Part shown: positions 1 through 37,692 of the stretch, one piece after another
Layout: every line of letters starts with the position of its first letter
How positions within the stretch are numbered: the first letter of the stretch is position 1
Source: Salinivirgaceae bacterium
Lineage (GTDB): Bacteria; Bacteroidota; Bacteroidia; Bacteroidales; SZUA-534
Direction of reading: 5' to 3'
Length of the DNA: 37,692 nt
NCBI GenBank assembly: GCA_024405635.1
Contig: JAKSOL010000026.1
Coordinates: 1 to 37,692, forward strand
The notes under the pieces: model-generated
Databases searched by the model: none
The model's input: the letters and a program-made list of their open reading frames with translations, nothing else
What the model was told of the DNA's origin: nothing
Made by a program: the position numbers and the translations under genes

Positions 1-350
1 ATATTTGGATTTACGACTACCGCACAAATATTCATCATACGTTAAAGAAATCTCCGTTGACTTTCGAAGATTTGTCAGACTTTATAAAATGCTATAATCC
101 AGAGAATAGACATGTACGTACCGAGACTTGGAGCGAAGAAAATCCAGAAGGCCGTTGGCGTAAGTTTACCTACGATGAGGTAATAGCGCGCGACAAAACT
201 AACCTTGATATATTCTGGTTAAAAGACAAAAGCCTAACAGATTTGGATAATCTTCCAGATCCTGATGAAATAGCCGAGGATATAATAGCCAACTTGGAGG
301 AAGGAATTGGAAGTTTTAAAAAGGTGTTGGAGTTGTTGAAAGGAGAATAG
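1..350 (+). CDS. hsdM: Type I restriction-modification methyltransferase (HsdM / N-6 DNA methylase), C-terminal fragment, 5'-truncated
   Basis: Frame open from position 3: IWIYDYRTNIHHTLKKSPLTFEDLSDFIKCY...RWRKFTYDEVIARDKTNLDIFWLKD...LPDPDEIAEDII, typical of the HsdM C-terminus; stop TAG 348-350. Confidence 0.8.
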   Translation, partial: IWIYDYRTNIHHTLKKSPLTFEDLSDFIKCYNPENRHVRTETWSEENPEGRWRKFTYDEVIARDKTNLDIFWLKDKSLTDLDNLPDPDEIAEDIIANLEEGIGSFKKVLELLKGE

Positions 351-403
351 TTAAATACTAGTGTTTAGGCTTAAAAGATGTTTTTTTTGAAGGAGATGAA
401 ATG

Positions 404-442
404 AACAAAAGGCTTCATTTAATAAGAGGGAAGCCTTTTGTT
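404..442. terminator. Bidirectional intrinsic terminator
   Basis: AACAAAAGGCTTC (404-416) / GAAGCCTTTTGTT (430-442) inverted repeat between convergent genes. Confidence 0.75.
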
Positions 443-458
443 TGCTGTAGTAATAAAT

Positions 459-1358
459 CTACCAAAGTTTTGTGGGATATTTGCCGTCGTTAACTAGTTG
501 CTTGATTTTTGCAACGGTTGCGGGGCGGTCTTCTTGGTATGTTACACCAAACCATTTTGCTTCTGAAGGAATGACTTTGGTTTTTACTTTGCCTTCTTTC
601 ATAAGGTCGTCAACTACAAATGGAATGTAGAATTCGGCTTTTGGATTGTTGTGGTTTGCGTTTATGAATTGAGTGAATTTTTCTTCAAGATGGTTGAATA
701 GGCTAGGGTCAAATCCCCAAAAGTTCATTGAGACTGGTACTTTGCCATCAACTTCAACTTCGGAGCCGTCAACTGTGAATGCTATTTTGCCGTTTTGATT
801 GTGGCCAATGTTTGTGCGTTCAGTTATTTCGGTTAGGTAGCCTTGTTGGTCAACTGAGCAAATGCCTCTCGATACTGTTCCAAAATCGGATAGTGTACGG
901 TCGAGTTGGTATCCGCACATGGCGTATTCTGATGGAGAAACACCGTTGGTTAAAAATTTAGCCATTTCGGTGTAAGCTTCGGCTCCATAAAAATCGTCGG
1001 CATTAATAACTGCAAAAGGTTCGTTTATTAAGTCTTTGGCCATAAGTATGGCGTGGCCTGTTCCCCAAGGTTTTACACGGTCGGCTGGGACTTGCAAACC
1101 TGCTGGTATTTTGTCAATTTCTTGAAAAGCTAGTTCAACTTCAATTTTTCCTTCGAGTTTGCTGACAAACATTTCACGAAAATCGGCTTCAAAGCTTTTA
1201 CGAATAATGAACACAACTTTGCCAAAGCCTGCGCGTAAAGCATCAAAAACTGAGTAGTCCATAATAGTTTCGCCCGATGTGCCAAGTTTGTCAAGTTGTT
1301 TTAGTCCTCCGTAGCGGCTTCCCATGCCGGCTGCTAATATTAAAAGTGTAGGTTTCAT
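459..1358 (-). CDS. Sugar-phosphate nucleotidyltransferase (NTP_transferase family)
   Basis: N-terminal LLILAAGMGSRYGGLKQ, PWGTGHA and VINADDFYG motifs; 299 aa. Confidence 0.85.
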   Translation of the reverse strand: MKPTLLILAAGMGSRYGGLKQLDKLGTSGETIMDYSVFDALRAGFGKVVFIIRKSFEADFREMFVSKLEGKIEVELAFQEIDKIPAGLQVPADRVKPWGTGHAILMAKDLINEPFAVINADDFYGAEAYTEMAKFLTNGVSPSEYAMCGYQLDRTLSDFGTVSRGICSVDQQGYLTEITERTNIGHNQNGKIAFTVDGSEVEVDGKVPVSMNFWGFDPSLFNHLEEKFTQFINANHNNPKAEFYIPFVVDDLMKEGKVKTKVIPSEAKWFGVTYQEDRPATVAKIKQLVNDGKYPTKLW

Positions 1359-1381
1359 TTTATTGTGTGTTTATGTGTTTG

Positions 1382-1412
1382 CAAAGGTAGAAAGCCGTAG
1401 CATTATGGCAAT
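1382..1412 (-). promoter_or_regulatory. Bacteroidota primary-sigma promoter for the nucleotidyltransferase
   Basis: Minus strand ATTG-19 nt-TACCTTTG, close to TTTG-N19-21-TAnnTTTG, about 24 nt upstream of the ATG. Confidence 0.65.
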
Positions 1413-1460
1413 TGAAAAATGTTTTGTGTGTTAACTAAAAAAGTATGGCTTGTTGTTAAT

Positions 1461-1486
1461 AAAAAAGCCAACCTTAAGGTTGGCTT
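1461..1486 (-). terminator. Intrinsic terminator after the FecR gene
   Basis: AAGCCAACC-TTAA-GGTTGGCTT hairpin with an A-run at 1461-1466 (U-tract on minus strand). Confidence 0.75.
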
Positions 1487-1508
1487 CCTTCGATGTGGAA
1501 TAAATCCA

Positions 1509-2465
1509 TTATCGATTTTTAAACACAATTTTATCGTCAGTAATTGTATATGACCAACTCATGGCAGTTGCAATCACTTCGGCAAAGTGGTGAACTGAAG
1601 GGTTATCGAATTTGCCAGTGTAGCAAATATTGTCGCAGTTGGTTGGTAAAACAATGGTGTGATTTAGGAATTCGCCCATTTGTGTTGCAATGGTTGAAAT
1701 TGGATCGTTGTTGTAGTTGAATTGTTTTGTTGCCCAACTCAATTGGTTCATGTCAATGTTTTTTACTGCTACAATGCGGTGGCGGCGACTATTGAAAGTT
1801 GCTTGTTGTCCTTTTATAATTTCAGCATTTGAACCTTTGTCGCCAAACAAAACTCGACCAGAAACTACAGATAACTGAATATATTTTGAGTCGTTATAGG
1901 CCTTTACGTTAAATTCGGTTCCAAGCACTTTTGTAAAAGTGTTGTGGTGTGTTTTTACAACAAATTGGTCGCCAGTGTGTGTTACTGCAAACGAAGCTTC
2001 GCCGTTAAGTTCAACATTGCGTTGTTTTTTGTTGGCGTTGTATGTGTAAACCAACGTGGTGTTTTTGTTAAGGTTAACTACTGAACCGTCTGGTAAAACA
2101 GAAGATAGAGGTTCGTTTGTTGTGCTAAAAATTATTTGTTCGGTTTGTGGAGCAAATAAACTAAAGATGCCAAATATTAGGGCTATGGCAGCAGCTACAG
2201 CGCCAGACCAAAGGCTGATAACGCGACCTTTAGTTTTTTTAACTAATTGAGTTTTAGTTATTTGTTTGAATTGGCTCCATGCGGCGTCAACATCAACTTC
2301 GATGTTGAAATTTGCTTTGCCAGTGAGATTCCAAGTAGCAACAAGCTCGGCATACTCATCAGCATTAGCAGGAGTACGCAACCAAGCGTCGAGTTCTTGT
2401 TGCTCGGCTGCTGAAAGGTTGCCTTCTGCCAATTGGCGTGAAATTATGTCGTAGATATTGTTCAT
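1509..2465 (-). CDS. FecR-family anti-sigma factor
   Basis: Cytoplasmic N-terminus (EQQELDAWL), one TM helix (SGAVAAAIALIFGIFSLF), FecR core LPDGSVVNLN...LNGEASFAV...VLGTEFNV; directly downstream of an ECF sigma gene. Confidence 0.9.
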   Translation of the reverse strand: MNNIYDIISRQLAEGNLSAAEQQELDAWLRTPANADEYAELVATWNLTGKANFNIEVDVDAAWSQFKQITKTQLVKKTKGRVISLWSGAVAAAIALIFGIFSLFAPQTEQIIFSTTNEPLSSVLPDGSVVNLNKNTTLVYTYNANKKQRNVELNGEASFAVTHTGDQFVVKTHHNTFTKVLGTEFNVKAYNDSKYIQLSVVSGRVLFGDKGSNAEIIKGQQATFNSRRHRIVAVKNIDMNQLSWATKQFNYNNDPISTIATQMGEFLNHTIVLPTNCDNICYTGKFDNPSVHHFAEVIATAMSWSYTITDDKIVFKNR

Positions 2466-2482
2466 GTTTTTATGCTACAAAA

Positions 2483-3043
2483 TCAAGTTAATGACAACCA
2501 AACTAAACTTAACCCTACCTCAATTGCGAAAAAAATAATCGAATAGTTTAAATAAGGTCGCAAAAGTTCGCGTAAGTCTTTGAGTGCCTTTGTAATATGT
2601 TTTTCAACAGATTTTATACTAATGTTTAATGTGTCGGCAATTTCTTGGTTTGACATGCCCTGGTATCGGCTTAACGAAAATACTTCTTGGCATTTTGGGG
2701 GAAGTGTGGAAATTGCTTTTACAATAGCTTGTTCCACCTCGCCTTCAAGATAGGTGCCGTGTCCTTCAACTGATGTCGATTCGCTATAGGCCGACATGTC
2801 GTTAGAAAGTTGAATATGAGCTTGCTTCTCAAGGTGGTTTAAGGCAGTGTTAATGGTTGAGCGGTGCAAGTACGACTTTATGTTTGACTGAATAATTATT
2901 TCGTCTTTTCTTGACCAAAAATTAACAAACACTTGTTGGGCAATGTCGGTAGCCGTTTCGCGGTCTTTTACAATGGTGTTGGCAATGGTGCACATCATTG
3001 CAAAATAAGTTCGGTATATATTTTCAAATTCTTTTTCGGTCAT
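2483..3043 (-). CDS. ECF RNA polymerase sigma-70 factor (Bacteroidota expansion type)
   Basis: Likely start MTEKEFENIY (ATG 3043); region 2 DIAQQVFVNFW, region 4 LPPKCQEVFSLSRYQGMSNQEIADTLNISIKSVEKHI. Confidence 0.9.
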   Translation of the reverse strand: MTEKEFENIYRTYFAMMCTIANTIVKDRETATDIAQQVFVNFWSRKDEIIIQSNIKSYLHRSTINTALNHLEKQAHIQLSNDMSAYSESTSVEGHGTYLEGEVEQAIVKAISTLPPKCQEVFSLSRYQGMSNQEIADTLNISIKSVEKHITKALKDLRELLRPYLNYSIIFFAIEVGLSLVWLSLT

Positions 3044-3327
3044 TGCCCGTAGGTTGGAGCCGCTAAAATAATCAGAACGCCGATTATTTGAACATAAAAA
3101 AAAGAGTTGTATCAAACTGATGCTTGCTTTATGCGGAGGCATATTTATGTATAGCAAAATGCAAATGGTTTATTTGTCTTTGTTACTATGGTTTGTTATA
3201 AAAATCAAAATGCCTCGTTTTGGATACATTTCAGAGTGGAATAGTGATATGTACAACTTATTCACACACATATATTAGTTAACTAAAAAAACTACATTTG
3301 CCCAGAAACCTTAAATGTTTTAGGATT

Positions 3328-6102
3328 ATGAAACAAAACTACAAAACAGGTTTGGCTGCTGTATTGTGCGCTTTGAGCATCAGCGCATCGGCTCAGTTGT
3401 CAAGCAACCCAGATAAATTCTTGGGAAACATTACTACGGGAGGTAATAATGTTGATTATAATGGTGTAATTTTTTCCGATTTGTGGAATCAAATTACTCC
3501 AGAAAACGAGACCAAATGGTCGTCGGTACAAGGTGGTTCGGCAACACAATGGAACTGGGGTGGCGCCGACAAGTGTAATAACTATGCAACAGAAAAAGGT
3601 TTGTTGTTTAAGTTCCACTGCTTTGCATGGGGATCGCAATACCCATCGTGGATTGAGAAACTTACACCAGCCGATCGCTATGCCGCATTTATTAATTGGA
3701 TGGATGGAGCGAAAAAGCAATATCCTAATTTGGCAGTGATTGACGTAGTTAATGAGGCTATTGAAGGTCACCAAGCTGGAACAAAGTACTTTGAAGAGGC
3801 TTTGGGCGGAAAAGGTAAAACTGGCTACGATTGGATTGTAAACGCATTTAAATTGGCCGCAGAGCGTTGGCCTAATGCTATTTTGATTTACAACGACTTT
3901 AACACTTTCCGTTGGCAAAAGAAAGAATACATTGATTTGGTAAAAACACTTCGAGACGCTGGAGCTCCTATTGATGCATACGGTATGCAAAGTCACGACT
4001 TGACAGATATGGAGTTTGATGAATTTAAAGCAGCCATGGACGAGATTCAAGATTCGTTGTTGATGCCTATGTATAGCACAGAGTACGATATTGGTACAGG
4101 AGACGATGCTTTGCAATTGAAACGCTATAAAGCACAAATCCCATACATGTGGGAGAAAGATTATTTCGCAGGTTTAACTCTTTGGGGCTTTGTTTATGGT
4201 AAAACATGGACAACAGACGGAAACTCTGGTATTATTAAAAATCCTAGTAAGGGAGTTTACACTGAACGTCCTGCATTTACATGGTTGAAAGAGTATATGG
4301 CTACCGATGCTGCAAAAACAGCAAAAAGTCCATTCCCTGCATATAAGAAAGAGGCTTCAATTTATATTGCACCAAAAGCAATTCGTATGCCAATTGATGA
4401 GGTTGTGCCAGTTACTGTAAACGCACATCTAAATAATGGCAAAACAATAAAAAGCGTTGCTTTGTATGCAAATGGTTCGCTTGTTGAAACAGCAACCTCA
4501 GCACCATACGAATTTAGCTATCAACCAGAAAAACTTGGTTACGTTCGTTTGAAAGCTGTAGTTACCGACACTGAAGATCGCGAATACACTCGCGTAGGTG
4601 GTGTTACTATTCACAAACCACGCAAACCTTTTGGTGGCGTTGCAACAGTATTGCCAGGTACTCTTGAACTTGAAAACTTTGACGAAGGTGGCGAGTCTGT
4701 TGCTTACCACGATAGCGATACCACAAATAGCGGTAGCAAACTAGACTATCGTACTGGCATTGGTGTTGATTTGAAAGAAGAAAATGACGGCATTGTTGTT
4801 ATGAGTACATCAAAAGGTGAATGGTTAGAGTACACCGTTGATGTAAAAGAAGAAGGAATTTACGAATATGACCTTATTGTAAAAACTTCGGCATCTCTAT
4901 CGCAAATTAGTTTGATGTTGGCTGATGACGGATTGGAGAACTTGTGCACAATAGTTCCTTACAATGCTGAGTTTAAAGGCAAATACCAATCAATTAAAGG
5001 TCGTTTTGCCAAAGAGTTGACAGCGGGCAAACACATTTTGCGTGTTGCTATCGACGCTTCTGGTGCTTACATTGACAAAATCAACTTTAAACACATTAAC
5101 ATAAACAAAGACCTTATTACTAACATTGAAACCGATGTTAAGAAGGTTGTAATGGGCGGAACAGTTAATGTTTCAGTTCAAACCTCGGTTTCGTCAACTG
5201 CTACCGATATAAAGGTTGCTAAAGTTGATGTTTATGTGGGCGATAAACTTGAAATTACCTCTGATAAAGTACCATTTAGCTTCAGCTTTAAAACTGAAGA
5301 ACTTGGAACTTGCGTAGTTAAAGCTATTGCATTTGACAATAATGGTTACGAGGCTCCTGAGGCTACTGCTGAGGTTGTAGTTAAAGGACAACGTAAACCA
5401 TACAAAGCAAAGAGTATTCCAGGTACCATTGAAATTGAAAACTTCGACATTGCTGGTGAGGGACAATCGTTCCACGATAGCGATGCTAACGACGAAGGTG
5501 GTGCTAAATATCGTACCGACAATGAAGGTGTTGACATTATCAAGCTAGACAATGGCGGTTATGCAGTTGGATACACAGCAGCAGGCGAGTGGCTTGAGTA
5601 CACTGTTAATGTTACCAAAGCTGGCGAGTACGATTATGAAATTGTTGCTGCTACAGGATCAAGCACTTCTAGTTTCCAACTTGGTATGAAAGACGATAGC
5701 GATAAAGTGGTTAACATTTCAAACAATATTGCTATACCAATGTTAAAAGAGAGCGATTGGAACCAATACACAACAATTAAAGGTTCGCTAACCAAAGAGT
5801 TGAAAGAGGGCGAGCAAGTAATTAGATTGACAATTGTTAACGATTACTGCAACATTGATAAAATACGCTTGTTCCTAAAAGGTACAACTCCTGAACCAGA
5901 CGACGATGATGCAATTGTTGAGGTTGTAAGCAACGATATTTGCATCTACAATGTTTACACAACTGCAGGTATTTTGGTTGGCCAAATGACTGCTAACATT
6001 GAGAATATTAAAGAGGAGTTGGCTAAATTGGTTGGCGGTAAAGGCTTGTTTATTGTTAAAAACACCGAAAACGGCGCGGCTAAACTAATGAGCACATTCT
6101 AA
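3328..6102 (+). CDS. Secreted GH10 endo-1,4-beta-xylanase with Ig-like and two CBM6-like modules, T9SS-type C-terminus (paralog 1)
   Basis: Signal peptide from ATG 3328; GH10 motifs ITPENETKW, DVVNEA (acid/base), STEYDI (nucleophile); two PGT(L/I)E.ENFD..G...(Y/F)HDSD modules; C-terminal YNVYTTAG...GLFIVK. Confidence 0.88.
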   Translation: MKQNYKTGLAAVLCALSISASAQLSSNPDKFLGNITTGGNNVDYNGVIFSDLWNQITPENETKWSSVQGGSATQWNWGGADKCNNYATEKGLLFKFHCFAWGSQYPSWIEKLTPADRYAAFINWMDGAKKQYPNLAVIDVVNEAIEGHQAGTKYFEEALGGKGKTGYDWIVNAFKLAAERWPNAILIYNDFNTFRWQKKEYIDLVKTLRDAGAPIDAYGMQSHDLTDMEFDEFKAAMDEIQDSLLMPMYSTEYDIGTGDDALQLKRYKAQIPYMWEKDYFAGLTLWGFVYGKTWTTDGNSGIIKNPSKGVYTERPAFTWLKEYMATDAAKTAKSPFPAYKKEASIYIAPKAIRMPIDEVVPVTVNAHLNNGKTIKSVALYANGSLVETATSAPYEFSYQPEKLGYVRLKAVVTDTEDREYTRVGGVTIHKPRKPFGGVATVLPGTLELENFDEGGESVAYHDSDTTNSGSKLDYRTGIGVDLKEENDGIVVMSTSKGEWLEYTVDVKEEGIYEYDLIVKTSASLSQISLMLADDGLENLCTIVPYNAEFKGKYQSIKGRFAKELTAGKHILRVAIDASGAYIDKINFKHININKDLITNIETDVKKVVMGGTVNVSVQTSVSSTATDIKVAKVDVYVGDKLEITSDKVPFSFSFKTEELGTCVVKAIAFDNNGYEAPEATAEVVVKGQRKPYKAKSIPGTIEIENFDIAGEGQSFHDSDANDEGGAKYRTDNEGVDIIKLDNGGYAVGYTAAGEWLEYTVNVTKAGEYDYEIVAATGSSTSSFQLGMKDDSDKVVNISNNIAIPMLKESDWNQYTTIKGSLTKELKEGEQVIRLTIVNDYCNIDKIRLFLKGTTPEPDDDDAIVEVVSNDICIYNVYTTAGILVGQMTANIENIKEELAKLVGGKGLFIVKNTENGAAKLMSTF

Positions 6103-6141
6103 TTATTATAGTTCAGACATAGTCTGAATTAAAGAATAAAG

Positions 6142-6174
6142 GCACCCAAGGTTTATACTTTGGGTGCTTTTTTT
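6142..6174 (+). terminator. Intrinsic terminator after xylanase 1
   Basis: GCACCCAA...TTGGGTGC hairpin followed by T7. Confidence 0.8.
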
Positions 6175-6284
6175 ATCAATCTGTTGACTTGAAAACTTTA
6201 AGTCTTGATATTTGTTATCAACACAACTACAATCAAACACGAAAAAACAATACCTTCGGTCCCAATAACCTTTAAAATTTTGAT

Positions 6285-9020
6285 ATGAAGAATCACTACA
6301 GAAGAACATTGGCAGTGGCACTTTGCGCAACGTTGAGTGTCGGTGCTTCAGCTCAATTGTCGAGCAATCCAGACAAATTTCTGGGAAACATTACCACCTA
6401 CGGTCAGGTGGATTATGAAGGGGTGGTTTACTCAACCTTGTGGAATGAGATTACACCAGAAAACGAAACAAAATGGGAGTCGATTGAAGGAAACGGTCGC
6501 GGCATCTTTAACTGGGATGGAGCCGACCGTAGTTACAATTATGCTAAAGAGCATGGCTTCCCATTTAAGTTTCACTGCTTAATTTGGGGCGCACAATATC
6601 CTAGCTGGATGAATTCACTTTCGACCAACGACCAACACGATGCGCTTGTAGAGTGGTATGATGCTGTAAAAGAACATTATAACACCATCGATTTGATTGA
6701 TGTGGTTAACGAAGCTATTAAAGGTCACCAACCTGCACCTTTCCGTAATGCGCTAGGTGGAGAGGGAAAAACTGGTTACGATTGGATTATTAGAGCATTT
6801 GAAATGGCTCACGAGCGTTGGCCAGAAGCTATTTTGATTTATAACGACTACAACTCGGTTTTGCATCAACGTAAAGAATTTATCGATTTGGTTAAAACAT
6901 TGCGTGATGCTGGTGCTCCAATTGACGCTTACGGTTTGCAAAGTCACGACCTTAACGCTACAAAGGACAACATGACTTTCGATTTGTTTAAAAAATACTT
7001 CGATGAGTTAAACGATTCGTTGTTGATGCCAGCTTACAGTACCGAGTATGATATTGACGAGGCTAGCGACGATGTTCAGTTGCGCCAATACAAAGACCAA
7101 ATTCCATACATGTGGGAGAAAGACTACTTTGCAGGTCTTACTCTTTGGGGTTACGTTTTTGGTCGCACTTGGGTCGATAACTCTGGTATTGTTCGCAATC
7201 CAAAGAACGGAACATTTACCGAACGCCCAGCATATACTTGGTTAAAAGAATATATGGCGAGTGATGCTGCAAAAAATGCAAAAAGCCCATTCCCAAATTT
7301 TAAGAAAGAAGCTTCAGTTTACATTGCGCCTTATGCTTTGCGCATGCCAGTTAACGAGCCAGTTCCTGTTACCGTAAAGGCTGAACTTCATAATGGTAAA
7401 ACTATTGCCAGTGTTGCTCTTTATGCAAATGGCGAATTGGTATCAACCTTAACATCAGCACCTTATGTGTTTAGTTATAATCCAACCAAAGAGGGTTATG
7501 TTCGCCTTAATGCAGTTGTTACCGATACCGATAACAAAGAATACAAACGAGTTGGTGGTGTAACAATTCATTCGGCACGCTCGCCTTATGCTGGCGCAAT
7601 TGCAATGCCTGGCACTCTTGAGGCCGAAAATTTTGATAATGGTCAAGATGGCATAACATTCCACGACAACGACTCCAAAAACAGCGGTGGTAACGAATAC
7701 CGCGAAAATGTTGGAGGCGTTGACTTTATGGCCGAAAATAATGGTGTTGTTATTAGCAACACTTTTGGCGAAGAATGGCTTGAGTACACAGTTGATGTAA
7801 AAGAGGCTGGTTTGTACGAATATGAAGTGGTAGCAGCAGCAACCTCAAAAAATGCCAACTTCAACATCCTTTTGTCCGACGGCTCGTTGCTCGAAACACT
7901 TGCATCAGTTAAAGTTCCTTACGACGAGGATAAACAATACAAATCGGTAGTTGGTCGTTTTAGTCAAGAACTTACTGCTGGAAAGCACGTTATTCGCATT
8001 GCATTTGTAGCATCGGGAACAAAACTCGATAAAATCAACCTTAAACACGTAAATATCAATAAAGGCATTACTGCTGAAATTAAAATGGATGCCGAGAAAA
8101 TTGTGTTGGGCGAGTCGTTGAACATTACCGTTCAAACAAGCGTATCGGCAACAACCGACCAAATTGCCAAAGTTGATGTTTATGTAGCTGGTGCATTGGC
8201 AAAATCAATGACTACAGCACCTTACACATTTGCTTACAAAGCAGAATCGACTGGTACATTTGATGTTCGTGCTATTGCATTTGATGCAAACGGATTTGAG
8301 GCTCCAGAGGCAACTGCAACATTTGTAGTAAAACCTCCACGTTCGCCATACGCTACAGTAACCATTCCTGGTGTTATTGAAGCTGAAAACTTTGATGCTG
8401 GTGGCGAAGGCGACTCGTTCCACGATAGCGATGAAAAAGATGAAGGCGCAGTTGGTTATCGTGCCGATAATGAAGGAGTTGATATTGTAACTGGAAACAA
8501 AGGTTATGCAATTGGATACACAGCAGCAGGCGAGTGGCTTGAATATACAGTAAATGTTGCTAAAACAGCAAACTACGAGTTTCGAGCCGTTGTGTCATCG
8601 GGTAGCGATGGCTCTGCATTTACAATTGCACTAATGAACAACGGAAAAGCAACAAGCCTTGCAAGAGTTAACGTGCCAAATGGTGGTAGCTGGGATACTT
8701 ACAAAGCAGTAAACGGCAAACTTAGCAAGCAACTTGAGGCTGGCGAGCAAGTAATTCGTTTCACAATTAACGGTGCATATTGCAATATCGACAAGGTTTA
8801 CATTTTTGAGGAAGGAACAACTCCTGACGCTATTGCCGATGTTGTGAGCGACCAAATTAGCACCTACAATGTTTACACCACAGCAGGTATTTTGGTCGGC
8901 CAAGTAACAGCAAATGCTGAAACAATTAAAGAAGCTTTGCGTGTTTTGACTGGCGACAATGGCTTGTATGTTGTTAAAAATGTTGACAACGGTGCAGCAA
9001 AACTAATGAGCACATACTAG
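6285..9020 (+). CDS. Secreted GH10 endo-1,4-beta-xylanase with Ig-like and two CBM6-like modules, T9SS-type C-terminus (paralog 2)
   Basis: Same architecture and motifs as 3328-6102 (SAQLSSNPDKFLGNITT, DVVNEA, STEYDI, GAAKLMST). Confidence 0.88.
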   Translation: MKNHYRRTLAVALCATLSVGASAQLSSNPDKFLGNITTYGQVDYEGVVYSTLWNEITPENETKWESIEGNGRGIFNWDGADRSYNYAKEHGFPFKFHCLIWGAQYPSWMNSLSTNDQHDALVEWYDAVKEHYNTIDLIDVVNEAIKGHQPAPFRNALGGEGKTGYDWIIRAFEMAHERWPEAILIYNDYNSVLHQRKEFIDLVKTLRDAGAPIDAYGLQSHDLNATKDNMTFDLFKKYFDELNDSLLMPAYSTEYDIDEASDDVQLRQYKDQIPYMWEKDYFAGLTLWGYVFGRTWVDNSGIVRNPKNGTFTERPAYTWLKEYMASDAAKNAKSPFPNFKKEASVYIAPYALRMPVNEPVPVTVKAELHNGKTIASVALYANGELVSTLTSAPYVFSYNPTKEGYVRLNAVVTDTDNKEYKRVGGVTIHSARSPYAGAIAMPGTLEAENFDNGQDGITFHDNDSKNSGGNEYRENVGGVDFMAENNGVVISNTFGEEWLEYTVDVKEAGLYEYEVVAAATSKNANFNILLSDGSLLETLASVKVPYDEDKQYKSVVGRFSQELTAGKHVIRIAFVASGTKLDKINLKHVNINKGITAEIKMDAEKIVLGESLNITVQTSVSATTDQIAKVDVYVAGALAKSMTTAPYTFAYKAESTGTFDVRAIAFDANGFEAPEATATFVVKPPRSPYATVTIPGVIEAENFDAGGEGDSFHDSDEKDEGAVGYRADNEGVDIVTGNKGYAIGYTAAGEWLEYTVNVAKTANYEFRAVVSSGSDGSAFTIALMNNGKATSLARVNVPNGGSWDTYKAVNGKLSKQLEAGEQVIRFTINGAYCNIDKVYIFEEGTTPDAIADVVSDQISTYNVYTTAGILVGQVTANAETIKEALRVLTGDNGLYVVKNVDNGAAKLMSTY

Positions 9021-9053
9021 TGCAATAACAGCCGTATAATACGGCGGGTATAT

Positions 9054-9097
9054 AAAAACTCCCAAAGTGGCGAACGTCCGCTTTGGGAGTTTTTTTT
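9054..9097 (+). terminator. Intrinsic terminator after xylanase 2
   Basis: AAAAACTCCCAAAGTGG-loop-CCGCTTTGGGAGTTTTT hairpin with T-tract. Confidence 0.85.
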
Positions 9098-9225
9098 GTT
9101 TTCAATGTGAGTTGACGATTAGGTAAAACTCAATTGTAAGATTGAGAGAAAAAAATGAACTTTTTTTTGAAAAACGTAGTGCATTTTTTTTTTTGGTTAA
9201 AAAGCAATTTGTGACGTTTGATTCA

Positions 9226-9338
9226 TGTAACATATAAAATGCAGATATACAAGCAAATGGCGCTTTTTGTGTAACATAAATAAAGATATCTGTAACGTAC
9301 ACGGAAACACGTGAAACAAGGAAAAAGAAACGTGTAAC
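9226..9338 (+). promoter_or_regulatory. Phased TGTAAC direct repeats upstream of susC (candidate HTCS/AraC-type operator)
   Basis: TGTAAC at 9270, 9291, 9333 and TGAAAC at 9312 (exact 21-bp period); a further TGTAAC at 9226. Confidence 0.6.
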
Positions 9339-9464
9339 AGGAAGGAAGAGTTGTTCAGAAATGTTGTTTGATTTTTACAATCGGAAAAAGCATAGGCCTA
9401 TTCCGAATGTGAATTGCAAGTGATTATGTCACCTATTATTAAACAAAAACCAAAAAAACAAAGT

Positions 9465-12400
9465 ATGAAGACTAAACTGTCGTTTTTGCTTGTACTTATG
9501 TTATTAGTACAAGTGTCGTGGGCACAAGCCCAAAACGTGAAGGGTAAAGTCGTTGATGCAAGCAACGAACCCATAGTTGGAGCTACTGTAGTGGTAAAAG
9601 GAACTACAAATGGTACAGCTACCGACATTGATGGAAACTTTACCGTAAATGCCGCAAGTGATGCAACCTTGGTTGTGTCGTTTATCGGTTATTTGACAGA
9701 AGAGGTAGCTGTTAACGGCCGCTCTTCTATTAATGTAACCTTGGCCGAAGATTTGAAACAATTGGGCGAGGTTGTGGTAATTGGTTATGGCGCACAACGT
9801 AAAGAGGCCGTTACAGGTTCAGTTGAGCACGTAAGTGATGATATTATTAAAGAAGTTGCTTCAGCCGACGTTTCTCGTTCATTGCAAGGTCGTATTGCTG
9901 GTGTTGTAATGAACCAAAGTTCATCAAAACCAGGTTCGGCAATGAACATTACCATACGTGGTACAAAATCATTCTCAGCCGACAATGCTCCATTGGTTGT
10001 TGTTGATGGTATTCCAACATCGTTGAGCCTTAGCGACATTAACCCAGGCGATATTAAAAGTATCGATATTTTGAAAGACGCTTCGTCGTGTGCTATTTAT
10101 GGTTCGCGCGGTGTAGGTGGTGTTATTGTTGTAACAACCAATAGCGGTAACTTTAACCAAAAAGCCATTGTAGCATATAATGGATATGTTGGTGCAAATA
10201 CAGTATTTGCTAAATATCCAATGATGAATGGTAAACAATTGGTTGAATTGCGCCAAATTGCTGGTAAGTATCAAAATGGTCCAGATGAAGATGACGAAAA
10301 CGATACCGATTGGCAAGATTTGTTGTATGCTCCAGGTTTGGTTACAAACCACGACTTGTCAGTACGCGGTGGTAGCGAAAAATCAAACTATACACTTAGC
10401 ACAGGTTACTATCGTGAAGAAGCTGTTCTTCCTTGCCAAAACTACTCTCGTTTGAATGCTCGTTTGGCTATTGACCAAAAAGTAGGCGATTGGTTGCGTT
10501 TTAGCTTGCAAAGCTTTAATGGTTATTCAGTAAAAGAAGGTATGGGACTTGGCCTTTATGGCGTTTTGTCAGCATCGCCTCTTGTTGATCCTAAAAACGA
10601 AGACGGAACAACTAAACGCGATTTCCAAACTGCAGCCGACCAAAGCTATACAATTACCCGCGACGTGGTTGAGGATTTGGTTGCAAATGACCAATGGTTA
10701 GACGAAAGCAAAAGTTTTCACTCAAATAATACAGGCGTTGTTGAGGTAAATATTCCAAAAATCGAAGGCTTGAAATACCGCATGAATATAGGTCTTGACT
10801 TCGCTGTAACTAATACCGGAGGCTATACTGCTCAAGGTGTATGGAATTATTCAAGAACTACTGCTGCTTCAGCTAGCACAAACTACTCAATTAACAACAA
10901 ATGGTCTGTTGAGAACTTGTTGACCTACGACCGTACATTTGGTAATCATAAAATTGGTGCATTGGCATTGTATTCAGCTGAAAAAACACACTACCACAAC
11001 ACCTATTCATCAACAACAGCTACAGCATCTGATCAATTCTTGTACTACAATCTAGGTTCAAGTAGTGAGCCAAAGACCGTAAGTGGTGGAATGAATGAAA
11101 CTGGTTTGTTGTCGTATATGGGACGTATTCTTTATTCGTATGACGACCGTTATATGTTGAACATTTCATATCGTGCTGATGGTTCTTCTCGTTTGGCCGA
11201 GGGCAACAAATGGCATGCTTATCCAGCTGTTTCTCTTGGTTGGAACATTCACAAAGAAGCATTTATGGCAAGCACCGAAAACTGGCTTAATAATTTGAAA
11301 TTCCGTTTGGGTTGGGGACAAACCTCAAACCAAGCTGTTAGCCCATATACTACATACGGATCATTGGCTACTGTGAAATACAACTTTGGCGATGCTTTGG
11401 TTCAAGGCTATTACCCAACAGAAACAAGCAACCCAAATCTTGGCTGGGAGTTTACAAAAGGTATAAACGTAGGTTTGGAATTCGGTTTGTTTAAAGATCG
11501 TTTGACTGGAAACTTTGAGTACTACAACTTGGATACCGAAGATAACCTTCAAGCAGTATCGTTGCCAACCACTTCTGGTTTTTCATCATACACAGCTAAC
11601 GTAGGTAAAATCAATAACAAAGGTTTTGAGTTGTCGTTGAATGGTGTTTTAGTTGAAGATTTCAATGGCTTGAAATGGGAAGCAGGTTTCAACATCTACT
11701 CTAACAAGAACGAAATTATTGCTCTAGCTTCTGGTAAAAAACAAGACGAAGGTAACTACTGGTTCGTTGGACACTCAATGAACGTGTTGTACGATTATGA
11801 ATATGTTGGCTTGTGGAGCCAAAAAGATGTTGATAGCGGTGTGCTTGCAATTCTTGATAACGCTGCTGAACCTGGAGATATTCGTGTAAAATACACAGGC
11901 GAATATGACGATAACGGAATGCCAGTTCGCAAAATTGGTTCAGCCGACCGTGTTATTACCGATATGGATCCAAAAGCTCAAGGTGGTTTCAATACTAAAT
12001 TGACTTACAAAGGATTTGATTTATCAGTAGTAGGTATTTACCAAGTAGGAGGTAAACTAGTTAGTACACTTCACTCATCGTTTGGTTACTTGAATATGTT
12101 GAACGGTCGTCGTGGTAATGTTGATGTTGACTACTGGACACCTGAAAACACAAATGCTCGCTATCCAAATCCTGCAGGTTTGAAATCTGGCGACAATCCA
12201 AAATATGGTTCTACTCTTGGTATATTTGATGCAGGCTATTGCAAAGTGCGCGACATTACTTTGGGCTATAGCTTCGATTCAATGGATGGCGTTAAAAAAC
12301 TTGGCATCAACAAACTTCGTTTGTATGCTACCGTTCAAAACCCATTCGTAATCAGCTCAAAATATCACAAAGAAACAGGTCTTGACCCAGAAACTAACTC

Positions 12401-12518
12401 ACGTGGTAACGAAAACGTGGCTACAGCTGCTAGCGGTTACTCAAACAGAACTTACACAATCGCTACAAACACACCACAAACTCGTAGATTCTTGGTAGGA
12501 CTTAACTTGACATTCTAA
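9465..12518 (+). CDS. susC: SusC/RagA TonB-dependent outer-membrane transporter
   Basis: Signal peptide from ATG 9465; N-terminal extension VKGKVVDASNEPIVGATV, plug ILKDASSCAIYGSRG, barrel motif YRADGSSR, terminal GLNLTF. Confidence 0.93.
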   Translation: MKTKLSFLLVLMLLVQVSWAQAQNVKGKVVDASNEPIVGATVVVKGTTNGTATDIDGNFTVNAASDATLVVSFIGYLTEEVAVNGRSSINVTLAEDLKQLGEVVVIGYGAQRKEAVTGSVEHVSDDIIKEVASADVSRSLQGRIAGVVMNQSSSKPGSAMNITIRGTKSFSADNAPLVVVDGIPTSLSLSDINPGDIKSIDILKDASSCAIYGSRGVGGVIVVTTNSGNFNQKAIVAYNGYVGANTVFAKYPMMNGKQLVELRQIAGKYQNGPDEDDENDTDWQDLLYAPGLVTNHDLSVRGGSEKSNYTLSTGYYREEAVLPCQNYSRLNARLAIDQKVGDWLRFSLQSFNGYSVKEGMGLGLYGVLSASPLVDPKNEDGTTKRDFQTAADQSYTITRDVVEDLVANDQWLDESKSFHSNNTGVVEVNIPKIEGLKYRMNIGLDFAVTNTGGYTAQGVWNYSRTTAASASTNYSINNKWSVENLLTYDRTFGNHKIGALALYSAEKTHYHNTYSSTTATASDQFLYYNLGSSSEPKTVSGGMNETGLLSYMGRILYSYDDRYMLNISYRADGSSRLAEGNKWHAYPAVSLGWNIHKEAFMASTENWLNNLKFRLGWGQTSNQAVSPYTTYGSLATVKYNFGDALVQGYYPTETSNPNLGWEFTKGINVGLEFGLFKDRLTGNFEYYNLDTEDNLQAVSLPTTSGFSSYTANVGKINNKGFELSLNGVLVEDFNGLKWEAGFNIYSNKNEIIALASGKKQDEGNYWFVGHSMNVLYDYEYVGLWSQKDVDSGVLAILDNAAEPGDIRVKYTGEYDDNGMPVRKIGSADRVITDMDPKAQGGFNTKLTYKGFDLSVVGIYQVGGKLVSTLHSSFGYLNMLNGRRGNVDVDYWTPENTNARYPNPAGLKSGDNPKYGSTLGIFDAGYCKVRDITLGYSFDSMDGVKKLGINKLRLYATVQNPFVISSKYHKETGLDPETNSRGNENVATAASGYSNRTYTIATNTPQTRRFLVGLNLTF

Positions 12519-12532
12519 AAAATTTGAACAAT

Positions 12533-14524
12533 ATGAAAAAGTTTAATATAAAAGCATTAGTTGCAATTGCTGCATTAGCAGGATTATCAACAAGTTGCTC
12601 CGATATTTTGGACGAAACTCCACGTTCAAAGTTCACATTGGCTTATTTTCAAACAGCACAAGGTGTTGAGGGCGGTTTAACTTCGCTTTATGCAACCTTG
12701 CGCAACCTATACGGTGAGCCATACGTTTACAACGATTGGCAATGCGGTACCGACGAGTACACATTTGGTCAAAGTGCCGACGGTAATATGACCGATATTG
12801 ACTTTACAATTGAGGACGAATCAACCGGTAAATTGTTTGGTAGTACTCTTACAGGTGCAAATACAACAGGTGGTATTCTTTGGGGCCGTTCGTTCCCAGC
12901 TATCAATACCGCAAGTGGTGTAATTGAGTATGCTGAACCAGCTGGCGTGTCTCCAGCTTTGGTTTCTGAGGCTCGTTTCTTCCGTGCTTTCTACTATTTT
13001 AACCTTGTTCAAGAATTTGGTGGTGTGCCATTGGATTTGGGTTCGGGTGTTATGAAATTCAATTCCGATCCAAAACGTACTTCAGTTCGTAACACTGTTC
13101 CTGAGGTTTATACCATTGGTATTTTCCCTGACCTTGTAAAAGCTGTTGACGAGTTGCCAGACGATCCACGTGTAGTTGGTGGTGTTACTAAAACAATGGC
13201 TCGCCTTACTTTGGCAAAAGCATATTTGACCTATGGTTGGTGGTTGGAAAATCCAAACAACATTCCAACTTACCCAGTTTGCGACCGTGTTGACCCTGAT
13301 GGTCACGATGCTGCTTGGTATTTCCAAAAAGCATACGATTTGGCTATTGAGGCTATTGAAAATCCTGGTCCTTTTGGTTTGCAAGAGTCGTTCTATAAAG
13401 TTAATGTTGAGGAAAATAGCCGCAACAACGAGTGGCTTTTGTTTAGCGACCGTACAAAAGACAATGAGGAATACAACGGTACTAACTACAACTATGCTGG
13501 CGATATTAATGCTGCACAAAACTACGCTTGGTGGTTCACCAACTTTAACTACACCGAGGTTAAGTCTGGAAAGAGTCTAGATGGTGGAAATTGGAAAGGT
13601 TCTGTTAGTTCTGTTCAACGTTCGGCTGACCAATACTATGGTCGTCCTTGGACTCGTATTGCTCCTCCTCACGAGGTATTCAACAATATTTTTGCTGAAA
13701 AAGTAAAAGACTCTCGTTACGACGGAACATTCAATACAGTTTACCGCGCAAACTGGAAACTAAACGATGCAGATGCTAAAGTTGATTCTGTATTTAATGC
13801 TAACAAAATGGTTGTTCGCAACGGTGAGCCTATATTTAAGTTCTTGTCAGAAAATAATGATGCAATTGACTATACCAATAACAAAATTAACAACATTGGT
13901 ATGGGCGAAATCCCAGGAGAGGCTGCTTGGGTTGTTGATATTCAAGGTATTAACCGTCGCGCTTATCCAGCAAACTGGAAATTAGGTGCTTCAAGCCCTG
14001 ACAAAACCGATAGCAACCTTGGTACTCCAAACGCAGCATTGGCTCGTCCATACTGCATCGCCAAATTCAGCGAACTATATTTGATTGCTGCTGAGGCTGC
14101 TGTTAAAGGTGCAACTGGTTCACAATCGGCTCGCGACCTTATCAACGTGCTTCGTGCTCGTGCTGGTAAATGGACTTATAGCAATGCCGACCGTGCTGAA
14201 AAAATTGCTGACTATAGTGCTGATATGGTTGCTGCAACCCCTGCAACTATCGATATTAACTATGTTCTTGACGAACGTTCGCGTGAATTGTTTGGTGAGG
14301 GTTACCGTCGTTTCGACCTTATTCGTACTCAAACTTGGATTGAACGTGCTGGCGAATACACAATTTGCGGTGTTCTATCGTGCCAATACGATGACCATAC
14401 TCCAAGAGTTTGGAAACGCGATATAAAAGATTATATGTACTTGCGCCCAATTCCTCAAAGCCAATTCGATAATATGGATTGCACTGAAGAAGAAAAAGCT
14501 GCATATCAAAACCCAGGTTATTAA
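12533..14524 (+). CDS. susD: SusD/RagB surface glycan-binding lipoprotein
   Basis: Lipobox LSTSC, EARFFRAFYYFNLV, ELYLIAAEA, DERSRELFGEGYRRFDLIR, terminal QNPGY; follows susC. Confidence 0.93.
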   Translation: MKKFNIKALVAIAALAGLSTSCSDILDETPRSKFTLAYFQTAQGVEGGLTSLYATLRNLYGEPYVYNDWQCGTDEYTFGQSADGNMTDIDFTIEDESTGKLFGSTLTGANTTGGILWGRSFPAINTASGVIEYAEPAGVSPALVSEARFFRAFYYFNLVQEFGGVPLDLGSGVMKFNSDPKRTSVRNTVPEVYTIGIFPDLVKAVDELPDDPRVVGGVTKTMARLTLAKAYLTYGWWLENPNNIPTYPVCDRVDPDGHDAAWYFQKAYDLAIEAIENPGPFGLQESFYKVNVEENSRNNEWLLFSDRTKDNEEYNGTNYNYAGDINAAQNYAWWFTNFNYTEVKSGKSLDGGNWKGSVSSVQRSADQYYGRPWTRIAPPHEVFNNIFAEKVKDSRYDGTFNTVYRANWKLNDADAKVDSVFNANKMVVRNGEPIFKFLSENNDAIDYTNNKINNIGMGEIPGEAAWVVDIQGINRRAYPANWKLGASSPDKTDSNLGTPNAALARPYCIAKFSELYLIAAEAAVKGATGSQSARDLINVLRARAGKWTYSNADRAEKIADYSADMVAATPATIDINYVLDERSRELFGEGYRRFDLIRTQTWIERAGEYTICGVLSCQYDDHTPRVWKRDIKDYMYLRPIPQSQFDNMDCTEEEKAAYQNPGY

Positions 14525-14548
14525 TTGTTTAGTAGAAGTATAGTTTTT

Positions 14549-14582
14549 AAGAGGCGTTCCGAAAGGGCGTCTCTTTTTTTTT
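14549..14582 (+). terminator. Intrinsic terminator after susD
   Basis: AAGAGGCGTTC-CGAAAG-GGCGTCTCTT hairpin plus long T-tract. Confidence 0.85.
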
Positions 14583-14706
14583 ATAACCAATCATTAGATG
14601 AAAAAGCCTATAAAAAACAATCATTATTGAGTAGTGATTTGTAATAAACTGATACTCAATTGTTTTGCAATTTGTTTAATTCCTTATTCATAAAGAATAA
14701 AAGTGC

Positions 14707-14722
14707 TGGCACAAAATTTGCT
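14707..14722 (+). promoter_or_regulatory. Sigma-54 (RpoN) -24/-12 promoter of the decarboxylase operon
   Basis: TGGCACAAAATTTGCT matches TGGCAC-N5-TTGCW with exact GG/GC spacing, 27 nt before the ATG at 14750. Confidence 0.7.
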
Positions 14723-14749
14723 ATATCAGTTGCAAACTAATTTTTAGAT

Positions 14750-16309
14750 ATGGCAAACAAAGATAAAATCGAACTCCTGATTAATAATCGTGTACAAGCA
14801 CGTAAAGGAGGAGGCGAACAGCGAATAGAAAAGCAACACGAAAAGGGAAAACTTACAGCCCGTGAACGTATTGCTATTTTGCTCGACGAGGGCAGTTTTG
14901 AAGAGTTTGATATGTTTGTAACCCACCGTTGCACCAACTTTGGGATGGAAAAAAGCCATTTCATGGGCGATGGCGTTGTGTGTGGTCATGGTACAATTGA
15001 TGGCCGCGTGGTTTATGTTTATGCACAAGACTTTACCGTTTATGGCGGTTCAATTTCCGAAACCATGTCGGCAAAAATGTGCAAAGTGATGGATATGGCC
15101 ATGAAAGTTGGCGCTCCAGTTATCGGCATCAACGATTCGGGTGGTGCTCGTATTCAAGAGGGTGTTTCAGCCTTAGCTGGTTTCTCAAACATCTTCCAAC
15201 GCAATATCTTGGCATCAGGTGTAGTGCCTCAAATTTCTGCAATTTTTGGTCCATGCGCAGGTGGTGCGGTTTACTCGCCAGCACTAACCGACTTTGTTTT
15301 CATGAGCAAAGACTCTAGCTATATGTTCCTAACCGGACCAAAAGTTGTAAAAACCGTTACCGGCGAAGTGGTTACCGATGCTCAATTAGGTGGCGCTCAA
15401 GTGCATAGCTCAAAATCGGGCGTAGCTCACTTTGTTGCAGAAAGCGAAGAAGAAGGCTTGATGAAAATTCGTCGCTTGTTGTCATTCCTTCCTCAAAACA
15501 ACTTGGAGGAAGCTCCTCTAATGGAGTGCAATGACCCAATCAATCGTCTTGAGGACTCGTTGAACGAAATAATTCCTGAAAACCCAAACAAACCTTACGA
15601 TATGAAACAAGTTATCAATGCAATAGTTGATAACGGCGACTTCCTTGAGGTTCATCAAGATTTTGCAAAAAACATTATCGTTGGTTTTGCTCGTTTCAAC
15701 GGCGCATCAGTGGGTATTGTGGCAAACCAACCAATGTGTATGGCTGGTGTGCTCGATAGCAATGCAGCTCGTAAAGCAGCACGTTTTATCCGTTTCTGCG
15801 ATGCATTTAACATTCCTATTGTAACACTTGAAGATGTGCCAGGTTTCCTACCAGGAACAGGACAAGAATACAACGGTATTATTTCGCATGGAGCAAAAAT
15901 GCTTTATGCATACGGCGAAGCAACTGTACCAAAAGTTACTGTTATTTTGCGCAAAGCCTACGGTGGCGCTTATTGCGTAATGAGTCCAAAAGCATTGCGC
16001 GGCGACATTAACTACGCTTGGCCAACTGCTGAAATTGCAGTTATGGGTGCAGCAGGTGCTGTTGAAATTCTTGAAGGCAAAAGCATTAGCAAAATTGAAG
16101 ACCCAGAAGAAAAGGCTGCATTTATTGCTAAAGCTGAGGCTGAATACACCGAGAAATTTGCTAACCCATACCGCGCTGCCGAATTGGGTTACCTTGACGA
16201 TATTATTGAACCACGAAACACACGTTTCCGTGTTATTAGAGCGCTACAAGTGCTTGCTACCAAAAAAGACTGTATGCCTGCTAAAAAACACTCAAACATT
16301 CCGCTATGA
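14750..16309 (+). CDS. mmdA: Acyl-CoA carboxyltransferase subunit (methylmalonyl-CoA decarboxylase alpha)
   Basis: [39 protein letters not shown], terminal KKHSNIPL; operon with biotin carrier and Na+ pump beta subunit. Confidence 0.9.
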
Positions 16310-17175
16310 GAAAAATTGCAATTATCGCAAGCTTGCTAGTATCGGTGTTTGTAGCATCGGCCCAAAATGCAAGCGACTTGCGCATCAACGAAATTGTTGT
16401 TGACAATCAAAACGGCATAGTTGACGGTTATGGCGACCATACTGGCTGGATTGAGATTTTCAACTCATCGTATAGTTACATTAATATTGGCGGTTTGTTT
16501 ATCAGCTATAACGATAACGACCCCAAAGACCAGTTTATGATTGCCAAAGGTCTTGGCAAATCGCGTTTGGCACCTCGCGAGTACATTGTTTTTTATGCCG
16601 GAAACGGTTCAAAACAAGGTTTCCAATGCATGAACTTTGAACTTAAAGGTGGACAAACAATCAAACTATTCGATAGCAACGGCCGTACTCTTATCGACAG
16701 CGTTGTGTTGCCTGACTCGGTTGCTGCCGATATGGCTTATGCGCGTAAAACCGACGGGGCTGCAGAATTGGTTGTAAAAGCTGCAACTCCGGGAGTGAGC
16801 AACAACATGGTAAAAGGCGCAAAGGTTGATGAGTTTAAAATGCTTGACCCTTATGGTCTTGGTATGATGTGTATCGCTATTTCGGTTGTGTTCTCGGCAT
16901 TGGCAGTGTTGTTCGTATGCTTTAAAATTATGGGCAAGATTGCAACTCGCAAAAAACGTGCTGCTAAGAAATTTGTGGCTCGCAATGCAGAAACCGGACG
17001 TTCTGCTAACTACGAGGTAAATGCTGCTATTACTCTTACACTGTTCCTTTATTCGGCACAGCAACACGACGAGGAAAACACCGTGCTTACTATGCACCGT
17101 GTGAGCCGCAACTATTCGCCTTGGAGTTCTAAAATTTATAGTTTGCGCAAACGCCCTGATGGTAAATCATTTTAA
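16306..17175 (+). CDS. OadG/MmdD-like membrane subunit with N-terminal extracytoplasmic lamin-tail-like domain
   Basis: Signal peptide, LRINEI...WIEIFN (lamin-tail-domain pattern), one TM ([21 protein letters not shown]), C-terminal YSPWSSKIY; ATGA overlap with mmdA. Confidence 0.75.
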
Positions 17176-17195
17176 CCCAAAACAAATTACTCACT

Positions 17196-17645
17196 ATGAA
17201 TACATTCAATTTTAAAATTAACGGAACACAGTACGATACCGAAGTGCTGGAAATAAACGGAAAAGACGCACAAATTAAAGTTAATGGCGTTGTGTACAAT
17301 GTGGAGATAGACGATACCAAGTTTAAATCGCCTGTAGTTTCAAAGCCAGTGGCTCGTCCTGTTGCAGCACAGCCAGTTGCTTCAGCAGCTCCTGTTGCAT
17401 CTGCTCCACAACAATCGCGTGGCGTTGCTGGTCCCGGAAATGTTCAATCGCCACTTCCTGGCACAGTGCTCGATCTTAAGGTTAAAGAGGGTGATGCTGT
17501 TCAAGCAGGCCAATGCCTTATGATTCTTGAGGCTATGAAAATGGAAAACAACATTGAGGCTCCTTGCGCTGGTACTGTTACCAAAATCAACAAGCAAAAG
17601 GGCGACTCAGTAATGGAAGGCGATACTTTAATTGTAATAGGCTAA
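17196..17645 (+). CDS. mmdC: Biotin carboxyl carrier subunit (methylmalonyl-CoA decarboxylase gamma)
   Basis: Pro/Ala linker followed by biotinyl domain with EAMKM. Confidence 0.9.
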   Translation: MNTFNFKINGTQYDTEVLEINGKDAQIKVNGVVYNVEIDDTKFKSPVVSKPVARPVAAQPVASAAPVASAPQQSRGVAGPGNVQSPLPGTVLDLKVKEGDAVQAGQCLMILEAMKMENNIEAPCAGTVTKINKQKGDSVMEGDTLIVIG

Positions 17646-17649
17646 CAAT

Positions 17650-18807
17650 ATGGAAAACAGTTTTCTGAACTTTGTAATAGAGCACCTATTCCAGTTCTTA
17701 TCATACACGGCCTTTGCCAATATGACATTTGGCCACTTGATAATGATTCTGGTAGGTTTGGTGTTTATCTATTTGGCTGTGGCCAAAGAGTTTGAGCCTA
17801 TGCTTTTGCTCCCAATCGGTTTTGGTATGATTGTGGGTAATATTGCTTTTGCTCCTGGATTAAAGATTGGTATTTATGAGGACGGTAGCGTACTTAACTA
17901 TCTGTATTTTGGTGTAGCTCAGGGTGTTTATCCTCCTCTTATCTTTCTTGGAATTGGAGCAATGACCGATTTTTCGTCACTTATTTCAAACCCAAAACTA
18001 ATTTTGATTGGTGCAGCTGCACAGGTTGGCATTTTTGCCGCTTACGCAATTGCTCTTGCTCTTGGTTTTTCAAGTGCTGAGGCTGGTGCAATTGGTATTA
18101 TTGGTGGTGCCGACGGCCCAACTGCTATCTTCTTGTCGTCAAAACTAGCACCCGATTTGATGGGAGCTATTGCGGTTTCGGCATACTCGTATATGGCTTT
18201 GGTTCCAGTTATTCAACCTCCAATTATGCGTTTGCTAACCAACAGCAAAGAGCGTACAATTAAAATGAAACCTCCTCGTGAAGTTTCAAAAACTGAGCGT
18301 GTTATCTTCCCAATCATTGGTATTTTGCTAACCTGCTTAATTGTACCTTCTGGTTTGCCATTGCTTGGTATGTTGTTCTTTGGTAACTTGCTTAAAGAGA
18401 GCATGGTAACAAAACGTTTGGCCGATGCTGCTCGTGGCCCAATTGTCGACACTGTTACCATTTTGATTGGTTTAACTGTAGGTGCATCAACACAAGCAAC
18501 TACATTCCTTACTCCAAAATCGCTAGGAATTTTTGCTTTAGGTGCTTTCTCGTTTGTAATTGCTACATTCTGTGGCGTTATCTTCGTTAAGTTCTTAAAC
18601 TTGTTCCTTAAAGAGGGTAATAAAATCAATCCTCTTATTGGTAACGCAGGTGTATCAGCGGTTCCTGATAGCGCACGTGTGTCGCAGGTTGTAGGTCAAG
18701 AGTACGACAAATCAAACCACTTGCTTATGCATGCAATGGGAGCAAATGTTGCTGGTGTTATTGGTAGCGCTGTTGCTGCCGGTGTACTTTTGAGCTTCTT
18801 GGGATAA
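17650..18807 (+). CDS. mmdB: Na+-translocating decarboxylase beta subunit (OadB/MmdB)
   Basis: Polytopic membrane protein with EPMLLLPIGFG, IGIIGGADGPTAI, AYSYMALVPVIQPP, MGANVAGVIGS. Confidence 0.93.
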   Translation: MENSFLNFVIEHLFQFLSYTAFANMTFGHLIMILVGLVFIYLAVAKEFEPMLLLPIGFGMIVGNIAFAPGLKIGIYEDGSVLNYLYFGVAQGVYPPLIFLGIGAMTDFSSLISNPKLILIGAAAQVGIFAAYAIALALGFSSAEAGAIGIIGGADGPTAIFLSSKLAPDLMGAIAVSAYSYMALVPVIQPPIMRLLTNSKERTIKMKPPREVSKTERVIFPIIGILLTCLIVPSGLPLLGMLFFGNLLKESMVTKRLADAARGPIVDTVTILIGLTVGASTQATTFLTPKSLGIFALGAFSFVIATFCGVIFVKFLNLFLKEGNKINPLIGNAGVSAVPDSARVSQVVGQEYDKSNHLLMHAMGANVAGVIGSAVAAGVLLSFLG

Positions 18808-18814
18808 AATTATT

Positions 18815-19825
18815 ATGGCCGAGAAAATTCTCTTTATCGTAAATCCTATTTCAGGTACAGGCAAACAACGCCATTTGTACCGAATGCTGGAGAATAATCT
18901 CGACTATCAGAAATATGAACCAGAAATTGTATTTACCAGCTGTGCAGGTCATGCCACTGAATTGAGCAAGGCCGCAGTTGGTAAATATAAATTTGTGGTT
19001 GCTGTTGGTGGCGACGGCACAGTTAACGAGGTTGCTCAAGGCCTTGTAAACACAAATACTATTATGGGCATTATTCCCGTTGGTTCTGGAAACGGGTTAG
19101 CTCGCCACCTTAATCTGCCCATGATTATGGCAAGTGCCATAAAAGTCCTAAATCGACAATTGGTTGTTAAAATGGACACTATGTTGCTCAATAACAAATT
19201 GTCGGTTAACGTGTCGGGCGTTGGTTTTGATGCTATTGTTGCTCACAAGTTTGCTACAAACGGTAAACGTGGCCCAATTTCTTATGTAAAAATCGCAATG
19301 AGCGAGTATCAAAACTACAATGGCAGTAAATACAATTTGAATATTGATGGACTCGAAGTGTATGCAAATGCCTTTATGGTAGGTTTTGCAAACTCATCGC
19401 AGTTTGGCAACAATGCTTATATCGCTCCCCAGGCTAGTGTTACCGATGGATTGATTGACGTTTGCATTATGCAGCCATTTACAATTCTTGAGGTTCCAAC
19501 CTTGTCGCTCAAATTGTTCAACAAAACAATCGACACGGCTCATAGCATGAAAACCATTAAGGCAAAGTCGGTTACTTTAACTTCAACTGAGCCAATTGTT
19601 GGCCATATTGATGGCGAGCCCGAAATGTTTGGCAACACTTTGAGTGTTAGCATCATGCCATCGTCGCTCAATATGATATACAATAACAAAGTTCAACGTG
19701 CTCAAAGCGACATCGAAAAAGAGGTTGAACGTATTTTTACTCAGCCATTTACCGTTGTGAAAGAGCTAATTCAAAACGCTCACGAAAACATCACAACTAC
19801 CATTTTTGGTCCTAAAAAGAAATAA
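18815..19825 (+). CDS. Diacylglycerol kinase family (YegS/DagK-like) lipid kinase
   Basis: IVNPISG, VAVGGDGTVNEV, PVGSGNGLAR, HIDGE motifs. Confidence 0.88.
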   Translation: MAEKILFIVNPISGTGKQRHLYRMLENNLDYQKYEPEIVFTSCAGHATELSKAAVGKYKFVVAVGGDGTVNEVAQGLVNTNTIMGIIPVGSGNGLARHLNLPMIMASAIKVLNRQLVVKMDTMLLNNKLSVNVSGVGFDAIVAHKFATNGKRGPISYVKIAMSEYQNYNGSKYNLNIDGLEVYANAFMVGFANSSQFGNNAYIAPQASVTDGLIDVCIMQPFTILEVPTLSLKLFNKTIDTAHSMKTIKAKSVTLTSTEPIVGHIDGEPEMFGNTLSVSIMPSSLNMIYNNKVQRAQSDIEKEVERIFTQPFTVVKELIQNAHENITTTIFGPKKK

Positions 19826-19977
19826 CTTTTAGTTTGTGTGCTAGATGGTTAATAATGTGCAAGCAACACTTGTTTTGTGCATAACCTTATTCTAAATTCT
19901 TCTATAATTTCTGCTATAACTATTTACGAATATTATAGCTATCAGTATATTAGCAACCAAACTAAAATAATTTTCGT

Positions 19978-22572
19978 ATGAAAAAACTACTCTTGAATTT
20001 GGCTCTTATTGCAACAACTGGAGCTTTGCTAACAGCTTGTAATACAAAAGAACCATACAAAAATCCAAAACTATCGGCCGAGGAACGTGCAGCCGATTTG
20101 GTAACCCGACTTACACTTGAAGAAAAAGCCGCCTTGATGCAAGACGAATCGGCAGCAGTTGAACGTCTTGGCATTCAGCGTTATGGTTGGTGGAACGAGG
20201 CTCTGCATGGCGTTGCTCGTGCCGGAAAAGCAACCGTTTTTCCTCAAGCAATAGGCATGGCGGCCACATGGGACGACAACGCTGTTTATCGTGCTTTTAC
20301 CGCAGTTAGCGACGAGGCTCGTGCAAAAAATACCGACGACCGTAAAAAAGGTGAATTCAACCGCTATCAAGGTCTTACATTTTGGACTCCAAACGTTAAC
20401 ATTTTTCGCGATCCGCGTTGGGGACGTGGCCAAGAAACATACGGAGAAGACCCATATCTAACTAGCCGCATGGGTGTTAGTGTGGTTCGCGGATTACAAG
20501 GTCCTACCAACACCAAGTACCACAAGGCTCACGCTTGTGCAAAACACTACGCTGTGCATAGCGGACCTGAAAGCAGCCGACACAAATTCAATGTTGATAG
20601 CCTTCCTCAACGTTTGTTGTGGGAAATTTACTTGCCAGCATTTAAAGCATTGGTTTGCGAGGCAAATGTGCGCGAGGTTATGTGCGCATACAATGCTGTT
20701 GATGGCGAACCATGCTGCGGTAACAAACAACTACTAACCAGCATTTTGCGCGACCTCTGGAATTTTGATGGCATTGTAGTTTCCGATTGTTGGGCAATTA
20801 ACGACTTTTATGGCGGACCAGGTCGCGGACACAATCGTTATGCCACCCCTACCGAATCGGGTGCTGCAGCTGTCATTTCTGGAACCGATCTTGAGTGCGG
20901 CTCAACTTTCAAAACACTTACCGAGGCGGTTGAAAAAGGATTTATTACCGAAGACAGAATTAACACTAGCGTTAAACGCTTGCTTACTGCGCGTTTTCAA
21001 CTTGGTTTAATGGACGACGACAAACTTGTTGATTGGACTCGTATTTCGCTCGATACCGTTAATTGCCAAACTCACCAATACTTGGCTTTAGAGATGGCTC
21101 AAAAAAGTATGGTGCTTTTGCAAAATCGTAACAACATTTTGCCTCTCTCAAAAAATGCAAAAGTGGCAGTGGTTGGCCCTAATGCCGACAATCCAACTAT
21201 GCAATGGGGCAATTATAACGGTTTTCCTGCTTACACAATTTCAATTCTCGAGGGCATCCAGTCAAAAAGTGCCGATGTTACTTATGTAAAAGGTTGCGAA
21301 CTGCTTGTAAACGAGAAGTTTGTTAGCTTATACTACAATTGCAAAAGCGAAAAAGGAGTTGGATTTAGCGCAAAATATTGGGACAACACCAACATGCAAG
21401 GCGAGCCTGTTGCAATTGAAAACTACGAAAATCCTCCATTTCTTAACAACGGAGGCGGCACCGTGTTTGCGCCAAATGTGCCTCTTACCGAATTTTCGGG
21501 CAAATTTGAGAGTACTTTTACCGCAACTGCAACCAACGAGGTTGAAATAAGCATTAGTGCCGACGACGAATACAAACTAACGATTGATGGAACCGAAGTT
21601 GCTGCCGCTAAGAGTAATGCTCACGGCCCAACCTCAAAAACATACAAAATGAAAGCCGTGGCTGGAAAAAGCTACAAAATTGAAATTGACTACATTCAAC
21701 ACCAAGACGAAGCATCGTTGAGCTTTTCAATTGGTTACAAAAAACCAACCACACCTAGCGAATTGGTTGCAAGTGTTAAAAACTGCGATGTGGTTGTGTT
21801 TGTAGGCGGCATTTCACCTCGTCTTGAAGGCGAAGAGATGCGTGTCGATTTTGAAGGATTTATTGGTGGCGACCGCACCAACATTGAGTTGCCTGCTGTT
21901 CAACGTCAAATGATTGCAGCTTTGGCTAAGGCGGGTAAAAAAGTAGTGCTTGTTAACTGTAGTGGCAGCGCAATGGGATTGGTTCCCGAGTCGAAAAACT
22001 GCGAGGCAATTTTGCAAGCATGGTATCCGGGCGAAGCTGGTGGACAAGCTGTTGCCGATGTGCTATTTGGCGACTACAATCCTGCAGGTCGTTTGCCTGT
22101 AACTTTCTACAAATCAGCCAGTCAGTTGCCCGATTTTGAAGATTATGGATTCGATGGTCGTACCTATATGTATATGACACAAGAACCATTGTTCCCATTT
22201 GGTTTTGGCTTGAGCTACACAACATTTGATTATGTTAAAGCCGAATGGCAAAAATCAACCATTAAAAAAGGTGAGTCAGCAAAATTGAGCCTAACCATAA
22301 GCAATACAGGTAAAATTAGTGGCGACGAGGTTGCTCAAGTTTATATTAAACGAAACGACGACACCAACGGCCCAAGTAAAATGTTGCGCTACTTTAAACG
22401 TGTGAACATTGCATCTGGTGCTCAAACAGTGCTTGATATTGAGTTGAATGCCGATGCGTTCCGTTTCTTCAACAGCAAAACAAACGACATGGACATTCTT
22501 CCTGGCGATTATACAGTTTACTACGGAGGTAACTCTCGCGATTTAAAATCGTTGAGCCTGACCATTGAATAA
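19978..22572 (+). CDS. GH3 beta-xylosidase lipoprotein with PA14 insertion and FnIII-like C-terminus (Xyl3A-like)
   Basis: Lipobox LLTAC; WWNEALHGV, FRDPRWGRGQETYGEDP, KHYAVHSGPE, nucleophile VVSDCWA; PA14-like insert; AWYPGEAGG. Confidence 0.9.
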   Translation: MKKLLLNLALIATTGALLTACNTKEPYKNPKLSAEERAADLVTRLTLEEKAALMQDESAAVERLGIQRYGWWNEALHGVARAGKATVFPQAIGMAATWDDNAVYRAFTAVSDEARAKNTDDRKKGEFNRYQGLTFWTPNVNIFRDPRWGRGQETYGEDPYLTSRMGVSVVRGLQGPTNTKYHKAHACAKHYAVHSGPESSRHKFNVDSLPQRLLWEIYLPAFKALVCEANVREVMCAYNAVDGEPCCGNKQLLTSILRDLWNFDGIVVSDCWAINDFYGGPGRGHNRYATPTESGAAAVISGTDLECGSTFKTLTEAVEKGFITEDRINTSVKRLLTARFQLGLMDDDKLVDWTRISLDTVNCQTHQYLALEMAQKSMVLLQNRNNILPLSKNAKVAVVGPNADNPTMQWGNYNGFPAYTISILEGIQSKSADVTYVKGCELLVNEKFVSLYYNCKSEKGVGFSAKYWDNTNMQGEPVAIENYENPPFLNNGGGTVFAPNVPLTEFSGKFESTFTATATNEVEISISADDEYKLTIDGTEVAAAKSNAHGPTSKTYKMKAVAGKSYKIEIDYIQHQDEASLSFSIGYKKPTTPSELVASVKNCDVVVFVGGISPRLEGEEMRVDFEGFIGGDRTNIELPAVQRQMIAALAKAGKKVVLVNCSGSAMGLVPESKNCEAILQAWYPGEAGGQAVADVLFGDYNPAGRLPVTFYKSASQLPDFEDYGFDGRTYMYMTQEPLFPFGFGLSYTTFDYVKAEWQKSTIKKGESAKLSLTISNTGKISGDEVAQVYIKRNDDTNGPSKMLRYFKRVNIASGAQTVLDIELNADAFRFFNSKTNDMDILPGDYTVYYGGNSRDLKSLSLTIE

Positions 22573-22611
22573 CATCGTTTTTTTTACCTAAAAATTTGTT
22601 GTTGTTTTTGA

Positions 22612-23019
22612 TTAGATTTGTTCGATGTCGCCAAGTCCGTCTGTTGCACCTTCCAGTTCAACGGTTTCGATAGATGGCACGTCAATCTGCTCATAATCAC
22701 CGTTACCGTTCATTAGGTAGGTTACACCGTTCTCGTCTTGATACAACTCGCCCATTGATGCGTCGCCAAGTCCAGCCATTGATGGCAAGTACTCTTTTGC
22801 ATAACCTGAAATGATTGAGCCAGCCATACCCAAGAACAAACCTTGTGCTACTGACGATTTGCAAATAATTGCACCAGCCAATGATGCTACACCTGTTGCG
22901 ATGCGACCGATGTTAGAATTAAGTTTTGACACTCTTGACTGCAATGCACTTACAGCCACCGAACCCAAAACCATACCGCCAGCCATTAGGGCAGGCTTTT
23001 TGAAATCTTTTACTTCCAT
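22612..23019 (-). CDS. Hypothetical small membrane protein with acidic tail and repeated Gly motifs (putative virion component)
   Basis: 135 aa; Gly/Ala-rich hydrophobic segments in residues 10-72, acidic C-terminus, motifs MAGG, MAGLGD, MNGNGD, DGLGD; 30 bp downstream of the 456-aa gene. Confidence 0.65.
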   Translation of the reverse strand: MEVKDFKKPALMAGGMVLGSVAVSALQSRVSKLNSNIGRIATGVASLAGAIICKSSVAQGLFLGMAGSIISGYAKEYLPSMAGLGDASMGELYQDENGVTYLMNGNGDYEQIDVPSIETVELEGATDGLGDIEQI

Positions 23020-23049
23020 TTAAGTTTCCTCTTCTTCATGTAAAAAAAT

Positions 23050-24420
23050 TTAACGTCGTTTTGTTATTATATATACTAAACCAGCAATGCCTAAACCTCC
23101 AAGTAACCAAGTAGATATAGATGCTTGCTGTTTAATTTCAGTTGTTTGTAATTGTAGATTTTGCAATGCGCTTTCCATTCTCGCCTGTGTTTGTGCTGCC
23201 GAATCGCTTTCGGTTGCAGCTTTGTCGAGTTGGTCTTTGACGCTATTTATTGCGGTATCTACCTTGTTTTGGATAGACTGATTAACGTTGCTCAAACTTG
23301 TTACAATAGCGCGATTGCTGCTTTTAACGGTTGCTACTGTTTCAGCATTTGCAGCGGCTGTGGCGTTTGTTACAGTTTTAAGAGTTGGCGCAATATCCTG
23401 AATAGTTAAAGGCTCTTGCCCCACATTCTCCATTTCGGCATCTACTTTTTTATCTATATCCTTGCCTACTTTTGCAGCCTTTTTTGCGGCTTTATTTGCC
23501 TTTCTATTTTTAACTGCGCTAATAAGTTTGCCGCCAACATTTTTAGCCAGCGAAACAGCCTCTGTTATCCAGCCAAGTTCGCCGTTTACAATTTGCAATG
23601 GTGTCGCTACCCAAACATCGTTAGTTGCACTTGCACCGTTAAGACTATCAACGTAACGTTTGTTTTTGTCGCCGCGAATTGCCCAACTTCCATCAGTACA
23701 GCGCATTGCCCAAGTACCAAGCGCATGATTGTAGAATACAGGCGAAAATGCACGATCAGAACGACGACTAAAAACTGGTTCGTCGGTTTCGCCAAGTCCG
23801 TTAAGTCCGCTATTGTTTGCTCCGCCTAAAATTGTCTTGTCGTATGCTTGCAAGTATTTCTTTTCCTCGTTGTAATTATCCATAACGTCGTCAATTACAA
23901 TATACTCGCTGCGTACATTCAGGTTTGCGTTGTTGATTTTAGGCACAATAACGTAAATATGTTGATAAGCACCACGTTGTTTATATGAACACATACGTAA
24001 CGAGTGCGGTATGTTCAAGTTGCAAAGAATAGTGCTAATGAAAATAGAATAGCAATCGCAATCTACACCACTTTTGCGATCTGCCCAAGTGCGTACAGGC
24101 TGACGCAATTCCTCAATCATTGGATTGTCTTTATGATATTGGATATGGTCAAATACAAATTGCCAAATTGCTTTACAAGTTGCATCAAGTGTTGCGCGTT
24201 TTAGCAATACTGCTATTTGCGCGGTTTGATGTTTAGTGCGGCTTATGATGTCAGGCATTAAACGGTTAATAGTATCAAATTGATCAACTCCCATACGCAA
24301 CACTGGATTGGTGCGAATTGGTTGACCGAAATAACGGTTATATTCAGCGCCTGATTTTATTTTTCGGCTGCCGTTGCTTGCATATCCTAATGCTCCGTTA
24401 AGTTCTTGCGTTAGTAACAT
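23050..24420 (-). CDS. Transglutaminase-like cysteine protease domain protein with helical stalk and C-terminal membrane anchor
   Basis: IWQFVFDHIQY helix, GVDCDCYS (Cys121), QHIYV (His154), IVIDD (Asp177) in transglutaminase-like order; Ala/Gln-rich helical region; C-terminal WLLGGLGIAGLVYIITKRR. Confidence 0.7.
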   Translation of the reverse strand: MLLTQELNGALGYASNGSRKIKSGAEYNRYFGQPIRTNPVLRMGVDQFDTINRLMPDIISRTKHQTAQIAVLLKRATLDATCKAIWQFVFDHIQYHKDNPMIEELRQPVRTWADRKSGVDCDCYSIFISTILCNLNIPHSLRMCSYKQRGAYQHIYVIVPKINNANLNVRSEYIVIDDVMDNYNEEKKYLQAYDKTILGGANNSGLNGLGETDEPVFSRRSDRAFSPVFYNHALGTWAMRCTDGSWAIRGDKNKRYVDSLNGASATNDVWVATPLQIVNGELGWITEAVSLAKNVGGKLISAVKNRKANKAAKKAAKVGKDIDKKVDAEMENVGQEPLTIQDIAPTLKTVTNATAAANAETVATVKSSNRAIVTSLSNVNQSIQNKVDTAINSVKDQLDKAATESDSAAQTQARMESALQNLQLQTTEIKQQASISTWLLGGLGIAGLVYIITKRR

Positions 24421-24480
24421 TCGTTTTTTTGCTCCTTGCTCCTATTAAAACGAACCAAAGTTGCTGAAATACAATATATT

Positions 24481-24540
24481 ACTTTCTCATTTTTGCCCAT
24501 TATTGTACGTTTTTGCTCGTTATTGCTCATTATATGTCGT
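24481..24540. repeat. Degenerate 10-bp tandem repeat array
   Basis: Consecutive 10-mers: actttctcat, ttttgcccat, tattgtacgt, ttttgctcgt, tattgctcat, tatatgtcgt. Confidence 0.65.
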
Positions 24541-24710
24541 ATTATTGTGGCACAAATGTTGTTAGTGTAAAAAACTGACTGATAGCAAGTTATGGCGCGA
24601 TTACGCCAATGTTAAATTTAACTACCTAAAAATGATTTTTTGACGCTTAAAAATTTGTTTTTAGGTGTTTTTTTTAGTATTTTTAATAATGATTTTAACT
24701 GATTAGCAAT

Positions 24711-24893
24711 ATGGATAACAACAAAATAACCAAATCAACCCAGTGTATCACTCGCGAAGAACTTGCAGCACGATACGGCGTTTGTCGTCGAACATTGTAT
24801 TCGTGGCTCAATAAAGCAGGAATCCAATTGAAACAAAAAAGCCGCATAACTCCAAAAGAATTAGCGGCTATTGTTGCGGTGTTAGGGGAATAG
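24711..24893 (+). CDS. Small helix-turn-helix DNA-binding protein (excisionase/MerR-like)
   Basis: 60 aa, ITREELAARYGVCRRTLYSWL HTH pattern; divergent from the 456-aa gene. Confidence 0.7.
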   Translation: MDNNKITKSTQCITREELAARYGVCRRTLYSWLNKAGIQLKQKSRITPKELAAIVAVLGE

Positions 24894-24894
24894 A
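24840..24894 (+). repeat. 55-bp direct repeat, copy 1 (3' end of the HTH gene)
   Basis: AGCCGCATAACTCCAAAAGAATTAGCGGCTATTGTTGCGGTGTTAGGGGAATAGA; 54/55 identical to 25507-25561. Confidence 0.95.
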
Positions 24895-24901
24895 ATTTTA
24901 T

Positions 24902-24909
24902 TAAATTTG
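24902..24909 (+). promoter_or_regulatory. -7 promoter element of the TA operon
   Basis: TAAATTTG = TAnnTTTG, 22 nt before ATG 24932; no clear -33 box. Confidence 0.5.
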
Positions 24910-24931
24910 TGCAATTAAACAATAATGTATT

Positions 24932-25156
24932 ATGGCAAGAATTACAATCAATTACAAAAACAATGCTGCAACTCGTTCTATTATTGAATCTCTTGTAAAT
25001 TATGGAGTGTTTACAATAGTGGAAACCGAAGAAGAAGAACGATTTAGAATAGAAATGAAAAAGGCTTTTAAGTCAGCAGAAGTGGCTATTAACAAAATTA
25101 AAAACCACAATGGAAAAGGTGTAAAGAAGTTGGAGGATATTTTGAATGAAATATGA
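24932..25156 (+). CDS. Putative antitoxin
   Basis: 74 aa, overlaps the downstream RelE-type toxin gene by 11 nt; C-terminal KKLEDILNEI resembles the tails of such antitoxins. Confidence 0.65.
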   Translation: MARITINYKNNAATRSIIESLVNYGVFTIVETEEEERFRIEMKKAFKSAEVAINKIKNHNGKGVKKLEDILNEI

Positions 25157-25502
25157 GTTTTATGTTACTAACGAATTTAACAAGCAACTAAAAAGATTAT
25201 CAAAAAAATACAAATCTATTACACTTGATTTGCTCAATTTTAGAAATGAATTTGAACAAAAATACCCTCTTGTAGGCGTTGATTTAGGCGGTGGATATAG
25301 AAAAATAAGATTAGAAATAAAATCTAAAAACAAAGGCAAAAGTGGCGGTGCAAGAATTATAACATACGATTTATGTTTGAATATCGAAGAAAATACAAAA
25401 AAAGTACTTTTAGTTACAATTTTTGATAAAAGCGACTTTGAGAATATAAACGATAAACTATATAAAAAAGTTGCTATGGAATACTTATTTAGTATGCTAT
25501 AA
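25146..25502 (+). CDS. RelE/ParE-superfamily toxin (mRNA interferase type)
   Basis: EFNKQLKRLSKKY...DLGGGYRKIRL...KGKSGGARIITY...LVTIFDKS pattern. Confidence 0.85.
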   Translation: MKYEFYVTNEFNKQLKRLSKKYKSITLDLLNFRNEFEQKYPLVGVDLGGGYRKIRLEIKSKNKGKSGGARIITYDLCLNIEENTKKVLLVTIFDKSDFENINDKLYKKVAMEYLFSML

Positions 25503-25506
25503 AAAT

Positions 25507-25561
25507 AGCCGCATAACTCCAAAAGAATTAGCGGCTATTGTTGCGGTGTTGGGGGAATAGA
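25507..25561 (+). repeat. 55-bp direct repeat, copy 2
   Basis: Matches 24840-24894 except one A/G change (TTA/TTG, synonymous in the HTH frame). Confidence 0.95.
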
Positions 25562-25659
25562 CTAATTACGCAAATCTATAATACTTAATCTTTAACAAGC
25601 GTGTATTCTTTATAACGTACTTTGTCAGCGCCTGTGCCAAATTCTTTCCATCGATAGTT

Positions 25660-25956
25660 TCATACTCTTATAGTATTAAGTTTGAATTTTTTTACTTTGT
25701 TTTCTTTGGTTAATCTAACTTGCTTGCCACATACCAATTGTTTTAGTATTGCGTACAACTGGCTCTTTTTACCGTCGTCGATAAAAAGAACTCTCATAAA
25801 ATCATCTAACGTTAAGTAGCACCTGTATTTGTTGAATACTATCAACACTTTTTCGCGTAAAGTCATATCTTTACCGTTTGATTGTTTTATTTGAAGTTGC
25901 TTGTCGTACACAATTTTTTGCAATCGGTGTATTTCCTTAATTGGTAGCGTTATCAT
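25660..25956 (-). CDS. Hypothetical basic protein, possible winged helix
   Basis: 98 aa; ATGA overlap with the upstream ORF; TLREKVLIVF...LTLDDF...QLYAILKQLV..KQVRL resembles wHTH topology. Confidence 0.5.
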   Translation of the reverse strand: MITLPIKEIHRLQKIVYDKQLQIKQSNGKDMTLREKVLIVFNKYRCYLTLDDFMRVLFIDDGKKSQLYAILKQLVCGKQVRLTKENKVKKFKLNTIRV

Positions 25957-26192
25957 ACAAGATTTACTTTTTTGATTATGGTATTTGTCTTGTTGTCTAT
26001 AACCAAATAGTTCTTTATATCAGTCCTACCTAATACCAGTTTTCGCTCCATTGCTGCTATAACTTTGTCAACTGGCTTTTTATCGTTAAACGGTAGGTTG
26101 TAAAATTCGTTTCGGTTGTCGGTGTAACGATGGTAAAGCACCATTTTTATAATTGCGTTTTGCTTGCGCTCGCTATAATCAATCTTCATCAT
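25953..26192 (-). CDS. Hypothetical phage-like protein
   Basis: 79 aa, overlaps both neighbouring ORFs in a coupled minus-strand run. Confidence 0.5.
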   Translation of the reverse strand: MMKIDYSERKQNAIIKMVLYHRYTDNRNEFYNLPFNDKKPVDKVIAAMERKLVLGRTDIKNYLVIDNKTNTIIKKVNLV

Positions 26193-26370
26193 ATCGGTCG
26201 AGTATATCGGTTAAATGTATAAGCCAGCTTAAATAGCATAGTAACAGCAGGTTTAAGTGGGTTAAATATGGAAGTCTGTAACGTAAGTGTATGTAATTTA
26301 CTCGCTCGATGTTTACAACAACACCAAGCAAGTAAAATACAATCATAGATATAACAAATGCAGCTTTCAT
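26179..26370 (-). CDS. Hypothetical small membrane protein
   Basis: 63 aa with two hydrophobic segments; starts 1 nt after the upstream stop. Confidence 0.45.
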   Translation of the reverse strand: MKAAFVISMIVFYLLGVVVNIERVNYIHLRYRLPYLTHLNLLLLCYLSWLIHLTDILDRYDED

Positions 26371-26371
26371 T

Positions 26372-26782
26372 TTAGTACAATTTGTTTATTGTTTCGTCGG
26401 CAATTGGTTCTCTGTACTGGCTTGTTACGAATACAGTTGTTACATAGTTCTTACTGATTTTTCCGTTCTGAATTGCCGAAAATTCACTGTCGTAAATACG
26501 ACGGTCTAAATATATTTTGTTGCTATATCTGAAAATGTTAGTGTATCCAGTTATAACGGCTGGTATTTCCTCGCACATAAACAAGTCGTTTTCGTCTATT
26601 GAATACTTGTCAAACGCACCATCGTGATAGTATGTAAATACTTCCTCGCCAGTTGTAAACTCAACCGCAGCAACAATGCTGTTGTTTTTGCCCAATAATT
26701 CGCCTAAAAAGCGTGCTGGTCTTCCGTCGCGAGTGCAAATTGGTTCGCCATTTTGGGCGGCTTCTAAATCAAATTTTTTCAT
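26372..26782 (-). CDS. Hypothetical phage protein
   Basis: N-terminal MKKFDLEAAQNGEPICTRDGRPAR...DLFM pattern recalled from phage hypothetical proteins. Confidence 0.65.
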   Translation of the reverse strand: MKKFDLEAAQNGEPICTRDGRPARFLGELLGKNNSIVAAVEFTTGEEVFTYYHDGAFDKYSIDENDLFMCEEIPAVITGYTNIFRYSNKIYLDRRIYDSEFSAIQNGKISKNYVTTVFVTSQYREPIADETINKLY

Positions 26783-26893
26783 TTTTGTAGTGTTTTATTT
26801 ATTGCTTGCGCCATAGGTGCGCCACGTTATTGCGGCGTACTTGTGGCGTTTTTATTTATTCAATATCAGTTTCCTGTTTTATTGTTATGCAAT

Positions 26894-27238
26894 TCAACTA
26901 TCATCGTGCTTCAGCGAGTTCAGACGCTTCTTTAGGTCGTTTTTTATCTCATCTTGTATCTGCTTTCTTCCCCATTCTATTGCATCTGAAAATGTAGGCT
27001 GACGATTAAATCCTTGAGAAAAGAACCAATCACTAAACGCTACTTCTCTGTCGTATTCCTCTTTTGTAAGATTTTTGGGGTGATTTAGTTGATTTTGCTC
27101 ATACTGCTCATCTTTCCACTCAGCCATTTTCAAAATCGCAGATTGAATTTCTTGCCTCTGTGATTCATACTTATGAAAACACAGACCATCGTCAAATAAA
27201 TTCCATGCAATTTCTTTTGCTTTCTCTTCGTTTGTCAT
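26894..27238 (-). CDS. Hypothetical phage protein
   Basis: 114 aa; MTNEEKAKEIA...AILKMAEWKDEQ pattern recalled from Bacteroidales phage accessory proteins. Confidence 0.6.
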   Translation of the reverse strand: MTNEEKAKEIAWNLFDDGLCFHKYESQRQEIQSAILKMAEWKDEQYEQNQLNHPKNLTKEEYDREVAFSDWFFSQGFNRQPTFSDAIEWGRKQIQDEIKNDLKKRLNSLKHDDS

Positions 27239-27357
27239 AGTTTTATTGTTCGTTTAACTTTTTTCAGTATATTTTTTATGAAAAAACTACCTTCGTGGTC
27301 GTTGGTTAAATGTGCTGTTATGTAGCGTAACCAATTTAATATCAACAAAATAAATAT

Positions 27358-27969
27358 ATGCAACAACTACCGTCGCGACTGCTCGATAATGTGGTGAACG
27401 AGTTTAATAAACTGCCGGGCATAGGAAAAAAAACAGCACTACGTTTAACGTTATTTATGCTAAACCAAAGTGTTGAAGATGCAAAAATGTTCACTTCGGC
27501 TATCGACCAAATGAAAAACGAGGTGCGCATCTGTCCGCAGTGCCATAATATTGCCGAAAACGATTTGTGCGAAATATGCAGTAATCCAAAGCGAGATGCA
27601 TCGTTGATTTGTGTGGTAGAAACCATTCGCGAGTTAATTGCAATTGAAAACACAGGTCAATACCGAGGCTTGTATCATGTGCTTGGTGGCCGCATTTCGC
27701 CCATGGATGGCATTGGTCCTCAAAATTTGAATATCAGCACGTTAGAGCAACGGGTGGCAGCTGGGGGAATTGCCGAAGTTATTCTTGCAACTAGCACAAC
27801 CATTGAAGGCGACACTACCAACTTTTACCTTTTCCGTAGGTTGAGTGCCTACAATGTGCCTGTTTCAACATTGGCTCGTGGCATTAGTGTTGGCGACGAA
27901 ATTGAATATGCCGACGAGATTACTCTTGGTCGCTCGTTGTTAAATAGGGTTCCTTATCAAGGTAAGTAA
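27358..27969 (+). CDS. recR: Recombination mediator RecR
   Basis: [12 protein letters not shown] HhH, CPQCHN...CEIC zinc finger, Toprim [19 protein letters not shown]. Confidence 0.96.
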
Positions 27970-28731
27970 ATGAAAATAAGCGTTATAGGTTCGGGTAATG
28001 TGGCAACAACTCTATCGGTTGCTTTGTCGCAATTCAACACAATTGATGCGGTGTGCAGTTCAACTGCAAATCATGCTCAAAAATTGGCGCAACGTGTTGG
28101 CGCTATGGCAGTTGCGGCTGTCGAAAATATGCCAGTCGATAGCGATTTGTACCTTATTATGGTTAGCGACAATGCAGTTGAAAATGTTGCAGCAAAACTT
28201 CCGCAGGTTAGGGGAGTGGTGGCGCACACAGCAGGAAGCATCAATATGAATGTGTTACAACGCTTTGATAATCACGGAGTTTTTTATCCTATGCAGTCGT
28301 TCACTGCTGGTAGGCAAATCAACACTTCAACCATTCCGTTTTGTATCGAAGCTTCGTCGCAAATGGTTGAACAACAGTTGGTTGAATTGGCAAAACAGTT
28401 ATCGCCAACTGTAATGCTAATGAGTTCGGCACAACGCGCACAATGCCATTTGGCCGCTGTGTTTTCAAGCAATTTTGTAAACCACATGTATGCAGCTGCG
28501 GCTCACATAATGCAAAATGCCAATTTGCCGTTCAATATGTTGCGACCTTTGTTAGTCGAAACGCTCGACAAGGCGTTTGCCCTTGGTCCCGATGTGGCGC
28601 AAACTGGCCCTGCACGCCGTGGCGATACCGTTGTTACCAACCGTCAGCGCGAGGCTTTGCCTACTGCCGACCTTCAAAAAATGTATAGTTTTGTTACCGA
28701 AAGCATAATGAAAAAATATGGGAAACTTTAA
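27970..28731 (+). CDS. Rossmann-like / DUF2520 domain oxidoreductase
   Basis: VIGSGNVA, HTAGS, FYPMQSF, HLAAVFSSNF, QTGPARRGD. Confidence 0.88.
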   Translation: MKISVIGSGNVATTLSVALSQFNTIDAVCSSTANHAQKLAQRVGAMAVAAVENMPVDSDLYLIMVSDNAVENVAAKLPQVRGVVAHTAGSINMNVLQRFDNHGVFYPMQSFTAGRQINTSTIPFCIEASSQMVEQQLVELAKQLSPTVMLMSSAQRAQCHLAAVFSSNFVNHMYAAAAHIMQNANLPFNMLRPLLVETLDKAFALGPDVAQTGPARRGDTVVTNRQREALPTADLQKMYSFVTESIMKKYGKL

Positions 28732-29248
28732 AGAAGATTTGAAAAACGTGAAGGCTTTTGCCTTCGATATAGATGGTGTATGTACCAATGCTACAATAAT
28801 TTGCCTTGCCGACGGACAGCAAGTTCGCCAATCGAATACTCGCGATGGCTTTGCGCTTCGTTTTGCAGTTAAACGTGGTTTTCCGTTGGCCATTATCAGC
28901 GCTGGGTACAACAACGTTGGCGTTATAAAACGATTTGAATCGCTTGGCATTACCGACCTTTACATTGGTAGCCACGCCAAAATGGATGCCTTTGCCGATT
29001 TTAAGCAAAAGCATAATCTTACCAATGCCGATGTGCTTTATATGGGCGACGATATTCCTGATTATCCGTTACTTAAGATTGTTGGAATGCCAACTTGTCC
29101 GCACGATGCAATGCCCGAGGCAAAGGCCGTTTCTCGCTACATTTCGCCTTACAAAGGTGGCGAGGGTTGTGTTCGCGATGTGATTGAACAGGTTTTGCGT
29201 GCTCAAGGTAAGTGGGTTAATCTCGATAACGAACCTTATTTCTTGTAA
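28718..29248 (+). CDS. kdsC: KdsC-family HAD phosphatase (KDO 8-P phosphatase-like)
   Basis: FDIDGV, RDG, YMGDDIPD, GGEGCVRDVIE. Confidence 0.85.
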   Translation: MGNFKEDLKNVKAFAFDIDGVCTNATIICLADGQQVRQSNTRDGFALRFAVKRGFPLAIISAGYNNVGVIKRFESLGITDLYIGSHAKMDAFADFKQKHNLTNADVLYMGDDIPDYPLLKIVGMPTCPHDAMPEAKAVSRYISPYKGGEGCVRDVIEQVLRAQGKWVNLDNEPYFL

Positions 29249-29249
29249 T

Positions 29250-30221
29250 ATGCTGAAATACTTGCAAATAGTTAGGCTGCCAAACTTGCTAATGATACCG
29301 CTTACAATGTATTTGTTGCGGTGGTGCATTGTTAAGCCAATGTTGGACTATCAGTACGCTTATCAATTGCAACATACAGTAAATCTGCAGTTTAGCAATT
29401 CGTTGTTTTGGGTGCTTGTGCTGCTCAATATGTTTCTTGGTGCTGCCGGTTACGTTATTAACGACTATTTTGACCGCCGCATCGATTCAGTAAACCGAAA
29501 AAATAGTGTGTTGGTTGGGCGCAACATTTCAAATCGTATGGCCATTGCAATGTATGTGATTTTTAATGTTATAGCAATGTTTTTGGCTTGTGTGCTTGCG
29601 TATAACATGCACAGTTTCAATGTGTTGCTAATGTATATAATGCTGGCTGGCATATTTTGGTTCTACTCAACTACATACAAACGCCAACTTTTGCTTGGCA
29701 ATGTTATAGTGTCGGTGTGTACGGCGCTTGTGCCTTTGCAAGTTGCTTATTTTGAGATAGTTTCGCTAAACAGTTCGTATGCTTCTGAAATGCTATACAA
29801 CAATTTGACCTTTACTCCAATAATTGTTTGGATAATGGCGTTTGCTGTGTTCGCATTTTTGCTGAACATGATGCGCGAAATAGTTAAAGACATTGAAGAT
29901 ATTGAGGGCGACGGCACTTATGGTTGCGACACTTTGCCTTTGGTTTACGGCATCGGTGTGGCAAAATCGGTTGTAGTTGCCATTGGTATAGTTGTAGCAC
30001 TCATCACATTGGCGGCAATGCTGTTTGTTCTTACCGATTTGCTGTCGCAGTTGTACCTTGCGTTGCTTGTGTTGTTGCCAACTGTTATTTCGGTTGTGCT
30101 TACCATTCGAGCCAATTGCAAAAAAAATTATTCGGTCATTAGCTTTATCCTCAAACTAGTAATGCTCACAGGTGTGCTTTATGCCTTGTTGGCCCGACAA
30201 ATAATGATGTTTGTGTTGTAG
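29250..30221 (+). CDS. UbiA-family prenyltransferase (DGGGP synthase-like)
   Basis: Start MLKYLQIVRLPNL; Asp-rich motifs INDYFDRRID and REIVKDIEDIEGD; multiple TM helices. Confidence 0.88.
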   Translation: MLKYLQIVRLPNLLMIPLTMYLLRWCIVKPMLDYQYAYQLQHTVNLQFSNSLFWVLVLLNMFLGAAGYVINDYFDRRIDSVNRKNSVLVGRNISNRMAIAMYVIFNVIAMFLACVLAYNMHSFNVLLMYIMLAGIFWFYSTTYKRQLLLGNVIVSVCTALVPLQVAYFEIVSLNSSYASEMLYNNLTFTPIIVWIMAFAVFAFLLNMMREIVKDIEDIEGDGTYGCDTLPLVYGIGVAKSVVVAIGIVVALITLAAMLFVLTDLLSQLYLALLVLLPTVISVVLTIRANCKKNYSVISFILKLVMLTGVLYALLARQIMMFVL

Positions 30222-30243
30222 AACTATTCAGTAGTTTTTGCTT

Positions 30244-30807
30244 ATGGATTATAAAGTTGTGTTGGCTTCAAAATCGCCACGGCGACAGGAATTGCTAAAG
30301 CAGATTGTTCCCAATTTTGCTATTAGAACAAAAGAAGTTGCCGAAACATATCCGTCTGAACTGCGTGGTGCTCAAGTAGTTGAGTATTTAGCCGAACTAA
30401 AATCGTCGGCATTTGCATCTGATTTGGCAACCGATGAACTGCTGATAACCGCCGACACCATTGTGTGCGTTGATGGTTGTGTGCTTGGCAAACCAGCCAA
30501 CAGAACCGATGCTATTGCAATGTTGCAAAAACTGTCGGGTAGGGCGCATCATGTTTACACTGGAGTTTGCATCAAAACAACGCAAAAACAACGCATTTTT
30601 AGTGTCGATACCGAGGTTTGGTTTGCTCAACTTACCAACGACGAAATTCTTCATTATGTTGATACTTACAAGCCTTTTGATAAAGCTGGAGCATACGGCA
30701 TTCAAGAGTGGATTGGATATATTGGCATTGAACGAATAAATGGTTCGTATTTTAATGTTGTTGGCTTGCCTGTGCAGCGTTTGTATGCCGAACTAAAAGC
30801 TTTTTAA
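30244..30807 (+). CDS. maf: Maf family nucleoside triphosphate pyrophosphatase
   Basis: LASKSPRRQELL, ITADTIV, LGKP, DKAGAYGIQ, NVVGLP. Confidence 0.93.
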   Translation: MDYKVVLASKSPRRQELLKQIVPNFAIRTKEVAETYPSELRGAQVVEYLAELKSSAFASDLATDELLITADTIVCVDGCVLGKPANRTDAIAMLQKLSGRAHHVYTGVCIKTTQKQRIFSVDTEVWFAQLTNDEILHYVDTYKPFDKAGAYGIQEWIGYIGIERINGSYFNVVGLPVQRLYAELKAF

Positions 30808-30821
30808 TCTGGCTGAGTAAT

Positions 30822-32039
30822 ATGAATCTGCGCATCTTTTCGTCATTACATTCGCGCAAGTATCGCATCTATTTTATTGGACAATCGGTGTCGCTTATTG
30901 GCACGTGGATGTACAACATAGCGCTTGGTTGGTTGGTTTATCGACTTACCGATTCGGTTTTTCTACTCGGTTTGGTAGGCTTTACCAGCCAAATTCCAAA
31001 CTTAGTACTCACACCTTTCACCGGCGTTATAACCGACCGCCACAATCGCTTGAGACTCATGACTGTAACTCAAGTAATGTTTCTTTTGCAAGCTTCGGCA
31101 ATGGCACTGCTTGTGCTTACCAATCTGGTTCAAGTTTGGCACGTTGTGGCACTTAGTTTAGTGGCTGGCACCATTGGCGCATTTGATGCTCCTGTGCGCC
31201 ATTCGTTGGTTATCGACCTTATCGACAATCCAAACGACCTTGGTAACGCCATTGCGCTCAACTCGGCGGTTTTCAATTCGGCTCGATTGATTGGCCCCGC
31301 TGTTGCTGGTTTTGTTATTTCGTTTGCGGGCGAGGGCTTTTGCTTTTTGCTTAATGCGTTGAGTTATGTTGCTGTGGTTTATGCACTTACATGTATCAAG
31401 ATTGATAAACCTCGCGCAATTGACCGCACTTCAAACTACAAAAAAGGATTTAGCAATGGGGTTAAATACACGTTCAGTCAGCCCAAAATAAGTACGTTGA
31501 TTATAACTCTTGCATGTTTCAGTGTGTGTGGTTTGTCGTATGTAAACTTGTTGCCTGCATACGCAAAAACATTGCTCGGCGGAGGCCCCAAAACTCTTGG
31601 ATTTTTAATGTCGGCACTTGGTGCTGGAGCCCTGTTGGGTGCGTTGTACATGGCATCGCGCCGCGACACAAAAGCAATGCCGCGCCTGATTAGCTTTGGC
31701 ATTCCAATTCTTGGTTTGTCGTTAATGTTGGCTTCGAAATGCAACATTCCCGTGCTTTCGGCTTTGTTTTTCTTTGCTTGCGGACTCACAATGATTCTTT
31801 CAAGCTCATCAATCAACATTTTGTTGCAGAGCCTATCCGACGACAATATGCGAGGCCGCGTAATGAGTTTTTACACCATGGCCATGATGGGAATGACTCC
31901 CGTTGGCAACTTGCTTGTAGGCAGCGTTGCTAGCAAAATAGGTTTGAACAATGCGTTGCTTTTTTGCGGAATAATAACCATAGTTATTGGCGCATTATAT
32001 ACTTGGCGTCGCAAGGTTATTGAGCAAATGGCTAACTAA
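30822..32039 (+). CDS. MFS transporter
   Basis: About 12 hydrophobic segments; GQSVSLIGTWM, GVITDRHNR, MRGRVMS. Confidence 0.9.
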   Translation: MNLRIFSSLHSRKYRIYFIGQSVSLIGTWMYNIALGWLVYRLTDSVFLLGLVGFTSQIPNLVLTPFTGVITDRHNRLRLMTVTQVMFLLQASAMALLVLTNLVQVWHVVALSLVAGTIGAFDAPVRHSLVIDLIDNPNDLGNAIALNSAVFNSARLIGPAVAGFVISFAGEGFCFLLNALSYVAVVYALTCIKIDKPRAIDRTSNYKKGFSNGVKYTFSQPKISTLIITLACFSVCGLSYVNLLPAYAKTLLGGGPKTLGFLMSALGAGALLGALYMASRRDTKAMPRLISFGIPILGLSLMLASKCNIPVLSALFFFACGLTMILSSSSINILLQSLSDDNMRGRVMSFYTMAMMGMTPVGNLLVGSVASKIGLNNALLFCGIITIVIGALYTWRRKVIEQMAN

Positions 32040-32055
32040 TTTTTTTTTGTGGCCG

Positions 32056-32514
32056 ATGAGTAAGAAACCGCAACTTGAACAGTTGTCGCTTTTTCCTGAA
32101 TATGATGCTGAAAATGAAAAGGTTGCGCCTATGTGTAACTTGCAACTGCCGCAGCCAAATTCCAATTTCGATGCACTTTTTGCACGATTAGCAAAATCGT
32201 CATTCCGTAGTCGATTTAAACTTAATGCCGAAGACAAACATTATTTGTTCGATAAAGGATTTGAAGCAATTAAAGCCCATGCAGCCGATTTTGTAGCTCA
32301 ACGGCTAGCTCCTGCTCAACCAATCAACGATGGAAAGCAAACTCCAATGCGAGGGCACCCTGCTTTTGTGGCTCAACATGCTACGGGATGCTGTTGCCGA
32401 GGTTGCCTTGCCAAATGGCACAACATTCAACCCAACCGACCACTTTCAAAAAACGAGCAAACCTACATTGTTAACGTACTTATGGAATGGATTGTTAGAT
32501 TTGCTACAAAATGA
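32056..32514 (+). CDS. DUF4186 family protein with N-terminal QLSLF extension
   Basis: RLAKSSFRSRFKL...NDGKQTPMRGHP.FVAQHATGCCCRGCLAKWH; likely start ATG 32056. Confidence 0.8.
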   Translation: MSKKPQLEQLSLFPEYDAENEKVAPMCNLQLPQPNSNFDALFARLAKSSFRSRFKLNAEDKHYLFDKGFEAIKAHAADFVAQRLAPAQPINDGKQTPMRGHPAFVAQHATGCCCRGCLAKWHNIQPNRPLSKNEQTYIVNVLMEWIVRFATK

Positions 32515-32516
32515 AA

Positions 32517-32614
32517 AATAAATAACCACCTAATTTGTAATTAAAAGTTCTGGAAGATTACCGAGGCGGCCGATAGCAAAATAATAAATAACCACCTAAT
32601 TTGTAATTAAAAGT
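32517..32614 (+). repeat. Two identical 32-bp direct repeats separated by a 34-bp unique segment
   Basis: AATAAATAACCACCTAATTTGTAATTAAAAGT at 32517-32548 and 32583-32614. Confidence 0.95.
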
Positions 32615-32617
32615 ATT

Positions 32618-33313
32618 ATGAAACACTTTATGCTACTATTCGTGCTATTGCACACCTTGGCACTTAATTGCTTTGCTCAACCCGAAGTTGGTCGTTACGA
32701 CTATTGGCAACCAGGAGTAACCCTATCATTTGACATGTTTACAGGCGATTTGCCCGATAGTGTAGAAACTCAAAACTTATTATCGAGAAATATTGGCCAC
32801 ACTATTGCTACCGGAATGTGGGGCGTGTTAGATGTACCTGCAACAAAAAAAGGATGGAAAACCATGGTTGAAAAGGCATACTTCTGTGCTGCGTTAGATA
32901 AAAAAATGTCGTTTTGGCTTGTAAAAGACAGTACCGAGTTGAAATATGCTCAACTTTTGTGGGATGTTTGCGAGGTGGCTGCTCGAATGTCGCGACGCAA
33001 TTTGGATCAACTTCAGCAACAAGCAGGTGGCAATGGCATGATATCAATTATGTACGTAACCAGCCTTAACGATGGCAAAGAGTTTGGCCGCGACGTATCA
33101 AACTCTATTATGCAGAGGGTTATAATTCCTCGTAACGAAGAGGAATACAAATCGTTTAGAGAAATGGTGGACCAATATCTACTTGAGTTAAGCCAATATG
33201 CAACAACCCAAGCCGACATACAACGATTTGTTACCGACAAACCCGACGAAGGCTACAAAATGGCCGACAAGTTACAAGGCGACATTAAAAACAGAGGAAA
33301 AATCAGATATTAG
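32618..33313 (+). CDS. Secreted hypothetical protein, distantly DUF922-like
   Basis: Signal peptide; W....LSFDMF.G and SFW...ELKYAQLLWDVCEVAAR resemble DUF922 segments but lack HExxH. Confidence 0.55.
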   Translation: MKHFMLLFVLLHTLALNCFAQPEVGRYDYWQPGVTLSFDMFTGDLPDSVETQNLLSRNIGHTIATGMWGVLDVPATKKGWKTMVEKAYFCAALDKKMSFWLVKDSTELKYAQLLWDVCEVAARMSRRNLDQLQQQAGGNGMISIMYVTSLNDGKEFGRDVSNSIMQRVIIPRNEEEYKSFREMVDQYLLELSQYATTQADIQRFVTDKPDEGYKMADKLQGDIKNRGKIRY

Positions 33314-33500
33314 CCAAGCCTACTTGCAATCCGATGTTTTTGTTAAGCTCAATCTTTTTTCGGTTGCATAAATGCAATATTGAGGTATTTTTACAAAACG
33401 GAATCCAAAAAAGTTAAGGGTTCCGATTTTTGTGTAATCATATTTATTTCAAAACAATGGCCTTTTTACAAGGCAGATAATTAAAAGGAGGAACCTTAAA

Positions 33501-34127
33501 ATGGAAATCAAAAAAATTACCGATCCAGCTTTCCGCAAATACGGACGACTAGTTACTAACGTAGATTTTACTGAGCTTATTGAGGCTTTGAAAACCAAAA
33601 CTCCACTTCCTGAAGGCGTAGGCTACGAACCTTCAGTTCCAGCTTTGGAGGCTACCGCTACAGCAAAACAACTTGAAAACATATCGTGGGGCGAGCACCC
33701 AATTGAGGTTGGCTACTGCAATGGTCACAACACAAAGTTGAATGCCGTTGAGTATCACCGCAATTCAGAAATCAACGTTGCAGCAACCGACGCTGTTCTT
33801 ATTGTTGGTATGCAACAAGACATTACCGACGATTTTACATACGACACCTCAAAAATGGAAGCATTCCTTTTGCCTGCAGGTCAAGCTGCCGAAATCTACG
33901 GCACAACACTTCACTATGCACCATGCTCATTGTCGCCAGAGGGCTTCCGTGTTGGCATTGTGCTACCTAAGTACACCAACTACCCATTGGAGGCTGCACA
34001 CAACGCAGGTGGCGAGGACAAACTTCTTATGGCTAGAAACAAATGGCTTATTGCCCACAAAGACGGCGGTCAAGATCCAAAAGCATTTATTGGCTTGATT
34101 GGCGAAAACCTTGACATCGCAAAATAA
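33501..34127 (+). CDS. DUF4867 family protein (cupin-like)
   Basis: FRKYG, EVGYCNGHN.KLNAVEYHRNSEIN, EIYGTTLHYAPC, NKWLIAH; AAGGAGG 9 nt upstream. Confidence 0.82.
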   Translation: MEIKKITDPAFRKYGRLVTNVDFTELIEALKTKTPLPEGVGYEPSVPALEATATAKQLENISWGEHPIEVGYCNGHNTKLNAVEYHRNSEINVAATDAVLIVGMQQDITDDFTYDTSKMEAFLLPAGQAAEIYGTTLHYAPCSLSPEGFRVGIVLPKYTNYPLEAAHNAGGEDKLLMARNKWLIAHKDGGQDPKAFIGLIGENLDIAK

Positions 34128-34196
34128 TCAGCCCTAAGGCAATTATTTTAAACCATAAACTAACGGATGCTGACTGCGGTTGGCATCCGTTTTTTT
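34122..34196 (+). repeat. 75-bp direct repeat, copy 1 (DUF4867 stop codon plus terminator)
   Basis: Identical to 35627-35701; includes hairpin AACGGATGCTGAC-TGCG-GTTGGCATCCGTT and T-tract. Confidence 0.95.
34162..34196 (+). terminator. Intrinsic terminator after DUF4867
   Basis: GC-rich hairpin followed by T7. Confidence 0.85.
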
Positions 34197-34291
34197 GTGA
34201 AGTGTCGAAAAATGTAGTGATGGGCCGTATTTATGTGTTGATTTTTGTATGTTTACGACATGATTATGTGTCGAAAAATGTATCGCATAGT

Positions 34292-35572
34292 ATGGAACGT
34301 GTTGTAATTGAACAATTTATTGAGTGGAAAAACAAGAGTGACAGAAAACCGTTGATAGTAAACGGCGCTCGTCAAGTAGGAAAAACATGGCTTTTGAAGG
34401 AATTTGGTAAAAGAGAATACCTTCAAACAGCGTACATCACGTGCTACAAAAACAATCTTGTTAAAGAGATATTCAGTACCGATTACGATACAAAGCGCAT
34501 TATTACGGCGTTGGGAGCAGTTTCTCGTATCGACATTAAGCCCGAAAGCACGCTGATTATACTTGACGAAGTGCAAGAGATTCCCGAAGTGTTGGAGTCG
34601 TTGAAGTATTTTTGTGAGGACGCGCCACAATATCATATTGCTGTTGCTGGTTCATTGCTTGGCATTTCACTTCACAAAGGTTTTTCTTTTCCTGTAGGTA
34701 AAGTGCAGACAATTAACATATACCCAATGAGTTATGAAGAATTTCTGCTAGCTAAAGGCGAAAATCAACTATTCAATATTCTTGAGTCGAAAGATTTCAA
34801 GACAATAAATATGCTTCACGAAAAGTATGTTGATTTACTTAGGCAATATTATTACGTAGGAGGAATGCCCGAAGCTGTAAAGCAATTTGTTGAAACGGGA
34901 GAACTTATGTCGGTTAGAAGTATTCAAAAACAGATATTGAGCGATTACTCAAAAGATTTTTCAAAGCATGCGCCTAAAGAGTTGGTACCAAGAATAACTA
35001 TGGTGTGGCAGTCGATACCGTCGCAGTTGTTTAAGGAGAATAAGAAATTTATTTACGGAACATTGAAAAAAGGCGCAAGAGCCAACGATTTTGAATTGGC
35101 TATTCAGTGGCTTTTGGATGCGGGACTAATATACAAGGTGCCAAGAGTAAAGGCTCTGAAACTTCCTTTGAAAATATACGAGGACCTATCTGCGTTTAAA
35201 ATGTATATGGTTGATACTGGGTTGCTTGGCGCGATGGTTGATGTTGAGCCAAGTCAAATACTCATAAACAACAATATTTTTTCGGAATACAAGGGCGGAA
35301 TGACAGAACAATATGTTTTGCAGCAAATGAAAAGTCATGGAACTGAAAACATTTATTACCATAACACCGACTCTTCAAGACTTGAAATTGATTTCATAAT
35401 ACAACGCGAAGGCAATTTATTGCCAATTGAGGTAAAAGCCGAATCGAATGTTCGGGCCAATTCGTTGTCGATGCTTTTGCAAAATACACCCGATATGCAA
35501 GCCATAAGGTATTCAATGCTACCATATTGCGAGCAATCCCAAATGACAAATATTCCTATGTATGCGGTGTAG
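34292..35572 (+). CDS. AAA+ ATPase with DUF4143 / PD-(D/E)xK-like C-terminus
   Basis: Likely start MERVVIEQF; Walker A GARQVGKT, Walker B IILDEVQ, VGGMPE, DTGLL, EIDFII...PIEVKA. Confidence 0.9.
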   Translation: MERVVIEQFIEWKNKSDRKPLIVNGARQVGKTWLLKEFGKREYLQTAYITCYKNNLVKEIFSTDYDTKRIITALGAVSRIDIKPESTLIILDEVQEIPEVLESLKYFCEDAPQYHIAVAGSLLGISLHKGFSFPVGKVQTINIYPMSYEEFLLAKGENQLFNILESKDFKTINMLHEKYVDLLRQYYYVGGMPEAVKQFVETGELMSVRSIQKQILSDYSKDFSKHAPKELVPRITMVWQSIPSQLFKENKKFIYGTLKKGARANDFELAIQWLLDAGLIYKVPRVKALKLPLKIYEDLSAFKMYMVDTGLLGAMVDVEPSQILINNNIFSEYKGGMTEQYVLQQMKSHGTENIYYHNTDSSRLEIDFIIQREGNLLPIEVKAESNVRANSLSMLLQNTPDMQAIRYSMLPYCEQSQMTNIPMYAV

Positions 35573-35626
35573 ATATTATCGTTTTTGAATTAAGGAAAGG
35601 CAAACTTTACAACTGATTTTTTTCTC

Positions 35627-35703
35627 AAATAATCAGCCCTAAGGCAATTATTTTAAACCATAAACTAACGGATGCTGACTGCGGTTGGCATCCGTTTTTT
35701 TTT
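35627..35703 (+). repeat. 75-bp direct repeat, copy 2, with duplicate terminator
   Basis: Identical to 34122-34196; T-tract is 2 nt longer. Confidence 0.95.
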
Positions 35704-35744
35704 GTGTGATAGATATTTTAAGTATGAAATGAAAAATAACAGCG

Positions 35745-35784
35745 AGGTGCATAAGAAAATCATGCACCTTGATATTTATCTTTG
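35745..35784 (+). promoter_or_regulatory. Promoter and palindromic operator of the WYL-cas operon
   Basis: AGGTGCAT-N9-ATGCACCT (35745-35769) just upstream of -7 box TATCTTTG (35777-35784). Confidence 0.65.
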
Positions 35785-35807
35785 TAGGAAACAAATAAAC
35801 AAGCAAG

Positions 35808-36707
35808 ATGAATTTGTCAGAAAAAGTACGGATGTTGTTTTGGATTACGTCATTAGTAAAGCGCAGAGGTCCAATATCGTTGCGCGATATTAATGAAGAA
35901 TGGGTGAATAATGAGTTGAGTGAAAACCGTAGATTTGACAGAAACACATTCAAAAACTATCTATACAATATAGAAGTGATTTTTGGTATAGAGATAATTT
36001 ATAAGAACGGAGGCTACTGCATTGCCGACAAAGCAAAGATTAGTACAAACAATTTGCACGATTTGCTTATAAGCCGCATTCAAAACATTGAATTCTATTC
36101 CAAATTTAGCGATTTGGGCGATAAACTTCAGGTTGACGATATTCCCGAAGGAAGCCAATATCTTGATATTATAGGACAAGCGCTGAAAGAAAATAGGTTG
36201 CTGTGTATTGAATATCAAAAGTTTATTGATGAAAACTCAAAAGTTATAGTAATAGAACCATATTGCCTAAAATTGAAGGACAGACGATGGTATTTGTTGG
36301 CAAAAAATAAGGCAACGGCCGAAGTTTGCACGTATGCTCTTGATAGGATAAGTTCGTTGATAATAGAAGGAAATCATTTTACTCCCGATAGCACAATTGA
36401 TGTAAGCAGTTATTATTCCAACTGCATTGGCGTGTATGCCGATGACGAAAAACTAGACGATGTGGTTCTTAAAACTACAGAGTGGCAAGCTCATTACTTG
36501 CGCACATTGCCTTTGCATAAATCTCAACAAGAAATAACCCCTTGCGTTTTCAAATACCATGTAGATATTACTCCCGATTTAATAAACGAGATATTGCGTA
36601 TGGGAAGTAAAGTTATTGTTATCTCCCCCGAAACACTGAAGTCAAAAATTAAAGAACAAGTGGATGCAATGCAAAGAATGTATATAAATGGTATTTTAGG
36701 AGATTGA
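35808..36707 (+). CDS. WYL-domain transcriptional regulator (wHTH-WYL-WCX)
   Basis: N-terminal wHTH-like region, IEPYCLKLKDRRWYLLA...YALDRI WYL core, YLRTLPLHKSQQ and VISPETLK WCX. Confidence 0.9.
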   Translation: MNLSEKVRMLFWITSLVKRRGPISLRDINEEWVNNELSENRRFDRNTFKNYLYNIEVIFGIEIIYKNGGYCIADKAKISTNNLHDLLISRIQNIEFYSKFSDLGDKLQVDDIPEGSQYLDIIGQALKENRLLCIEYQKFIDENSKVIVIEPYCLKLKDRRWYLLAKNKATAEVCTYALDRISSLIIEGNHFTPDSTIDVSSYYSNCIGVYADDEKLDDVVLKTTEWQAHYLRTLPLHKSQQEITPCVFKYHVDITPDLINEILRMGSKVIVISPETLKSKIKEQVDAMQRMYINGILGD

Positions 36708-36742
36708 AAAACATTTAATAATCATTAATAAAACAATCAGTT

Positions 36743-37534
36743 ATGAGATTCAAACTCAAATTACAACTTGAGCCACAAGTAAGTGGCCGTGAGATTCCGA
36801 TCAATTACCAGTACGAACTGTCATCGGTTATCTATAAGATTATTGCTAATGGAGACGAACAGTACTCCCGAATGCTTCACGAAGATGGCTTCACATCTAC
36901 TACAAAGCATTTCAAACTATTTACATTCTCCAACCTAATCGCACCGTATCGTGGAATCGAATTCAAGAAAGGCACCGACCGTCTGGTCATCAAGTCCAAT
37001 ACTCTCGAATGGTATTTGGGATTTGTACCTGAAGAAAGTACCCAGCGCTTTGTTCAAGGTGTGTTCGTCGACCAGCGTTTCCGTTTGGCCGACAACGTGA
37101 GCGGAGCATGGTTCAAGATATGCGAAGTTCAGTTATTGCCAGGAGTTGATTGGACTCCAGATGTCGAGTTCGAGACCATATCACCAATAAGTGTATCAAA
37201 GCATGTAGAAGGCAAAAAACATGCTGTTTATATCGGTCCCGACGATGAAGCATACGAAAAAGCCCTTCTCACCGGACTCGTTGACCGCTACAGAGCCATC
37301 AACGGCCGTGACTACGAAGGAGAAAAATATTGTCGTCTGACTGTAACAAACGAGCCAAAGTCGGCACTAATAACAATAAAGGCCGGCACCCAAGACGAAA
37401 CCCGTGTCCGTGGCTTCCGTTACCGCTTCAAGATAGCCCTCCCGCAAGAGCTAATGGAGATAGCCTACGAGTGCGGATTGGGAGAAAGAGGCAGCATGGG
37501 GTTTGGAATGATAAAAGAAAGAAAGGAGAAATAA
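36743..37534 (+). CDS. cas6: CRISPR-associated endoribonuclease Cas6
   Basis: IPINYQY, LHEDGF, FKLFTFS, ETISPI, Gly-rich loop ECGLGERGSMGFG. Confidence 0.93.
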   Translation: MRFKLKLQLEPQVSGREIPINYQYELSSVIYKIIANGDEQYSRMLHEDGFTSTTKHFKLFTFSNLIAPYRGIEFKKGTDRLVIKSNTLEWYLGFVPEESTQRFVQGVFVDQRFRLADNVSGAWFKICEVQLLPGVDWTPDVEFETISPISVSKHVEGKKHAVYIGPDDEAYEKALLTGLVDRYRAINGRDYEGEKYCRLTVTNEPKSALITIKAGTQDETRVRGFRYRFKIALPQELMEIAYECGLGERGSMGFGMIKERKEK

Positions 37535-37538
37535 ATAT

Positions 37539-37692
37539 ATGGACATTTCTATTTTAGGGAAAGAACCGATACTGGACAAGATGGCGGTGTTAACAATAAC
37601 TCCGCTTGCACCATTGTCTATGGTGGCAGAGATGCCAGGTTCGTATTATAAAACACTAAGCAAGCCAAGCAAGAAAATGCTTTGCGGCTTGT
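37539..37692 (+). CDS. cas5: Cas5-family protein, probably Bacteroidota type I (I-PGING-like), 3'-truncated
   Basis: Not in the ORF track: MDISILGKEPILDKMAVLTITPLAPLSMVAEMPGSYYKTLSKPSKKMLCGL; Cas5-like T...PS...L.GL motif, 4 nt after cas6. Confidence 0.7.
   Translation, partial: MDISILGKEPILDKMAVLTITPLAPLSMVAEMPGSYYKTLSKPSKKMLCGL

Follow-up and report, generated by a model that had tools for sequence, protein, structure and literature searches.

A strain-variable island of a Salinivirgaceae genome as the likely remnant of a temperate element related to tailless membrane-containing viruses

Between a GH3 glycosidase gene and recR, the 37,692 nucleotides of contig JAKSOL010000026.1 from a Salinivirgaceae bacterium (the window) hold ten ORFs, which raise the question of what kind of element leaves behind a virus-like gene set with neither an integrase nor a recognisable virion gene. 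A first-pass annotation of the sequence read them as a remnant or split piece of a jelly-roll provirus of the PRD1-adenovirus lineage, or as a domesticated module. All ten ORFs were recovered as it described them. The features are as follows.

19978-22572, plus strand: host GH3 glycosidase gene, left flank (Pfam)
22594-27278, no strand: island, a strain-variable insertion of 4,685 bp, bounded by empty-site metagenome contigs
22612-23019, minus strand: p135, Gly/Ala/Ser-rich hydrophobic small protein of 135 aa, homologue of cluster c14
23050-24420, minus strand: p456, 456 aa, with a transglutaminase-fold cysteine peptidase domain at about residues 20-200
24421-24710, no strand: control region that separates the divergent p456 and HTH genes, with repeats
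24711-24893, plus strand: helix-turn-helix (HTH) regulator, 60 aa, homologue of cluster c30
24835-24894, no strand: 60-nt direct repeat, copy 1 (last 56 nt of the HTH coding sequence, stop codon and one base)
24932-25502, plus strand: toxin-antitoxin (TA) cassette of antitoxin-like ORF and RelE-family toxin (PF06296, phrog_5869)
24932-25156, plus strand: antitoxin-like ORF, 74 aa, overlapping the toxin gene by 11 nt
25146-25502, plus strand: RelE-like toxin, 118 aa (PF06296)
25502-25561, no strand: 60-nt direct repeat, copy 2, beginning at the final base of the RelE stop codon
25660-27238, minus strand: five small ORFs (p98, p79, p63, p136, p114), read as early-region leftovers
27358-27969, plus strand: host recR gene, right flank (Pfam)

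Borders and contents of the island

Metagenome contigs from runs X3 and X7, which belong to two separate studies, show the same empty-site joint, in which 22593 is connected to 27279 with 40 other nucleotides in between; the X3 contig (3,178 nt) spans 20733-22593 and then 27279-28555. Because contigs of two studies carry this joint, the island is a strain-variable indel. An empty site thus exists in the GH3-recR interval, where the first-pass annotation had proposed to look for one, and the island's borders lie close to the bounds of 22573-27240 given there. The 40 nt, which fold into a 13-bp hairpin followed by eight U (-15.1 kcal/mol, z -6.06), are a terminator-like hairpin of GH3. This hairpin is absent from island-bearing strains, in which the island replaces the 40 nt; there is no target duplication. 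At the occupied junction, 39 bp separate the GH3 stop (22572) from that of p135 (22612), and a terminator scan found no hairpin in them, as had been noticed before, and the fold energy is no better than that of shuffled sequence (z -0.89). Between 24.5 and 26 kb the G+C content is as low as 0.30, the flanks having 0.41-0.45. Metagenomes from no fewer than two further studies contain the island with little variation (7 differences over 1,943 nt in run X2), and a strain variant in X7 has one additional 20-nt unit following 24487.

In searches of the ten island proteins against Pfam (E ≤ 0.1) and PHROGs, no terminase, portal, tail, capsid, packaging ATPase or integrase family was found, in agreement with the first reading; the sole exception is weak terminase-small-subunit matches (E 0.002-0.03) on the generic HTH protein. 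Integrase, transposase and replication genes are missing from the island, as are terminal repeats, and no second copy of it was found elsewhere in its own genome. Lacking genes for capsid, lysis, replication and integration, it cannot form particles or move alone.

The p456 family and its operon

In p456 the peptidase domain is followed by a low-complexity coiled-coil region and a C-terminal membrane anchor (TM at 435-453). The predicted structure of the N-domain (pLDDT 80-95) aligns with 3kd4 (Z 11.6), PeiP (9.9), LapG (9.7) and PeiW (8.8), and its score against PF04473 is 14.0 bits, under the Pfam cut-off of 20.5. Invariant in the family alignment are D120-C121-D122-C123-Y124, Q153-H154 and D177. 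The membrane/protease pair is intact, as first described: p135 and p456 are both full length, the latter with peptidase domain, conserved catalytic residues and anchor. At E ≤ 0.001 the family counts 147 proteins of comparable length. The closest relative of p456 is merely 57% identical across 58% of its length, and therefore there is no near-identical intact element to compare directly.

In species genomes, 356 of 373 pattern-matching stretches encode a p456 relative. The 80 loci kept comprise 79 titled as Bacteroidota or of Bacteroidota lineage and one titled as Bifidobacterium (L056), and IMG/VR supplied four further p456-family loci. Clustering of 1,969 ORFs from 90 loci revealed a single conserved co-directional operon, the late operon, headed by the p456-family gene (cluster c0) and followed in order by genes for a small membrane protein, a predicted single jelly-roll protein (c1), further small proteins, endolysins and a holin, with the HTH regulator transcribed divergently. 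Of the 73 loci with at least 3 kb of sequence downstream of the peptidase gene, 72 have the c1 gene within 5 kb on that side, and it also follows in all six extended loci from the island's relatives. The expectation of jelly-roll genes in these neighbourhoods was thus borne out at the level of predicted folds. No FtsK/A32-type ATPase family was recognised in the related elements; several of them carry an ATPase homologous to gp40, the virion ATPase of the tailless, membrane-containing Salisaeta phage SSIP-1.

The island retains recognisable parts of this arrangement, since p135, the HTH protein and p79, which match c14, c30 and c29, keep the gene order of the nearest elements. In these elements the c14 gene follows the peptidase gene; p135 matches c14 with an HMM E of 7.6e-14 and gives tblastn matches in three loci (E 7e-10 in L014, 5e-9 in L013 and 3e-4 in L021). 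The nearest ESM Atlas clusters of p135 are unnamed and mostly virus-labelled (scores 0.92-0.93), which is a lead only. The HTH protein matches the Pfam families ANT (26.0 bits; cut-off 25.3) and HTH_17 (25.8 bits) and cluster c30 (HMM E 8.5e-10), and its tblastn matches lie on the strand opposite to the peptidase gene, 700-900 bp upstream of it (L020, L030, L033 and L062). Judged from sequence and position, it is a conserved regulator of the related elements, divergently transcribed from the late operon; the HTH noticed at first is real, and its proposed likeness to Xis is unproven. The control region contains 10-nt phased direct repeats (24426, 24490, 24510 and 24520) and an 18-nt inverted repeat (24624-24666), which constitute a putative operator.

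Downstream of the regulator gene, the TA pair recognised in the first pass is confirmed by matches to PF06296 (27.3 bits, E 4.7e-6; cut-off 27) for the toxin and to phrog_5869 (E 1.3e-12) for the cassette, which is enclosed by the two 60-nt copies (97% identity). L026 also has a RelE gene (42% identity) upstream of its peptidase operon, on the strand of its HTH gene. As for the five small ORFs, described as coupled phage-like hypotheticals, four overlap or abut and p114 is set off by 111 nt, and relatives are detectable for only two: p79 matches the N-terminal half of c29 (E 1e-7), and p136 is weakly related to proteins of tailed phages (best E 7e-9). Neither p114 nor p98 matched any phage record.

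The nature of the parent elements

The related elements encode, according to Pfam and PHROGs, a CI-like repressor, ImmA-HTH, a tyrosine integrase and a DnaC-like loader; their lysis genes comprise a GTA_holin_3TM holin and lysins of the GH108, Amidase_2 and CHAP families. These searches gave no match to families of terminases, portals or major head proteins, and neither did 70 otherwise unassigned ORFs from two IMG/VR records (rated 92% and 98% complete) and one flank. Tail or virion labels from PHROGs are limited to a 'tail fiber protein/lysozyme' family ranking below an endolysin match and to three weak 'virion structural protein' matches (one ORF, outside the conserved module). Two IMG/VR records are classed as proviruses, the Saccharicrinis aurantiacus element occupies about 27 kb between host-type flanking genes by our own estimate, and the 49-kb plasmid pPD8 carries the module with Rep3 and ParAB. 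As to the alternatives raised at the outset, the neighbourhoods are not ordinary chromosomal loci but temperate elements or a plasmid, and they show no hallmark genes of tailed phages.

The c1 protein (200-280 aa) is modelled with eight strands as a single jelly roll (pLDDT 89, pTM 0.85). Its best match is the SPV1 capsid protein, both by Foldseek (E 3.9e-4, probability 1.0) and by VIA (Z 8.3, 151 residues aligned), the next capsid matches by VIA being HCIV-1 (Z 7.5) and P23-77 VP17 (6.6) and VP16 (6.0), in a range where the tool cautions that Z < 8 may mean a shared arrangement only. Jelly rolls are common folds; a phage tail fibre (Z 7.7) and a monooxygenase (Z 7.5) score close behind in VIA, and matches in BFVD are generic jelly-roll proteins. 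On the predicted model, c1 is a capsid candidate of the single jelly-roll kind, not the PRD1-type double one. The remnant of a jelly-roll, tailless provirus proposed in the first pass is thus supported, except that the capsid candidate differs from the PRD1 type.

Seven genes of the related elements match SSIP-1, and five are annotated there as virion structural; the record gives the label 'structural protein' to gp34, gp40, gp43, gp45 and gp48. The p456 family matches gp34 (HMM E 1.9e-15; hhalign probability 96%, E 4.4e-9), c15 the gp31 endolysin (E 3.6e-20) and c21 ORF56 (E 1.9e-38), and more modest matches link c1 with gp45 (hhalign probability 70%, E 4e-5, 143 columns) and c23 with gp48 (72%). 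A gp43-like polyvalent giant protein (E 1.6e-32 and 8.6e-38) and a gp40-like ATPase (E 4.4e-11) are encoded nearby in several elements. This ATPase need not be a packaging enzyme, because its family (phrog_6891) is similar to Sak4-like and primase-helicase ATPases as well and one copy lies in an unrelated region of the island's own genome. The intact relatives constitute a large, seemingly undescribed Bacteroidota family related to SSIP-1.

The module might instead derive from a plasmid- or island-borne envelope and lysis system, for example one that releases vesicles or DNA or acts like a bacteriocin, and the island would then hold a fragment of it. Its presence on pPD8, the failure to recognise a packaging ATPase family, a holin family named after gene-transfer agents and two c1 representatives that found no match in 50,697 deposited phage genomes (E ≤ 0.01) are in keeping with such a non-viral parent. 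Nevertheless, this origin is unlikely in view of the seven genes held in common with an isolated phage, the agreement of two methods on capsids of membrane-containing viruses as the best fold matches of c1, the temperate-phage character of the repressors, integrases and replication modules, and the provirus class of the two IMG/VR records. The parent family, known from its genes, rather likely consists of SSIP-1-like tailless membrane viruses and would form virions. In the parent virus, p456 was probably a cell-wall peptidase, named for its presumed substrate, that was anchored in the virion membrane and served for entry or exit.

Origin of the island and its relation to known systems

The island very probably descends from the p456-headed family of Bacteroidota elements. 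When every member of the 44 clusters was compared with the island's own genome by tblastn, only c0 and c14 were matched on the island contig, other matches being to unrelated c35 and c36 elsewhere; the remaining operon genes were found nowhere in the genome. The earlier alternative of a split piece is not upheld. We favour, with some confidence, a non-autonomous, internally deleted remnant of a temperate family, most likely of SSIP-1-related tailless membrane-containing icosahedral viruses. The island would have kept the front end, of which regulator, peptidase and small membrane protein are left, and some remains of the early region. The 60-nt direct repeat may have arisen when a RelE-type TA cassette entered the regulator gene at its 3' end by recombination. 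The island also took the place of the GH3 terminator, and some strains carry it while others lack it. Under control of the HTH regulator, the remnant may still express p456 and p135, and retention of the island may be aided by the TA cassette; any present-day function is one that we infer.

The island may not merely be decaying, if selection keeps the peptidase and the small membrane protein, under the HTH regulator, in the service of the host, for instance to exclude superinfecting phages, remodel the cell envelope or kill competitors. Full-length ORFs with conserved Cys-His-Asp residues and anchor, an intact divergent control region with its repeats, occurrence in further metagenomes with few differences and a TA cassette that could stabilise the island would suit such domestication, but it seems improbable, as the pair lies within the long operon in 72 of 73 testable loci with no second stand-alone pair seen, other strains lack the island, and the low divergence between strains may reflect recent common ancestry. 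An autonomous miniature mobile element or a phage satellite borrowing the remainder from a helper would likewise be compact and strain-variable, with a regulator, a TA cassette and one virion-type gene pair; it is very unlikely given the missing integrase, transposase, replication gene and terminal repeats, the 40 nt replaced at the borders, the single genomic copy and the failure to find a similar stand-alone unit among about 90 loci examined. Descent from an ordinary tailed prophage, to which the p136 relatives in phages of Burkholderia, Achromobacter, Bordetella and Vibrio, a MuF_C domain in the L013 polyvalent protein and a c21 relative in the record of Faecalibacterium phage FP_Brigit might point, is highly improbable, as terminase, portal, HK97-type capsid and tail proteins are missing from the island and, bar the endolysin-linked tail label and the three weak off-module matches, from the scanned ORFs of its relatives.

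The preferred reading, a remnant of an SSIP-1-related family, thus connects the island with several known systems. The N-domain of p456 is homologous to SSIP-1 gp34 with the Cys, His and Asp motifs aligned, and both SSIP-1 and the Bacteroidota elements have an integrase and a repressor. However, counterparts are detectable for no more than 7 of the 57 features annotated in SSIP-1 (identities 22-34%), the Bacteroidota elements appear smaller, the coiled coil and anchor of p456 do not align to the 304-aa gp34, and the island has just one of the shared genes. A 2019 review describes SSIP-1 as having hardly any similarity to sequences in GenBank (PMC6356626). The capsids of SPV1 (Portogloboviridae), HCIV-1 and HHIV-2 (Sphaerolipoviridae) and P23-77 (VP16 and VP17) have the eight-stranded fold predicted for c1, although sequence similarity is absent, the Z scores of 6-8.3 are moderate and the gene is absent from the island; in the Bacteroidota elements, neither the second capsid protein nor the packaging ATPase that sphaerolipoviruses typically have was identified. 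Many small membrane proteins and virion-associated lytic enzymes characterise the gene layout of Tectiviridae, Corticoviridae and Autolykiviridae. The elements resemble such PRD1/PM2-type viruses in gene layout, and differ in the single jelly roll of c1 and the lack of a recognised FtsK/A32 ATPase family. Bacteroidetes are named only for the FLiP-like ssDNA group in the part consulted of the double jelly-roll provirus surveys (PMC5894146). The pseudomurein endoisopeptidases PeiP and PeiW, LapG and the putative proteases 3kd4 and 3isr from Parabacteroides and Cytophaga share the fold and the conserved Cys-His-Asp set of p456 at a sequence identity of 8-14%, whereas the coiled coil and C-terminal anchor are specific to the p456 family. 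Finally, cryptic prophage remnants with TA cassettes are, like the island, strain-variable and low in G+C, with a RelE-type TA and without mobility or structural genes; the island differs from them in an ancestor that was presumably not a tailed phage and in a TA cassette bracketed by a 60-nt repeat of the regulator 3' end.

The island and its occupancy among strains

The island (22594-27278) lies between a GH3 glycosidase gene and recR, and ten ORFs are present in this interval. The features are as follows.

19978-22572, + strand: GH3 glycosidase gene, left flank (Pfam)
22612-23019, - strand: ORF of p135, a small membrane protein of 135 aa
23050-24420, - strand: ORF of p456, a predicted membrane-anchored peptidase of 456 aa
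24711-24893, + strand: ORF of an HTH protein of 60 aa
Upstream of the RelE gene, with an 11-nt overlap: antitoxin-like ORF of 74 aa, no family match
25146-25502, + strand: RelE-family toxin of 118 aa (PF06296, 27.3 bits versus a cut-off of 27.0; phrog_5869, E 1.3e-12)
25660-27238, - strand: five small ORFs of p98, p79, p63, p136 and p114
27358-27969, + strand: recR, right flank (Pfam)

The five small ORFs had been described as coupled; this holds for four of them, which overlap or abut, but not for p114, which stands 111 nt apart. Searches of the ten proteins against Pfam and PHROGs gave no integrase, terminase, portal, capsid, tail or packaging-ATPase family, in agreement with the first-pass annotation, except that the generic HTH protein has weak PHROG matches to terminase small subunit (E 0.002-0.03). 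A toxin domain (PF06296) above its cut-off and a small overlapping upstream gene mark the RelE pair, at the level of sequence, as a putative type II toxin-antitoxin (TA) system. G+C falls to 0.30 near 24.5-26 kb, the flanks being at 0.41-0.45, and no tRNA gene is present in the window. The window is one entire contig of an assembly of 2.66 Mb in 36 contigs, with a completeness rating of 99.8%. Upstream of the island (9414-14524 and 14750-18807) are a SusC/SusD pair, a carboxyl-transferase gene and an oxaloacetate-decarboxylase beta-subunit gene; the SusC/SusD pair (Pfam) identifies the host as Bacteroidota.

Contigs of four public gut-metagenome runs (X2, X3, X7 and X8) were compared with window 20500-29500. 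The empty GH3-recR site that had been proposed as a check was recovered: an X3 contig of 3,178 nt spans 20733-22593 and resumes at 27279-28555, and an identical 22593/27279 joint occurs in X7, a run from another study. This joint omits 22594-27278 (4,685 bp) and carries 40 different nucleotides instead, which form a 13-bp hairpin with a tail of eight U (-15.1 kcal/mol, z -6.06; none of 200 shuffles folds equally well), typical of an intrinsic terminator, here that of the GH3 gene. At the occupied junction, 39 bp separate the GH3 stop from the p135 stop and no terminator-like hairpin was found by terminator scan and folding, as had been noted before; no structure comparable to the empty-site hairpin is present (z -0.89). 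With its terminator lost, antisense transcription from GH3 into p135 may occur. Island sequence was also found in X2, X7 and X8, including an X2 contig over 22587-24529 with seven differences; contig cover over the island is incomplete in some runs (e.g. 26219-27121 in X2), and such gaps were not counted as absence. From the joint in X3 and X7 and the island sequence in X2, X7 and X8, it follows that occupied and empty forms both circulate. Neither direct nor inverted repeats were found at the island ends, and no vestige of the 40-nt filler is present in the window at up to three mismatches. The island arose by replacement rather than by clean site-specific insertion.

The parent family of elements

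A degenerate-pattern scan of one genome per species gave 373 candidate stretches, 356 of which encode a p456 relative. Among the best 80 of these 356 loci, 79 have record titles of Bacteroidota lineages and one (L056) is titled Bifidobacterium. The latter, labelled uncultured Bifidobacterium sp., carries a module of Cytophagales/Chitinophagales type; it is probably a mis-binned contig, with all other carriers belonging to Bacteroidota. IMG/VR contributed four more p456-family loci (scans for close relatives with p456 alone gave none in IMG/VR or in JGI metagenome contigs), and p456 matches occur in 5 of 60 relatives of the window's genome.

From 90 loci, 1,969 ORFs were called and clustered. 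The cluster of p456 homologues, c0, heads a long co-directional operon, which occurs in two related layouts; c1 is a capsid candidate and c14 is the p135 family.

Marinilabiliales/Flammeovirga layout, nearest to the window: divergent HTH c30, then c38, c0, c14, c1, c11, c23, c21, c16, c3, c7, c15 (GH108 endolysin); after c15, a GTA_holin_3TM holin and an ArdC-N/zincin polyvalent protein; early region with c37 (CI-like repressor), c28, c29, c43
Cytophagales/Chitinophagales layout: c12, c0, c6, c1, c4, c10 or c17, c5, c8, c13, c3, c7, c19 (Amidase_2), c9, c18, c22; ImmA/IrrE-HTH regulator upstream

Almost none of the operon core proteins has a Pfam or PHROG match. Other genes in related elements encode a tyrosine integrase, a primase-helicase-like protein, a DnaC-like loader and Lin1244-type replication proteins. 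The 49-kb plasmid pPD8 of Persicobacter diffluens (L021, L110, L111) has the complete peptidase-to-lysin module together with two Rep3 initiators, ParA/ParB, a type I restriction-modification system and an AbiEii-like ATPase, and may be a phage-plasmid.

No terminase, portal or major head family was found in the Pfam/PHROG scans of ORFs of related elements, one of which covered 70 otherwise unassigned ORFs from two IMG/VR records (completeness 92% and 98%) and one flank. Tail- or virion-labelled PHROG matches in relatives are of only two kinds, a 'tail fiber protein/lysozyme' family ranking below an endolysin match and three weak 'virion structural protein' matches (E 2e-6 to 3e-7), all on one 639-aa ORF outside the module. 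A tailed prophage (Caudoviricetes) is very unlikely: terminase, portal, HK97-fold capsid and tail genes were found neither in the island nor, apart from these matches, in the scanned ORFs of relatives.

At E <= 0.001, 147 proteins of comparable length are related to p456. The alignment of 27 family sequences shows an N-domain of about 230 aa, a variable low-complexity helical part and a C-terminal hydrophobic anchor (435-453); D120-C121-D122-C123-Y124, Q153-H154 and D177 are invariant, and C121, H154 and D177 would form a conserved Cys-His-Asp triad. Residues 20-200 of the AlphaFold model are confident (pLDDT 80-95). By VIA, the N-domain resembles 3kd4, a Parabacteroides putative protease (Z 11.6, rmsd 2.6, 134 aligned), the pseudomurein endoisopeptidases PeiP (Z 9.9) and PeiW (Z 8.8), and LapG (Z 9.7); Foldseek returned the same fold with weaker E-values (LapG probability 1.0). 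As modelled, the N-domain is thus of the transglutaminase-like (papain-fold) cysteine peptidase fold. p456 itself scores 14.0 bits (E 0.036) against PF04473 (DUF553), under the gathering cut-off of 20.5, which one relative exceeds (L087:9983-11848, 25.0 bits). p135 is small, hydrophobic and Gly/Ala/Ser-rich, with no family match.

A 290-bp control region separates the HTH gene from the late operon of intact elements, and transcription of the two diverges from it. Its counterpart in the window contains phased repeats of about 10 nt at 24426-24532 (3-4 copies, TTTTTGCYCRTTA-like) and, at 24624-24666, an inverted repeat of 18 nt; the X7 strain has an additional 20-nt unit after 24487. The repeats are possible operator sites. 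The RelE TA cassette lies between two copies of a direct repeat of 60 nt (97% identical): the first (24835-24894) coincides with the HTH gene's 3' end, and the second (25502-25561) starts from the final base of the RelE stop codon. The arrangement suggests that recombination at the end of the HTH gene brought the cassette in, and is in line with a Campbell-type event involving a TA-carrying molecule. In a Carboxylicivirga MAG (L026:8525-8866), a RelE homologue with 42% identity lies upstream of the peptidase operon, on the strand of the c30 HTH gene, so the region upstream of this operon may be a recurrent site of TA cargo.

The window copy as a probable truncated remnant

Profile searches place p135 in c14 (E 7.6e-14) and the island HTH protein in c30 (E 8.5e-10), and match p79 to c29 over the latter's N-terminal half (E 1e-7); their order and orientation are those of the Marinilabiliales/Flammeovirga layout. 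The five small ORFs and the antitoxin gave no tblastn match at E <= 1e-3 in 91 loci, the p79-c29 link being visible by profile only; p114 and p98 have no tblastn match in phage records.

The late part of the operon is missing. Of the 73 loci having at least 3 kb of downstream sequence, 72 have c1 no more than 5 kb downstream of c0, a count that excludes eleven loci that are too short or have the c0 ORF uncalled; the sole exception, L084, retains c4 to c7. After extension, c1 is also present in all six loci from relatives of the window's genome. In the window, p135 is adjoined directly by the host GH3 gene. A search of the same genome for the rest of the module, as the first-pass annotation had advised, was made by tblastn with all members of the 44 clusters against the whole assembly, and returned only c0 and c14 on this contig, besides unrelated matches to c35 and c36 elsewhere (for c36, integrase-like matches on other contigs). 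Clusters c15, c19, c7 and c9 have no match in the genome, and none of the ten island proteins is a lysis, integrase or replication protein.

With the ORFs of SSIP-1 (Salisaeta icosahedral phage 1) and the large polyvalent and ATPase proteins as queries, the sole addition was a phrog_6891 ATPase on another contig, C34. It lies at C34:86683-87543 in a separate small phage-like region (about 80-98 kb, L117), shares 42% identity with an IMG/VR element's ATPase, and is accompanied by QueC-like and GTP-cyclohydrolase genes, a CI-like repressor and a minor-tail-like fragment. It was rejected as a split piece on account of its unrelated neighbours and the lack of any other module cluster nearby.

Set against a functional SSIP-1-like provirus, the island retains a gene for a gp34-type membrane-anchored peptidase and lacks the capsid candidate and the lysis, integrase and replication genes. 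Since the module's own copies of these were found neither in the island nor elsewhere in the assembly, the island is to be regarded as a remnant rather than as one part of a split element, and we consider its descent from this family very probable. Of the earlier proposal, a remnant or split piece of a PRD1-adenovirus-lineage-like provirus, the remnant stands, the split piece does not, and the capsid candidate of the relatives is predicted to be a single jelly roll instead of the PRD1-type double one. Taken alone, the island is a commonplace provirus fragment in decay.

Capsid candidate and relation to SSIP-1

No gene of the operon is more conserved than c1, whose predicted fold resembles that of capsid proteins from internal-membrane viruses. 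The c1 model, from a 71-sequence alignment, is an eight-stranded beta sandwich (pLDDT 89, pTM 0.85). Among PDB entries, Foldseek ranks the Sulfolobus polyhedral virus 1 (SPV1) capsid protein first (E 3.9e-4, probability 1.0), ahead of double jelly-roll capsid proteins of large DNA viruses and also of furin P-domains. VIA likewise places SPV1 first (Z 8.3, 151 of 178 residues); other capsid proteins are those of HCIV-1 (Z 7.5), P23-77 (VP17 6.6, VP16 6.0) and HHIV-2 (5.9), and the non-capsid matches include a tail fibre (Z 7.7) and a monooxygenase (Z 7.5). A BFVD fold search gave generic jelly-roll matches only, including one unnamed 211-aa entry. Among 1.84 billion representatives, the c1 profile finds 1,476 clusters (50% identity) at E <= 0.001 and 1,157 at E <= 1e-10; tblastn of two c1 representatives against 50,697 deposited phage genomes gave no match.

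The only deposited phage matching p456 is SSIP-1, which is icosahedral and tailless and has an internal membrane (PMC6356626; PMC6260650). A 2019 review describes its genome as having hardly any similarity to GenBank sequences (PMC6356626). Seven genes are common to the related elements and SSIP-1.

Correspondence between genes of the related elements and SSIP-1
c0: gp34; HMM E 1.9e-15, hhalign probability 96%, E 4.4e-9; DCD, H and D motifs aligned
c15: gp31 endolysin; E 3.6e-20
c21: ORF56; E 1.9e-38
Element ATPases: gp40; E 4.4e-11, 5.4e-9 and 3.3e-6
Polyvalent proteins: gp43; E 1.6e-32 and 8.6e-38
c1: gp45; hhalign probability 70%, E 4e-5, 143 columns
c23: gp48; hhalign probability 72%, E 3.3e-5

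In the SSIP-1 record, gp34, gp40, gp43, gp45 and gp48 are labelled 'structural protein'. None of c14, c6, c11, c4, c5, c10 and c17 exceeds 5% hhalign probability against ten SSIP-1 proteins. One IMG/VR record (G065) has a PAPS-reductase-like gene (L113:4118-5011; phrog_424, E 4e-26), and a PAPS reductase (gp25) is likewise encoded by SSIP-1.

The transglutaminase fold, the similarity to PeiP and PeiW, the C-terminal anchor and the virion location of the SSIP-1 homologue suggest that p456 would be a cell-wall peptidase anchored in the virion membrane and used in entry or exit, presumably with the c14/p135 protein as its small membrane partner. In the remnant, expression of both may persist, and a contribution to a particle would be impossible.

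The shared SSIP-1 genes, the fold of c1 and the size of its family make it fairly likely that the parent family consists of tailless membrane viruses like SSIP-1. On the other side, the jelly roll is a common fold, the Z scores are moderate and the BFVD matches generic, the gp40-like ATPase family is not specific to packaging, and virions are a prediction from the genes. In homologue neighbourhoods, where a jelly-roll capsid and an FtsK/A32 ATPase had been anticipated, the jelly-roll candidate c1 is present, but no FtsK/HerA (A32-like) Pfam or PHROG family was seen in the ORFs scanned; several relatives have a gp40-like P-loop ATPase (phrog_6891).

In the literature searched, which did not extend to supplements or the original SSIP-1 paper, no SSIP-1-like provirus family in Bacteroidota was found described, and an earlier description is possible. 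The parent family looks unannotated, and is testable in cultured strains: intact copies are carried by Saccharicrinis aurantiacus, P. diffluens (pPD8) and strains of Flammeovirga, Pontibacter, Ohtaekwangia and Aquimarina. The value of the island is that of a pointer, as its two conserved genes lead to widespread temperate elements of Bacteroidota without a Pfam- or PHROG-annotated core. If these elements are viruses, non-tailed membrane-containing phages would be common and overlooked in Bacteroidota genomes, gut lineages included.

The elements differ from the PRD1-adenovirus double jelly-roll viruses in that c1 of the relatives (200-280 aa) is predicted to fold as one jelly roll with eight strands; the island has no capsid gene. 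As for SSIP-1, we lean slightly towards the view that it is no orphan and belongs to a family of temperate elements that is very large and diverse and in some cases plasmid-borne. Its members have a single jelly-roll capsid candidate and probably membrane-containing virions; on this view they pervade Bacteroidota, marine Cytophagales and Marinilabiliales as well as gut Bacteroidales, and have been missed by phage-annotation resources. The window would hold the fossil of one member, whose membrane-anchored transglutaminase-fold peptidase may have been retained for some host role.
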